64,000 nt of DNA. Source: Acidobacteriota bacterium (GTDB lineage: Bacteria > Acidobacteriota > UBA890 > WLXD01). The stretch lies in assembly GCA_963666055.2 (NCBI GenBank), contig CAXWPH010000015.1, positions 480,001 through 544,000 on the forward strand, read 5' to 3'. A model generated the notes under the pieces. The model did not search any database and was not told the DNA's origin. It saw only the letters and a list, made by a program, of their open reading frames with translations. This document shows positions 1 to 64,000 of the stretch, piece after piece (positions within the stretch are counted from its first letter, which is position 1; each line of letters starts with the position of its first letter). The translations under genes were made by a program, and so were the position numbers.

Positions 1-755
1 TCGCCTTCTTGTGGCACCACGTGGAACGTCCACAGCAACTCGCCCGTGCGCACGTCATAGCCACGGGCATCCTCGGGAACCGCTTCCCTCTTGTTGCCCC
101 TGTCCCCGGCGCCGGCGGTTAAGCCGCTGACCACAACGACATCACCGACGATGATCGGGCCGCTGCTATCGCTGAACCTGCCGGCGAGCGGCTGGCGATC
201 CTCGAACCGCAGGCTGACCCTGCCGTCGTCGCCGAAATCACCGTACGGCTCGCCGGTGCCGGTGTTGAGTGCGTACAGATACTCGCCGCGAACCGCGAGG
301 ATCCGGTCGTCTCCAGAGCCACTGCTCCAGTAGTCGACGCCACGAGTGGACTCGCCCTCGGCCTCCTCCTGGGTGAACTCGACGAGCTCCTGTTCCCAGA
401 CGATCTCGCCGGTGGCTGCGTCGAGGGCGATCACCAGGCCGTGGGCGTCCTGCGTGTAGAGCACACCGTCGACGAAGATCGGCGTGGAGCGCAGGTAGGC
501 GCTGGGGAACAGGTCGGGAAACGCCTCGGTGAGCTCGCTGCGCACTGCCGGGCGCCGCCAGACGATACGCAGGTCGGCGACGTTGTCGCGGTGAATCTGA
601 TCGAGGGGGGAGTAGCGGGTGAACGCTTTGCTGCCACCGAAGTAGCTCCACTCCGACTGCTGTGGTTGTGCAGGCGGTGTTGTTGCGGCCGGTAGCGCCC
701 CCGCACCGAGGCTGGCCATGAGGCAGATGATGACGGAACGGCGGAAACGAGCCAT
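1..755 (-). CDS. PQQ-dependent (glucose/quinate-type) dehydrogenase, N-terminal part; runs off window start
   Basis: Manual translation from ATG at 755 (AGGAGG RBS upstream): signal peptide, then EWSYFGGSKAFTRYSPLDQIHRDNVADLRIVW...STPIFVDGVLY...DVRTGELLWTF, typical of PQQ beta-propellers. Confidence 0.85.
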   Translation of the reverse strand, partial: MARFRRSVIICLMASLGAGALPAATTPPAQPQQSEWSYFGGSKAFTRYSPLDQIHRDNVADLRIVWRRPAVRSELTEAFPDLFPSAYLRSTPIFVDGVLYTQDAHGLVIALDAATGEIVWEQELVEFTQEEAEGESTRGVDYWSSGSGDDRILAVRGEYLYALNTGTGEPYGDFGDDGRVSLRFEDRQPLAGRFSDSSGPIIVGDVVVVSGLTAGAGDRGNKREAVPEDARGYDVRTGELLWTFHVVPQEG

Positions 756-1024
756 TGCTGGTCCTCCTGAACTGGTCTCCAGTCCCTGCGAACGAGTAGC
801 TCGCAGGGCAGACGTACGCTTTAGTCGTGACAGAGTAACGGCATCGCCGTGGCTCTTCACCGGGACGCAACGTCGCCGGTCCATTGGCCACCCTCGCAGC
901 CTTGCGACCCCGCGCCTGGGGCCGGGAGAGTCTAGCCTCGGCCACGACTATGCCTCAACCGGGCGAACGCCCGATCTCGTGGACATCCGTGGGTAAGTGG
1001 CCACGAAAAGAGCCTCTTCGAGGC

Positions 1025-1079
1025 AACTGGGTCAACGAGCTGCAGCGACTCGTGCCGACGGAGCCGTAGCGGGCTCAGC
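1025..1079 (+). repeat. Kinase-family 3'-end remnant, copy 1 (NWVNELQRLVPTEP*)
   Basis: aactgggtcaacgagctgcagcgactcgtgccgacggagccgtagcgggctcagc; matches copies at 43400, 50625, 53271, 55047, 56427, 57800. Confidence 0.85.
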
Positions 1080-1221
1080 GGAGTCTTGTGAGCCGGGCTT
1101 CGAGCGCGTCTTTGGCCGGGTGCCACCCTGGGTGCCACTCTGTGCAACTCGTGGCACCTGCACAGAGTTGCATGACCCGTAAACGTTGGGGTTATTGGGG
1201 TTACGAGAGGCCCCAATAAAA

Positions 1222-1264
1222 CTCATAACCCGAAGGTCGTAGGTTCGAATCCTACCCCCGCTAC
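1222..1264 (+). mobile_element. 3' half of tRNA-fMet(CAT), att-site remnant
   Basis: ctcataacccgaaggtcgtaggttcgaatcctacccccgctac = anticodon loop to acceptor stem; no 5' half upstream; flanked by short direct repeats (gggtgccac x2 at ~1118-1138, tctaac x2 at ~1339-1355). Confidence 0.8.
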
Positions 1265-1269
1265 TTCAG

Positions 1270-1321
1270 AAAAGCCCTGGTGGCAAAGGGATATTCGCCC
1301 TTTCGTGCCACCGGGGCTTTC
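1270..1321 (+). terminator. Long hairpin after tRNA-fMet fragment
   Basis: aaagccctggtggc...gccaccggggcttt inverted repeat. Confidence 0.5.
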
Positions 1322-1423
1322 TGCGTCTGAGCCCGGCATCTAACAGGGATCTAACGATTGATTGTGATTGACCGTCCGTACATCCAGATCGGTCGGAAGA
1401 AGTCGGGCCTACGGTGCCGATCG

Positions 1424-1474
1424 GAGCAGCTGACGTAATCAGCAGGTCCGCGGTTCAAATCCGCGCGCCGGCTC
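1424..1474 (+). mobile_element. Degenerate tRNA-Thr(CGT) 3' fragment, att-site remnant
   Basis: gagcagctgacgtaatcagcaggtccgcggttcaaatccgcgcgccggctc (anticodon loop 2 nt short), followed by an AT-rich tract and a tgggggtcgg direct repeat. Confidence 0.7.
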
Positions 1475-1732
1475 TTTAGATTCAATAACTTACAGCCAGT
1501 CTCTCTGGAGCCTGCCGTTTTGGGGGTCGGTCTGGGGGTCGGCGAGTGACTTATGGAATCGACGTGTGTGCGTTTCGGGTAAAGCGTCCCCCCTATATAT
1601 AGGACTCTTGCCCTTCTCTAATTGGGGGCCATGCCGGTTGACGCTGGGGAGACCCTTACGGTGACTCCCTTGGACCCTCGACCGCTCCAGCGATAGGCTT
1701 CAGGCGCTCACCCTCCCTGCCTCGGGAGCGCC

Positions 1733-2066
1733 ATGAAACCCGGCACCAAACTAGGCCCCTACGAGATCACCGAGCAGCTCGGTGCTGGCGGCATGGGAGA
1801 GGTGTGGCTCGCCGAGGACTCCCGCCTGGGCCGCAAGGTGGCCATCAAGGTGCTGCCCGCCGAGTTCGCCTCCGACCCGGAGCGCCTCGCCCGCTTCGAG
1901 CAGGAAGCCCGTGCTGCCGCTGCGCTGAACCATCCGCACATCGCAGCCGTCTTCGATGTCGGCACCGAAGACGGCACCCACTTCATAGTGCAGGAGTACC
2001 TGGAGGGAGACACGCTACGGGAGCCGCTACAGAAAGGTGCGCTGCCGCTCAAGAAGGCGCTCGGCC
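1733..2066 (+). pseudogene. Ser/Thr protein kinase N-terminal fragment truncated by IS end
   Basis: [22 protein letters not shown] motifs; homology stops at the IS3-type TGACCTGCCCCC end. Confidence 0.9.
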
Positions 2067-2190
2067 TGACCTGCCCCCCAATAGTCGGGCCAGTTTGAGA
2101 GTTAGGATTTGAGGCTCTCAGGATGGCTCGGGAAGGGGGAACAATGGCCCGGAAGCGGTACACGGTAGAGCAGATCATCAGGGGAAGCTT
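2067..2190 (+). mobile_element. IS3-family (IS407-group-like) left end and start of orfA
   Basis: TG-initiated tgacctgccccccaatagtcgggccagtttgagagttag; ATG at 2144 gives MARKRYTVEQII, then breaks off. Confidence 0.7.
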
Positions 2191-2407
2191 GGACGGTGGC
2201 GCGGAGATGAGACCATAGCGGCTGCTTCGGCTTCGTACGCGACTTCTGCCGGGCAGGGCTTCCGAGGGTGTTGTCAACTTAACCCCTCATCGCTTCTAGT
2301 CACTCTCTACCTGGATAATCGCGCGCGAAAAGGGACCATCTTCCTATTAGCTGGTAGGCGCAACGCGCCTATTCCCGACTCCCTACAGCCGGAGGGATCT
2401 AGATCAG

Positions 2408-4348
2408 ATGCGACAGAGGACCTCGTGGAAGCAGCTGTTGGCAGGTTGGCTCGTTGTCATCGGGGCGTCGAGCGCCGTTTTCGGGTCCGAGCATGCCTAC
2501 TCCCCGCAGCAGACCGAACGTTACGACGATGTGATAGTCGCACTCGATGTCATGGTGCCGATGCGGGACGGCGTCCGACTGGCCACGGACATCTATCGGC
2601 CGGCTCGTGAAGGCAGGGCGGTCGATGGACGGTTCCCGACTTTGCTCTGCCGTACGCCCTACGGGACGTCGTTCCGGAACCCGGACGCAACCGGCTATGG
2701 CTGTTCCGAGGAGCCTGCGCGTTCCATGGCGCGACACGGATATGTGGTGTTGACTCAGGATGTCCGCGGTCGATTCGACTCGGAAGGCGAGTTTTATGCC
2801 TACGTCAACGAAGGGCCCGACGGCTACGAGACCGTGGAATGGGCAGCCGCGCAGCCCTTCTCGAACGGTGACGTCGGCACCTTCGGAGCGTCGTACTACG
2901 CCGCCACGCAGAATGCGCTGGCCGCCGAGCGTCCACCGCACCTCAAAGCGATGTTCCAGCGTGTCGGTAGCTCCCACTACTGGCTAGACGGTGCCGGTAG
3001 TGGTGGCGCCTTCGCGCTCCGGCACAACCTCGCCTATGCACTCTACCTGGCTAGCACCGGCCAGGAAGCCGATCGCCAACCGGCTCTGAAGACGGTCCTG
3101 CAGGCCGCTCTGCAGCGAGACAACCTCGCCGCTTGGCTCTGGGCCTACCCGTACCGGCCGCATGGGTCGCCGCTGGAGCTGGTGCCGAGTTATCAGCGCT
3201 GGTTCCAGGACTGGGTCGATCACTCCGGCTTGGACGACTACTGGACCCAGAACGGCTATGCCTTCGAGCCTTACTACGACAACTACCCGGACATCCCTGT
3301 CTACTTCGTTGGCGGTTGGTACGACATCTTCCTGCGCGGCGCGTTGAATGGCTACTCGATGCTCTCGGCAATTCAATCGAGCGAGAAGCGCCTGCTGGTC
3401 GGTCCATGGACCCACGCAGTCGGGCCGCGAACAAGCGGTGATGTCGACTTCGGAGTCGACGCCGCAATCGATCTGGAGGCGGAGCAGCTGCGCTGGTTCG
3501 ACCACGTGTTGCGTGGCAAGGACACCGGCTTCTCCGACGAACCGCCCGTCCGTGTGTTCGTCATGGGGGGCGGAGATGGCTCTCGTACCACGGAAGGCCG
3601 CCATCGACACGATGGCCGCTGGCGGTCGCTCGGGGGTTGGCCGCCCGCGGCTGCCGAGTCTCGAGCCTACTATCTGCAACCGAACGGCCGGCTCGATCTG
3701 CAAGCGCCGCGTTCCATCGCGGAGCCATCTGTCTTCACCTTCGATCCGACCGATCCGGTGCCGACGATCGGTGGGAAAGTCAGCTCCGGCAACAACATGA
3801 GCCCGGCCGGTCCCTACGACCAGCAGTGCGATACAACGAGGTTCTTCCCCTGCAAGGACAATCTACCGTTGGCAGCGCGCCGCGACGTGCTCGTCTTTCA
3901 GACGGCACCTTTACAGGAGGACGTCGTCGTCATCGGTCCGCTTACGGTGACCCTTTGGATAGCCTCGTCAGCGGTGGATACCGACTTCACCGCCAAGCTT
4001 GTCGATGTGCATCCCCCGGGTCCTCACGCACCCGCCGGCTATTCGATGCTGCTGGCGGATAGCATTGTACGGGCCCGCTACCGAGACAGCTTGGCGACAG
4101 CAAAGCCCCTGGCCCCTGATGAGATCTACGAGATCGAGATCGATCTTCTCGGCACTGCCACCCGGTTCAAGAAGGGGCACCGGATTCGACTCGACGTGTC
4201 GAGCAGCAACTATCCCTTCTTCGATGTCAACCCGAACACCGGCGAGCGCCCCGGTCATCACACGCACATGGCACCGGCGCGCAACAGCGTCTATCACGAT
4301 CGGATGCGACCTTCGAAGCTTCAGATGCTCATCCTGCCAGAGCCGTGA
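2408..4348 (+). CDS. CocE/NonD family hydrolase (secreted)
   Basis: Signal peptide, VPMRDGVRLATDIY, RTPY, QDVRGRFDSEG, GASY nucleophile, GPWTH, DVSSSNYP. Confidence 0.93.
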   Translation: MRQRTSWKQLLAGWLVVIGASSAVFGSEHAYSPQQTERYDDVIVALDVMVPMRDGVRLATDIYRPAREGRAVDGRFPTLLCRTPYGTSFRNPDATGYGCSEEPARSMARHGYVVLTQDVRGRFDSEGEFYAYVNEGPDGYETVEWAAAQPFSNGDVGTFGASYYAATQNALAAERPPHLKAMFQRVGSSHYWLDGAGSGGAFALRHNLAYALYLASTGQEADRQPALKTVLQAALQRDNLAAWLWAYPYRPHGSPLELVPSYQRWFQDWVDHSGLDDYWTQNGYAFEPYYDNYPDIPVYFVGGWYDIFLRGALNGYSMLSAIQSSEKRLLVGPWTHAVGPRTSGDVDFGVDAAIDLEAEQLRWFDHVLRGKDTGFSDEPPVRVFVMGGGDGSRTTEGRHRHDGRWRSLGGWPPAAAESRAYYLQPNGRLDLQAPRSIAEPSVFTFDPTDPVPTIGGKVSSGNNMSPAGPYDQQCDTTRFFPCKDNLPLAARRDVLVFQTAPLQEDVVVIGPLTVTLWIASSAVDTDFTAKLVDVHPPGPHAPAGYSMLLADSIVRARYRDSLATAKPLAPDEIYEIEIDLLGTATRFKKGHRIRLDVSSSNYPFFDVNPNTGERPGHHTHMAPARNSVYHDRMRPSKLQMLILPEP

Positions 4349-4387
4349 CATTTCCTTTGACATTTCGGGTTCAAACAGCGACAGACA

Positions 4388-4553
4388 GCCTCCCTGAACT
4401 ACCCCAACATCGCCACCATCTTCGGGTTCGAGGAGTCGGGCGGTGTTCGGTTCATCGCCATGGAGCTGGTGGAGGGTCAGAGTCTCGCCGAGCGCATTGA
4501 AGCTACCGGTCGCATCAAAGTAGATGAGGCACTGGAGATCGCCCGCCGGATCG
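4388..4553 (+). pseudogene. Internal Ser/Thr kinase fragment (ASLNYPNIATIFGFEE...LEIARRI)
   Basis: Near-identical at DNA level to 48226-48391. Confidence 0.9.
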
Positions 4554-4563
4554 ATGGAGCCCG

Positions 4564-4692
4564 TTGTCGTCCGTGGTACGCGACGGCTCCCGCCTGGCTC
4601 GCGGAATACCCGTGTACCCCGAGCTCACCGACAAGGAGCTCCTGGCGCTGCGCCACTACATCCGACGACAGGCCGAGACGGTGGAGCGCTGA
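4564..4692 (+). pseudogene. C-terminal remnant of a quinohemoprotein dehydrogenase cytochrome c domain
   Basis: Translates LSSVVRDGSRLARGIPVYPELTDKELLALRHYIRRQAE, similar to FATVVRDGSRVARGMPAYPELTENQLLAIRHYIRYVAE at ~8395-8510. Confidence 0.8.
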
Positions 4693-4705
4693 CGCACGCG
4701 AGAGA

Positions 4706-5782
4706 TTATCTCCGCGCTTCTAGCATCTCCTGATACCGGGCCCCGCGCAGCACGTTGGAGAGCGAGTAGTTGGCCTCGTGGCAGGCGTACTCGTACAGCG
4801 GTTGGTCGAACCGCTCGAAAGGAACCTCGCCACCCCAGGCGCTCGTGTACATCGTCGGGTCGTCGATGGTGAACTCGTAGTGAATCGTGTCCTCGTCCAC
4901 CCGGGTGAAGCGCTCGATCACCTTCTGATCGTTCGATGGTGGAACTCCGCGGAACATGTGAACGGGATTGAGGTTGGTGGTCTCGACCACCAGCGTGTTG
5001 CCCTCCCACCGACCCCACGAGTCACCGAACCACGGACGGACGTCCTTCGGCAGCGCCGTCGGCTCGCCGAGCCGAATGATCCGCGCGTCGTGCACCATCT
5101 CTGCCATGATCACCACGTGATCGGCATTTTGTACGATGGTGTAGTTGTTGTTGTACCAGTAGTTGGGCAGCATCGGCGGTCCGGCGCTTGATTGGAACGA
5201 TACAAGGCATCGTTCGCCAGGTGGGCGGAGTTCCGGATGGTCAAACGGACCGAACTGGCTCCTGAGCTCCCGATACTTGTCGACTCGGCGACGCCCCTCG
5301 TGCGTCAGCTCCGGCGCGCGGCCGTCCGGCGGATTTGTGACAAGCGAGCTCCGTGGCTCACCGTTCACGATCGCTACCCGCTCACCGGGCTCTCGGTAGA
5401 CTTCGTTGTAGCAATCTGTCGCCGAATGGATGCACTCTGGAATCGTACCCCCGGCCGGAAGCGGCAGGCGGTTCGGATCGCTCGGAGCGGCGCCTCGGAC
5501 GACCATTTCGACCTGCCTGGCTTCGATCTCGGCGACCTCCTCCCACGTGAGAACAGGTCCCTGGCCTGCGGGGCGCTGGAAGGGGGTCAGCGTCGCATTG
5601 GTCCAGTTCCCTTGGAGGTCCGGATGACCGTGCGACGTTCTGGGCACCTCCCACGGTACAGCCTCGGAGACCTGGCCCTGCTGGACAGAAGGGTAGGATG
5701 ACACCGCCGCAACCGATGCAAGCGCCGCCACGACGATCGGATAGTGCCTTGGAGAGAACGATGCCGAGAGCTTGCCGTTCAT
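4706..5782 (-). CDS. Secreted hypothetical protein (PDLQGxW ... YEYACHE family)
   Basis: Long ORF, signal-like N-terminus, HPDLQGNW, WFGDSWGRWEGNTLVVET, LYEYACHEAN motifs. Confidence 0.8.
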   Translation of the reverse strand: MNGKLSASFSPRHYPIVVAALASVAAVSSYPSVQQGQVSEAVPWEVPRTSHGHPDLQGNWTNATLTPFQRPAGQGPVLTWEEVAEIEARQVEMVVRGAAPSDPNRLPLPAGGTIPECIHSATDCYNEVYREPGERVAIVNGEPRSSLVTNPPDGRAPELTHEGRRRVDKYRELRSQFGPFDHPELRPPGERCLVSFQSSAGPPMLPNYWYNNNYTIVQNADHVVIMAEMVHDARIIRLGEPTALPKDVRPWFGDSWGRWEGNTLVVETTNLNPVHMFRGVPPSNDQKVIERFTRVDEDTIHYEFTIDDPTMYTSAWGGEVPFERFDQPLYEYACHEANYSLSNVLRGARYQEMLEARR

Positions 5783-5837
5783 CTTTGCCTTCCTTTGCCT
5801 GTGTGCACGTACGATCATCGACCCGCAGCAGCCTCCC

Positions 5838-6146
5838 TCAGGCGATCGTCTCCCAGTTCGTCACGAGATGATCGGCGGTTCGCCAGGCGAGCGCCTGCGC
5901 CGTGAGCGTTGGAGAAAACCCCCAACGGTCAACGACGCTAGTATCGGGATTGTCGCCCATACGGGCGCCGCCGTAGGCGTGGGTCGACGTACCCATCGTG
6001 CCGATGTCGTTCTTAACCGTGTCCACCGCGCCGGCCTCCAGACCGATCACCTCGAGGCCGGCTTCAACGAGCGGCAGGACCGCAAAGCCGCCGGCGGCCC
6101 CCAGACCAACCACGACTACGTCCGTCTTCTTCAGCTCAACGGTCAA
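5838..6146 (-). pseudogene. Internally deleted GMC oxidoreductase (gluconate 2-dehydrogenase flavoprotein-like)
   Basis: FAD motif DVVVVGLGAAGG joined directly to C-terminal THAYGGARMG and PTLTAQALAWRTAD in about 100 aa. Confidence 0.8.
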
Positions 6147-6387
6147 GGCCCATCTCCCGTGTTGAGAACCCGCTGCCAGTGTCCACTCAGCGCCGGCAAA
6201 GCGGATGCCTCTGGTTCCACGCGCGCGCGGCAAAGCCAACGGACCCAGTTTACAGTCACGCCGATTGAATCACTCGTCGCGCCGCCTCTGTTGTTGAGCC
6301 TCGGTTTCGTGGATAGAGTCAGTGCCGACCCCAACTGCCTGACGAGAACTAGCGCGCAGACCACCCCGAAACGGAGATCAGCTACCC

Positions 6388-8538
6388 ATGTACCGAACTG
6401 AGTCTGTATCGCTGAAAACCCGTGGCCGGTGGATGCTGCTGCCGTCAATGGTGTGGGCGGTCTGCTCCGCTCAAGCTTCCGGCGCCGCCCAATCATCCGG
6501 CAGGCCACAGTCGCCCACCGTGGTCAACGACAGCGCCATGGTCGACGAGTCGCGGGGCGACAACTGGCTGGCGTTCGGGAGAACCTACAGCGAGCAGCGC
6601 TTCAGCCCCCTGACCCAGGTCAATACGTCCAACGTCGGTGACCTGTCGGTCGATTGGTATCTCGACCTGCCGAACGATCGGGGCCTGACTTCCACACCGC
6701 TCGTTGTCGACGGCATCCTGTACTTCATCGGCAGCATGAACGTCGTGCGCGCCGTCGACGGAACCAGCGGCGAGATGCTGTGGGAGTATGACCCGGACAT
6801 CGTCGGGCACGCGGCCCATCGCATGCGGGCCGGCTGGGACCACAGCCGGGGCATCGGGTTCTGGAAAGGCAAGGTCTACGTCGCCACCTGGGACGGGCGT
6901 CTCAACGCTGTCGACGCCGCCACCGGAGAGGAGCTGTGGAGCGTCATGACGGTCGACCCGGCCGTCCACTCTACATCACCGGCGCCCCCAAGATCTTCAA
7001 GGGCAAGGTGCTGATCGGTAACGGCGGCACCGAGAACGGCGCCGCCCGCGGCTACGTCACCGCTTACGATGCCGAGACCGGCGAGCAGGCCTGGCGCTTC
7101 TGGATCGTACCCGGCAACCCCGCCGACGGGTTCGAGAACGACGCCATGGCGATGGCCGCCGAGACCTGGACCGGCGAGTGGTGGAAGTTCGGCGGCGGCG
7201 GTAACGCCTGGCACGGTTTCACCTACGACGCCGAGCTAGACGTGCTGTACATCGGCACCGGCAACGGCTCACCGTGGAACCGGAAGATCCGCAGCCCCGG
7301 GGGCGGCGACAACCTGTTTCTGTGTTCCATTGTCGCCCTCGACCCGGATACCGGTGAGTACCTGTGGCACTACCAGACGACGCCCGGCGAGACGTGGGAC
7401 TACAACTCCAACATGGACATCGTCCTGGCCGACCTCGAGATCGACGGCCGCGACGTGAAAGCAATCCTGCACGCCCCAAAGAACGGTTTCTTCTACGTGA
7501 TCGACCGCGAGACCGGGAAGCTGATCTCGACCGAACCGTTCGCCGAGGTCACCTGGGCGACGGAGATCGATCTGGAGACCGGCCGACCCGTCGAGGTGTC
7601 GGGCGCGCGGTACGATGATCGACCGGCCCGGATCGCGCCGGGGCCGATCGGCGCCCACAACTGGCCTGCCATGTCCTACAACCCGTCCACCGGGTTGGCC
7701 TACATGCCGACAATCCACACGGCGACGATGTTCAGCGACGAGGGTATCGACCTCGAAGCCTGGGACTCACCGGTGGGAAGGCTCGGAGTGGGGGTCAGGT
7801 ACAACCTGGCAGGGTCCAGTAGGCCGGACGGCGTGCTCGGATCCCTGCAAGCGTGGGATCCGGTGCGCCAGGAACTGGCCTGGGAGGTTCCGCTAGGCGG
7901 CCTCTGGAATCCCGGAACGATGACCACCGCCGGCAACCTGGTGTTCCAGGGACGAGTCGACGGGTCGCTCGCGGCGCATGACGCCGCGAGCGGCTCCACG
8001 TTGTGGACCTTCGACGTGGGTTCAGGGATCTCCGCCCCGCCGATCACCTATGCGATCAACGGGCGCCAGTACGTCGCTCTGCTGGTCGGCTGGGGCGGTG
8101 TGATGGCGGCGGTGGGGGGGGGCCGAAGGAGCTTCGCATGGGTGGGCGTACGGCGCACACCCACGCCGTCTTGTGGCGTTTTCCCTCGACGGGGCGGTCA
8201 GCCTACCGACATCGCCGCCACCTGTGGTGCCGGTACCGATTGCAGCTGCCGACTTCGACGTCGACCCCACCCTGCTGCTGCGGGGCGGCACAGAATATTC
8301 TGGGCTGTGCGAACTCTGCCACGGAAGAGGCGCGATTGCCGCCGGTGTAACACCGGATCTCAGAGCCTCTCGCGTGGTGCTTTCCGACATCGCGTTCGCG
8401 ACCGTCGTCCGCGACGGCAGCCGCGTGGCACGCGGAATGCCAGCCTATCCCGAGCTCACCGAAAATCAACTACTGGCGATACGTCACTACATTCGCTACG
8501 TAGCCGAGCAGGGCAGCACCGGTGGGCGGCGTCCGTAG
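6388..8538 (+). CDS. Quinohemoprotein alcohol dehydrogenase (PQQ + cytochrome c), two frameshifts
   Basis: Three consecutive ORFs (6388, 6936, 8173) give PQQ propeller motifs (WDYNSN, GAHNW) and CELCHG heme motif; shifts at ~6965 and at a G9 run at 8114-8122. Confidence 0.88.
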
Positions 8539-8738
8539 AAGCTGACACTGGGGATCGAATCAGGCGCAGCGATTTCCACAAGAACCGCCGTAGTCTGAGC
8601 CTCACTTGCGGCAGGCGGGTTGGCCACTCGCTTTCATTCGCACCAGACGATCATGACCTTTCGGTCTCCGGCGTGCGAGGCCGGATGCCATGCACTCGCG
8701 AAATCACCCGGTACTGCTTGGGATTTCAGCGGAAACAC

Positions 8739-8816
8739 TGGCGGGGCCGACGGGATTTGAACCCGCGATCTCCGGCTTGACAGGCCGGCGTGTTAACCAA
8801 GCTACACCACGGCCCC
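8739..8816 (-). tRNA. tRNA-Asp(GTC)
   Basis: ggggccgtggtgtagc...ccggcctGTCaagccgg...ggttcaaatcccgtcggccccgcca. Confidence 0.97.
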
Positions 8817-8859
8817 GCCCAAACAACGGTCTACCGCGCCGCCGCCGGCGGCGAAAAAA

Positions 8860-8935
8860 TGGTGGGCGGTACCGGACTCGAACCAGTGGCCCCCTGCTTG
8901 TAAGGCAGGTGCTCTCCCAGCTGAGCTAACCGCCC
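8860..8935 (-). tRNA. tRNA-Val(TAC)
   Basis: gggcggttagctcag...cctgcctTACaagcagg...ggttcgagtccggtaccgcccacca. Confidence 0.97.
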
Positions 8936-9013
8936 ACACGGGCCGGATTCTAGCATAAGCGGGCAACGCCAATGCCCTGCCGCTCACCAGTTCCGGTAGC
9001 CACAGAGCACGCC

Positions 9014-9748
9014 TCAGCGGCGCAGCAGCACCTTCATCTCGCGCACCGCTCGGGCGAGGCCGACGAAGGTTGCGCGCGCCACGATGTTGTGCCCGATGTT
9101 GAGCTCGACGATCTGCGGTACTTGTACGATAGCGCCGACGTTCCGGTAAGTGAGCCCATGCCCGGCGGCAACCCGCAGACCGCCTTCACACGCATGCCTC
9201 GCAGTCGCTGCCGCCTTCTCGAGCGCGCGCAATGTAACAGCCTGGTCCCGCCCTTCGCTGGACTCGGCATAAGCGGCCGTGTTGATCTCGATCTGCTGCA
9301 CACCGAGCTCGCCGACCGCGTCAACCTGGCGCTGGTCCGGGTCGATGAAGATGGCGACGTCGATGTCCGCCTCTTGCAGCGTCCGTATCGTATCGCGTAG
9401 CCGCGCTGGATCGGTGGCAACGTCGAGGCCGCCCTCGGTGGTGATCTCGTCGTCACGCTCCGGCACCAGCGACACATTGTGAGGTCGATACCGTAGAGCG
9501 AGCTCGAGCATCTCGTCGGTACACGCCATCTCGACATTCAGGTAAGTCTTGACGGTGGCGGCAAGCAACTCTACGTCGCGGTCGTTGATGTGACGCCGGT
9601 CGGTACGAAGATGCACTGTGATGCTGTCGGCTCCGCCCAACTCGGCCAGCGTAGCCGCCTGGACGGGATCGGGCTCCGGGGCGCGGCGCGCCTGCCGAAC
9701 GGTGGCAATGTGGTCGATGTTGACGCCCAGGAACATCGGATCTGCCAT
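9014..9748 (-). CDS. pdxJ: Pyridoxine 5'-phosphate synthase
   Basis: LGVNIDHIATVRQAR, ITVHLRTDRRHI, AGHGL, ELNIGH. Confidence 0.97.
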   Translation of the reverse strand: MADPMFLGVNIDHIATVRQARRAPEPDPVQAATLAELGGADSITVHLRTDRRHINDRDVELLAATVKTYLNVEMACTDEMLELALRYRPHNVSLVPERDDEITTEGGLDVATDPARLRDTIRTLQEADIDVAIFIDPDQRQVDAVGELGVQQIEINTAAYAESSEGRDQAVTLRALEKAAATARHACEGGLRVAAGHGLTYRNVGAIVQVPQIVELNIGHNIVARATFVGLARAVREMKVLLRR

Positions 9749-9799
9749 GGGAGCACTACCTCATCGAGGCGGGTGGGGCGCTGCGGCGGCCCGGCGGAC

Positions 9800-11173
9800 T
9801 CAGGCCGACGCTTCGAGTGCGCTCACGATATCACTGGCCAGGTTGGCGATCTGGCCGGCATCCTCGCCCTCGACCATCACGCGGGCCATCGGCTGCGTGC
9901 CCGAATAGCGCACCAAGACCCTGCCGCGATCGCCGAGGCTGGATTCGGCATCGCGGATCGCCGCCTGCACATCGGGTAGCTCGTCGATCGGGCGGCGCTC
10001 GGCCACGTCGACGTTCCTCAGCACCTGCGGAAGCGGCTGCATGGATGCGGCGAGCTCACCCAACGGCCGGCCGGTCTCGCGCATGACGCGCAGCACCTGC
10101 AGCGCCGTAATCAGCCCGTCGCCAGTGCTATTGAAGTCGAGAAACACGGTGTGCCCGGACTGCTCACCACCGATGCAGTAGCCGCCGTCGCGCATTTCTG
10201 CTACGACGTGGCGATCGCCAACGTCCGTCCGCTTTACCTTCACGTCGATCTCGCGCAACGCCAGATCGAGGCCGAGGTTGCTCATGACTGTGGCCACCAC
10301 CGTATCGTGGCGAAGCTCGCCCTTTTGCTTCCAAGCGCGCGCACAGATCGTCAGTATGTGATCTCCGTCGACCAAGTTGCCGTCGCTGTCGACCAGCACG
10401 CACCGATCGGCGTCGCCGTCAAGACAAATGCCGACATCGGCCGCACCCTCGCGCACCCGTGCGATGGCCGCCTCGACGTGCATCGAGCCCACCCCGTCGT
10501 TGATGTTCGTGCCGCTCGGCGCGGTGCCGAGAGCAATCACGTCGGCGCCAAGCTCCACCATCACGTCCGGGCCGACCCGATAGGCAGCTCCATGTGCCGC
10601 ATCCACGACGACGCGCATGCCGTCCAGTGTGAAACCGCGCGGCAACGTTCCCTTGAGGAACTCCAGATAGCGACCCGCCACGTCGTCGACGCGGAACGCC
10701 TTGCCGACCGCGTCTGCCGTGGGACGAACATCGTCTATGCGGCCGGTAAACGTGAGCTCCTCGATCTCCTCCTCGAGCTCGTCGGGTAGCTTGAACCCGT
10801 CTCGATTGAAGAACTTGATACCGTTCTCCATGTACGGATTGTGCGACGCCGAAATCACGATGCCGGCATCGGCGCGCAGTGCCCGGGTGGCGAAGGCGAT
10901 CCCGGGCGTCGGTAGCGGTCCCACAAGAATGGCGTCCACACCCATCGAGCAGATACCGGCCACCAGCGCGCTCTCGAGCATGTAGCCCGACAGCCGTGTG
11001 TCCTTGCCGATGAGGATGCGGTGGCGGTGGGTGCCGCCACGGAACACATGTGCCGCGGAGCGGCCCAGTCGGACGGCTGTCTCCACCGTCATCGGCTCGA
11101 TGTTGGCCACGCCGCGTATGCCATCGGTACCGAACAGCCGTGCGCCCATGGTCCGTTTGCCGAATTCCGTCAT
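9800..11173 (-). CDS. glmM: Phosphoglucosamine mutase
   Basis: [28 protein letters not shown]. Confidence 0.97.
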
Positions 11174-12144
11174 GGCGATCCCGCCGGTTGATCGTAGACG
11201 TGGACGTCTATGCGGCTCTGAGGTGTAATCGCCATGATCTCGATACGGTCCGACAGCGAGGCGTCGACGAACTCGATGTGTGGTGCTATCTGATAGTCCT
11301 CTGGCCGCGGCGCGAGATCGCTGGCGTCCAGACGGGCAATGATGTCGTCGGGACCAAGACCATCTAGTACCGACGGCGGGCCACGCAACACAACCCCGAT
11401 CTCCCCGGGATTCACCACGACGCGGTACTCCTCTGTGACGATCTGTACCACGATGCCATCTAGCTGCCGAGGCACCGCCGACTCATTAATGACGATCGTC
11501 ATGATCACACTATCGCCCTCATCGACAGTGACCAACGGGTCATCGGTCAGCACCGCCACCTCTCGGGTGATTGGCTCGCGACGGCCGGCAACGTTGACGG
11601 TCTCGGTGGACACGCTGGTGAGCTCGGCAACCCGCGAGCTCGGCCCGGTCACCGCAACCATCGTCGGCTCGACGATCTTGTCACTGATCTCAAAGCCCGC
11701 CGACGGACTGCCCTCCACCACGGCGTTCACGGGCAGCTCGACGCGTACCTTTTCGTCCAGCTGAATTCTGAGCCGCGCGGGTTCGATGCGATCTACCGAC
11801 ACACCGAAAGGACGGGCGATATCATCGGCTGACAGCGTGATCACATTGTCGCCGACAACGGCGCCGAACATGTCGATGCGCGGCGACAGCTGTCCTGGGG
11901 TGAGATCACGGGTGCGCGCTGGCATGCCGCGCACCGTCACCTCGACGGTGAGCAACGCGGAATCGAGCAGCGCCAGGTCGGAAGGGATGTTCTGCAGCTG
12001 AACCGGCACGCCGCTGACGATATGCAGCACATCCGCATCGGGGACGACGCTCCACAAGCCCAGCGCCATCGCCAGCGAGATCAGCTTCAGTGGAAGGTTG
12101 TCGAACGGTCGGAGGTTTGCCCAGGCGGCACTAATGGGGTTCAT
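11170..12144 (-). CDS. cdaR: CdaR/YbbR-like regulator
   Basis: [13 protein letters not shown] transmembrane start, YbbR-like repeats, lies between cdaA and glmM; start set at MNPISAAW. Confidence 0.85.
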
Positions 12145-12986
12145 TCGTGTACCGCCTGCGGCGCCGCATCGTGTCCCACTTGATGCTCGGTCGATTCGGC
12201 CGCTTCCTCGACCTCGAGCTCGGCGCCCGTGGCCTCCTCCACTACCAGCAGCTGGCGCAGTCGGCGGCTCAGCGACGCCGCGTCGAGGCGCCGAGTTATC
12301 TTGCCGCTGACCGCGAGCGAGAGGCTGCCAGACTCTTCTGAAACGACCACCGCGACCGCATCGGTCTCCTCGGAGATGCCGATTGCGGCGCGATGACGCG
12401 AGCCCAGGCCGCGCGACAATCGCGGATTGGAGGTCAGCGGCAAGAAGCACGATGCGGCGGCGGCTCGGTCCCCGCGCACGATTACTGCACCGTCGTGCAA
12501 CGACGTCGCCGGGTGGAAAATCGAAAACAAGAGGTCGAAGGAGATCTTGGCGTCTAACGTGATGCCCTGATCGATGTAGTTCTGCAGCCCGACAGCGCGC
12601 TCGAAAACGATAATCGCCCCGCGGCGCTCAGCTGCCATCGCGGTGGCCGCACTGACGATATCGTCGAACGGCTCTGTCGGAATCGCCGTGGTCAGCCCAC
12701 GCAGCGCCGCAGTGCGGCCGAGATGCGCCAGTCCGCGGCGCAGTTCCGACTGAAAGAGCACGATCACGGCGAGCACGATGTATGTAAATACGTTCGACAG
12801 CAGCCACACGACGGTGCTCAACTGCAGCAGGTTGGCCAGCGTATAAGCGACGAACACCAGCACCAAGCCCACCACCACGCGGACGGCTCTCGTGCCCTGG
12901 ATCAGGATCAGAATCCGGTAGAGCACGTACGCCACCAACAGCACGTCGACGACGTGGCGTAACTCGAACTGGCTCAGGAAATCCAT
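12141..12986 (-). CDS. cdaA: Diadenylate cyclase CdaA
   Basis: Three TM helices, FQSELRRGL, LHDGAV, GSRHRAAIGISEETDA. Confidence 0.95.
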   Translation of the reverse strand: MDFLSQFELRHVVDVLLVAYVLYRILILIQGTRAVRVVVGLVLVFVAYTLANLLQLSTVVWLLSNVFTYIVLAVIVLFQSELRRGLAHLGRTAALRGLTTAIPTEPFDDIVSAATAMAAERRGAIIVFERAVGLQNYIDQGITLDAKISFDLLFSIFHPATSLHDGAVIVRGDRAAAASCFLPLTSNPRLSRGLGSRHRAAIGISEETDAVAVVVSEESGSLSLAVSGKITRRLDAASLSRRLRQLLVVEEATGAELEVEEAAESTEHQVGHDAAPQAVHE

Positions 12987-14208
12987 CCCGCGCCCTCTGA
13001 CCGGATAGCCGCTGCGACTGCGACGACTCGGCGCATCGCGCCGACGTCGTGAACCCTGAGAATGTGGGCTCCGTAAAGCACCGCCGCCGCTACCGCCGCA
13101 GCGGTGCCTTCCAGACGCTCTTCCGTAGGCAAATCTAACACGGCGCCAACGAAGGATTTTCGCGACGGGCCAACCAGTAACGGGCGCCCAAGGGAGCGTA
13201 GAGCAGCTGTGTGGCGCAGAATCGTGAGGCTATGCTCAGCACGCTTGGCGAACCCGATTCCCGGATCCAGGACGATCGCGTCATCAGGCACTCCGGCGCT
13301 GTGGGCGCGCGCCAGCGCCTCGCGTAACTCGCGTGCCACCTCGGCGACCACGTCCTGATAGTCGGCATGCTCAACCATGTTGCCCGGCTCGCCGCGCGTG
13401 TGCATGAGCACCACAGGTACATCAGCCTCCGCAACGACGGCACCGAGCTCCGGGTCGTGGCGCAGACCGCTGACATCGTTCACGAGGCTCGCGCCGGCCT
13501 GCAGCGCCGCGCGAGCCACCGCGCCACGGCGGGTGTCGACCGAGATCGGAACCTCCACCTTGCGAGCCAGTGCCTCGACCACCGGCACGACGCGTTCGAT
13601 CTCTTCGGCGGCGTCGACAGGCTCGCTTCCGGGGCGTGTCGATTCGCCGCCCACGTCGATGACGTCAGCGCCCTCGTCGACCATTTGCAACCCCTGGTCG
13701 ACAGCACTCGCTCCCTGTCGCCGACTGCTTGCAAAAAATGAGTCCGGGGTGCAGTTGACGATCCCCATCACGAGCGGCTTCGGACCGCACTGGAGCGTCC
13801 AGGCTCCGCAGCGCAGAGTGAAGTCGCGGCGGTGATAGGCGCGCAGCACGCCGGCGATCTCCTCGGCGACTCGCAGTAGGGGCGACGGGGCAGCGAGCAG
13901 CTGACTACGAAGCGCCTCGACCTGTTGCATCCCGAGGGCAATGTGGACGACGCCCGGGGCGCGATCTGCTGGCTGGCAGCGTCCGCCGACCAGACCAACG
14001 GCGCGTTGAAACGGTTCGAGTAGCGCGTCTTCTACACCTTCGAGCCGGATTAGGTAGCTGCCCAACTCCAGGCCGAGCCGGTCGGATTCCGGGCTGCCGG
14101 CGGGCACCTCGGGAAACGGGTCAAAGCCTTTCAGTACGACGGCGTTGTGTGGCGATGACCGGCTGCCAGCGCTCCGCGGCCGGGCAGATACGGCCCCGGC
14201 CGAGGGAA

Positions 14209-14212
<4 letters not shown>
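12974..14212 (-). CDS. folP: Dihydropteroate synthase with N-terminal extension
   Basis: [40 protein letters not shown]. Confidence 0.95.
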
Positions 14213-16134
<1,922 letters not shown>

Positions 16135-16190
16135 GATGCCTTCAGAGTACACCACCACGAACGAGCCGAGCTAGCTTGTTCGAACACGTC

Positions 16191-17222
16191 TCAGCAGCCG
16201 TTCGGGGCGGCCAAACGGCGGTTCTGCAGCGGCATCAGACGTAGTCGGCCTGCCTCGACGCGGGCCCGTACACCGGGCAGATCACGAGCCGATTCGACGC
16301 CGGTGAGCAACCGCTCGACGATCGCCTCCACATGCGCCCGATGCAGGCCGCGCAGCCCACCCCGCACTTCCGAGAGCGCGCGCCTCAGCACCCGCGTGGC
16401 CAACGCACGCGGCAGGCCATGCAGAACCTCCACATCGAGCGCCGTGGCCCCGGGGTAGACATCGTCGCGGCGCGCTCGCGCCAGCGCCTCATCCACCAAG
16501 CCATCGAGCCACTCGTTGTCCTGATCGAGCAACTCTGCCGCTCGTCCAATGCGTTCCACGGCGCCTGGCACGGCTTGTTCAAGCGCTGGCAGCACGAGGC
16601 TACGGACGCGGTTCCGGGTGAAGCGAAAATCACTGTTCGACCGGTCCTCGCGCCACGGCACCCCGCGCCCCTGCAGATACTGGCGCAGCGCCTCTCGGCG
16701 CACCCCGAGCATCGGCCTGAGAAGCAATAGCCCGCCGACGTGGTTGCGCCAACGCATGCCCGCCAGCCCGCGCAGTCCGGTCCCACGGGCCAGATTCATG
16801 AGGACCGTCTCGACGCGTTCATCGAGCGTGTGGCCCAAGGCCACAGCATCGGCGCCGATTCGTCCGACTACCTCAGTCAAGAAGCGATGCCGAGCATCAC
16901 GCAGCCGTTCCTCCAGTCCGCCGCCAGCGGCATCCGGATCGTCGAGACGGCCAGTCTCGTAGGCCACGTCGCACCGCTGGGCGAGGTCCCGCACGTGACG
17001 TTCGTCCGCCTCGGAGTCGGCGCCTCGCAAGCCGTGGTTCAGGTGAGCCAGGGCAACCGTGAGGTCGAATCGAGGCGCGAGCTCGACCATCAGGTCGGCG
17101 AGCGCCACGGAGTCGCCACCGCCACTACACGCCACCACCAGGTGGCGAATTCCCCGCAGCAGACCACGGCGCTCGATCGCGTCGATGACCGCATCGAGCA
17201 CGGCTGTCTCAGGCTCTGACAT
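16191..17222 (-). CDS. tilS: tRNA(Ile)-lysidine synthase
   Basis: ACSGGGDS PP-loop, HLNHGLR, LGHT, DRSN, RNRVR; upstream of ftsH. Confidence 0.93.
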   Translation of the reverse strand: MSEPETAVLDAVIDAIERRGLLRGIRHLVVACSGGGDSVALADLMVELAPRFDLTVALAHLNHGLRGADSEADERHVRDLAQRCDVAYETGRLDDPDAAGGGLEERLRDARHRFLTEVVGRIGADAVALGHTLDERVETVLMNLARGTGLRGLAGMRWRNHVGGLLLLRPMLGVRREALRQYLQGRGVPWREDRSNSDFRFTRNRVRSLVLPALEQAVPGAVERIGRAAELLDQDNEWLDGLVDEALARARRDDVYPGATALDVEVLHGLPRALATRVLRRALSEVRGGLRGLHRAHVEAIVERLLTGVESARDLPGVRARVEAGRLRLMPLQNRRLAAPNGC

Positions 17223-17317
17223 GATTCGACTCGTTCGGGGTCTCGTCGAGGCGCCTGGCGACTCGTATCGCAACGCTCAGAAGAACGCCAGCCGCAGGCG
17301 CTGCGCGCTCCAAAAAG

Positions 17318-17390
17318 TGGCGGTGGAGGGACTTGAACCCCCGACTCGGCGGATATGAGCCGCCTGCTCTGCCGACTGAGCTACACCGCC
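17318..17390 (-). tRNA. tRNA-Met(CAT), elongator type
   Basis: ggcggtgtagctcag...ggcggctCATatccgcc...ggttcaagtccctccaccgcca; CCA not encoded. Confidence 0.92.
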
Positions 17391-17721
17391 AGGCTTGGCA
17401 CGCAGTGTGCGTGACTGAACCGGACGCCGGCCGCCAGGGGCCCTGCCGCGGCGGGCCCTGTCGGCGTTCGATGGTAGGTGCAGTACCGCGCCATGTCAAA
17501 GCGCATCCGGGACGGACTGACGCTGCCGCGGCGGCCGCACGGGCCGCGGCTGAATGGTCCCGGCCGTGCTTGTCCAGCGGGCCGTTTTTTAGGTTTGCTC
17601 AGGCTTTCTCCGGCCTGCCAAACTCACCGAAGTCACACTCCGATATCGGCCAAAGCCGGACCCCGCCACGGCACTTCGAGTTGCGGCGAGGTACTTGGCT
17701 CGACACCTGGGAGTTTCCGAG

Positions 17722-18246
17722 ATGCGCAAGAATACGCCGACGATCTGCACGATCGGCCTGCTCGCCCTTGTTGGGCTTGGGTGCACCGAACACCAAGGAC
17801 AGATTGGTGTCTTCCTGACGGGCTTAACCACCGGAACCACCTTCACGACCACCGCGCAACAGGTAACCGTAGAGGTTATCGGCGTCGACGTGCTCGACAG
17901 CGACTCGGGCGCCTTCGTCACCCTGTCAGCCGGGAGCCAGCTATACGAGATTCTCGGCCTCGCCGGAAACGAGCAGCTCCTGGCGCTAGCCAACCAGCTC
18001 GACGAGGGCACCTACCATCAGATCCGGGTGCGTTTCTCCGAGGCCAACAGCAGGGTGATCAACGCCGTCGGTCGGAGCGAAAAGCTGAAGATCGATCCCG
18101 AGTCGGTCACTGTGTCGATCCCCTTCAGCGTGCAGACTGACGGCAGCACCCGCGTCATCATCGCGATGGACGTAGGTCGGAGCCTATCGCGAAAGGCCAA
18201 CGGCACGTGGATGCTGCGACCCGTGTTGCGTCCCGCAATCGAGTAG
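17722..18246 (+). CDS. DUF4382-like lipoprotein
   Basis: Lipobox LGC, GTYHQIRV, MDVGRSL, LRPVLR C-terminus. Confidence 0.7.
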   Translation: MRKNTPTICTIGLLALVGLGCTEHQGQIGVFLTGLTTGTTFTTTAQQVTVEVIGVDVLDSDSGAFVTLSAGSQLYEILGLAGNEQLLALANQLDEGTYHQIRVRFSEANSRVINAVGRSEKLKIDPESVTVSIPFSVQTDGSTRVIIAMDVGRSLSRKANGTWMLRPVLRPAIE

Positions 18247-18329
18247 CACGACGCATCGCCCTAACCAGGTCCGCCACACTTCCACCACGGCCTGCTAGCC
18301 GAAGCCGGCGCCTGCTTCCTGGTCCGCGT

Positions 18330-18592
18330 CGTGTGATCGCGATGGCCGTCGTGCACAGGTAGTACGCCATGGTCTTGCCGCCGATTCGTCCGAGCTTCTT
18401 CAGATCACCGACGGTAGCGGTACCAACCAGCAGCGAGGAAAACACCAACGGCACCACGACTAGCCGTATCAAGCGCAGGAACAGATCGCCGATCGGTCTG
18501 AGCATCATGGCGCCCTCGGCAAACACCGCGCCGACCAAAATGCCGACGAGCATGCCGATAGCGATCTGTGTAGGCAGCGAGAGCCGTCTCAT
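18330..18592 (-). pseudogene. Dicarboxylate/amino acid:cation symporter, N-terminal fragment
   Basis: IGDLFLRLIRLVVVPLVFSSL, LGRIGGKTMAYYL; homology ends after about 87 aa. Confidence 0.85.
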
Positions 18593-18658
18593 TTGCCTGT
18601 CCAGTCCGTCAAGGGCTGCGCCAGCCTAACCGGAACGAGGCGCAGCTGATCGGCACCG

Positions 18659-18693
18659 AAAAAAGCTCCGGGAGACCGGCGGTCGCCCGGAGC
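18659..18693 (-). terminator. Rho-independent terminator after carD
   Basis: gctccgggcgacc-gcc-ggtctcccggagc hairpin followed by T6 on the minus strand. Confidence 0.7.
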
Positions 18694-18717
18694 GAGACGC
18701 GCGCCTGCCAGGCGGAC

Positions 18718-19266
18718 TCAGGAAGCCTTGGCGCGATCGCGATCGCCGGACTGCTTGCGCGCCTCGATGCAATCATCGAGGGCTGCCTCGACGTCCGGTT
18801 GCACGATCTCCTCTGAACGCCCTTGCACCATAGCGATCTCGGAGATGATCAGATGCTTGGCCTGGTCGTACATGCGCTTCTCGCGATAGGAGAGCGCCTT
18901 GCGCTGCGTCAGGTGCTGGAGGTTTTTGAGAACGTCCGCCATCTCGAAAAGATGACCCGAACGCATTTTCTCGGCGTTCTCCTTGTACCGACCCTTCCAG
19001 TTGCTATGGGTCTCGAAGTCGGGGTCGCGCAGATGCTTGAACAGCCTTCTGATCTGCGTCTTGCCAAAGATCTTGCGTAGCCCGACCGCCTTGGAGTTGC
19101 CGACCGGCACCATCACCGTGGTTTCGTTGGCGAAGAGCCGGAGATGATAGAAGTCTTGATCGAGCCCGGCGATTTGGGTCCGTTTGACGTCCTCGATAAT
19201 CCCCACGCCATGGTTCGGATAGACGACATAGTCGCCGACTTCAAAGCGCAAAGGGCTCTCCTGCAT
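18718..19266 (-). CDS. carD: CarD family transcriptional regulator
   Basis: FEVGDYVVYPNHGVG, VMVPV, GLR, NWKGRY. Confidence 0.93.
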   Translation of the reverse strand: MQESPLRFEVGDYVVYPNHGVGIIEDVKRTQIAGLDQDFYHLRLFANETTVMVPVGNSKAVGLRKIFGKTQIRRLFKHLRDPDFETHSNWKGRYKENAEKMRSGHLFEMADVLKNLQHLTQRKALSYREKRMYDQAKHLIISEIAMVQGRSEEIVQPDVEAALDDCIEARKQSGDRDRAKAS

Positions 19267-19755
19267 GTTTGCTGCGTAGGTTGCTGCGGAGCGGGCGGGG
19301 AATTCACATTCTATCCGAAAATGAGGCAAAACTCAAGACGCCGAGCGGCCCGCAGAGCCCTTTGCTGCGGGCGATTTCTGGATCCGGCGGCGCAGAACAA
19401 CGCCGCGCGGCATCCGGTTGACAAGCGCGGCCACGCGGCCATAATCAGGGGCGGTTCGGGCGATCCTCATGGCCGCGTGGCGCGCGCCTGCGGTGTCCGG
19501 CTACAACAAACAATCAGGCGATACCGCTTCGCAACATGGCTCGTCCGTCAGGGCGCCGGTAACACCGATGTGCGGCGCAGCCCCGACTGCACATCGGACG
19601 GGAGGCTTACTGGTCGGGCTTCCGAAGCCACACGCGGGCCGGTGTGAACGTGGCGAAAGGGGCAAACCTCGTTCCGAGTCCTGGTTGGCCGGTGCCAATG
19701 GCCGTGTTGCGGGGAGGCTGTTCGTGGGGATCGCCCGTTCCGTTTTTCGGGACCG

Positions 19756-21810
19756 TTACTGGGCTGGGGCCTGGCCAGGGATCAAGTTCGCGGCAACACG
19801 CAAATCAGCCGCAGCGCGCAGGCTCACCGCAGCCGCAACGAGCTCGACTGCAGCGGCACGAATCGATGACGCCAAATCATCGAGCTCCCTGGCGAGCGCA
19901 CCATCATCGTCACGGCGCAGGGCGTGCTGAACCCCGGGCAGCAGCTCGGCGGCGTACAGATCGCCGGCGGACGGAGCGTAGAAGAGGTTCTTGAACCAGG
20001 GGCGAGCCGAGAGTCCGCCAGGCCGGGTAAACGCCCTCTCGACCCGTAATAGGTGATCGTTGACCCGTTGTAGTCCTATCGGCCTCTCGCCGGCCGACGC
20101 TCGCTGCAGCACCTGACGTGTGTTGGCCTCTAGCTCGCCGGCGGCCGCCGCCAGGGCGGCTATGGCGCGGTGCTGACGATAGCCAGGATCGCCGAATCGG
20201 TCCACGAACGTATGGGTGTCGTAGGCAGAGTGGTATACCCCCGAGCTCCCTGAGAATCCGAGCCCGACGGTAGGCACTCCGAGCACGGCCGCAAACGTCG
20301 CGTCGTCGGAGCCACCTGCCGGTAGCGGCACCCGCGGCTCGCCGCTGGGCAGCATGGCGGCGCGCCGGCGCCAAGCGTCGTAGATGCTGGTCGTCGCTAA
20401 CATCGGGTCGGCGACTACTCGCGTCGCGGAGCGGATGAGCGTGCGCAAGGAAGGCGATGCAGTGGCCGAGAAGTAGGGGCCGCCAACGACCCCGTCGAGA
20501 TTGATGTAGGCAACCGCGGAGCTGCGAAGCTGGTCCGCATTGGCTTCTGTCCATTCGGTGGAGCCGATCAAGCCCCACTCCTCGCCGTCCCACGCGGCGA
20601 ACAGAATGCTGCGACGAGGCGGCCAGCCGGCGGCGCTCAGCTCTGCCAGCGCGCGCGCCGCCTCCAGCATCGCCACCGTTCCCGAAAGATTGTCCACCGC
20701 GCCAGCCGTCCAGGAGTCGTAGTGCGCGCCGAGGATTACCCACTCCTGTGGCCGGTGGCGTCCGCGAAGCGTCCCCACGACGTTGCGGATTCTCCGTGTC
20801 GAGATGTCATGAAGCTCGACGCGCACACGCGCCCGAACGCCGCCGCCGCCGACGTGATAGTGAAAGGGCAGCGCCCCCTGCCAGCCAGCCGGCGCCTCGG
20901 TGCCGGCCAGATGTCGCAGAAGCTCCGCCGCCGACCCGTAACCCAGGGCGACGACCGGGATCGACGGAAGGGGTGTGACCGGAGGCGACTGGCCGGCTAT
21001 GGCAGCTCCGGCGGTGGCCGGCCGGCCCGGCGTGTTCGGATCACCCGGTGGTCCGATGCGCACTGAGCCGCGCTGCACACCGGTCCACGGCCGGAACGGA
21101 CCGCGCGGATACACGTCGCCACGGAAGTAGCCGTCGTCGAACGGATCTGAGTACAGCAACACGGCTGCGGCGGCGGCCGCCTCGGCATTGTGAACCTTGG
21201 CGCCGCGAAACACCTGGCCGTATCGCATCACGATGATCTTGCCGGCAGTATCGACACGCAGCGCCCGGAGCGCGGCGAAGTCAGCCGGCCTCCCGTAGTT
21301 GGCGTAGACCACGCCTGCCTCTACATCCCCGGCGGCTGAGTACGCTGCCACCGCGGGATACTGACTCGCACCGCTGGCCGCATCCTCGGGGAGCGGTTCC
21401 TCCTCGAGGCTCAGCGGCAGCGGCAGCGGCGAGAGGCGATCCACTCGCGCCGACCGCGCGTGTGGCAACAGCACGTCGTACTCATGCACCTGGACTTCAA
21501 GGCCCCAGCCAGCCATGAGGTCGGCGATCTCGCCCGCGGCGCGGGCCGCTGCAGGCGTGCCCGCTACCCTTGCCTCACTGCCAAGTCGATGCGCCATGGC
21601 GCGCAAGCGATCGGTGTCGGGAATGGCTGCGAGGCGCACCTGGCGCTCGATGGCGGCACCCCATGGGGCCTGGAAACCGCGTAAGCGAGTCGCCCCGGGT
21701 ACCTCGCCTCGTCCGGGTAAAGCCGACAACAGCATGGCCGCAGCCAGGCAACCACGGAAGGCTGTACGTGGCAGACTGGAGCTGGAGTTCCGTCGGTCGG
21801 TCGACAACAT
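19756..21810 (-). CDS. M28 peptidase, glutamate carboxypeptidase II-like (PA + TFR dimerisation domain)
   Basis: VYANYG, VQRGS, GAHYDSW, WDGEEWGLIGS, YHSAYD. Confidence 0.9.
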   Translation of the reverse strand: MLSTDRRNSSSSLPRTAFRGCLAAAMLLSALPGRGEVPGATRLRGFQAPWGAAIERQVRLAAIPDTDRLRAMAHRLGSEARVAGTPAAARAAGEIADLMAGWGLEVQVHEYDVLLPHARSARVDRLSPLPLPLSLEEEPLPEDAASGASQYPAVAAYSAAGDVEAGVVYANYGRPADFAALRALRVDTAGKIIVMRYGQVFRGAKVHNAEAAAAAAVLLYSDPFDDGYFRGDVYPRGPFRPWTGVQRGSVRIGPPGDPNTPGRPATAGAAIAGQSPPVTPLPSIPVVALGYGSAAELLRHLAGTEAPAGWQGALPFHYHVGGGGVRARVRVELHDISTRRIRNVVGTLRGRHRPQEWVILGAHYDSWTAGAVDNLSGTVAMLEAARALAELSAAGWPPRRSILFAAWDGEEWGLIGSTEWTEANADQLRSSAVAYINLDGVVGGPYFSATASPSLRTLIRSATRVVADPMLATTSIYDAWRRRAAMLPSGEPRVPLPAGGSDDATFAAVLGVPTVGLGFSGSSGVYHSAYDTHTFVDRFGDPGYRQHRAIAALAAAAGELEANTRQVLQRASAGERPIGLQRVNDHLLRVERAFTRPGGLSARPWFKNLFYAPSAGDLYAAELLPGVQHALRRDDDGALARELDDLASSIRAAAVELVAAAVSLRAAADLRVAANLIPGQAPAQ

Positions 21811-22123
21811 CGGGGCAGACTAGAGTCGCGGAACGCCAAACTCAAAGCAGCGCGGCCCCAGTTGGCCGCGGTCGGCGGGCGACTTGAGAACCGTTCGTAT
21901 GACGACAACTGTCCAAAACAGCGTCGATATGCGGTCGCACACCGATACAGACGCGCCCGGTGGTACAGCGCTGGGCCCGCCATCAGGGGCCCGTGCGGGC
22001 CTGCGGGGGAAACCGACCGACGGCACGGTGTTTGCACAAGAAACGATCGGATCGAGATTGATGGCTTTACTCGATGCCGAACGCCAGGGCTCGAGGGTGT
22101 CCCCGATCGGAGGAAGATTCGCA

Positions 22124-22936
22124 ATGCGCAACGATTGGCTTGAAAGACTCGAACGCGGTCGCCGTCATCTCGCCGCCAGCTGGCGAACGGCGACGCTCTG
22201 CTGGCTCCTACTGCTGGTTCCGGCCATCGCGGCAGCCACTCCCGACGACGAGCCCAGCAGCCCTACACAGGGGCCTGATTTCCGATTCAGCTCTCCGAGC
22301 AGCGCGTTGGGGATCCGCGGCGGTTTCGCCTTCAATCGGGCCGAGGGCGAGATCTTCGACTTCCTGACGGGTGATCTGACGCTCGAGCCCTCCGACTTCG
22401 ACGCCGGGATCATAGCGTTCGACTTCGGGATGCGGCTGTCGGATCAGGTCGACCTGGTGTTTGGCGTGGAGTACAGCCGCACGAGCAAGAACTCCGAGTA
22501 CCGGGATTTCGTCGACCAGGACGATATTCCGATCGTGCAAGAGACCACGTTTACGCAGGTACCGTTGACATTGAGCCTAAAGTGGTACCTGGGGTCGCGT
22601 GGACAGAGGGTTGGCCAGTACGCTTGGGTACCGAACACCGTCGTCCCCTACATCGGTGCCGGCGGTGGCTTTACCTGGTATGAGCTGGAGCAGGTTGGTG
22701 AGTTCATCGACTTTCGAGACTTCGCGATCTTTGAAGACACGTTCACCTCAAACGGTTTTACCGCTGCCGCCCACGCCTTTGCCGGCGTGGATATCAAGCT
22801 CACGCCGTCCATCGGGTTGATCATCGATGCTCGGTACCACTGGGCGAGTGCCGATCTCAAAGGCAACTTCGTCGGCTTCGCGCCGATCGATTTGAACGGC
22901 TTGCACGCCACCGCGGGTGTGGCGTTCAAGTTCTAA
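22124..22936 (+). CDS. Outer-membrane beta-barrel protein
   Basis: Signal peptide, PYIGAGGG, amphipathic strands, terminal Phe. Confidence 0.8.
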   Translation: MRNDWLERLERGRRHLAASWRTATLCWLLLLVPAIAAATPDDEPSSPTQGPDFRFSSPSSALGIRGGFAFNRAEGEIFDFLTGDLTLEPSDFDAGIIAFDFGMRLSDQVDLVFGVEYSRTSKNSEYRDFVDQDDIPIVQETTFTQVPLTLSLKWYLGSRGQRVGQYAWVPNTVVPYIGAGGGFTWYELEQVGEFIDFRDFAIFEDTFTSNGFTAAAHAFAGVDIKLTPSIGLIIDARYHWASADLKGNFVGFAPIDLNGLHATAGVAFKF

Positions 22937-22946
22937 GGGAGGGGTC

Positions 22947-24161
22947 ATGCGGGAGAAGAAACGATCGCAACGAATGCTACGAGGCGTGATGTGCTTTGCC
23001 GGCGCCGTCGTGATGGCGCTCGCACCTGCTGCCGCAATGGCGCAGGAAGCAACGAGTGCACCGGTCGACGCGTGGGCCGCGTGGAACGGCTGCTGGAAGT
23101 TGATCAACGGCCTGGACGACCGGGGCATCGGCTCCGCTGACGGAGAGCGCTTGGTGTGCCTGGAGCCGGGTCCCGAGCCGCGGACGGCCATAGTCACAAC
23201 TCTGATCGACGGCGAGCTGGCCGATACGCGCACCATCTACGGCGACGGCACCGCGCGTCCGGTCGACGACGGGAGCTGCACCGGCAGCGAGCGCACCCTG
23301 TTTTCCGCCGACCGCCAACGGCTGTTCAACCTCGCCTCGCTGCAGTGCGAAGACGGGATGGCACGCGAGGCCTCGGGAATATCGCTGCTGGCGACGCCCA
23401 ACCGCTGGGTTGATGTGCAGGTAATCGACGCCGCAGGCGAGCGCGAGGTCCTCGTGCGTCGCTACCGGCGAGTGGCCGACGAGACTGGCAGGAGCGTGAC
23501 GCGCTTCGGACTCGATTCCTACGCCATGGCCACCGCCGGCAGTCAGTCGACCGCAGCGTCACCGTTCGACGTGGACGACGTGATCGAGGCGGTCGCCATG
23601 GTCGACGCCGCGGCGGTCGAAGCAGCGTTGATCGAAACCAACGCCGGCTTCGACATGGATTCCTCGCTGCTGATGCGGCTGGCAGAAGCCGACGTCCCAG
23701 AGCCGGTGATCGATGTCATGGTGGCGCTGTCGTTTCCCGACTACTTCCTCGTTGATGGTGAGGAGAACACCGAAGAAGGTCGACGGCGGCGCTCAGGCTA
23801 CTACCCGGTGTACGGCTACGGTTACTGGAGTCCGGCGTTCGCGCCGTTCGGCTTCGGCTCCTACTACGGGTATGGCTACGGGTATGGGTATGGAAACGGC
23901 TATGGGTACTACTCGCAGTTCTCGCCCGGACGAAACATTGGTCGCCACGGCGGGCGCGTCATCGCCGGCCGCGGGTACGCCCGGGTCGGACTGAGCAGCA
24001 GAGCCCCCGACGGTTTCCGCAATGCATTCGGCGGACGCGGTAGACGGTCGGGAGGCTCGATGGGCTCCGGTGGCCGTTCCGGCGGGTCGAAGGGTTCCGT
24101 CAGTCCTGGCGGGCGCAGCAGCGGCCGGTCCGGTCGCACGGCCAAGCCGCGAGTTCAGTAA
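22947..24161 (+). CDS. Secreted hypothetical protein with Gly/Tyr- and Arg/Gly-rich tail
   Basis: RBS, signal peptide, YGYGYGYG repeat. Confidence 0.75.
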   Translation: MREKKRSQRMLRGVMCFAGAVVMALAPAAAMAQEATSAPVDAWAAWNGCWKLINGLDDRGIGSADGERLVCLEPGPEPRTAIVTTLIDGELADTRTIYGDGTARPVDDGSCTGSERTLFSADRQRLFNLASLQCEDGMAREASGISLLATPNRWVDVQVIDAAGEREVLVRRYRRVADETGRSVTRFGLDSYAMATAGSQSTAASPFDVDDVIEAVAMVDAAAVEAALIETNAGFDMDSSLLMRLAEADVPEPVIDVMVALSFPDYFLVDGEENTEEGRRRRSGYYPVYGYGYWSPAFAPFGFGSYYGYGYGYGYGNGYGYYSQFSPGRNIGRHGGRVIAGRGYARVGLSSRAPDGFRNAFGGRGRRSGGSMGSGGRSGGSKGSVSPGGRSSGRSGRTAKPRVQ

Positions 24162-24219
24162 GGCGTCAGCGAGACATCCACAGCGCAGGCTAAGCAGGCC
24201 GTGTTGGAAGTGTGGCCTG

Positions 24220-25403
24220 CTAGCTCTCGAGGCGCAGACGTAGCCCTTCTTGGGTTCGTTCCACGCTGACCCGAGCCTCGCTGCGCAGCAACGCCAGCAA
24301 CTGCTCGCCGACGTGCTCGCGCCGCCAACCCTCGAGAACCGGAATGCCGTCTTGCTCGGCGACGGCGTCGATTTCCTGGCGCACGAGCCGCTCCAAGTCA
24401 GCCCGCTTGGCGAGCAGTCGCGGGGCCAACCCCAGCTCGGCCGCGCGGGTTCGGACCACAGCATCCAGAAGCGACGCCAGAATCTCGACCGTCTGCTCAC
24501 CGCTGCGGGCACGCCGCGTGCGAGCCTCCGGCCAGGTAGTAGGGTCCGATTCCAGGGCCTCGTGAACCAATGCAACGATCGTTGCCGCGGAGCGTTGCGC
24601 CTCGCGTGGATGCAGCCCGCGCAGGCGCTCGACCTCCGCTTGCCGTTTCGGCGCTCGCCGGGCGATCTCGATCAGCACCCTGTCAGCCACCACCCGCTGC
24701 CGCGGAATGTCCCTGCGCACCGCCTCGCGTTCTCGCCACGCGGCGGCACGTCCGAGGATCGCGAGTCCGCGGCCCGTCAACGATCTTGCGCCCGACACGC
24801 GACGCCACATCTGATCGGGATCCGGGCTGGCGTTGACGCCGCGCATTACCCTCTCGAGCTCCTCTTCCACCCAAGTTTGCCGACCACGTTCCCCCAGCTG
24901 CGTACGCAACGTCCCCGCACACTCGAGCAAGTAGCGCACATCATCGAGGGCGTATTCAGTCTGCTCGTCCGATAGCGGCCGCCGCGCCCAGTCGGTGTAC
25001 GCTTCGGAGCGCTTCAGGGTGACCTGAACGACTCGCTCGATGAGCTTGGCGTGGCTGATGCTGTCGCCATAGCCCAGAAACGCGGCGGCTACCTGCGTGT
25101 CGAAGTGACTCGCGGGTAAGCGCCGGCCAGCCGTTGCATGATCTCCAGGTCTTGTCCGGCCGCATGCAGTACGAGCTCCGGCTCTGCGGTGAGCACCTGC
25201 CACAGCGGGCCGAGATCATCGACAGCCAACGGATCCACGACCGCCAGCACACCGGGGGCTGCGAGCTGAACGAGACACAGCCGCGGATAGTAGGTGCGCT
25301 CGCGAATGAACTCGGTGTCGACGGCCAGCGGGCTTACACCCCGAAGCCGCTCCACGAATTGCGCCAATGAGCGATCATCGCGAATGTAGAGGGCGTCGGT
25401 CAT
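24220..25403 (-). CDS. rnd: Ribonuclease D, one frameshift near 25120
   Basis: AVDTEFIRERTYYPRLCLVQ in one frame; FDTQVAA, TDWARRPL, YALDDV and HRDC region in the next. Confidence 0.9.
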
Positions 25404-25486
25404 GGCATCATGCGGGCGGGCGTAGCGGCATCCGACTGATTGTAGCGGAAGGGGTCGCAGCGTCACCCCCGAAGGACCGATGCGGC

Positions 25487-27046
25487 GTGGCTCATGATCG
25501 ACGACACTGCGGCACAGCAAGCACAGCATCGAGCTCGGCCACCTCACCGCCGCTGCAGTCACTGTCGATCCTCGACGAGGTTGAGCTTGGCGAGCTAGAT
25601 CTATTTCCGGCAGCAGCCAACCCGACTGCCGGTAGTGCTCCGCTACCGCGCGTCGCGAACGTCGAAAACGCCACCAAGCCGTTCGACGAGAGCATCGCCG
25701 CGACCGTTCGTCGCGTCGCCGCCGGGCACATCACCCCCAGTGCGATCGTCGACCGTTGCCTCGAGCGAATCGCCCGACTCGAGCCACAGCTGAACGCCTT
25801 CGTGACGATCACCGAGGACCGGGCTCGCGCCGATGCCGCGCGGCTCGAGTCGTCGGCCGATGGCGAGCTGCCCGTCCTTGCCGGAGTGCCGATCGCGCAC
25901 AAGGACATCCTCATGACGGCCGGTATCGCCACGTCGGCGGGGTCGCGCCGACTCGCCGGCTGGATCCCCGGCACTGACGCGACGGTCGTTCGTCGACTCT
26001 CGGCGGCCGGCACCTTGCTGCTCGGCAAGGCCAACACCCACGAGTACGCCACCGGCGTCACCGGTACCGTCTCGGCAGCGGGTGCGACGCTAAACCCCTG
26101 GAATACGGACCGCATTGCTGGAGGGAGCAGCTGCGGATCGGCCGTCGCTGTCGCTGCCGGCATGGTGGCGGCGGCCACTGGCACCGACACCGGAGGCTCG
26201 ATTCGCATCCCAGCGGCATGCTGCGGCCTTGCCGGCATCAAGCCGAGCTACGATCGGGTCAGCCGCCGCGGCGTGCTGCCGTTTTCCTGGACACTCGATC
26301 ACGTAGGCGTCGTAGCGCGCCGTAGCGAGGACCTCGCCGCGCTGCTTGCAGTGATGCTCGACTCGCCTGCGGCTACCGCACCGCCCCGCCCACTGTCCGA
26401 GAGCCGCTTTGCAATCTTCGACGAGCTCTGCGACCAGTCTCAGCCAGCCGTCGCCGCAGCCGTGCGTGAGGCCGCAGTGACACTCGAGCGCTTGGGCGCC
26501 CGCCGATGCCTCGTGCCGCTGCCGGATTCGTGGCGCTTCGTGCATGCCGCCGCGACAGCGATCTTCTTGGCAGAGGGCGGAGTCGTCCACGGCGCCGCGT
26601 TGCGCGCCGCTCCGGGCCAGTACGAGGAGCCGACGCGCCGTTTCCTGAGTTCGGCCGAGGCCCTGCCGCCGGCCCGCTACGCACAGGCGCTGCGCGTGCG
26701 GCGGCTGCTGAGCTACCAATTCGAGCGCATGCTTCGAGGGGTCGATCTGCTCCTCTGCCCTACCCTACCTATCATCGCGCCGCCACTCGAAGCGGAGACG
26801 GTCGAACTGGCCGACGGGATCGTCGATGTACGCGCCGCGCTCACCCGCTTCACCCGGATATTCAACCTCACCGGACTTCCGGCAATCTCGCTCCCTTGCG
26901 GCTTCGACCAGGGGCTACCGATCGGTCTGCAGATCGCCGGCCGCCCGGGCGACGATGGCAACGTGCTACTCGCAGGCATCGAGTTTGAGGGCGCAACGGA
27001 CTGGGTGCGAACGCCGGCAATCACCGCACCGGGCTCACCCGTGTAG
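25487..27046 (+). CDS. Amidase signature family protein (start uncertain)
   Basis: GVPIAHKD, GGSSCGS, GTDTGGSIRIPA. Confidence 0.92.
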   Translation: MAHDRRHCGTASTASSSATSPPLQSLSILDEVELGELDLFPAAANPTAGSAPLPRVANVENATKPFDESIAATVRRVAAGHITPSAIVDRCLERIARLEPQLNAFVTITEDRARADAARLESSADGELPVLAGVPIAHKDILMTAGIATSAGSRRLAGWIPGTDATVVRRLSAAGTLLLGKANTHEYATGVTGTVSAAGATLNPWNTDRIAGGSSCGSAVAVAAGMVAAATGTDTGGSIRIPAACCGLAGIKPSYDRVSRRGVLPFSWTLDHVGVVARRSEDLAALLAVMLDSPAATAPPRPLSESRFAIFDELCDQSQPAVAAAVREAAVTLERLGARRCLVPLPDSWRFVHAAATAIFLAEGGVVHGAALRAAPGQYEEPTRRFLSSAEALPPARYAQALRVRRLLSYQFERMLRGVDLLLCPTLPIIAPPLEAETVELADGIVDVRAALTRFTRIFNLTGLPAISLPCGFDQGLPIGLQIAGRPGDDGNVLLAGIEFEGATDWVRTPAITAPGSPV

Positions 27047-27149
27047 ACTCCGATGCGGCGGTTCGCCGAATGCCTCCCGATGCAGCGAGGGTCTGTCTGA
27101 GCGCGACCGCCACTCGTCGAACGCGCTGACACCTCGCACCCCGCATGAG

Positions 27150-28319
27150 ATGACGACTCCGTCGAGCACCGCGCCCGAAAACACCGTCGCCAGCAAGCTC
27201 GAGCGCGTTCTCGGAGCGTACGATCGAGGCCTCGCGGGGCCCACAGTCGTGGTCGCCGCGGTGATTCACGGTAACGAACCGGCCGGCGTGGTGGCGTTCC
27301 GCAACGTGCTGGCGCGCCTGGAAGACGACGGCGCCGAGCTGCAAGGCCGTTTCGTCGGGCTGGCAGGCAACCTCGCCGCCTACGAGCTCGGCCAGCGCTT
27401 CGTTGAAGAGGACTTCAACCGCGTCTGGTCTCTCCAGCGTGTGGCCAGGTTGAGAGCACCGGACTTCAGCGCCCGAACCGTCGAGGAATCTCAGCAGGCC
27501 GAGCTTCTCGAGGCGCTCGAACGAGAGTTGGCGCGCGCTGTCGGCCCGGTCGTTTTTCTCGACCTACACACCAGCTCCGCACCGGGCGAACCGTTCGTCT
27601 GCATTGGCGACACCCTCCGGAACCGAAGCTTTGCGAAGAGGTTCCCGGTGCCGGTGATCCTCGGCCTCGAAGAGCAGGTGGACGGCGCGCTGCTGGAATA
27701 CATGAACAACCTCGGCCACATCACCGTCGGTGTAGAGGCAGGTCAGCACGACCGGCAGCAGTCGATCGTTTATCACGAGGCGTTCCTGACCCTGGCCCTC
27801 GTCAACGCAGGTTGCCTGCCACAGTCGGCAGTCGCCGACTTCCAGCGTCACTTCAATGCGCTGCACGAGGCCACCGGCAACCTTCCGCCGGTGCTGGAGG
27901 TGCGCCATCGCCACGCGATCACGGTGGACGATGGCTTTCGCATGGGTCCGGGCTTTGCGAACTTCGCCACCGTGAGCGCCGGCGAGCTGGTGGCGAGCGA
28001 CGATAAGGGCGAGATCCGCACCACCGAAAAGGCTCGGTTGCTCCTGCCTCTGTACCAGGGGCTCGGCGACGATGGCTTCTTCCTGATGCGCGAGATGCGG
28101 CCCTTCTGGCTCGAGCTGTCGGCGTGGCTGCGCACCCTGCGGCTCGACCGCCTCGCCGCCTTGTTGCCGGGGGTGCGTCGCGACCCGGAAGAGATCGAGA
28201 CACTGATCGTCGATCGGCGCGTCGCCCGACGGCTTATCGTCGAGGTGTTTCACTTGCTCGGGTTCCGCAAGGAACGGGCCCGCGGCGACGTGTTGCGATT
28301 TTCCCGGCGACGCGAATAA
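27150..28319 (+). CDS. Succinylglutamate desuccinylase/aspartoacylase family protein
   Basis: IHGNEPAG, DFNR, DLHTSS, VEAGQH. Confidence 0.88.
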   Translation: MTTPSSTAPENTVASKLERVLGAYDRGLAGPTVVVAAVIHGNEPAGVVAFRNVLARLEDDGAELQGRFVGLAGNLAAYELGQRFVEEDFNRVWSLQRVARLRAPDFSARTVEESQQAELLEALERELARAVGPVVFLDLHTSSAPGEPFVCIGDTLRNRSFAKRFPVPVILGLEEQVDGALLEYMNNLGHITVGVEAGQHDRQQSIVYHEAFLTLALVNAGCLPQSAVADFQRHFNALHEATGNLPPVLEVRHRHAITVDDGFRMGPGFANFATVSAGELVASDDKGEIRTTEKARLLLPLYQGLGDDGFFLMREMRPFWLELSAWLRTLRLDRLAALLPGVRRDPEEIETLIVDRRVARRLIVEVFHLLGFRKERARGDVLRFSRRRE

Positions 28320-28391
28320 GACCGTACCTCCGGCGGTGGGACCGTGCCTGACGCATCTCGGAAATCGGCTACCGGTCCGCTTCTACGGAGA

Positions 28392-29438
28392 TCAGGGCCC
28401 GTCGCTGATGTGGATGTCGGGCCATTGGTCGTTGCCGCTGTAGTGGGTCAGCCGCACAGCCGTTTCCCACGGCTGGCCGACCTGCCAGGCGAAGATCTCG
28501 TAGTCGGCGCGATCGTGCTCGTGCCCCCCGGTAGACGCTCCCCAAACCATCCAGGTGCCGTCGTCAGACAAGATCGGGAAGTACTCGTGGCTGTAGGGGC
28601 CTGGAAGGTCCATGAAGACCTCGGCGGACGATGCGTCGGAGGGACCGCGCATGATGCGTGTGCCACCCGTCCCGTTGGCGTCCATCCACAGCAGATCGTG
28701 CGTCCCCGGCACCCACGTCGTCTGGCAGGCTTGTCCTTGCGTTAGGCGCTCAAAGACGTCCGAGCCGACCGTCGTGGTGATGGCGCCGAACCCGGTGATC
28801 GCCAGTGCCAGCGTCTTGCCGTCGGGATGCAGCTCCGGATCCCAGTACATGTGACCGCCGAACCATTGGTCGACGTTCAGCAACAGGCTCTCCTCGCCAG
28901 CGTCGAGGTCGTGGCGATAGATGCCGCGATCGCGATGAAACACGATGCTGGCACCATCGTCGGCCCAGGTCGGGTGATAACCGTTGGTGATTCGTCGCTC
29001 CTCGCCGGTATCGAGATCGAGCACGTACACGTCCCATGACTCCTTCTCGCGGAACGAGACCCACTCGCGTTGGCTTCGCATGAAGACGATACGGCTCCCG
29101 TCGGGCGAGAAGCGGGACCCGAAGTCGACGTGCGGATGATCGGTCAGCTGACGAGCCTGCAGATCTGCCAGGTCGAGCAGGTAGAGATCGTGGTTGCCGG
29201 AGCGATTCGACGACCACACGATCCTCGCTTTGAGATCGCCCGCCAGGGCACGCAGGGCGTCTCGTTCGCGTTTGCGCAGAGCCTTCAGCCGGCCCTTCTG
29301 TGGCGGGATCAAATGCGTCGTCATGCGTGTTGGCAGCTCGGCGACGTCGCGCCAGCGCCCGGTGCTCAGCACTACCGCACCGGTGATCACGGCGGCGCTC
29401 ACCGTCAACACGATCAGTCTCTTGGCTGCTGGCTTCAT
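28392..29438 (-). CDS. TolB-like (PD40) beta-propeller protein
   Basis: WSSNRSGNHDLY, FSPDGSRIVF, N-terminal anchor. Confidence 0.8.
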   Translation of the reverse strand: MKPAAKRLIVLTVSAAVITGAVVLSTGRWRDVAELPTRMTTHLIPPQKGRLKALRKRERDALRALAGDLKARIVWSSNRSGNHDLYLLDLADLQARQLTDHPHVDFGSRFSPDGSRIVFMRSQREWVSFREKESWDVYVLDLDTGEERRITNGYHPTWADDGASIVFHRDRGIYRHDLDAGEESLLLNVDQWFGGHMYWDPELHPDGKTLALAITGFGAITTTVGSDVFERLTQGQACQTTWVPGTHDLLWMDANGTGGTRIMRGPSDASSAEVFMDLPGPYSHEYFPILSDDGTWMVWGASTGGHEHDRADYEIFAWQVGQPWETAVRLTHYSGNDQWPDIHISDGP

Positions 29439-29538
29439 CGCGATACTCCGTAGAATCTACGGTAGCATCCGGAGCGTCGCCATCTCACGTCCGGGACTCT
29501 GGTGTCGGAGCAAGCCCGATCGCTGTTGGCGCTCTTGA

Positions 29539-30357
29539 CTAGTCGGCAGCCGACACTGGCACGGCGCGCCGCCGAAAGAGTCGTTGGCGACGAAAACCGG
29601 CACGGAACAACACGTAGCGCCACAACACCGCCATCGTTCCCAGCGCATACACGGTGCTGCGCCGCAATGAGATGCTGCTCGACTCCGGCCCGTAGTGGGT
29701 CGGCACCGGCACCGCGCCAACTCGCAGATCGTGCACCCGAGCCTGCACGAGCAGTTGCTGATCGAAGACGAAGTCGTCGGAGCAGGCCTCGAAGTCGACT
29801 AGCTCGAGGACGCGTCGGTGGTAGGCGCGGTAGCCCGTATGGTATTCGGGCAGGTTGAACCCGAGGATCACGTTCTCGGTGATGGTGAGCAGCCGGTTGG
29901 CGAAATACTTCAGCGGTGGCATGCCGCCTCGAAGCACATCAACCCGCCGCAAGATGCGCGATCCGAGGACCACGTCCACCACGCCGGCCTCGATGAAGCC
30001 CACTAGGTGCGGCAATAGCATCGGGTCGTACTGGTTGTCCGGGTGCAGCATGACCACGATGTCAGCATCGGTTTCGAGCGCCGCCCGGTAGCAGGTCTTC
30101 TGGTTGCCGCCGTAGCCTCGGTTCTCCTGATGGCGAATGACCTGGAGGTTGTAACCGCGCTCGCTCAACGAGGCAGCCACCTCGACGGTGTTGTCGGTAC
30201 TGCAGTCGTCCACCAGGATCAGGTGTTGATATGACCCGGGCGGAAGCCGCTCGAGCGTCGCTTGCAGCGTGCTCGCGGCGTTGAAGGCGGGCAACACCAC
30301 GCAGACGCTGTGCGTCCCGACGGTAGCGAACGGCGGCGCAGAGCTATCCGAAGTCAT
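29539..30357 (-). CDS. Glycosyltransferase family 2
   Basis: VVLPAFN, VDDCSTD, NRGYGGNQK, HPDNQY. Confidence 0.92.
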   Translation of the reverse strand: MTSDSSAPPFATVGTHSVCVVLPAFNAASTLQATLERLPPGSYQHLILVDDCSTDNTVEVAASLSERGYNLQVIRHQENRGYGGNQKTCYRAALETDADIVVMLHPDNQYDPMLLPHLVGFIEAGVVDVVLGSRILRRVDVLRGGMPPLKYFANRLLTITENVILGFNLPEYHTGYRAYHRRVLELVDFEACSDDFVFDQQLLVQARVHDLRVGAVPVPTHYGPESSSISLRRSTVYALGTMAVLWRYVLFRAGFRRQRLFRRRAVPVSAAD

Positions 30358-30542
30358 CGCAGAGACGCGGCGTAGAGTTGATGAGATCTTACGGGCACTG
30401 GGAGGAGGGCGAGCCCACTATCCCGGGCGGCCAAGCCGGTCGGACGATACCACGCGCTCGTCCGCACCCCGCTTATTCAGGCTCGCCTCGTGGCAGCTAC
30501 CCGCGGGCCGGCCCGTGAGGGCGATTCGCCGGCCCCGCCCGG

Positions 30543-31613
30543 TCAGTGGTGGTGCCCATTTGGTGGATCCATCTCGGTCGGCGGCGTTGCGCCTGGCGCC
30601 GGCGGATAGGTGATGTTCTGTCCGCCGACCGGATGGTGGTACAGGTACATCACCGCCATGGCGTCGATCGGCACATCGGTGCGGTTGTCGTATACCGACT
30701 CGATCTCATAAGTGTGATCCGGGTACATCACGAACCCGGCGTCGCTGGAATACACCGGGATCCGGGCGATCTGGGCGCGCTCCATATCGGGGCTGTACTC
30801 CACTCGCGTCTCCCAGAGCACGCGCCCCTCGGTCACGTCGGTGAGCTTCAAGGAGCTCCCGTAGTTGTGCATGTGCGCCACGCCGTAATGGACACGCGTC
30901 GGCCCTGGTACCAACTTGGTGTGCTGCTGACGAATGACCTGCTCACCCGGCGGCACTATCCAGTGCCCGATCTTGCCGTGAGCATTGGGGGGAATCTCAC
31001 TCGGCGCCAGCGGATCGCCCGCCAGCACCGTTACCCCTCGATGCGGGAGCACGGTGACGCTGGCCCGGTACAGCTTTCGGATACTCTCAGCAGCATTCGG
31101 TTCGCTGGCGGCAACGTAGTCCACGAAGAAGCGAAGGTTCACGTCGACGCTGAGGTCGCGATCGTGGTTGTTGAGCACCATGCCCAGCAGCGAGACGCCA
31201 CGCCACGGCTCTTCAAGGTCACCGAGGATCTGCTGCAATGGGATGCCGAATCCGCTCGGTAGCTGCAGCGCTGGAATCCCCGACGCCGCGACCATCAGTC
31301 GTGCCCCGGTGGCGAGCTGAATCTGCGAATGACAGAAGTACTCATCGCCAAGCGGAGCACCGGTCGCCGCGTCGACGACCTCGGTACGAAAGGCGGTGAT
31401 CCAGCCGATATCGGCCGTGTCGAGGATAACGCGCTGGAACACTCCCTCCATCGAGTGATAGATGCCGTCGATCTTCAGCGGGCCCAGCTCGACAACGCGG
31501 GTCATCACCGCGGGCGGTGCGCCGGGACGCGCCGCGCCGGCGGGCGCCACCGCGATCACCAGGAGCAGTAAGCCAAGCAAGACGGCTGACACGCGAGAAG
31601 TCTCGTTCGGCAT
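30543..31613 (-). CDS. Secreted hypothetical protein, copper type II monooxygenase-like motifs
   Basis: Signal peptide; YFCH, AHMHNYG, YDN...DAMAVM. Confidence 0.6.
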   Translation of the reverse strand: MPNETSRVSAVLLGLLLLVIAVAPAGAARPGAPPAVMTRVVELGPLKIDGIYHSMEGVFQRVILDTADIGWITAFRTEVVDAATGAPLGDEYFCHSQIQLATGARLMVAASGIPALQLPSGFGIPLQQILGDLEEPWRGVSLLGMVLNNHDRDLSVDVNLRFFVDYVAASEPNAAESIRKLYRASVTVLPHRGVTVLAGDPLAPSEIPPNAHGKIGHWIVPPGEQVIRQQHTKLVPGPTRVHYGVAHMHNYGSSLKLTDVTEGRVLWETRVEYSPDMERAQIARIPVYSSDAGFVMYPDHTYEIESVYDNRTDVPIDAMAVMYLYHHPVGGQNITYPPAPGATPPTEMDPPNGHHH

Positions 31614-31697
31614 TCGAGCAGCCTCCTGGAAGGTTCCAATGGGCGGTTGGGTTTCCGCAAGCTTAGCGAGGGGTGCAAGAGGTGTTCAAGATGTCTG

Positions 31698-31765
31698 AAT
31701 AATAAATAGAATGTTTTCCCATCTATTAATCACTAATACTGATTAAAAGTATCTCACAGTACTCA
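31698..31765. promoter_or_regulatory. AT-rich operator-like region
   Basis: TTAATCA-N7-TGATTAA (31726-31746) and aataga..tctatt inverted repeats upstream of the 31613 gene. Confidence 0.5.
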
Positions 31766-31853
31766 AACAAGCGCGATCGACGCGCCCGAAGCAGGCGAAC
31801 GTCCGCCGAATGCCTCTGGTCATGCCGCACGCCGCTGCGGTCGATCAGCAGCC

Positions 31854-31874
31854 AAAGCCCCCCGGCCGGGGGGC
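31854..31874 (-). terminator. Hairpin terminator after M16 peptidase
   Basis: gccccccggccggggggc followed by ttt on the minus strand. Confidence 0.5.
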
Positions 31875-31920
31875 GTCGACGGGTACTCTCACGCCAGTGC
31901 GACGACCGCGACCAGAGGGG

Positions 31921-34791
31921 TTACTCCTCCGGGAGGAGCGACACCTGCACGTAGTTGTCGAGATCGAAGTAGAGCGCCGCTGAGTCGCGAACGATCTCCG
32001 GCGTGATCTCCTGTAGGGTCTCCTCGTACTTGAGGATCTCGTGCGGGTCCTTGTCGTGTCGATAGGAGTTCACCAGCTGCCCGAGCCAGAATCCGTTCTC
32101 TTTGAGCGACAGCTCATACTGGCGACGGAAGCCCTCGAGCACGCTACGGAGCTCCTGTTCTTCGGGCGGGGTAGTGCGCAGGCGCTCGATCTGCTCGAAC
32201 AAGACGCCGGTGAGCTCCGTGGCGCGCTCCGGGTCCGATCCGAAGGTGATCGAGATCGAGTACCTCTCGGTTGGACGGCTGTCCGCCGAAGCCTCGACGC
32301 GTACCCCGTAGGTGGCGCCGAGCTCCTCGCGCATCACCTCGCGCAGGCGCGTCTGTAGCACCTCAGCCATGGCGCCGAGTGCGTTCTCCTCCGGGCTCTC
32401 GTATTCGAGCTCGCCGGAGAACACGACCGAGGTCAGGCTCTTGGGCTCGAGCCCGCGATGCACTTCCTTGCGAATCACGCCCTCGGGTGGGACCACACCT
32501 TCGTCTCGCCAGGTCTCGTCACGGTCGATATCCGGCAGGCTCGCCAGGTACGTGGCCACCAGCGGACGCAGCACCTCGATGTCGATGTTGCCGACAAACA
32601 CGAACGTGAAGTCGCTGGCGTCGGCAAACCGGTCCATATAGAAGTCGAAGGACTTGCCAAGGTCCATCTCGTTCAGCAATTCGACCGAGATCGGCCGGCG
32701 GCGCGGATGATCCCGACTGAGCGTACGTTGCAACGTCTCCCGAAAGGCGACCTCGGGGCTGACGTCGCGGTTGGCCAGCGAGGCACGCATCTGCTGCCGG
32801 ATCAGATCGAAGATGCCGTCGTCGGCGCGCGGCTCCGTAAAGGTCAAATAGGCGAGTTGTAGCAGCGACTCGATGTCGCGCGGCGACGCCGAGCCTCCCA
32901 CGCCCTCTTCGAGCGGGCCCACGAACGGCCGCACGTTGGCCACCTTGTCAGACATCATATTGGTAATTTGGCGCGCGCTCAGCCCGCCGAAGCCGCTGGC
33001 GGCTACAACCTGGACGGCGCTGGTGGCGGCCACCCAATCGTCATCGTCGGCGAGCGACGTTCCCCCGGGGCTGAAACCACGGAACAGGATCTGATCCTGC
33101 CGGAAGTCGGTGGGCTTGAGCACCACACGAGCACCGTTGGAAAGCTCCCAGACGGTCAGGTTGAGCTCCGGAATCGTCGACTCCTCGACGATCTCGCCCG
33201 GGTCGGGAATGTCGGCGAGCAACGGGCGGTCGGTGGTGGTATCGACGTAGCGTCGGATGCGACCGCGGTCGGCTCGATCGATCGCAGCAAGTAAATCCTC
33301 TTCTGTGGGCAGCTCGAGACCTTCCTTCTCAGGTGTCGTCACCAGCACCACGCGGTTGTTCTCGCGCATCCAGCGCTCGCCGACGGCGTTCACGTCCTCG
33401 AGTGTGATGCCGGGCATGAAGCGCTGGTACAACGCCCACTCGTAGTCGATTCCGGGCGTCGACTCGCCTTCCAGGAAGGCGCGCGTGAACTCCTCGGCAA
33501 ACTGCGTCGACTCCTGATCCTCGCGCTCGGTGTAGATGCGCTCGAACATGCGTAGCAGCTGCGTCTTGTCGCGATCCAACTCCGATTGCGCGAATCCATA
33601 GCGAGCGACGCGCTCGACCTCCCGGAACGCCGCCCCCAGCCCTTCGGCCACACCGCCATCGGGCGTGGCAGCGCTTATGACGAAAGCTTCGGCGGTGGGG
33701 ATGAAGATGTCCTGGCTGGCGCGTGCGCCCAGGTACGGGGGGTTGGGTTGCTGCGCCTGCTCGGTGAGCCGGCGATTGAACATGCGGCTGAACAGCCCTT
33801 CCACCATGCTGCGACGATAGGAGCCGTGGTAAGCCTGGCGCCGGAGCGGTTGCAGCTGGAAGAACTCGACGATCGAGTTCGTCGCCTCCTTGTCGGTGAC
33901 GATAGAAAACTTCGTCCCCTCGTGGTCGGGCAGCGTCGTGTAGGCGCGCTCGCGACCGGCCTCGACACGGGGAATGCCGCTGAAGTGCTGCTCGATCTTT
34001 GCCTTGACGGTCGCGGTATCGATGTCGCCGACGACGATCACTCCCATGAGGTCGGGGCGGTACCAATCGCGGTAGAAGCGCCGCGCGGTGTCGTACGGGA
34101 AGCTCTCGAGCACCTCGACCTTGCCAATCGGCAGGCGCTCGGTGTAGCGCGAGCCAGCAAACAGCACCGGCAGCTGGCGATCGCGGACTCGCGAGCCGGC
34201 CCCTAACCCCAGGCGCCATTCCTCGATTACGACACCCCGTTCCTTGTCGATCTCCTCCTCGTCGAAGGCCAGGCTGTGAGACCAGTCCTCGAGGATCTGG
34301 AACGCGGTATCGATGATGTCCTGACGATCGGTGGGGATCCGCAAGAAATAGATCGTCTCGTCGAACGAGGTCGAAGCGTTCACGTGGGCACCGAAACGCA
34401 TGCCGAACGACTCGAGGGCCTTCACCAGCTCCATCTTCGGGAAGTTCTTTGTGCCGTTGAAGGCCATGTGCTCGACGAAATGGGCCAAGCCGAGTTGGTC
34501 GTCGTCCTCTTGCATTGAGCCCGCGCGCACCACCAGTCGCAATTCGGCGCGCTTCTCGGGGTAGCTGTTTTCGCGGATCCAGTAGCGCAGTCCGTTCTCG
34601 AGCTCGCCGACGGTGATCAGCGGATCGAGAGGCATCGGCGCCTCGAGCGGCGCGGTGGCGCCGTCTTCAGGGTCGGCGATCACCGGCGGCGGCGTAAGCG
34701 GGATCGGGCCCTGCGCCAGCGCCGGAAGCGGAATCGACACGACCAGGAGGGCCGCGGCGGATAACCAGAGATTCGAGCGAGTCGATTTCAC
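31921..34791 (-). CDS. M16 family zinc protease (PqqL-like)
   Basis: GLAHFVEHMAFNGT, NASTSFDET, ERGVVIEEWR; start set at GTG 34791. Confidence 0.93.
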   Translation of the reverse strand: MKSTRSNLWLSAAALLVVSIPLPALAQGPIPLTPPPVIADPEDGATAPLEAPMPLDPLITVGELENGLRYWIRENSYPEKRAELRLVVRAGSMQEDDDQLGLAHFVEHMAFNGTKNFPKMELVKALESFGMRFGAHVNASTSFDETIYFLRIPTDRQDIIDTAFQILEDWSHSLAFDEEEIDKERGVVIEEWRLGLGAGSRVRDRQLPVLFAGSRYTERLPIGKVEVLESFPYDTARRFYRDWYRPDLMGVIVVGDIDTATVKAKIEQHFSGIPRVEAGRERAYTTLPDHEGTKFSIVTDKEATNSIVEFFQLQPLRRQAYHGSYRRSMVEGLFSRMFNRRLTEQAQQPNPPYLGARASQDIFIPTAEAFVISAATPDGGVAEGLGAAFREVERVARYGFAQSELDRDKTQLLRMFERIYTEREDQESTQFAEEFTRAFLEGESTPGIDYEWALYQRFMPGITLEDVNAVGERWMRENNRVVLVTTPEKEGLELPTEEDLLAAIDRADRGRIRRYVDTTTDRPLLADIPDPGEIVEESTIPELNLTVWELSNGARVVLKPTDFRQDQILFRGFSPGGTSLADDDDWVAATSAVQVVAASGFGGLSARQITNMMSDKVANVRPFVGPLEEGVGGSASPRDIESLLQLAYLTFTEPRADDGIFDLIRQQMRASLANRDVSPEVAFRETLQRTLSRDHPRRRPISVELLNEMDLGKSFDFYMDRFADASDFTFVFVGNIDIEVLRPLVATYLASLPDIDRDETWRDEGVVPPEGVIRKEVHRGLEPKSLTSVVFSGELEYESPEENALGAMAEVLQTRLREVMREELGATYGVRVEASADSRPTERYSISITFGSDPERATELTGVLFEQIERLRTTPPEEQELRSVLEGFRRQYELSLKENGFWLGQLVNSYRHDKDPHEILKYEETLQEITPEIVRDSAALYFDLDNYVQVSLLPEE

Positions 34792-34912
34792 GAGCGAGCT
34801 TCCTTGTCGTTTCGGGAGCACATGCAGATGTTCGTGGGGCGTACCTATATATGATCGACTACCGGACACGGGCGGTCTAGTGATTAGCAGGGTGTTGGCT
34901 CCGCAGCGATCG

Positions 34913-37342
34913 TCAGGCCGGCCTCTGACGCCGCATGCCCGCAAACGACAGCCAGGCGATCGCGTAGATCATCAACCCGGTGATGAGCGCCACGCGGAAC
35001 CCGTAGTTCACCGAAATCACCACGCTGCCGAGGCCGCCGATCACCGTGAACAGCCCGTTCATCCCCCATCCCCAGGCGACAGCAGCTCGCGAGAGGTCCT
35101 GAACGGCCAGCACGCCGAGCGGGAACGGCATCCCCATGAAGAATGCGAGTGGAAACACCAGAATGACCGCCGCCAGCAGGCGAGCGCCGAGCGGCAGCGC
35201 CAGCAACGCGCCGGTAACAGGGTCGTGGACGAGCAGGAACATCGATCCTGCGAACAGCACTCCGGCATACGGCCACCACCAATTCGCCGACGTCGGCGCG
35301 ATCCCCAACCGATCCGACGCCAGGCTGCCGAGCCCGGCTCCGAACAGCACCGTGAACAACACTACCGAGTAGGTATAGAGCGGGTAGCCGACGAAGTGCA
35401 TCAGCAACTGGATCAACACCAATTCCACCAGGATGAAGCCGGCGCCGAGGCTGGCGAAATAGACCAGCGAAGCACCCCAGCCGGGCCACCGTCGCCGCGC
35501 CACCGGCGACAGCGCCAGCGGCGTGACGACGAACACGCCGGCAAACACCAACGACACAAACCCGGTGACCCACAGGTGGATGATGTCGAGGGGCACGCCG
35601 CCGCCTTGCTCACGGGCAACGTTGAGGAACCAGGCCACGGCAACGGGTACGAAACGCTCGGGGTCCGGCTCCAGCTCCTCCCATCCGCGGCGCAGAAACT
35701 TGAAATAAGGCCTGTTGTCGGTGGTCGGCGTTACCCGATATGGCACCCGCTCGATGATCTCGTCGGGCAGCTCGCCGCTGAAAAACTCCGCCGACAGGAA
35801 GCCGGTGCGCGGCCGCAGCGGGTTCTCTTCGAGCTTGAAGACCTTTACCTCCACGCCCTCGCGCATGCCGAGGAACCGACGCGCCTCCACCAGGTCGTGG
35901 CGCGTGAAGGGGCTCATCTTGATGAGCACCATCGGCAACGTATCGTCGTCCTGCATGGTGCGCGACGTCACCAGCACGTGGCTCCTGAAGTCGTCGCGTC
36001 CCATCCACTTCCACGCCAGCGCAGCGGTGGAGATAATGCGCGGATAGGTATGGTGGTTGATCTGCAAGACGCCGTCTTCGGATAGGTGCTCGAAGTAGTC
36101 GGCGAACGCGTCGGCGGTGAGCAAATAGGTCGGGTCGAGCGCGCCGGCCCCGGCGGCAACCGAAGACGACGAATGGTTGCTGAAGATCTGGATGATGTCG
36201 TAGACACGGCGGCGCGAACGGATGAAGCCGCGCCCCTCGCCGCGCACGCTGTTGACGCGCGGATCATTGAAGATTCCACCGTTGAAGCCGGCATAGTCCT
36301 TCTTGCCCAGCTCGACCACCGCACCAACCATCTCGATGGCATCGACGTGCCCCGCCCCGTACGCCAGTGCGCCCTTGACCTCTTGCCCGGCGGCGCTGCC
36401 GATCACCAGAACCTGCTGATCGGTATCGCGCTTCATGTAGTGCGCCAGCAGCACCGACCGGGTCCAGAAGTGGGTCTTGAAGAAACCCTCGGCGTTCGCC
36501 TGAACGCCGCGATCGAGGCGTCGCCGGAAGAGCTCCCAGTTGCCGTCGAACGGGTACAGGAAGCTACTCTGGCTGCCGCCGTCGTAGATGATGTTCTTCA
36601 CGCCGCGGAAGTGAATCACCTCGACCTTCGACACCGGGTCCCAGCGTACGTACTCGTTGTTGCCCAGGGCGCGCGCGTCGGCCAGCCCACGGTCGACCTT
36701 GTGCTCCTGGAACGACAGGTAGTCAGGCGACAGTAGCGGAATAGCCAGCGTCACCACCGCATACACAGCGGCGACGACGAGCGCTCGACCCGTCCCAGCA
36801 AACACCGCGGCGGCCAGCGCCAGAACTCCGGAAACCAACAGGAGCAGCCCGGCCGGCCCGAGGATCGGAATCAGCGGGATGATCGCCACGCAGCCGACAG
36901 CAGCACCCGCCAGATCCCAGAAATACAGTCGCTGAATCGCTTCGGCCCAAGCAGAGAAGGCACGCGCGAGCACCAGGCCGCAGAACACGAACGGAATAGT
37001 GATGACGGCGTACATCGCCAGGAACCAGATACCCTGTCCCAGCGGATCCGAGGCGATGGCCTCGAAGCGAAACGGGATGATGTTGAGCAACGGGCGGATC
37101 AGCAGCAACGAGGCGGCCATCAGCGCCGTCAGGCGAGCCAGCTGAGCGGATGGATCAGCGCCCGACGGCAGTGGTCGCAGCGTCGTGTAGATCCCCGCCA
37201 GACCGAACGCAAACACCGCGCCGGTAATGATCATGTACGCCAGGTTCGGGTACAGGATCACATCGAAGATGCGCGTCAGCAGCAACTCGAGCGCGAGTGT
37301 CGAGCCAGCGACCAGACAGATGGCAAGCGGAATTCTGCGCAC
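34913..37342 (-). CDS. Membrane protein with spermidine-synthase-like SAM-binding domain
   Basis: TM blocks at both ends, YFWDLAGAA, VLVIGSAAGQEV, GMPFPLG, WGMNG. Confidence 0.85.
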   Translation of the reverse strand: MRRIPLAICLVAGSTLALELLLTRIFDVILYPNLAYMIITGAVFAFGLAGIYTTLRPLPSGADPSAQLARLTALMAASLLLIRPLLNIIPFRFEAIASDPLGQGIWFLAMYAVITIPFVFCGLVLARAFSAWAEAIQRLYFWDLAGAAVGCVAIIPLIPILGPAGLLLLVSGVLALAAAVFAGTGRALVVAAVYAVVTLAIPLLSPDYLSFQEHKVDRGLADARALGNNEYVRWDPVSKVEVIHFRGVKNIIYDGGSQSSFLYPFDGNWELFRRRLDRGVQANAEGFFKTHFWTRSVLLAHYMKRDTDQQVLVIGSAAGQEVKGALAYGAGHVDAIEMVGAVVELGKKDYAGFNGGIFNDPRVNSVRGEGRGFIRSRRRVYDIIQIFSNHSSSSVAAGAGALDPTYLLTADAFADYFEHLSEDGVLQINHHTYPRIISTAALAWKWMGRDDFRSHVLVTSRTMQDDDTLPMVLIKMSPFTRHDLVEARRFLGMREGVEVKVFKLEENPLRPRTGFLSAEFFSGELPDEIIERVPYRVTPTTDNRPYFKFLRRGWEELEPDPERFVPVAVAWFLNVAREQGGGVPLDIIHLWVTGFVSLVFAGVFVVTPLALSPVARRRWPGWGASLVYFASLGAGFILVELVLIQLLMHFVGYPLYTYSVVLFTVLFGAGLGSLASDRLGIAPTSANWWWPYAGVLFAGSMFLLVHDPVTGALLALPLGARLLAAVILVFPLAFFMGMPFPLGVLAVQDLSRAAVAWGWGMNGLFTVIGGLGSVVISVNYGFRVALITGLMIYAIAWLSFAGMRRQRPA

Positions 37343-37437
37343 GTATCCCGAGGACTAGCAGGCTGTGGTGGGAGGGTGCTCGGAATTATCGCACCGGCAC
37401 TTTCGAGGTGCTAGCGACGGCACCGTGCCACTCCGAC

Positions 37438-39615
37438 TCAACGGCGCACCGGCGCATGGCGTTCGATCGACTCCAAGATCACCGCGAACCGTGGGTCGTC
37501 ACGAATCGGGGTCAGATCACCATCGTGCTCAATCCAGGCCCGATGCCCATACCCCAAGTCGACCGCTTGCTGCAAATGCGCCAGTGCGGCATCGAGCTGG
37601 CCGGCCTGCGCCAGCAGGCAGGCAACTGTGTAGTAGGTCGTAGCGTCTCCCACCCCCAGCTCCAACGCCCGGTCGGCCCACTCGAGCGCCGCCTGACGCT
37701 CGCCGAGCTGGAACAGACAACGAGCCCCGATCGAGTACGCCCGGCTGTCGCCCGGCTGCAGCGCCAGGTGCCGTTCTACGCGTCGCACGGCGCGGCGCGC
37801 GCTAGCGACCTCTCGGGTCGGGTCCTGAAGATCGCGATACACCTGGCTGAGCAGCGCAGGAGCTTGATAGTCTTCCGAGCGCACGATGCTGGCCACCTCG
37901 AATTCACGCGCTGCGAGCTCCATCTGACCTTGAGCGAAGGCGCTCCGGCCGCGCGAATATCGCGCCTCAAAGGAATCCGGGGCGAGCTCGATCGCCGCAG
38001 CGAACGCTCGATCGGCCTCCTCGTGCCGGTTCGACAGAGAAAGCGCCAGGCCGAGCGCGGCGTGTCCCTCGGCCAGCTTCGGCCCGGTCTGCACGGCGTG
38101 CTCCGCCGCCGAGATCGCCTCGTCCAGAGCGCTGGGGCCACCGCCCGCGTGCATGTAGAGATACGAAGCGGCATCGGCAAGCCCGCTGTGGGCCAGAGCA
38201 TAATCCGGGTCGTGGGTAACGGCATGGGAGAACATGTCGCGCGCCAGCGCGATCTCGCGCGTGGTGTCGCGGTACAGCAGGCTACGTCCCCGCAGGTAGT
38301 AATCGTAGGCTTCGAAATCCGTCGGCTGGCTGGGCCGCGGAGGCGCTCCCAAGACCCCCTGCAGTGCCTCGATAACGCTGGTCGTGATCTCGTCCTCCAA
38401 GGCGAAGACATCCTCGACGTCGCCTTCGAACCGCTGCGACCAGAGATCTGTGTCATCAGCCACGTCGATCAGACGCGTGGCAATTCGTAGCCGGTCCTTC
38501 GCCCGGCGCACCGAGCCCTCGAGCACGGTCTCCACGCCTAGACGGCGGCCGATATCGGCAACGTCTCGATTGTCGCCGCGATAGCGGAACGTGGAGGTGC
38601 GCGACGCCACGCGCAAGTCGGCCACTTCGGACAGACCGTCGAGAATCCCCTCGGCGATACCCTCGGAGAAATGTCTCTGGTCGCCGCCAGGGCTCATATC
38701 GACGAAAGGCAGCACGGCCACCGACCGGCCGGAGCGCTCGCCGCGCCGCAAGCTCGCCAGCGTAGCGGCAATCTCGGCGACTTGTTGGGGCCGAGCGGTC
38801 GGGTCTTTGTCGAGACAGCGCGCTACGAGGTCGGAAAGCACTCCCGGCACCAGCGGTTTGCGCGCCGAAACCGTCTGCGGCCGCTGCGCCGTGATCGAGG
38901 CCGCAAGCTGGCGCAGTGTCGCACCCTGAAACGGCCTCGAGCCGGTGAGCATCTCGTAAAACACCACGCCGAGGGAGAATATGTCGGAGCGATGGTCAAC
39001 CGTCTCGCCACGTACCTGCTCCGGCGACATATAGGCGGGGGTGCCGGCGACCGCTCCGTCGTTAGTGGTGAGCTCGGCGAGCGCCGTCGTATCGACGGTC
39101 GACTCGACGCTCCGGTCGTCCCACACAAGCGGCGTCGCGCCGTGATGCACAGCCAACCCGAGGTCCAGCAGCTTCACGCGTCCGGCGCGGCTGACCATCA
39201 CGTGTGCCGACTTCAGGTCACGATGCACGAGCCCGGCCGCGTGCGCCGCAGCAAGGCCGTCGGCAAGCGGGATGGCGATCTGCAGGAACTCCTGCACGGG
39301 CATGCCACGATCGGAGATCAAGTGATCGAGGCTGTCGCCCTCGACCAACTCCATGGCGAGGAAGTGCACCTCGCCCACCTGCTCGACCGCGTAGATGGTG
39401 ACGATGTTGGGGTGGTTGATCGCCGCCAGCGCGCGGGCCTCGCGCCCGACCCGATCAACGTCCTCAGCCGAGCCGGCGATGCGCTCCGCCAGGAACTTCA
39501 GCGCCACCGACCGCTCCAACCGCGTGTCGAGCGCGCGGTAGACTTCGCCCATGCGGCCTTCGCCGAGCTTGCGCTCTATGCGATAGGCGCCGATATGCTC
39601 CCCGATCTCCGGCAT
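37438..39615 (-). CDS. Ser/Thr protein kinase with TolB-N-like and TPR domains (intact; different subfamily from the island fragments)
   Basis: HRDLK, GTPAYMSPEQ, SVAVLPF, TPR helices. Confidence 0.92.
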   Translation of the reverse strand: MPEIGEHIGAYRIERKLGEGRMGEVYRALDTRLERSVALKFLAERIAGSAEDVDRVGREARALAAINHPNIVTIYAVEQVGEVHFLAMELVEGDSLDHLISDRGMPVQEFLQIAIPLADGLAAAHAAGLVHRDLKSAHVMVSRAGRVKLLDLGLAVHHGATPLVWDDRSVESTVDTTALAELTTNDGAVAGTPAYMSPEQVRGETVDHRSDIFSLGVVFYEMLTGSRPFQGATLRQLAASITAQRPQTVSARKPLVPGVLSDLVARCLDKDPTARPQQVAEIAATLASLRRGERSGRSVAVLPFVDMSPGGDQRHFSEGIAEGILDGLSEVADLRVASRTSTFRYRGDNRDVADIGRRLGVETVLEGSVRRAKDRLRIATRLIDVADDTDLWSQRFEGDVEDVFALEDEITTSVIEALQGVLGAPPRPSQPTDFEAYDYYLRGRSLLYRDTTREIALARDMFSHAVTHDPDYALAHSGLADAASYLYMHAGGGPSALDEAISAAEHAVQTGPKLAEGHAALGLALSLSNRHEEADRAFAAAIELAPDSFEARYSRGRSAFAQGQMELAAREFEVASIVRSEDYQAPALLSQVYRDLQDPTREVASARRAVRRVERHLALQPGDSRAYSIGARCLFQLGERQAALEWADRALELGVGDATTYYTVACLLAQAGQLDAALAHLQQAVDLGYGHRAWIEHDGDLTPIRDDPRFAVILESIERHAPVRR

Positions 39616-39804
39616 GTGCTCCCCCAAGCACGATGGTCACGACTTCGGAACATCGTTCCATCACATAGATGATATGCAAACGCGAGCACCACGCTTACGC
39701 GGCCCTCGCGTGGGCAGCGAGCATTGAAGCTACATCGGAGGCACCGTCGCGAGACCAGCTTGATGATGCTACCGAGCGGCAGATATCTGAAATAATCCCA
39801 CCCC

Positions 39805-41013
39805 ATGATTGAGCAGCTCTCCGCCGTCCATCCGCTGCTGCCGCCCGTTGTCGGCAGCATGGCCTTGCTGCTCGTGGCCATTCTTGCCGACCTCGTCGCC
39901 AAGCGCCTGTTGCTGGTGCTGGTACGCGCTGTCGTCAGGCGCACGCGGCTCACATGGGACGACGCGTTACTCGACCACAACGTGTTCGGGCGCTTGGCGC
40001 AGATCGTGCCCGCGATCGTCATCTACTCCGGCATTGGTCTCGTGCCGGATATCGTCGAGCCCGCCGAAAGGGTCATCCGCAACGTCGCGAGTGCCTACAT
40101 GGTCGTCATGATCATGCTGACGCTGACCGCGACGATGTTGGCGGCCAACCAGATCTACGCGACCTTCCCGCTGGCGCGCCACCGACCGATCAAGGGCTTC
40201 GTCCAGCTCGCGCAGATCGCTGTATACATACTCGGCGCGATCGTGGTGATCGGAATGCTGATCGACCGCTCGCCGGTGATCCTGCTGAGCGGCCTCGGCG
40301 CTATGACGGCGGTGCTGTTGCTTATCTTCAAAGACACGCTGCTGTCGGTGGTAGCCAGCATTCAGCTCACCGGCCAAAACATGGTCCGCGTCGGCGACTG
40401 GATCGAGGTGCCGCAGTTCGGCGCCGATGGCGACGTGGTCGACGTCGCGCTCTACACCGTAACGGTGCAGAACTGGGACAAGACGATCACGACGATCCCG
40501 ACCCACCGGATGATCTCCGATTCGTTCAAGAACTGGCGTAGCATGACTGATTCCGGCGGGCGGCGGATCAAGCGGTCGATCAACGTCGATGTCAACTCGA
40601 TCCGCGTTCTGACGGATCCTGAAGTGGAGCGCTTCAAGGGCTTTGCGTTGCTGAAGAACTACATCGAGGCCAAGGAGGCCGACCTGAAGGCCTACAACGA
40701 AACCCTCGATGAGCCGGGTGAAGCAGGCGTCAACCTACGGCGGCTAACGAATATCGGCACCTTCCGCGCTTACATCCGTAATTACCTGGAACATCATCCG
40801 AAGATTCATCACAGCATGATCGTGCGCCAATTGCAGCCTGGCGCCGAAGGTGTGCCGATCGAGGTCTACGCGTTCACCAACGACACGAACTGGGTGGCCT
40901 ATGAAGGCATCCAGGCCGACATCTTCGATCACATTTACACGATCGCGCCCGAGTTCGGCCTGCGCCTCTATCAGAAACCCGCCGGCGCGGATCTGGCTGG
41001 GCTGCGGGCCTAG
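39805..41013 (+). CDS. Mechanosensitive channel MscS family (YbdG-like)
   Basis: GDWIEVP, VQNWDKTITTIPT, GGRRIKR, IQADIFDH. Confidence 0.93.
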   Translation: MIEQLSAVHPLLPPVVGSMALLLVAILADLVAKRLLLVLVRAVVRRTRLTWDDALLDHNVFGRLAQIVPAIVIYSGIGLVPDIVEPAERVIRNVASAYMVVMIMLTLTATMLAANQIYATFPLARHRPIKGFVQLAQIAVYILGAIVVIGMLIDRSPVILLSGLGAMTAVLLLIFKDTLLSVVASIQLTGQNMVRVGDWIEVPQFGADGDVVDVALYTVTVQNWDKTITTIPTHRMISDSFKNWRSMTDSGGRRIKRSINVDVNSIRVLTDPEVERFKGFALLKNYIEAKEADLKAYNETLDEPGEAGVNLRRLTNIGTFRAYIRNYLEHHPKIHHSMIVRQLQPGAEGVPIEVYAFTNDTNWVAYEGIQADIFDHIYTIAPEFGLRLYQKPAGADLAGLRA

Positions 41014-41263
41014 CCTTATGAGGTCCTAACGCCGAAGACGCCCAGCAACCAGGCCTGGTGCCTTCACTCCTCCGATGCCATCTGCTCAAGCAAGGGATCG
41101 TCAGGGTGCGCTATGCTCGTGCCCTGGCAGAGGGCCGTTTCGGAGCACTGAGACATTGTTTTCTTGGTGCTCGGATGGACACCGTTAAGGTCACCAAGGT
41201 GTTTTTCGAGCGACCCTGAGGCGGCCTCGAAATCAACGCAAGCCCTTGATTTCAAGGACGGTA

Positions 41264-41347
41264 GCCGAGGTGGCGGAATTGGCAGACGCGCCGGACTCAA
41301 AATCCGGTGGGCTTACGCTCGTGAGGGTTCGAGTCCCTCCCTCGGTA
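41264..41347 (+). tRNA. tRNA-Leu(CAA), island attachment site
   Basis: gccgaggtggcggaattggcagacgcgccggactCAAaatccgg...ggttcgagtccctccctcggta. Confidence 0.96.
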
Positions 41348-41381
41348 CTACTGAAAATAAAGGACTTAAACGACTCAAGGT

Positions 41382-42515
41382 TCAGCCCTTCGTGCCATCC
41401 GACGACGCCTTGGCACGGTTCTTGGCACGGTTTGGGTCGAAAGCGGCCACCTTCTCACGCACAGCAAGCGCCATCGCCGCGTGCTTCTCAGTGAGGTGCG
41501 TATAGCGGTCCGTCATCACACGGGTCTTGTGACGTAGCAGTGCTTGCACCAGCGCTCTTGGTGCTCCCCTGCCGATCAGGTCTGTCGCACCACCGTGCCG
41601 GAAGTCGTGCAGCCTGAGCTTGGCCGAGACGCCAGCATCATCCTTGATGCGCTTCCACGCCGCGTACATCGTCGACTCGTGCATCGGTTGTTCGCCGGTA
41701 TGGTTCGGAAACAACCACTCTGAGTCATGCGACTCCAGATGCTCCCGAAGCCTCTTTCGCAGCTGGAGACTCGCAGGCACAACCTGGTCATCACCCCCCT
41801 TCGTCGTAGGCAGGTAGATGAGTCCGCGCCGGACGCCCTCGCCGTCTTTCCAGTTCCAGTCGATGTGCTCGCGTCGAATCGTCCGAGCCTCCGACTTGGA
41901 CCGCAGCATCGCCTCCCAAAGCAGAAGCAAGAACGGCCCCATGTTCGGGTTCTTATCCGCCTCGCCGTGCTCGATCAGCGTTTCGGCTTCCTCCTGGTTG
42001 ACCGCGTACCACGCATCCGTGTTCTCGGGATAACGGGCCACGCCGGCACAAGGGTTTGCCTCGATGTGCCCTCGCGCATGTCTGAAAAGCCCGGAGAACG
42101 TCGCCAGTTGTCGATTGGACGTCGGGCCGGAGGTCTCCCTGAAAACCTCGCGCTTGAACCGCTGCACGTCTAGGAACTTCACGCGGTCGATGCGCCAGTC
42201 ACCGAATGCGGGCAGAATCCGTTTCCTCAGATTTCGGCGATGTGCGTTCAGCGTGCGCGGTGCCATCGTGCCGACGTCAACCAGGCGACTGCACTCGATG
42301 AGATAGTCGCGGGCGATGTCAGACACAGTGGGCACACGGTTCGGACCATAGTAATCACTGAAGGTGTCGCTCGCGATGGCGCGGCGCATCGCCGCCTCGT
42401 CCTCCTGTGCCTTCCACTTCGCGTCGCGCCAAGTTCCGTACGTGATGTGGCCCTGATGCTGGACGCGACTGCGATAGCGCATACCGCTCTTCGCCCGCCG
42501 CTTCAGGATGCCCAT
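41382..42515 (-). CDS. Tyrosine recombinase/phage integrase
   Basis: Catalytic R (MLRSKSE), K (TKGG), HDFRH, LLRH, RYTH; converges on the tRNA-Leu 3' end; ttggcacggtt direct repeat at ~41410-41432. Confidence 0.93.
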   Translation of the reverse strand: MGILKRRAKSGMRYRSRVQHQGHITYGTWRDAKWKAQEDEAAMRRAIASDTFSDYYGPNRVPTVSDIARDYLIECSRLVDVGTMAPRTLNAHRRNLRKRILPAFGDWRIDRVKFLDVQRFKREVFRETSGPTSNRQLATFSGLFRHARGHIEANPCAGVARYPENTDAWYAVNQEEAETLIEHGEADKNPNMGPFLLLLWEAMLRSKSEARTIRREHIDWNWKDGEGVRRGLIYLPTTKGGDDQVVPASLQLRKRLREHLESHDSEWLFPNHTGEQPMHESTMYAAWKRIKDDAGVSAKLRLHDFRHGGATDLIGRGAPRALVQALLRHKTRVMTDRYTHLTEKHAAMALAVREKVAAFDPNRAKNRAKASSDGTKG

Positions 42516-42736
42516 CGCCCCTCCCCTTTCCTCGGTCGGCGATCCCCACTCTCGAACCAGTCGCTAACCTCCGACAAGCGGTAACGTACGGTGCCGTTTC
42601 GCTTGTAGCACGGAATCCTACCGCGGCTCGCCCACACTTGGATCGTGCGAGGCGAGAGGCTCAGGAATTCCGCGACAGCCTCCGGGCCAACGAAGGGTTC
42701 CGGCGGGGAACTCGGAAGCCGGACGATTTCGCTCAT
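42503..42736 (-). CDS. Excisionase-like HTH protein
   Basis: EAVAEFLSLSPRTIQVWASRGRIPCYK..VRY; overlaps the integrase start. Confidence 0.85.
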   Translation of the reverse strand: MSEIVRLPSSPPEPFVGPEAVAEFLSLSPRTIQVWASRGRIPCYKRNGTVRYRLSEVSDWFESGDRRPRKGEGRWAS

Positions 42737-42839
42737 CGCATCGTGTCGGGGTGCAGGCTACCTGGAACATTCTCGGCCTGTGGGATGGTTGACCAACGTT
42801 GGTTGAGTTCGCTCATCCCCTAGAGACCATGGGCTGACC

Positions 42840-43447
42840 GGAGTCTCGAAGCCGAGCTGGTGTTGGATACAGAGGCTGAGGTGTGGCCAGAGTCGATCTC
42901 AGCGGACGGTGCGATGCTGCTGCTTGACAGCGGGGTCCCCCCGAATCGCGACGTGGGGATACTGGCTCTCGATACACAGGAGCCGAAAATCCTCGTCGCT
43001 ACCGCCGCCGATGAGGGTGACCCCAGTTTCTCGCCGGACGGTCGCTTCTTCGCCTTTCATTCGAACGAGACCGGGCGAAACGAGGTGTACGTGTGGGAGG
43101 TATCAAGCGGTCGGACATTTCCGGTCTCTACGAGTACCCGTGGTGGTTGGTTCCCTCGCTGGTCGCGGGATGGAAGGGAGATTTACTACCGCTCCCGGAA
43201 CAGCCCCGGCATCCTCGTTGCGGAAGTGGATTTGGAGTCGTTTTCCGCATCCGACCCTGTCGAACTCTCGGACATCGTCATGCGTGCCGAGACCAACTTC
43301 GATGTCACCGCCGATGGACAGAAGTTCCTGGTGACGGTGCCCGCTGGTAGTGATGAGACTGGGGGCACGGCATTCGGAACACGACTCAACGTGGTCCTCA
43401 ACTGGTTCGAGGAATTGAACCGGCTCGTGCCAACGGGCGGCTCCTGA
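42840..43447 (+). pseudogene. C-terminal TolB-propeller part of a Ser/Thr kinase family gene (3'-end copy 2)
   Basis: FSPDGRFFAFHSNETGRNEVYV, PRWSRDGREIYY, FDVTADGQKFL, VVLNWFEELNRLVPT*; no N-terminus. Confidence 0.88.
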
Positions 43448-43639
43448 TGGTCGGCAAGACGCTCGGTCACTACGAGATCCTGTCCCCGCTCGGCGCAGGC
43501 GGGATGGGGCAGGTGTACCGAGCACGCGACACGACGCTGGATCGTGATGTCGCCATCAAGGTGCTGCCGGAAGACTTCGCCAGCGATGCTAACCGGCTGG
43601 CCCGCTTCGAGCGTGAAGCGAAGGTACTTGCTTCGCTGA
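43447..43639 (+). pseudogene. Ser/Thr kinase N-terminal fragment
   Basis: MVGKTLGHYEI...REAKVLASL then breaks; TGATG coupling to the previous stop. Confidence 0.9.
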
Positions 43640-43706
43640 CCGGTGCGCCAGCCCGCGGATCTCCCATTGGACGCTCACCCGCCTTCGTTTGACCGATGGG
43701 ACTCTC

Positions 43707-44080
43707 TCAGAGATCGACTTTCTCCGACCATCGGGTGACATCGTCGTCGGTCAGCCCGAGATAATCGAGTGTCACCGACGGGTGCCGATGCCCGAGCTCG
43801 CGCTGCACAACGGCCAGCGGCGCGCCCTCGCGGTAAGCGTGGTATTCCCAACGTCTTCCTCAATGTGTGGGTAGACCATGTCCCGTCCGTCAGCCCCACA
43901 GCGGCGCAAGCGTCGCGGACGATGCGGTGAACTTGCTGGCGCGTCAGCGACTTTAGCTGCCCCTCCGCATCGTGCTCCCTCGACGGAAACAAGGGGGCTT
44001 CGAGGTCACGGCCAGCCGGATGCCCGCCGCGTCGCGGTCGCTCGCCGAGGTACAGGATCAGCGCCTCGCGACAGCCGCGC
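43707..44080 (-). pseudogene. Tyrosine recombinase C-terminal remnant (frameshifted)
   Basis: PLFPSR, STHTLRKT, then shifted frame VQRELGH..SVTLDYLG. Confidence 0.8.
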
Positions 44081-44193
44081 GGTGGCGAGCATGCGCGGAT
44101 CAGGGGGGAGTCCTGGATCGATGCCGGCACCCCTGGTACTGTCGCTGGCGAGCAGGGGGTGGGTCGATCTCGTCAAGACCGGGAGAGAGCGTC

Positions 44194-45348
44194 ATGTCCC
44201 GAACTGCCGCCTCGCGCCTGCTGTCGATCTTGCTGTTGTCGGGCCTGGTTCTGGTCGGCTCGGCTTCAGTCCACGGACCTTCCGTAGTCACGCCCAAGAA
44301 GGTCACGAGAATCGGCTACGTCGTCCACAGCGTCACCAAGACCGTGCAAGTCGTGGAGATTACCTGGAAGGGCAGGGCGGCCTCTCGCGCCGCGGCCAAC
44401 ATCAGCGCCAAGACGCTCGGTACCGTGACGGGCTTCAAGAACCCTGTGAGCGTCAGCGCCGCCCCGGATCTGGCGCTCGTCGTGGACGCCAAGCGCAAGC
44501 AGGTGGTTCGCATCGATCTTGCCGAGGTCAGGAAGGGCGGAGCACTGAACGTCCGGCGGCTGAGGGGCGAGACGCTCAAGACGGGCAAGGGCACCCGCTC
44601 CGTCGTCGTGAGCGGCGATGGGACGACCGGCCTGGTGCTGAAAGGAAAGCGCGACCTCCTGATGATCGACGTGCCGACGATGACGATCATTGGCAAGTTC
44701 AAGGTCGGCAAGGGCGCCGAGGTGGTCCGGGTTGATCAGCAAGGCACGGTGGCGATGACCGTCAACAAGAACAGCAGAAGCCTATCGCTGTTGGATATCG
44801 CCGCGGCGCGCGCATCGGTACGGAGCGGCTCGGCTGACGGCGTCGTGAACGTCCCTTTGCCGTGCGACCCAGGCGATGCCGGGGACGTTACGAGTTATGG
44901 TCCCTTCATCCACGCCGTCGGAAACTGCGTCTCCCAGACGGGCCGCTTGAACGAACAACTGTGGGACGGGTTCGGTATCGGGGTAGATCTCAAAATGCAT
45001 GATTTCCACGTCGACAATCTCCTCGGCCGAGTCAAGTCGGTCGCCACGTTGCGTGGTGAAAACTTTCCAGACGGCTTCATCGTCACGTCGTGCGGCGAGA
45101 GCTCGGAGTCGTGCGAGACAGACTTCGTCGACGTTTTCGGCTTCAACCAGGGGTTCATTGAGAATGGGTGTGTCACCGACGACCCTCAAGTTGTCGTCAG
45201 GTCCGACTCCCTCAGCATTTACGGGCTGCAGTGTTCCCAGGGCCCGACCGCCACCGCAGGCTGCGACGGTCCTGCTCTCGACATGATGATCTTCGCCGAC
45301 GGATTCGAGAGCGGCGACACGAGCGTCTGGTCGAGTAGCGATCCGTAG
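44194..45348 (+). CDS. Secreted YncE/beta-propeller-like protein with IFADGFE C-terminal motif
   Basis: Signal peptide, beta-rich repeats, ends IFADGFESGDTSVWSS. Confidence 0.7.
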   Translation: MSRTAASRLLSILLLSGLVLVGSASVHGPSVVTPKKVTRIGYVVHSVTKTVQVVEITWKGRAASRAAANISAKTLGTVTGFKNPVSVSAAPDLALVVDAKRKQVVRIDLAEVRKGGALNVRRLRGETLKTGKGTRSVVVSGDGTTGLVLKGKRDLLMIDVPTMTIIGKFKVGKGAEVVRVDQQGTVAMTVNKNSRSLSLLDIAAARASVRSGSADGVVNVPLPCDPGDAGDVTSYGPFIHAVGNCVSQTGRLNEQLWDGFGIGVDLKMHDFHVDNLLGRVKSVATLRGENFPDGFIVTSCGESSESCETDFVDVFGFNQGFIENGCVTDDPQVVVRSDSLSIYGLQCSQGPTATAGCDGPALDMMIFADGFESGDTSVWSSSDP

Positions 45349-45450
45349 CGTCGACGGTCGACGCTAGCGCCGGCAGGACTTCGGTCGGGTCCGTGGACTT
45401 CAGCAACGGCCGCACCGTGGTGGGCGCTGTAGCGGCGGCATTCCGGCGCT

Positions 45451-45580
45451 CTCCCATGGACCCTCATCCGTCCCAGCGATAGGCTTCTCGCGCTCACCCA
45501 CCCCTCTGGCAGCGCTATGGAACCCGGCACCAAACTAGGCCCCTACGAGATCACCGAGCAGCTCGGTGCAGGCGGCAGGG
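45451..45580 (+). repeat. Kinase 5' leader plus first ~21 codons, repeat of 1665-1797
   Basis: ctccc.tggaccctc...cagcgataggctt..gcgctcacc...atg.aacccggcaccaaactaggcccctacgagatcaccgagcagctcggtgc. Confidence 0.9.
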
Positions 45581-45599
45581 CAAATGTTCGTCTCGTCCG

Positions 45600-48032
45600 G
45601 TGCTACTCGCGATCCTCCTAACGGCGGGTTGCACGGGGCTTGACCCCGGCCCGGCGCCGCTGACCGCAGAAGTTCCCCTACACCTTGAGGAACATCTCGA
45701 CGTGGCCACCATCGTGGGCTCCGAGGTCCCCGCAGACGCTCCGACCGCCATGGAATGGCGCTTCGACGAGCCCCAGGAGGACTGGAAGCCTCTAGTCCCG
45801 TGGAACCCGACGATAGATCCGGTCGAGGTCACGCAGCTCGACGACGCGCTGCGAGTCACACTGACGGACGGCACGAGGAATCCTCGCGGCAGGCCTAGGG
45901 GCGGCCTGGTTTTCGAGGTGCCCGATTGGAACTACGAGGATCTGGCGAACCTCGTGGTGCGTGCTCGCACCTCCGATGACGTCAAGAACTTCCGGATCTT
46001 CTTCAATAGACGCGAGGGGACCGGTACGGGTACAAGCGGCCCCAATCCATTTGAGCACGGAGGCGATGGGGCCCCTGTTGTAAGTGACGGTACGGTGCAG
46101 ACCTACCGGGCGCGGCTGGATTTTTTCGGGGGGAATCCGCCACCTGAGGAATCGATTCGGCAGATTGCCCTGTGGTTCAATCCCAGCGATCTGGCCAGCA
46201 TCGACATCCTTTCCATCACGCTAACCACGAAGGTGGCTAACTACGCCGACGCGGGCACGGCCTCGCGCACGGAAATCCGCAACCGGATCTATCGGCAGGC
46301 TCTGTATACGCACACGCCGGGGCGCGTGGAGTATCGGGTGAAGATCCCGGAAGGTGGTCGGCTCGACTTCGCCATAGGTGTCCTGCGGGAGGACGTGCCC
46401 GTGACCTTCCGGGTTACGGCGATCCTTGATGGTACTGAGGGTGGTGAACCGACCGCGCTGTTCGAGGAGCACTATGCGGACAAGGAGGCCTGGGGCCAGC
46501 GTTCGGTGGATCTGGCCGACTTTGCGGGCCAGACGGTGACGCTCGGCTTGGAGGCCGATTCCGAAGCCGAAGGGAGGGTCGCTTTGTGGGGAGCGCCGAC
46601 CGTGACGGGCGGCGGCCAGTCGGTTCTTCCCAACGTCGTCTTCTACGTCTTCGACGGCGGTGCGGCGGACTACATGAGCGTTTACGGCTACAACCGTCGC
46701 ACGACCCCGACCCTGGAGCGGCTGGCCCAGGAGGGCGTCGTGTTCGAGCGAGCCTACAGCAATTCCTCCTTTACCCTGCCCTCGACGGCCTCGTTCATGA
46801 CTTCCCTACATACGAGTGTGACGGGGGGCTTGCCTGGCCCATACATCAACCCTGTGCCTGCCGAAGCCGTGACCATGGCCGAGCACCTGCACCGGGCCGG
46901 CTACCAGACCGCGGTGTTCACGGGGAACCCCAATGCCGGGACTTTGAGCGATCTCCAGCGCGGCGTCGATCTGTTCCGGGAGGACTGGGAGGACTTCTCC
47001 TACTTCGGTGGGAATAATCACAAGGAGTCCTCGAAGTACCTCCACGAGGGATTCTGGAGCTGGCGGGAGGACTATCCCAGGCAGCCGTTCTGGGCGCACT
47101 TCCAGACTACTGACACGCACGAGGACTTTCCGGCTCCGCCACCCTTTGGCGGGCTCTTTGTCACAGCGGATGAGTGGGAGAGCGTGAACGAGTCGTTTGA
47201 GCGCCTGATGGAGTCTGGCGGGCCTGGTCCCTATTCTCCCGCCTGGGATTCTACGGGGATCAGCCGGACGGCGGTCTACTCGGTGGCTAAGGGCCTGTAC
47301 GACGAAGCGATGGCTCACAACGACTATCGGCTCGGGCAACTCATCGACCGGCTGAAGGCTGAAGGGGAGTGGGAGAATACGCTGTTGATCATCGGGGGCG
47401 ATCACAGCATCCGGGCGGCCCTCAACGACCTGGGCCTCATCCTCAACGACTCGCTGCCTCCCCGATGGAGCCAGCCGATGTTCCGGCCCACGATCTCCAG
47501 GGTGCCCCTCATGTTCGTCTGGCCGGGTCACATCGAGGGGGGACAGCGAATAGCCCCTCCGGTATCGATGATCGACGTGCTCCCCACCCTGCTCGACCTT
47601 GTGGGGCTCCCCCCTGCCGAGATCGCACAGGGGCAGTCGCTGGCTCCTCTGATGTTGGGTCGAGAGGGATGGGAGCCACGACCGGTGATTCTCGACGAGT
47701 TCGATCTCGATTTCACGACGGGGGAGCTATCGGGCTGGATCGAGGTGGTGGACGGCCGCTGGGGTGCTTCGCTGGAGATCAACCCTTATTCAAGCCAGCC
47801 GCCCGAAGAACCCCGTCCCGTCCCGCTGCTGCTCTACGACCTCTGGAACGATCCGATGGCGCTGTGGAGCGTGCACGAGGAACGGCCCGACCTCGTCCAG
47901 AAGTACACCGCCTTCTTGGAAGAGCAGTTCGAGGCCCACCTGGCCCTGTCGCAGTACTTCACGCCATCGGGCGAGGTCGAGCTGACCCCGGAGCAGCTAC
48001 GTTCACTTCGGGCGCTTGGCTACATCCAGTGA
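45600..48032 (+). CDS. Sulfatase-like hydrolase (Ser-type), lipoprotein
   Basis: Lipobox TAGC, PNVVFYVFD, TLPSTASFMTS, GDH, VSMIDVLPT, LRALGYIQ. Confidence 0.85.
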   Translation: MLLAILLTAGCTGLDPGPAPLTAEVPLHLEEHLDVATIVGSEVPADAPTAMEWRFDEPQEDWKPLVPWNPTIDPVEVTQLDDALRVTLTDGTRNPRGRPRGGLVFEVPDWNYEDLANLVVRARTSDDVKNFRIFFNRREGTGTGTSGPNPFEHGGDGAPVVSDGTVQTYRARLDFFGGNPPPEESIRQIALWFNPSDLASIDILSITLTTKVANYADAGTASRTEIRNRIYRQALYTHTPGRVEYRVKIPEGGRLDFAIGVLREDVPVTFRVTAILDGTEGGEPTALFEEHYADKEAWGQRSVDLADFAGQTVTLGLEADSEAEGRVALWGAPTVTGGGQSVLPNVVFYVFDGGAADYMSVYGYNRRTTPTLERLAQEGVVFERAYSNSSFTLPSTASFMTSLHTSVTGGLPGPYINPVPAEAVTMAEHLHRAGYQTAVFTGNPNAGTLSDLQRGVDLFREDWEDFSYFGGNNHKESSKYLHEGFWSWREDYPRQPFWAHFQTTDTHEDFPAPPPFGGLFVTADEWESVNESFERLMESGGPGPYSPAWDSTGISRTAVYSVAKGLYDEAMAHNDYRLGQLIDRLKAEGEWENTLLIIGGDHSIRAALNDLGLILNDSLPPRWSQPMFRPTISRVPLMFVWPGHIEGGQRIAPPVSMIDVLPTLLDLVGLPPAEIAQGQSLAPLMLGREGWEPRPVILDEFDLDFTTGELSGWIEVVDGRWGASLEINPYSSQPPEEPRPVPLLLYDLWNDPMALWSVHEERPDLVQKYTAFLEEQFEAHLALSQYFTPSGEVELTPEQLRSLRALGYIQ

Positions 48033-48042
48033 GTTCAAGAGG

Positions 48043-49220
48043 ATGATCGGCAACAAACTCGGCCCCTACGAGATCACCGCCCCGCTTGGTGAAGGCGGGA
48101 TGGGACAGGTGTACCGAGCCCACGACACGACGCTGGATCGTGATGTCGCCATCAAGGTGCTGCCGGAGGACTTCTCCGACGATGCCAACCGGCTGGCTCG
48201 ATTCGAGCGTGAAGCCAAGCTGCTTGCCTCGCTGAACCACCCCAACATCGCCACCATCTTTGGCTTTGAGGAATCTGACGGTGTGCGTTTCATCGCCATG
48301 GAACTGGTGGAGGGTCAGAGTCTCGCCGAGCGCATTGAAGCCTCCGGTCGCATTGAGGTTGATGAAGCGCTAGAGATCGCTCGTCGGATCGCGTTGGCGT
48401 TGGAGGCCGCTCACGAAGCCGGCGTCATCCATCGCGACTTGAAGCCGGCCAACGTGCAGGTCGCCCCCGATGGCACGGTCAAGGTGCTCGATTTCGGGCT
48501 GGCTAAAGCCTACGAGGCGGAAGGCAGCGATCCATCGTCCGACCTGAGCCACTCGCCCACGATGATGGCCGCCACGGGCACCGGCGTGATCATGGGTACG
48601 GCTCCCTACATGAGCCCCGAGCAGGCGCGAGGCAAGCCGGTCGACAAGCGAAGCGACATCTGGTCGTTCGGCTGTGTGCTGTACGAGATGCTGGCCGGCA
48701 AGCGAGCCTTCGACGGCGAGACCGTCAGCGACACGATGGCGGCGATTATCAGGGCGGAGCCGGACTGGGGCGCTGTGCCAGAAGCCACCCCGGCCATCGT
48801 TCGACACGTGATGCGCCGCTGCTTGGAGAAAGACCCGCAGCGCCGTTTACGCGATGTCGGCGATGCTCGGATCGAGCTCGAAGACACTCAAGCTCAGCCG
48901 CCGGGAGACCTGGTTCCTCAGGCCGCGACGAAGGGACGGCAAATCCCTGCGGTCGTACCCTGGGCTTTGGCCATCCTACTGGCAGTAGCGACTCTAGTCC
49001 TGCTCGTGTGGCAACAGCGTCTGACGGAGCCAAACGTACCCGTTCGCCGCTTTGCGATCGAGCTCCCCTGGCACGCGGTACCCAATTGGATCGATTTCAT
49101 CACCGCACTCTCGCCGCAAGGAACCCATATCGCCTACAACGGTCGCGTCCACAACCAGGTCGACGTTTACGTCCGAGCGCTGGATAGCCTCGAAGCCCAA
49201 CCGCTGGCCGACGCGCGCGG
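48043..49220 (+). pseudogene. Ser/Thr kinase with complete catalytic domain and TM, truncated at the start of the propeller
   Basis: HRDLKPAN, DFGLAK, GTAPYMSPEQ, TM, LSPQGTHIAY; ends at the junction with the ankyrin gene. Confidence 0.9.
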
Positions 49221-49919
49221 ACCGGCGCGCTCAAGTATCAGCTCGTCCTCGTTCACGCTCGGGAGCAGCGTCAGAACCTGCCCCGACCTGCTGCGATAGA
49301 TGCCCATCAACAGCTTGAGCCGCGCCGGTGATCTCGGCGAGTCGAGAGGTCCTGGCGCTTTCGCGCCCGCCTTGATCAGGACGTCGGCCAACTCGTTCTG
49401 CTGTGCGCGCCTCGCCGCGTCCAGTGCCAGATTCAAATATGACGGGTCGACCCCACCCCGGCCGACGATCGTCTTCACCGCGTCGGTATGGCGAGCGCGA
49501 ATCAGCGCCACCAGGGACTCCCCCTCCGTTCCCGCGCCCTTTGCCACGAGCAGCTTCACGACTTCAGCCGCGGCTTGCTTTGCCTTCGGGTCGCTGCCGG
49601 GCCGGCTGGCGAGCCACAACGGCGTCCTGCCGAACTCCAGATCTTTCGCGTTCGGGTTGGCGCCTCGCTCGAGGAGCAGCCTCACCATCTCGACGTTGTA
49701 CCGATCGGCCGCCGTGCAGAGCGCTGTTAGGCCGTGGTCGTTCTCGGCATTGACGTCCACGCCACTGGCCAGTAGCGCCGCGACGGTTTCGATGTCTCCC
49801 TTCCCCGCCGCGGCGTGGAGCTCCGCTTGGCCGACGCGCGACTGCGTGTCGGGGCGAGCGATGAGCAGCGCAACGAGTACCGTCTCGATCAACCAGCGCC
49901 GGCGAGACACGTTCCTCAT
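49220..49919 (-). CDS. Ankyrin-repeat protein, C-terminally truncated at the kinase junction
   Basis: LHAAAGKG, GLTAL, LLERGANPN, GRTPL. Confidence 0.8.
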
Positions 49920-49930
49920 ATCGAGTCTTG

Positions 49931-50438
49931 TTATGGCTGCCTGTCGTACACTCTGACTTGCTCTTCCGTTCGGCCCTGGCGATCCGTAATCTTCGCGCGA
50001 TAGGTGAAGTTCTTGCCGTCGGCCGACACGCTCAAGGACCCGTTGAAATAGATCTGCCCGTCCCGTTTGCCCGTGAGCTCGATGATCTCACCGGCTTGCT
50101 TCAGCGAAATCGAGCCGATGGTTTCCCCTCCCGTCGCTCTCGAGAACTCCGGCGAGAACTCGCCATCCAATAAGGCGGCCCAGTGACTGAAGGTGTGGTT
50201 TTCCCTGTGCGGTCACCCTCTGGATCGTGCTGAGGATCATTCCCTGGTTCGAGTAATCGAACGTCCGTATCTCGCTCTTCGGCGACCGACCGGGATCGTA
50301 TCTGGACTTCTCGACGTTCAGGATCCAGGTACCGATGAGCGGATTCGGGGCCTGCGCTGAAAACTCGAGACCACCAACCGCAGCGGCCAGGAAAGCGATC
50401 AGCAAGATGAAGCTGTAGCTGCGAGAACGGCAATGCAT
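49931..50438 (-). CDS. Secreted hypothetical protein (lipocalin-like), frameshift near 50190
   Basis: Signal peptide, GTWILNVEKS, SVSADGK..VYDRQ across two frames. Confidence 0.7.
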
Positions 50439-50552
50439 AGAGTCCTCCCCGTATGTTCTCGGGACCCCGACGCGCGTCGGGCGATAACTATACACCTGCT
50501 CCGCATCGCCGGATTTCTTCGTCGCATTGTCCTTTCAGCTCCCAATCCCCGT

Positions 50553-50679
50553 CTGGGCGCGGACGGCCGACTACTGGCCCTCGTTCGCCAACCGCGAGGT
50601 GATCTACAGGTAAACGTCACTCTCAACTGGGGAGAGGAGCTGAAGCGGCTCGTGCCCACGGACCCGTAGCGTCCCGGCT
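50553..50679 (+). repeat. Kinase-family 3'-end remnant, copy 3
   Basis: ADGRLLAL...VNVTLNWGEELKRLVPTDP*. Confidence 0.88.
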
Positions 50680-51450
50680 GGTACTCGGTCGCTCCACGAT
50701 GTCGGGCTCGAGGCGGAGATCTCAGGTTTTCGGGCCGGGCGGGAACTCAGCATTTCTCAACATGCGCGCCCCCTGCTAGGTGTGCGCTTTGAACGGTTGC
50801 CGGGTACGCCACAGAAGCGCCGCTAGTAGCCTCTGCACTCACCGTGTACGGTCACCAGGGCACAATAGCCCATCCGCTCAGCCGCCTTTCTGCGGCGTCT
50901 CAGGGCTTCGGTGTATCGCCCGAAAATGTCTACATTTGTCAACAGGCGGTGCCGATCGGGATGTCATCATTTGTCATCATTCCGGAGCCGGTAGGCTGTT
51001 CGCTGCCGAGCGCCCCGAATACCAAACAGTTGCCAACAGGCGTCCACGGCGTGGGTAGATCTCGGCGCGTAATCGCGTATTGCCACTCGCTACTGAAAGC
51101 CCCTTTTTGTAGGTGTCAAATTTGACGAATTAGATGAGCCTCGCGCGCGCGTAGGCTTGTGAACAATCGTGAACATCGCCTTACGGTTTCGCCTCCTTTC
51201 TTAGGCGACGCTGCCTTCGCCAACCCCGAGGTCTATTCGTTCCTCGAATGACAGGCGATAGCCATCGTTTGCGCGGCGAATCCCTTGAGAGGGCTGTGAA
51301 TCTGTGCTCAAATCCTGGCGTCGTGGCGTTGTCCAACGCGAGGAGCGTGGCTGGGCAAGGCTATCTGGGAAATCTCGGGTCAAGTCGTTCAGCGCGCATG
51401 ACGGCGGCGCTGTGGAAAGCATGAATGTAGCCCATCAAACGGGAGGAGAG

Positions 51451-52788
51451 ATGGACAAACACGCGATCAATCGACGGGCCTTTCTTGCAACCTCGGCAGC
51501 GACCACAGCAGGCATGCTCACCTCTGGCACGGTGATCGCGGGTCCGAGCGGTGGGTTCACCCCCCACAAGGTGGCGCCCGGGGCCGCCATCGGTGCCCAT
51601 CCGCCACCACCGTTCTCGAAGGCAGAGTACCAGGAGCGGTTGCGCCGAGTTCGACAGCGGATGGCGCAGGACAACATCGACATGCTGTTCGTCACCATGC
51701 CCGAGGACATGTGTTATCTGCACGGTCTGGAGCTCAATTGGTTCCAACAGAACGGGCCCAAAGCCTGGGGCATGAACTCGATCACGGCGGTCCACGTCGA
51801 CCACGACACGCTCATCCACTTCGACAACCATGATGACCTGATGGCGGCGACCTCCGTGGCCAAGGACATTCGACGGGCCCGGCGCGGAGGCGAGAAGCCA
51901 TACGAAGGTCACGCCATGGAGCTGGAGGCTGCCGGCTGGCTCAACGGCACCGTCGGCCTGCAGTACTACAGCTATCGCCCCAACCCGGCGCGCATGAAGC
52001 AGGTCGAGGCGGTGTTCAGCGATCGTGGTTGCGAGCTCATCGATGCCTCGGACGTCATGGCCGAGGTCAAGCTGCACAAGTCGCCAGCGGAAATCGAGGT
52101 GATGGTTGAGGCGGGCCGCATCTGCGACATCGGCCTGCAGGCGATCGCTGAGAACCTACGGCCGGGTGTGACGGAGCTCGAGGTCTACGGTGAGATGGTG
52201 CGCGCGATGACGCGGGCCGGCGGTGGGGTCTCGGGTCTGTTCAGCTCGATCAAGGTAGGGAGCGGTTCCTTCATCCACGGCATCGCGTCAACCCGGGTGA
52301 TCCAGCAGGGCGATCACGTCATTTGCGACATCTGCGGCGTCAAGAACCGCTACCACAGCAACACGTCGCGTGGATTCTTCGTCGGCGAGCCCCCGAAGGA
52401 GCTCGCAGATCTTTACGAGATGAACGGCCGGGCGATGCACGTTGTGCGCGATACCGCCAGGGCCGGCCTGCCGCTGAACGAACTCACCCGGACGTTGCGG
52501 GAGTTCTACAAGGAGACCGGTGCCTGGCAGCTGCAAGAACAGGGCAAGATCGGTGGCTGGACGGGCGGGTATGAGCTCGGGATCAGCTTCCCGCCGGACT
52601 GGGTTGGCTGGTGGGTGTTCAACGTCACCGACGAGGATAATTCGGACTGGATTCTCCAAGAGCGCCAGGTGAGCAACTATGAGAGCTTCGCAACTCGGAG
52701 CACGGCGCTGATCGACACCTTCATCTTCGAGAAGAACCGGTGCCACCGGCTCTCGATGATGGCGCCGGAGCTCATCGTCGTCGCCTGA
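51451..52788 (+). CDS. M24 family (Xaa-Pro/creatinase-like) peptidase with Tat signal
   Basis: GGAGG RBS, NRRAFL, KSPAEI, RPGVTELEV, CDIC..YHSN. Confidence 0.85.
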   Translation: MDKHAINRRAFLATSAATTAGMLTSGTVIAGPSGGFTPHKVAPGAAIGAHPPPPFSKAEYQERLRRVRQRMAQDNIDMLFVTMPEDMCYLHGLELNWFQQNGPKAWGMNSITAVHVDHDTLIHFDNHDDLMAATSVAKDIRRARRGGEKPYEGHAMELEAAGWLNGTVGLQYYSYRPNPARMKQVEAVFSDRGCELIDASDVMAEVKLHKSPAEIEVMVEAGRICDIGLQAIAENLRPGVTELEVYGEMVRAMTRAGGGVSGLFSSIKVGSGSFIHGIASTRVIQQGDHVICDICGVKNRYHSNTSRGFFVGEPPKELADLYEMNGRAMHVVRDTARAGLPLNELTRTLREFYKETGAWQLQEQGKIGGWTGGYELGISFPPDWVGWWVFNVTDEDNSDWILQERQVSNYESFATRSTALIDTFIFEKNRCHRLSMMAPELIVVA

Positions 52789-53265
52789 CGCGAGACCACC
52801 GGCGAAAAGGGCGAGGGAGGTCTTACAAGCGGCCGTAGGCTCGTCCCGGCTCATGTCAATTTGAAAACGGGGACAAGCGAATGCCGCAACGAATCTCTCG
52901 TCGACTCTCTACCTGCCTCGTAGCCGCTCTGCTCGCGGGCGTGCCGCCGCTGCAGGCGCAGATCCCGGAGCCCGATCAGGCGGGCGTCGGAATGGACCAT
53001 CTGCACCTAGGTGTGCCCTGCAGTGTGCTCCATGGGGTCTGCGCCTTCCATGGGGTCGCCATTCGCCGCGGCGACCCTCGCGCGCGAGTGAGGTAGGGTC
53101 CTACTTCGGTCTCCTCGTTGGTGTCTGGCGGCGTCAGCAACCTGAGGTTTATGAGGTTCTGATGGCCCCCGGCAATGTCAGGTTTTGGTGCCGCACCGGC
53201 TCTTCGGGGTGAAGGTTGGATGCCTCAGCCTTTCGGAGCCGGAAACTGTCCCCACCCACCGTCGG

Positions 53266-53326
53266 TTCTCAACTGGTTCGACGAGCTGAAGCGGCTCGTC
53301 CCGACGGACCCGTAGCGCGCTCAGCC
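53266..53326 (+). repeat. Kinase-family 3'-end remnant, copy 4
   Basis: ttctcaactggttcgacgagctgaagcggctcgtcccgacggacccgtagcgcgctcagcc. Confidence 0.9.
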
Positions 53327-53450
53327 GCCCCTCGCGAGCCACCTAGCGACCTTCGATTCCGCTCGTCCGCAATGCCAGGACAGGCGCCAGTCATATGTCT
53401 GCTTAGGAGCCCCGAGAAGGCCCCGCTACGGGCCGCCGGCAGCCTCTACG

Positions 53451-54563
53451 TCACGCCCCCCAGACCTGTTCGTAGACGCGCAGCCAATTGCCGCCGAGGA
53501 ACTTCTGGATATGCCACTCTGGCCAGCCGCGACGCTCGAGTGCTCGGATCACGTTGGGGAGCTCGCTGATGTTCTCGAAGCCCTTGACGAAGCGCCGCGG
53601 CCCCTCGTCCATGGCGTCCGCTCCAAAGAGCACGCGGTCCCTGATCGGTGACCGTCCCCAGGTGAAGTCGGGGCCGAGCCCGACGTGGTCAACGCCGACC
53701 AGATCGCGAATGTACTCGGCGTGCTCGAGCATCTCATCAACCGTTACCCACGGGCTCTCCGCCAGGTGGGCCATCTCCTTGCCGCGCACGACGTAGTCGT
53801 TGATCGCCACCACACCGATCACGCCCCCCGTCCCAGCGATCGCCTCGATGACCTCGTCGCCGAGGTTGCGGGTGCTGTTTGCGATGCCGCGCACGTTGCC
53901 GTGGCTGCAAATGATGGGGACGCCGGAGGACATCTGGATGGCATCGAGGCTCGTCCGATCGCCGGTGTGGCCGCCGACGTCGAGGACGATCCGCAGCTTA
54001 TGGATCTCCTCGATCAGCTGCCGTCCCGCACGGCTCAACCCGATGTGCCCATCGATGGCGCCGGCACCGAAGGCGTTGGCGATTTGGTAGGCGATGCCGC
54101 AGATGCGCAGCCCCAGCTCGTAGTAACTGCGCAGGTTGGTGCGCGGTGGGTCGCTCCACCAGTCGTTCTCGTCGCTGCGCCCACCGCTCAGCACATTCGC
54201 CGACTGCCACCCAAACAACAGGCCCAGCTTCCCCTGCCGATGCACCTCACGGATCTCGCCGACCGAGCGCACCACCTGAATCCTGTCGCCGTGCTCGTCG
54301 ATGAAGTTGTAGACGTCGGAGAAGCTCTGCCGGGCGCCCCCCACGCTCTTGTGCCAGCAGGTAACCCCACCGGCCTCGAGCATCCCGAGGTATTCCTCCG
54401 TCAGGTTCGAGGGATCGAGGCCGTTGACGACGAGGGTCGATTGAGCCGGCGGCCGCCGCTGGGCGTCGACGCCGGCCTCGGCAGCCCAGGCGGGCGCGCC
54501 GCGACTCAATCCCGTCGTTGCGCCGACCACCGCGGCACCTGTCAAGAAGCCTCGTCGATTCAT
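53451..54563 (-). CDS. Membrane dipeptidase (M19) with Tat signal
   Basis: NRRGFL, ICSHGN, RNLGDE, HVGLGPDF, LGGNWLRV. Confidence 0.9.
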   Translation of the reverse strand: MNRRGFLTGAAVVGATTGLSRGAPAWAAEAGVDAQRRPPAQSTLVVNGLDPSNLTEEYLGMLEAGGVTCWHKSVGGARQSFSDVYNFIDEHGDRIQVVRSVGEIREVHRQGKLGLLFGWQSANVLSGGRSDENDWWSDPPRTNLRSYYELGLRICGIAYQIANAFGAGAIDGHIGLSRAGRQLIEEIHKLRIVLDVGGHTGDRTSLDAIQMSSGVPIICSHGNVRGIANSTRNLGDEVIEAIAGTGGVIGVVAINDYVVRGKEMAHLAESPWVTVDEMLEHAEYIRDLVGVDHVGLGPDFTWGRSPIRDRVLFGADAMDEGPRRFVKGFENISELPNVIRALERRGWPEWHIQKFLGGNWLRVYEQVWGA

Positions 54564-54967
54564 AGCGCATGCTCTCCTTCAGTGTTATCCGGCCCCGCCC
54601 TTGCCTATGATGCAGGCTGGGATACAGTCTGCAGCTTGCTCCGGTCTCCGGCGGCCCGTCTCGGACCAGAGTCCCTGGAGTGTCAAGCCGGGATTTGCCA
54701 GATGAGTGGTGTCCGGCCACGCGACCGGCTTCGGCCAATGGCAACAGGCTGATATCCAAGCATAGACCCGCGGTTTGCTCCAGGGATTCAATGCGCAAGT
54801 GATGGCTTCCGCCCATCATGACAATCCCTTGTTGTCCTTGCAGTTACGGGACCTGTGACTACCTGTTTGCATAGAACGCTGGCGTGACTGCTTACGCATC
54901 GGTACCGTTCGGGGAACCTTGTCCGTCATCCCGGCACCCACAGCGGCGGCGAGCAGAGCCGCCGAAT

Positions 54968-55102
54968 CCTGGGCGACGGTCAGCAGTTCGTGATGTTCCC
55001 CGACACCGGCCAGAGAAGCCAGACTGACACGGTGTCGCTGATCCTCAACTGGTTCGACGAGCTGAAGCGGCTCGTGCCGACGGACCAGTAGTGTCGTCAG
55101 CC
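54968..55102 (+). repeat. Kinase-family 3'-end remnant, copy 5
   Basis: DGQQFVMF...SLILNWFDELKRLVPTDQ*, then tgtcgtcagcc. Confidence 0.9.
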
Positions 55103-55569
55103 GACTCTCCGCGAGTTCCTGCACGCTGCTGCCCCGCTACCTCTCCCGGTGCTCCACTCCAGCCACCTCAGTAGCCTCCAGAAGCAACGCTAGCTGCTGC
55201 TCTGGGATCGCCTTCCGTGTCATGGCGAGATTCACCATCGTCGGCGAGCGTGCGGATGTTGCACTGCCGCAGGGCTGAGGACGTCTCCAGCCAGATGCCG
55301 TCGAGGTGGGCTATCTGGGTGCTGGGGGTGAGCTTTCATGCGCCGGAGGGTAGCTCAGGAAGGCGGTTCGATCTGTAAGACAAGCGCTGGCGAGTGAGCG
55401 ACGACGCGATGGTGTGGCTGCCGGATCGCAAGGTGACGGTGTAATGGCCCGCGCGCGACGGAGCATCCGAGCATGGCGGAGGTCCACTGCTGGGTGACGG
55501 GACAACATGAGCCCCGATGGCCCCACCCCACCGACACGGGCGCCCGATATCAGAGCGCCATTGTCCGCA

Positions 55570-55845
55570 TCACGAGCCCGCGGAATGCTCCCCAGGATCC
55601 ACCTCGACACCTGCCCCACGTGCCGCCGAGTGATCGCCCCAGTTGGCCTGCGAAGCAAACGTATCCGTGTCCAGCGACATACTGGCGTTGCGCTCGAGAT
55701 ATGAGCGCACATCGCTTTCGCGATAGCGCAATTGCCCGCGAACGCGGACAAACGGCAACCGGCCCTCCTTGCGCTCGCGACGGATCGTCCGCGGCGAGAC
55801 CTGGAGCAGCTCTGCGAGCGTCTCGGTGGTGTACAGCTGCTGCAC
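55570..55845 (-). CDS. Excisionase-like HTH protein (orphan)
   Basis: LYTTETLAELLQVSPRTIRR..GRLPFVRV..QLRY. Confidence 0.75.
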   Translation of the reverse strand: MQQLYTTETLAELLQVSPRTIRRERKEGRLPFVRVRGQLRYRESDVRSYLERNASMSLDTDTFASQANWGDHSAARGAGVEVDPGEHSAGS

Positions 55846-56299
55846 GGTTGCGTACTCCCATGTTGGCGGAGTTCGGTAGGTGCCGAGACGAATTCGACAC
55901 CCGAGGAGTGTGCAACCGCCGTGCCAAACTCGGGCGCGTGCCCCGCGAGGCGACTGGACGCAGTACGCTTCGCCACCATAACTCACTACAACAAAAGGGG
56001 TTATCGAATACTTCCCGACCCGCTACAAGCCTCTGTCCGGCCAGCTTGGGCCACCCAGGTGCTGGTAGCGTCTCCCCCGTCCGCCCGTGCATTACGCTGA
56101 TCGAAACTGGCCTTTGCACCGTAACCCACTGATATCAAAAGCTTTATCGTCTCACCTACAAAACGTGTAGAAACTCCTACACGCTACGGGGGGATCGTCG
56201 ATGCCAGGTGGGGACGCCACCAGACAGGCGGGTACTCTCGCGAACAAGCATGGCCCACAACGGCCCCCGTCGCGGGGAATCTGAGCGAGATGCTCGCAG

Positions 56300-56408
56300 C
56301 TACCGTCTGCCACCGCACCGACTCGATCGCGAACGGCAATATATTGCTACGGTTATATGTTGCCATTACCACCGACACGCGCGGTGACCGCGGATTAGCC
56401 TGAGCCAT
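56300..56408 (-). pseudogene. Glycosyltransferase family 2 N-terminal fragment
   Basis: PRVSVVMATYNRSNILPFAIESVRWQT then breaks. Confidence 0.8.
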
Positions 56409-56426
56409 GAGGATCGAGGCGAGTTG

Positions 56427-56473
56427 GAGCAGCTGAAGCGGCTCGTGCCGACGGACCCGTAGCGTCCTCAGCC
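56427..56473 (+). repeat. Kinase-family 3'-end remnant, copy 6
   Basis: gagcagctgaagcggctcgtgccgacggacccgtagcgtcctcagcc. Confidence 0.9.
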
Positions 56474-56609
56474 GGTTGCTGGAGTATCGCTGACATCGTT
56501 CATCGCCAGCTCGGTCCGTGGTCTCTGTAAACAGGCGCTATCGGTCGGTTAGCGAGTCGCTTTCGCCACGTAAGGCGCACGGATAGCCGCCTGCGTGCTT
56601 CGGGGACGG

Positions 56610-56657
56610 ATCTTCGGGTTCGAGGAATCTGACGATGTGCGCTTCATCGCCATGGAG
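56610..56657 (+). repeat. Internal kinase fragment (IFGFEESDDVRFIAME)
   Basis: Near-identical to 48256-48303 and 4418-4465. Confidence 0.88.
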
Positions 56658-56784
56658 TCAGCATCTTTACCTCCAGGGCTGGCGATGGCTCAATGTTTGC
56701 GAGCGTTTCCGTTCGACTACGGAACCACGAGCTTGCCAAGCACACCCCCGTTGAAATCGCCCCGGCGGGCAACGAGGAACAAGT

Positions 56785-57546
56785 ATGTGCCAGCCTTCCA
56801 CCGTCGATGTCATCTACGTCAACCCCGGTATCTTTGCGTTTATGTATTTGTTCGGTCTGCCCGCGATCGTGCACTTTGGCATGCTCGTTGGGCCATGGGG
56901 TGACGGGCTCAACGCGCCGCCCTCCAGCGAAGACATTGGCAGTGTGGCGGCAGGAGTGCTCGCTGATCCCTCTCCTCACATTGGCAAGCGTTACCGTCCG
57001 ACGGGACCGAAGCTCATATCGCCGCACGACGTGGCCGACGTTCTCACCGACGTAGTCGGTCGCAAGGTCAAGTACCAGGACGTGTCCACCAAGATGTTTC
57101 TCAAGGCAGCGAAGGCGCAGGGTGTCTCAGACTTCGAGATCGGCCATATTGGTGCCTACTTCGAGGAGCTTCGTGGTGGCACGTATGCGGTCGGCGCGCC
57201 GACCGATCACGTTCAAGAGGTCTTGGGCAGGCCACCGGAGTCTTTCGAGACGGCTGCTCGACGATACATCGCCCAGCCTGATCTGATCGCACCTGGTCTG
57301 CGCGTAGGCACGAAGCTCGAGGCTCTTGCCTTCATGGTTAAGATGATGCTGACTCGCGCGCCGGATCCGGAGCGCTGGGCGCGGGAGCGCGGTCATCCGA
57401 TATTGCGGGAAGCGCTGCTTGCCCACGACAGTCGTAACTGGCGCGAAGCGGCAGAGCAGAAGGACCTTCTCCTGCTGCCCACTTCCCATGTTCGAGTACA
57501 GCAAGTTTCATACCCGGAAGAACTGATAAAGACAGCTCAATGGTAA
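56785..57546 (+). pseudogene. NmrA-like NAD(P)-binding protein lacking its N-terminus
   Basis: NAPPSSEDIGSVAA, YRPTGP, VGRKVKY; no GxxG Rossmann start. Confidence 0.7.
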
Positions 57547-57563
57547 GCAAGGAGACCCCTTCA

Positions 57564-57640
57564 ATGTCCGACCTCGATACCTTGTACGACCGAAATGAGG
57601 AATTCCCCCGCACGTTTGACCAGGGCGATCTCCCCATTTG
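57564..57640 (+). pseudogene. Possible beta-carbonic anhydrase N-terminal fragment
   Basis: AAGGAG RBS, MSDLDTLYDRNEEFPRTFDQGDLPI then stop; resemblance from memory only. Confidence 0.4.
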
Positions 57641-57798
57641 GCTGAAGGAGATTTCGGACAGCCCCATGCGCTGCCGGTAGGCGCTTGCTGGGCGCCATCT
57701 TGGGGGACTTGTTAGCGAGTGGTCGAGGTAGCGGTCCCTGCTTCGGTCCACGTCGCGAGGATCTCATTGGCCCAACTTTGCCCTCCAACGCCAGCATG

Positions 57799-57840
57799 CG
57801 GCACAAGCCGCTTCAGCTCGTCGAACCAGTTGAAGATCAG
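57799..57840 (-). repeat. Kinase-family 3'-end remnant, copy 7 (inverted)
   Basis: Reverse complement ctgatcttcaactggttcgacgagctgaagcggcttgtgccg = LIFNWFDELKRLVP. Confidence 0.88.
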
Positions 57841-58119
57841 CGCACCTGACCCATGCGCCTGCACCTGGATGCCCTGCGCGCAACTCCGCGGGGCGGCTAA
57901 CCCACGTCGCGACCTGCAGGCGCTTCCTCGCCGTCCGGCCCACCCTCCTCTAGCGCCGCTCGGTGGAGGGAACCTAAGTGATACCGTGCCGCCGCCCAGG
58001 TCATCTCCCAGCACGTCAGGACGCGCTTGCCGAGCTCCGGCCACGCGCGACCCGTAGTGCTCTCCGGCTCGAAACTAACTGTCGAGCCCGCGGGCCTGAA
58101 AACTGTAACGTAACGAGCA

Positions 58120-60741
58120 ATGCTGTCGCCGGTCTCTCCAGTTTCGTGGAACGGCCTCGCCGTGCGCACGTGCGCGCGTCCACTACTCGTGTGTACGACG
58201 CTCGTGCTGGCGATCGCCCTACCCTCAGCGGCGGAGCCTACCCCCACGGGCAGCGCCCCTACTGACTCCGCGAGCCAGAGCCAGGGCACGCGGGAGCAGG
58301 AACGACGAACCGACCGGCCACCGCGCTCGCGCCGCGTCATCCCGGTGCGCATGGTGAGCGACCGGCCCGGTACGGGCATCGCCGTCAACGTTCAAGCGCC
58401 GAGCGAACTTGCACCGCTGCAGCAGAGGCTGCCGACGCCCCCAGCGCCGGCGCGGCGTGTCATCCCCGTGCGCATGGTGACACCATCGAGACGTGGTTCC
58501 TCGGGCCGTGTGCAGATCGTCGTCGTGCCGCTCGCGCCGCCGGAGCTGTCTGGAACCGCCAACCCGCCGCCGAGAACGCCTGGTGCCGCCGCTACGACCG
58601 AGGTGCCGGCAGCGCCGCGCACCATACGAGCCCCCGGCGTCGCACCCAGCATGGTGGTCGGGCGCGCGCCGGAAGTACCGGTGCTCGACGGGCTGGTGAA
58701 CGAGGCCAGCTGGGATGGCGCCGACGTCGCCAGCGACTTTCTTCAGCGTGAGCCCAACGAGGGACAGCCCGCAACCGAGCGCACCGAGGTGCGCATTCTC
58801 TACGACGACAAGAACGTCTACGTCGGCGTCATCGCCTACGACAGCAACCCGGGCGCCATCCTCGCGACCGAGTTGCGACGCGACGAGCTCGGTGGACGCA
58901 GGGGGGGGTCCGACGACACCTTCACCATCCTGTTCGACACCTTCCACGACGGCCGCAGCGCCTTTCAGTTCACGGTCAACGCACTGGGCACCCGGCACGA
59001 TGCGCTGATCAGGAACGAGAGCGAGCTCAATACCGACTGGGACGAGGCGTGGCGCGCGGCTGCGCAAATCACCGCGCGCGGCTGGGAGGCCGAGCTCGTG
59101 ATCCCGCTATCGATCCTGAGGTTCTCCTCCGGCGTTGCCGACTGGGGAGTCGACTTCGAACGGCAGATCCGGCGCAAGAACGAACAGGCGATATGGAGCA
59201 ATTACCGACGCGATTACGAGTTCATCGCCGTCTCGCAGGCCGGTGACCTGCGCGGCTTTGAGAACCTTTCGGTCACGCAGCGCTTCCGCCTCAAGCCGTA
59301 TTTCCTGGGCGGCGCGACGTCGGTGTTCCAGGACCCCGGACGGCAATCCGACGTCACCAACCAACTCGGCATCGACGTGTTCAAGGTGCAACTGACCTCG
59401 AACCTCACGGCCGATCTCACCTACAAGACCGATTTCGCCCAGGTCGAGCTCGATCAGCAGCGCGTGAACCTGACGCGCTTCTCGCTGTTCTTTCCGGAAA
59501 AGCGCGACTTCTTCCTCGAGGCCGCCAACAACTTCAGCTTCGGCCAGCAGCGCAGCGGCTTCGACACTTCCGACCCGCCTATTCTAAATCTCTTCCACTC
59601 GCGCAACATCGGGCTGTCGGATGACGGCGTGCCGATTCCGATCGACTTTGGCGGTCGGGTGACCGGCAAGGTCGGTGCCGGCAACCTCGGCCTGTTGCAC
59701 GTGCAGACCAGCGACGCAACGATCGGCGGCGGACACAACTACAGCGCGTTTCGCTGGCGACAGGACGTACTGGCCCGTTCCAGCGTCGGAGCCTTGGTGA
59801 CCAACGTCCAGAGGCCCGACGGCGCCATCAACACGGTCGTCGCAGCCGACGCCAACTTCACGTTCTTCGATAACCTCAACATCTCGGCGTTCGGCGCCCG
59901 TGCTACCGACGACGAGCTCGACGAAGGTAAGCTCGCCGGCCAGTTCCGGGTGGGGTGGGAGAGCGACCTGTGGGAGGCCAGCTTCGACGTGATGCGCATC
60001 GACCCCGACTTCCGAAGCGATCTGGGCTTCGTCCTGCGGGAGGACATCATTCGTCGAGCCTACCGGGGCTCGTGGAAGCCTCGACCGAGCGTTCCATGGC
60101 TCCGGCAGGTGAACTTCAACGTCGCCGACACGACCTTCCACGACACATCCGGCACGTTGGTCAGCGGGCAGCGGTGGGTGGCGTCGGTCATCAACCTCGA
60201 GTCTGGGGACAGTTTCGGCACCTTCTTCGTCGATAACTTCGATCGACTGGACCTCCCCTTCCAGATCCATCCAGACGTGACCATCCCGCCCGGGGATTAC
60301 GACTTCCGCTACTTGTTCTTCTTCCTGTCCACGTATGGCGGCCGCGCATTTAGCGCCAGCGTCAGCGGGCGCATCGGTGAGATCTACGACGGCGATGTCG
60401 TCACCATCGAGCCGCGTGTATCGTTCAGGTTCAACGAGCGGTTCCGCATCTCGCCGAGCTTCAGCTACAACCGGGTCGAGCTGCCCGGGGGGAGCTTCAC
60501 GACCAACGTGCTCAATGCCGACGCCAACTACAGCTTTTCTGACCGGTGGCTCACCGACGCTATGGTTCAGTACAACAGTCAGTCGGACTCGCTGTCGATC
60601 TTCGCGCGGCTGCGCTACATCTATCGCGTCGGCGACGACATCTATCTTGTCTATCGCCAAGCGGGTGAATATGACGGCTTCCGGTTCGGCCGCCACGACC
60701 GCTCACTGACTCTGAAGGTCACCCGATCGCTCAACTGGTAG
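58120..60741 (+). CDS. CBM9-like/DUF5916 outer-membrane protein
   Basis: LDGLVNEASW, TEVRILYD, TDFAQVE, FFPEKRDFFLE, LFHSR, barrel-type C-terminus. Confidence 0.88.
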   Translation: MLSPVSPVSWNGLAVRTCARPLLVCTTLVLAIALPSAAEPTPTGSAPTDSASQSQGTREQERRTDRPPRSRRVIPVRMVSDRPGTGIAVNVQAPSELAPLQQRLPTPPAPARRVIPVRMVTPSRRGSSGRVQIVVVPLAPPELSGTANPPPRTPGAAATTEVPAAPRTIRAPGVAPSMVVGRAPEVPVLDGLVNEASWDGADVASDFLQREPNEGQPATERTEVRILYDDKNVYVGVIAYDSNPGAILATELRRDELGGRRGGSDDTFTILFDTFHDGRSAFQFTVNALGTRHDALIRNESELNTDWDEAWRAAAQITARGWEAELVIPLSILRFSSGVADWGVDFERQIRRKNEQAIWSNYRRDYEFIAVSQAGDLRGFENLSVTQRFRLKPYFLGGATSVFQDPGRQSDVTNQLGIDVFKVQLTSNLTADLTYKTDFAQVELDQQRVNLTRFSLFFPEKRDFFLEAANNFSFGQQRSGFDTSDPPILNLFHSRNIGLSDDGVPIPIDFGGRVTGKVGAGNLGLLHVQTSDATIGGGHNYSAFRWRQDVLARSSVGALVTNVQRPDGAINTVVAADANFTFFDNLNISAFGARATDDELDEGKLAGQFRVGWESDLWEASFDVMRIDPDFRSDLGFVLREDIIRRAYRGSWKPRPSVPWLRQVNFNVADTTFHDTSGTLVSGQRWVASVINLESGDSFGTFFVDNFDRLDLPFQIHPDVTIPPGDYDFRYLFFFLSTYGGRAFSASVSGRIGEIYDGDVVTIEPRVSFRFNERFRISPSFSYNRVELPGGSFTTNVLNADANYSFSDRWLTDAMVQYNSQSDSLSIFARLRYIYRVGDDIYLVYRQAGEYDGFRFGRHDRSLTLKVTRSLNW

Positions 60742-60920
60742 TCGGCGATGGCCCCAGTAACGAGCTGAATGGTTCCGCTTTTGGTTCCACATTTCCCCAG
60801 GTAATCGCTGCCGCTAGCAAGAATCACCAACGATCACGGGTCACGGCGGTCACTTCTCGGGCGGTACGTGGTTGGCTCGAGCGGGTCGGTGTCAAACAAC
60901 TTGAACAGGAGCTTGGAATC

Positions 60921-61325
60921 ATGTCCAAACCGAAAGCGAAGCCCGCCAAGATCCACTACGACGCGATTCCGTGGGGGGTCGTAGAGGGTTCGTCTGAGAA
61001 CTTGCGCATTCGGCGGCTGATCACGCGCGGGCGCCAGGGATCGGAACTCATGCTCGGAGTGGCCAGCCTGGACCCCGGCGTAGAAACCGGCTGGTGGTCC
61101 TCCATGCCGGAAGACGAGGCGCGGCCGGGCGAATACTGGATGGGACCCGTCGAGGAAACCTACTATTGCACTCGTGGCCAGCTGACGCTTTTCTGCGATG
61201 AGGGCGAGATCGAGTTTGGCCCCGACGACGCCGTCTACCTTGCCCCCGGTGGGCACTACAAGCTCAAGAACACAGGAGACGAGGCCGCCTTTTTCATTTA
61301 CAACCTGTATCCCCCATCAGAGTAA
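60921..61325 (+). CDS. Cupin domain protein
   Basis: EETYYCTRGQL, GPDDAVYLAPG, KNTG, YPP. Confidence 0.85.
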   Translation: MSKPKAKPAKIHYDAIPWGVVEGSSENLRIRRLITRGRQGSELMLGVASLDPGVETGWWSSMPEDEARPGEYWMGPVEETYYCTRGQLTLFCDEGEIEFGPDDAVYLAPGGHYKLKNTGDEAAFFIYNLYPPSE

Positions 61326-61502
61326 GCGGCATAGCTCGTTGGGTTATGCCTCTGCGAAGGCGCTCTCCTTGCCGCGTTGTCTCGCCCGCCTATAGAGGCT
61401 CTCCAGCGCCGCGGGAGCTTCGCTGATCTGTTCAACCTGTTCCTTCATCTGCACAGATGGGCTGTTCCGTCTGAGCTCTCAAGTCAGGCTAGGGGGTGGC
61501 TC

Positions 61503-62315
61503 TCAGTAGGCCCGATCGGCGAGGAGCTTCCGCATTACGTCTCTGCGCAGGCCCATTCTGGTCGCGAAGCGACCGCCCGGATGAGGCAGAAGCCAAACGT
61601 GCATCATCTGCGGCCCGCGGTACGAAGGCGTACCGATAGCGCACGTTCCATCGGCGAGGGCTGGAACGTGTGTGGCCCTGCCATTGTTGAAGCACCGCAC
61701 CCTTGACCAGGTATGGAAGTGCCAGAGTGTTAGCGGGCCACCTATCTGCGGTCCTTCATCCTCCGGGCTGTTCATGATGAACATGAAGGCGACCAGTTTC
61801 TTGCCCAGCGCTTCGCCGGAATACATCAAAAACTCGGGGCGCTGCGGATCAAGGACATGCTCATCGTTGACGAAGTTGATGTTTAGGTAGTGCGAGCGAT
61901 CCCCGGGCATGGGCTCGTAGCCGTCCGTTATGGCCTGCTGAAAGTCCAGCCAGCGGTGTGCTTTGGCACTGGCAACAGTCTTTGCCAGCAGCTCATCGGC
62001 AGCCCTTTGCTGCTCGGCGGTTGGCTCTGAGTTCGGGAACCGGTTGAGCTCGTATATCAGCATGCCTGTAGCCGGCGGCTTCATGTCCACTTCGGATTCC
62101 GGAGCGCAGCCAAGCTTCTTTCCATCGCTCTGCCACGTGCAGATCTCGCGTTCGATGCTGAGGCCGGTCGACGGGGTGTCGGCTTGGTCGGCGGCACTTG
62201 CCGAGGCGGCGACCAAAGCGACAAGGGCGGCAGCGCTCGCCAACCGCAAGACAGCGCTTGTTCGCCTTCGGGGCCTTTGCGTTGTTGGAGCTAACTTGAC
62301 TGCGTCTTGAACCAT
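61503..62315 (-). CDS. Secreted hypothetical protein (His-motif family)
   Basis: Signal peptide, HY.N, LDPQRPEFLMY, WHFH, MMHVW. Confidence 0.75.
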   Translation of the reverse strand: MVQDAVKLAPTTQRPRRRTSAVLRLASAAALVALVAASASAADQADTPSTGLSIEREICTWQSDGKKLGCAPESEVDMKPPATGMLIYELNRFPNSEPTAEQQRAADELLAKTVASAKAHRWLDFQQAITDGYEPMPGDRSHYLNINFVNDEHVLDPQRPEFLMYSGEALGKKLVAFMFIMNSPEDEGPQIGGPLTLWHFHTWSRVRCFNNGRATHVPALADGTCAIGTPSYRGPQMMHVWLLPHPGGRFATRMGLRRDVMRKLLADRAY

Positions 62316-62627
62316 GTCTTCGGTCCACCGTTCAGGTCTGATGCCTATTACTAGTCGTATTTCATGGCTCTTGCCGAGCTCATTTGTTTCCTAACCGCGA
62401 TTTCCGAGATTAACCTTGGTACCAACTCTTATCTCAGTAACTCGGTGCTGACAAAGATGAGACGAGAAGGTCAGCCACCCTTGGGGTCGGTTCTGAACCC
62501 CAGGCAAGAACGGCTCGCCTGCGCGAGCGAAGGCAGGCTGGCATGGCCCAGAGTAGCAGAGAGGTGGACCCGAAATTCGGACAGCTTGCCAAGGTGGGAT
62601 CCCGAGGCGCTTCGGGAGGAAGCGACG

Positions 62628-62683
62628 ATGGCGAAGGTGGCATGATCTCACGCTGGGTCGTGATGTCATGATCAAGATATCTT
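62628..62683 (+). repeat. Highly degenerate kinase N-lobe fragment
   Basis: catgatctcacgctgggtcgtgatgtcatgatcaagata vs cacgacacgacgctggatcgtgatgtcgccatcaaggtg at 48121. Confidence 0.55.
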
Positions 62684-62746
62684 CGCGATCAAGCTGAGCC
62701 CGCGCCGAATTCGTTTCCCCCATTCCGAAGAGAGAGTGAGGCCTGG

Positions 62747-63448
62747 ATGGCAGAGAACGTTGCGATAGTCACAGCCGCCGGTCGCGGCATGGGTGCTGCG
62801 ATCGCGCGGCGACTGAGCACATCGGGGTACGAGCTTGCCCTGATGTCACCCTCCGGGGCCTCAGTCGATCTCGCCGAGGAACTGGGCGGGTTCGGCATGG
62901 CCGGTTCGGTCACCGAGGTCGACGACCTCACCGCGCTGGTCGAAGGGACGCTGCAGAGGTACGGGCGTATCGACGCGGTGGTCAACCACACAGGCCACCC
63001 TCCCAAGGGGCCGCTGTTGGAGATACCCGACGAAGACTGGCACGCCGGCCTCGACCTCGTGCTGCTCAACGTGGTTCGTATGGCCCGCCTGGTGACTCCG
63101 ACCATGGTTGCTCAGGGGGGCGGTTCGATCGTGAACATCTCGACGTTTGCTGCCTTCGAGCCGTCGAACGTGTTTCCGGTGTCTGCCGCGTTACGGGCCG
63201 CCTTGGCCGGATTCACCAAACTCTATGCGGATGAGTACGCCGCCGCGGGGCTGCGTATGAACAACGTGCTTCCCGGCTACATCGACAGCCTCCCGGAGAC
63301 CGAGGAGCGCCGCGCCGCCATCCCGCTTGGCCGCTACGGCACGGTGGACGAGATCGCGGCGACGGTCGCGTTCTTGCTGTCTGCAGACGCCAGCTACATC
63401 ACGGGACAGAACCTACGGGCCGACGGAGGACTGACCCGCTCCGTGTAG
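62747..63448 (+). CDS. SDR family oxidoreductase
   Basis: TAAGRGMG, VNHTG, NNVLPG, YITGQNLRADGG. Confidence 0.92.
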   Translation: MAENVAIVTAAGRGMGAAIARRLSTSGYELALMSPSGASVDLAEELGGFGMAGSVTEVDDLTALVEGTLQRYGRIDAVVNHTGHPPKGPLLEIPDEDWHAGLDLVLLNVVRMARLVTPTMVAQGGGSIVNISTFAAFEPSNVFPVSAALRAALAGFTKLYADEYAAAGLRMNNVLPGYIDSLPETEERRAAIPLGRYGTVDEIAATVAFLLSADASYITGQNLRADGGLTRSV

Positions 63449-63704
63449 TGCAGCCACGTTCGGGACCCGCGTGATCGGATTGTTCCGCCAGCGTCTGGAT
63501 TCCCAGGACGTTGCAATACTCCTGAGAATCGTGTGGTACCGCAGTCGCGAGGGGATGGATGGAGTCAGGCGAGCTCACCCGCGATCCCGAGTCCAGGCAG
63601 CGCTTCATGGAGCGAGGTATTTCGCCGCGTCGAAGCCGAATCCCCTACTGCACCCGGTAATCAGAATGTCCTGCGGGACGCACCGACTAGACATAGCTGA
63701 ATTC

Positions 63705-63766
63705 TAGTTTAGTCTAGGCTAACTTTTAATTAAGCCTAGCCTAACTTTTGTTTAGTCTGACTAGCT
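63705..63766. promoter_or_regulatory. Three tandem DtxR/IdeR/MntR-like operator boxes
   Basis: ttagtctaggctaa (63709), ttaagcctagcctaa (63730), ttagtctgactag (63752); about 21-22 bp period. Confidence 0.6.
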
Positions 63767-63872
63767 CACAAGAATCGATCCGACGGGGTGGAATCTGCAC
63801 AATGAAAACCAATGCCAGGAAACTGGAAAGTACCAAGTGTCTGGAACACTCGAACTTTACGGAGGGAATCTC

Positions 63873-64000
63873 ATGAGCCTCCTCCGCGTCGGCCTTCTTC
63901 TGGCACCCCTCATGTTGGCTGGCACGGCGTACGCCCAGGGTGGATCCAGCCAGAGCACGTCAAACAGGGCCCATCTCCGGCTACATGGAGATGCACTACA
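63873..64000 (+). CDS. Secreted/porin-like protein, partial (possible frameshift near 63960)
   Basis: GGAGGG RBS, signal peptide MSLLRVGLLLAPLMLAGTAYA; shifted frame reads GPISGYMEMHY. Confidence 0.5.
   Translation, partial: MSLLRVGLLLAPLMLAGTAYAQGGSSQSTSNRAHLRLHGDAL

Follow-up and report, generated by a model that had tools for sequence, protein, structure and literature searches.

The window, a stretch of 64,000 nucleotides from the genome (G000) of an uncultured Acidobacteriota bacterium, contains an island anchored at a tRNA-Leu(CAA) gene, in which unrelated cargo genes lie among pieces of one kinase gene family (Table 1). The island, with an integrase by a tRNA gene and partial-tRNA repeats, fits an additive tRNA island. 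No second copy of the tRNA-Leu(CAA) 3' end was found in the 79 kb after the integrase, so that the element is not closed by a second att, and a search for named relatives of the window tyrosine integrase confirmed none.

Table 1. Kinase pieces, cargo and tRNA-related features of the window.
Feature	Position	Strand	Remarks
Tail	1022..1095	+	closes a 4.9-kb block, 99.4% identical to G002 block
tRNA-Met and tRNA-Thr 3' fragments (att-like)	1222..1474	+	at 1222 and 1424, between tail and leader
Leader and type-A kinase, first 114 codons	1662..2074	+	
Internal kinase piece	4388..4553	+	166 nt
tRNA-Leu(CAA)	41264..41348	+	island anchor
Tyrosine integrase, 377 aa	41382..42515	-	SAM_3 and Phage_integrase
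HTH_17 protein, likely excisionase	42518..42745	-	
Type-A kinase-TM-PD40, 3' part	42831..43447	+	about codons 699-902
Type-B kinase, truncated	43447..43641	+	first 65 codons
Cargo: propeller-like secreted protein	44194..45348	+	weak family matches only
Leader	45449..45517	+	predicted sigma70 promoter TGGACC-17-TAGGCT and ribosome-proximal sequence
Type-A kinase, truncated	45518..45576	+	first ~20 codons
Cargo: sulfatase	45600..48032	+	Pfam
Type-B kinase codons 1-392, truncated in propeller	48043..49200	+	complete kinase domain and TM
Cargo: ankyrin-repeat protein	49167..49919	-	Pfam
Orphan tail	50622..50690	+	
Cargo: M24 peptidase	51304..52788	+	Pfam
Orphan tail	53268..53451	+	with ~135 nt post-stop sequence common to many copies
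Cargo: Tat-signal M19 dipeptidase	53451..54563	-	Pfam
Kinase gene, last 40 codons with tail	54968..55115	+	
Cargo: HTH_17 protein	55570..55845	-	Pfam
Cargo remnant: GT2 glycosyltransferase, N-terminal piece	56184..56408	-	SVVMATYNR motif
Partial orphan tail	56423..56477	+	
Internal kinase piece, 49 nt	56609..56658	+	up to 96% identity to intact genes
Cargo remnant: NmrA-like	56755..57546	+	weak match, E 0.0015
Inverted tail remnant	57799..57851	-	
DUF5916 block	58474..60769	+	99.96% identical to second copy, G000:C15:793372-791076

A preliminary description of this DNA had listed pieces of the kinase family at most cargo boundaries. All six 3' ends that it named are present, those at 43397, 50622, 53268, 55044 and 56415 (the last partial) as a direct-repeat family and that at 57799 in inverted orientation. 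The 5' or internal pieces at 43447 (65 codons), 45518 (~20 codons and a leader), 48043 (codons 1-392) and 56609 (49 nt) are real, as are those on the tRNA-Asp side at 1022, 1733 and 4388; the faint piece placed at 62628 corresponds to a weak match of 28 nt at 62650-62676 (E 3e-4 against 21 genes). The island (window 41-60 kb) holds no intact member, as described, and the core (8950-41260) holds neither leader nor tail and only a distant TPR-type kinase of 66-70% DNA identity. Not listed in that description were the promoter leaders at 45449 and 1662, the kinase remnant at 60738-60769 and the tRNA 3' fragments at 1222 and 1424. Among the cargo assignments, Pfam recovered the sulfatase, ankyrin, M24, M19 and HTH_17 genes; the NmrA and propeller matches are weak, and GT2 was read from a motif which we take to be a GT2 glycosyltransferase signature.

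The 42831..43447 piece ends in a GGS-type tail and is coupled to the next start through TGATG. The unit of leader, head and sulfatase was found at four further places, each copy beginning at the leader. The last 32 nt of the DUF5916 block (60738-60769) are a kinase C-terminal remnant, and the second copy continues into a full tail.

Misassembly of a metagenome bin through the kinase repeats had to be considered, since G000 contains a 13-kb inverted mirror on contig C8 and duplicated tRNA loci; the mirror half (beyond 53,900) is a probable assembly duplicate and was left out of all counts. Public contigs from runs of two studies bridge the window junctions with 0-1 differences, refuting misassembly for the bridged junctions, and the same architecture is present in genomes G001-G004; the chance that misassembly produced the pattern is negligible. 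Contig joints have short sides or match other genome copies, unitigs cannot span the 45-nt repeat and break there, and no circle was observed. Run X2 gave depth differences between island parts, which were disregarded because X3 and X5, from the same sample, did not reproduce them.

Leaders and tails of the kinase family

The family consists of Hanks-type Ser/Thr kinases of kinase-TM-PD40 layout: the catalytic motifs VAIK, HRDLKPxN, DFG and xPE were found in 21/21 genes listed, a TM helix at 299-322 in 12/15 reference kinases, and PD40 by Pfam in the intact members. Intact heads are about 90% identical across the first ~650 nt, and between C-terminal halves identity is 28-35%, or there is no relationship at all (PD40 versus TPR); the full-length kinases include chimeras. 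Expanded Hanks-type Ser/Thr kinase paralogs with a kinase-TM-extracytoplasmic sensor layout are known from Acidobacteria (PMC3174227); that account, as far as its main text goes, covers intact paralogs under purifying selection and does not use the word "pseudogene".

We define the leader as the predicted sigma70 promoter plus the kinase 5' end, and the tail as the last 45 nt of the kinase-TM-PD40 gene. Profile searches detected 91 leaders and 98 tails in G000 and none of either in the reversed G000 sequence; 88 leaders and 94 tails were counted in 39 clusters. The count of intact against fragmentary members, proposed in the preliminary description, thus gave 13 intact genes and about 180 leaders and tails. 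The pattern recurs in three congeneric genomes, of which 620,000, 315,721 and 460,000 bp, selected around motif matches, were examined. It is genus-wide and genome-wide, and not a property of the window's one integrase.

Neighbouring pieces lie on the same strand in 119/129 cases in G000 and in 54/56, 18/19 and 24/27 in the relatives. Remnant sizes are bimodal: less than 150 nt of the gene is left in 54/94 tails and 52/88 leaders, and long remnants of at least 2400 nt accompany 22 of the tails and 20 of the leaders. Among 71 divergent gene pairs, four-fold third positions were identical at 297/391 sites in the tail (0.76) against 2685/7718 in the propeller (0.35), the expectation from codon usage being about 0.33. 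The tail is homogenised at silent sites.

The leader has a -35/17/-10 layout, with a spacer of 17 nt in 144/146 leaders, and the same layout occurs at 14/51 tRNA promoters of this genome, compared with 0.95% at random. Cargo behind a leader is in sense in 83/105 cases, against a baseline of 906/1375 (p 0.002). A strict scan of 45300-45700 with the E. coli consensus returned 0 promoters and 0 terminators. On its sequence, the leader is a predicted promoter which may serve the adjacent cargo.

End points of shared cargo blocks

Blocks of non-kinase DNA common to, or repeated within, the genomes were delimited at identities of at least 88%, 94% and 97%; removal of IS-like blocks (median depth >4) and of blocks consisting of >50% kinase reduced 1614 HSPs to 529. 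At these thresholds, in this order throughout, blocks that encountered a tail ended there in 24/27, 19/21 and 9/10 cases, and those that encountered a leader in 13/15, 6/6 and 2/2. The controls gave 195/337, 72/158 and 27/78 at stop codons and 118/283, 48/147 and 27/79 at start codons, and tRNA fragments were block ends in 8/10, 4/4 and 2/2 encounters. Fisher p-values for tails (1e-3, 1e-4 and 1e-3) overstate the significance because block pairs are not independent, tail ends forming about 14 clusters and the flank comparison 9+9. A check set beforehand, that cargo breakpoints between relatives lie in kinase motifs, was borne out by these counts (tails 19/21 and leaders 6/6 against stop codons 72/158).

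The proposal that the family acts as a recombination scaffold is upheld in so far as kinase pieces terminate shared cargo blocks far more often than control gene ends do, but 79-85% of block ends coincide with no kinase piece and no att site. A kinase piece is present in both partners at 45/860, 30/328 and 12/151 block ends, and in either partner at 112, 59 and 24 of those ends (13-18%).

When pairs sharing one flank were compared, the other side was unrelated in 41/56, where over distances of up to 15 kb the match did not return; homology resumed in 15/56, and several of the changes are deletions ending in the tail. The tail at G000:C8:38001 shares its upstream side with one locus and its downstream side with three others. 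No clean empty/filled pair (X-tail-Y versus X-tail-cargo-tail-Y) occurred among the flank-sharing comparisons, and three kinase-deletion junctions showed no clear microhomology.

Plain decay of tandem kinase arrays would make the pieces pseudogene residue, their ends being noticed as the most conserved parts and having no role in movement. Kinases do occur as tandem A-B pairs and tails do occur joined to leaders, many family members are frameshifted, the likewise expanded sulfatase, M24 and DUF5916 families leave fragments too, and short divergent middle remnants would evade detection; that most block ends lie elsewhere also suits decay. Tails and leaders nevertheless terminate blocks with about twice the frequency seen for matched gene ends, which weakens this explanation, and reciprocal flank reassortment and the silent-site identity of tails in genes with 35% identical bodies speak against it as well. 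We regard decay as unlikely.

The preliminary description had also likened the array to an integron. An integron comprises IntI, attI, attC and Pc. The comparison stands in function only: unrelated cargo units of 1-5 kb alternate with a co-oriented repeat, and a predicted promoter lies by the integration site. Unlike an integron, the array has many predicted promoters and cargo on either strand. None of 23 matches in G000 exceeded the TIGR02249 cut-off for integron integrases, the best being a broken 105-codon piece on contig C10; the window integrase, which is of the tRNA type and has a likely excisionase beside it, scored 33.6 bits against a cut-off of 265. Six tail strands folded no better than shuffled sequences (z -1.75 to +1.11), giving no attC-like hairpin, the GTTRRRY core is absent from the tail consensus, and Rfam returned the tRNA only and nothing at the tail. 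Homology ends vary from inside the 45-nt core to +26 nt, so there is no fixed crossover position. A true integron was rejected on these grounds. A site-specific recombinase acting on the tail (and leader) as att- or attC-like sites, be it integron-like or a gene-targeting system, could account for the sharp, near-invariant core with its silent-site conservation, for the strict co-orientation and the cassette sizes, and G000 offers 29 tyrosine-recombinase matches. It is made improbable by the missing integron integrase and fold, the variable homology ends and the continuous remnant lengths; moreover, the tail does not take the tRNA-type att geometry at any of the 28 mapped integrase places.

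Attachment sites and integrases

The att sites lie outside the leader...tail brackets: 18 were upstream of a leader and 1 downstream, and 19 were downstream of a tail and 0 upstream (37 versus 1, with no fewer than seven tRNA types represented). This count excludes a tRNA-Met that ARAGORN called at C15:475945, where it overlaps with a tail remnant. G000 contains 51 tRNA/tmRNA fragments, and most integrases lie beside tRNAs or fragments; nine tRNA-Leu 3' fragments occur within 37 kb in G003, and in G012 one tail remnant, 99% identical, lies next to three tRNA genes.

All this would be expected if leader and tail were passengers of tRNA-integrating elements, located immediately internal to the att arms of elements that are non-autonomous, with integrases moving the blocks and near-end deletions stopping the homology. 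Yet an att lies within 450 nt at only 19/171 tails and 18/170 leaders, and block ends fall inside the tail rather than on the att core. The block closed by the tail at 1022 is followed by an arm with a tRNA-Met 3' fragment in the window and by a different arm with a tRNA-Leu 3' fragment in G002. A second att copy does close one block in G002. Silent-site homogenisation and head chimeras are likewise unaccounted for, and we consider the passenger explanation quite unlikely.

Proposed exchange and comparable systems

The reading that we favour, and hold to be fairly probable, is that the island belongs to a set of about 39 tRNA-anchored clusters whose kinase ends are preferred block end points and likely RecA-type crossover anchors, with no dedicated recombinase. 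Cargo blocks stop at kinase ends in about nine of ten encounters, and these ends are therefore likely crossover points for ordinary homologous recombination, by which cargo could be swapped with no need of an integron integrase. Elements with kinase genes would be brought in by tRNA-targeting tyrosine integrases. An illegitimate join, arising by deletion or by homology-facilitated illegitimate recombination with its anchor in a kinase end, would then swap the kinase middle for other DNA and leave promoter, head and tail. DNA between head and tail would gain portable homology to about 180 sites per genome and to congeners, because of which crossovers in heads or tails could move it, provide it with another att arm, or join a kinase head to a new sensor. 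The leader would supply adjacent cargo with a promoter.

Entry of DNA by transformation or as integrase-excised circles is plausible. In line with the favoured reading, RecA was found in 4/5 congeneric genomes and ComEC and DprA in 5/5. Against RecA anchoring, a mismatched stretch of 45-70 nt is short for RecA, MutS is present in 5/5, and RecT in 1/5. The favoured reading is also weakened by the low att enrichment at tails and leaders, only 2-3-fold over cargo-gene ends (11% versus 5% and 3%).

More tentatively, the ends may form a selected, integrase-independent capture layer of standardised units, each running from an att arm and promoter through a kinase head to a kinase tail and a further att arm, with coding-derived ends kept and homogenised as expression and docking aids. 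Cargo in such a layer would be expressed, hop among ~180 sites, change tRNA-integrase specificity and cross species, and the exchanges would also yield new receptor kinases. In terminal reassortment of type III effectors, reportedly described by Stavrinides in 2006, a promoter with a 5' coding end is a portable chimera-making module; it involves effector secretion signals instead of kinase heads and has no 3' partner repeat.

On the favoured reading, an uncultured Acidobacteriota lineage would reshape about a fifth of its genome through a signalling-gene family that also serves as portable homology and portable promoter, a route that is concrete and can be counted. The reading would explain the loss of islands from short-read bins of these bacteria, and bears on the long-standing question of how islands go on trading parts after their integrases have decayed, making it testable.

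The preliminary description knew of no described system of this kind; analogues exist. In additive tRNA islands, namely tycheposons (bioRxiv 10.1101/2020.12.28.424599) and Actinomarinales tRNA cassettes (PMC7771536), the relevant sections report tRNA-targeting tyrosine integrases, partial-tRNA repeats and accretion of cargo cassettes, as here; a second layer of coding-gene-end repeats exchanging cargo and att arms is not described in those sections.

PeSL mobile regulatory cassettes of the T4-type phages RB49 and phi1 are promoter-bearing repeats between unrelated small genes in variable regions (PMC2839356, PMC4122927). Their crossovers fall at varying positions in the repeat, and the sections on PeSLs identify no dedicated recombinase and draw a comparison with integrons (PMC2839356). 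Our arrays resemble them in having promoter-bearing (here predicted) repeats between unrelated genes and breakpoints between relatives enriched in the repeats. PeSLs, however, are non-coding promoter/stem-loop sequences of phage genomes, with mini-circles shown in the same source (PMC2839356), whereas the repeats here are coding kinase-gene ends on a bacterial chromosome, nested in tRNA att arms, with no terminator or fold. Repeat-mediated cassette shuffling would thereby be extended from phage PeSLs to chromosomes and coding DNA.

The Rhs/CDI orphan modules and the V. cholerae T6SS immunity arrays are built by homology-facilitated illegitimate recombination, according to the portions of PMC5361080 that treat them: a conserved coding stretch anchors incoming DNA, which takes the place of the resident variable portion so that remnants of genes are left in strings, and heads are placed on new C-termini, much as proposed here. 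The content of those arrays is toxin tips and immunity genes, at a few loci (PMC5361080), whereas the cargo here has no common function, comprising hydrolases, ankyrin and HTH genes, and both gene ends are in use across about 39 clusters.

Kinase pieces in the window and in the source genome

All the kinase pieces that the preliminary description had listed were found in the window, that at 62650 alone being weak. The island runs from tRNA-Leu through an integrase, an excisionase-like HTH gene, a kinase 3' third, a kinase head (start remnant), a propeller-like gene, a leader (predicted sigma70 promoter and kinase 5' end) with head, a sulfatase, kinase codons 1-392, ankyrin, a tail (last 45 nt of the kinase-TM-PD40 gene), M24, a tail, M19, a tail, HTH, a GT2 piece, a tail, an internal kinase piece, an NmrA piece and an inverted tail to DUF5916 with a kinase remnant at its end. 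The DUF5916 block has a second copy, 99.96% identical, and ends in the kinase remnant.

The source assembly comprises 5.73 Mb in 15 contigs (completeness 95.7%), and the window covers positions 480001-544000 of its contig C15. Contigs of the sequencing runs X1, X2 and X4, from two studies of which one possibly used the source sample, matched across the window junctions with 0-1 differences, and X3, X5 and X7 were also compared. The chance that misassembly produced these junctions is close to negligible.

A profile search of the source genome gave 91 leaders and 98 tails, and none in the reversed genome. With copies in the C8 mirror set aside, 88 of the leaders and 94 of the tails remain, and these form 39 clusters (200 random placements: mean 99, minimum 86). 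Under a strict pattern, 13 open frames span kinase start to tail. Intact members of the family have 875-921 aa, the kinase-TM-PD40 layout and complete catalytic motifs. Remnant lengths are bimodal, with less than 150 nt kept in 54/94 tails and 52/88 leaders and at least 2400 nt in 22 tails and 20 leaders, short pieces of the divergent kinase middle being hard to detect.

The leader consists of TGGACC or TTGGAT, 17 nt and TAGGCT, and is conserved from 3 nt 5' of the first hexamer. The -10 box was present in 162 copies and the spacer was 17 nt in 144 of the 146 copies with both boxes; the same layout occurs upstream of 14/51 tRNAs versus 0.95% of random windows. A strict E. coli promoter scan did not recognise the leader, which is therefore a predicted promoter only. 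The tail has 45 near-invariant nt and a looser 25-nt extension. The pieces are polar: 119 of 129 neighbours share a strand, and cargo (the unrelated genes between pieces) lies on the same strand 3' of leaders in 83/105 cases, versus 906/1375 adjacent cargo pairs and 57/103 after tails.

Coordinates of features in the window and in other loci (G000, source genome; G002, G003 and G012, other genomes; C, contigs; L, fetched loci)
Feature	Position	Observation
Stretches matched by X1, X2, X4	43596-45533, 48846-51690, 53409-55065, 57382-58503	
Head truncation; leader	43640; 45449	Spanned by contigs
Truncation; tail; remnant	near 49200; 50622; 54968	Spanned by contigs
Inverted tail		Spanned by contigs
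Joins outside bridged set	42831, just before 53268	One side shorter than 31 letters
Mechanosensitive-channel gene	39805-41013	Just 5' of tRNA-Leu in G000 and G002; in G003 (L014/L015) inside the island between two tails, and therefore may itself be moved cargo
Sulfatase 3' end directly before kinase start	48000-48060	Same coupling at five other G000 loci
Second excisionase-like HTH region	55626-56265	82% identity to G000:C9:55503-56120; no adjoining integrase
Non-coding/remnant repeats 3' of tails, 100-300 nt	53315-53451, 55091-55348, 56486-56612	Common to many island loci; could be additional crossover points
Short paired direct repeats by tRNA fragments	41410-41435, 1120-1145, 60771-60800	Look like integrase arm-binding sites (putative)
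PQQ dehydrogenase in two frames	6388-8780	Adjoins tRNA-Asp
Repeat	4562-4664, 8393-8495	
Inverted duplication, 13 kb	G000:C8:29538-42541, 53958-66961	99.9%; runs as far as the end of the contig; probable assembly mirror
Duplicated tRNA-Lys-Glu-Thr and tRNA-SeC loci	G000:C7:18709-19226 / C10:20561-21078; C6:1-8030 / C13:58156-66188	Strain haplotypes or recent duplications
Tandem triplication, 2.5 kb	G000:C2:900-8574	Strain haplotypes or recent duplications
Broken integrase piece (L123)	G000:C10:50422-50736	One stop; top integron-integrase score of genome, 149 bits
tRNA-Leu 3' fragments, nine (L013-L014)	G003:C33:493-535 kb	0.6-12 kb spacing; dense additive tRNA cassette array

End points of blocks shared with relatives

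Core DNA of four congeners (G001-G004) is about 81-94% identical to that of the source genome (longest matches), and leader and post-stop tail DNA was found in 4/4. An exact 38-nt tail stretch gave five matches in a species-level genome collection, all in one Acidobacteriota record (L078-L082), which was left out of the counts as the same DNA as congener sequence already fetched. The tRNA-Leu islands of four genomes have hardly any content in common in place; they are mosaics, with blocks 90-99% identical to other islands of the source genome.

Sequence selected around matches in G002 (620,000 bp), G003 (315,721 bp) and G004 (460,000 bp) was compared with 1,259,710 bp of source islands; 1614 alignments of at least 300 nt yielded 529 low-copy, mostly non-kinase blocks. 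The recombination role first proposed for the kinase pieces was partly supported, in that shared blocks stop at them more often than at ordinary gene ends. At identities of at least 88%, 94% and 97%, respectively, blocks reaching a tail stopped there in 24/27, 19/21 and 9/10 cases, those reaching a leader in 13/15, 6/6 and 2/2, and those reaching a tRNA fragment in 8/10, 4/4 and 2/2, versus 195/337, 72/158 and 27/78 for ordinary stop codons and 118/283, 48/147 and 27/79 for start codons. For tails, Fisher p was about 1e-3, 1e-4 and 1e-3, the events being non-independent (about 14 tail clusters). Plain decay of kinase genes, which could leave short remnants, is an unlikely account of the pattern as a whole.

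Block ends fell at kinase pieces in both partners in 45/860, 30/328 and 12/151 cases, and in either partner in 112/860, 59/328 and 24/151. Because 79-85% of block ends lie elsewhere, the kinase pieces are hotspots of a generally fluid island system and not its sole engine.

Individual loci give clear examples. A 4.9-kb block ending at window 1095, 99.4% identical to G002, starts with a tRNA-Leu fragment in both genomes; 3' of its closing tail lies a Met-type arm (the att-side sequence) in the source genome and a Leu-type arm in G002. Upstream of the tail at C8:38001 the DNA is common to one locus, downstream to three others. Leader, head and sulfatase occur together five times with differing upstream DNA and then a kinase head or tail. 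Of the pairs with one non-kinase flank in common, 41/56 did not resume homology on the other side, up to 15 kb; a clean empty/filled pair was not found among the compared islands of the source genome and G002-G004, and neither circles nor transcripts were observed. Homology ends at differing positions in and around the tail, and a site-specific recombinase, which the near-invariant tail might suggest, is very unlikely.

Homogenised gene ends, tRNA sites and a proposed mechanism

Silent sites were compared in 71 of the 78 pairs from 13 intact genes, those with propellers less than 45% identical. Four-fold third-position agreement reached 0.76 for the tail and 0.59 for the first 30 codons; the kinase gave 0.45 and the propeller 0.35 (codon-usage expectation, about 0.33), so that the gene ends are homogenised. 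The first ~650 nt of the heads are about 90% identical, and the C-terminal halves attached to them 28-35%; one gene pair has 88% identity across 640 nt, followed by PD40 in one and TPR in the other.

Integrases of the source genome mostly adjoin tRNAs or tRNA fragments. Within 450 nt, att-like tRNA sequence (tRNA 3' fragments) lay upstream of 18 and downstream of 1 of 170 leaders, and downstream of 19 and upstream of 0 of 171 tails; at least seven tRNA types are represented, with a 2-3-fold excess over cargo-gene ends. This proximity would suit kinase pieces that are passengers of integrating elements, a quite unlikely reading beside the exchange of arms at a tail. Among the five congeneric genomes, RecA was found in 4/5, ComEC, DprA and MutS in 5/5 and RecT in 1/5.

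We consider it fairly likely that integrases founded the islands and that illegitimate joins replaced kinase middles. Heads and tails would then give RecA-type crossovers a portable homology, by which cargo would be moved, att arms swapped and heads joined to new sensors, while the leader would provide a promoter. The analysis shows the excess of breakpoints, the homogenisation and the polarity; which enzymes act, in which direction, what vehicle carries the DNA and whether the shuffling has a selective benefit are inferred.

Known systems and spread in the phylum

The kinase-end pattern is real and genus-wide, and is repeat-mediated cassette shuffling in a new form. The integron likeness first drawn is one of function: the pattern is not an integron, and none of the source genome's integrases is an IntI. 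As far as portions of the cited sources describe them, T4 PeSL cassettes (PMC2839356) and the anchor-driven Rhs/T6SS arrays (PMC5361080) work like kinase-end shuffling, for which additive tRNA islands (PMC7771536; tycheposon preprint) form the underlying layer; kinase expansion in Acidobacteria was already known (portion of PMC3174227). A search of open-access main texts turned up no account of cargo being delimited by the ends of kinase genes.

The kinase family C-terminus was matched in 38/121 sampled phylum genomes, including the unpublished genome G046. Matches in frames shorter than 300 aa, some of which are frameshifts rather than truncations, made up 21/39 in G012, 15/34 in G007, 6/9 in G005 and 0/7 in G011. 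In G012, three tRNA genes (tRNA-Val and two tRNA-Thr; L094-L096) are each accompanied by a copy of a 1-2 kb module that carries a kinase tail remnant, the three copies being 99% identical.
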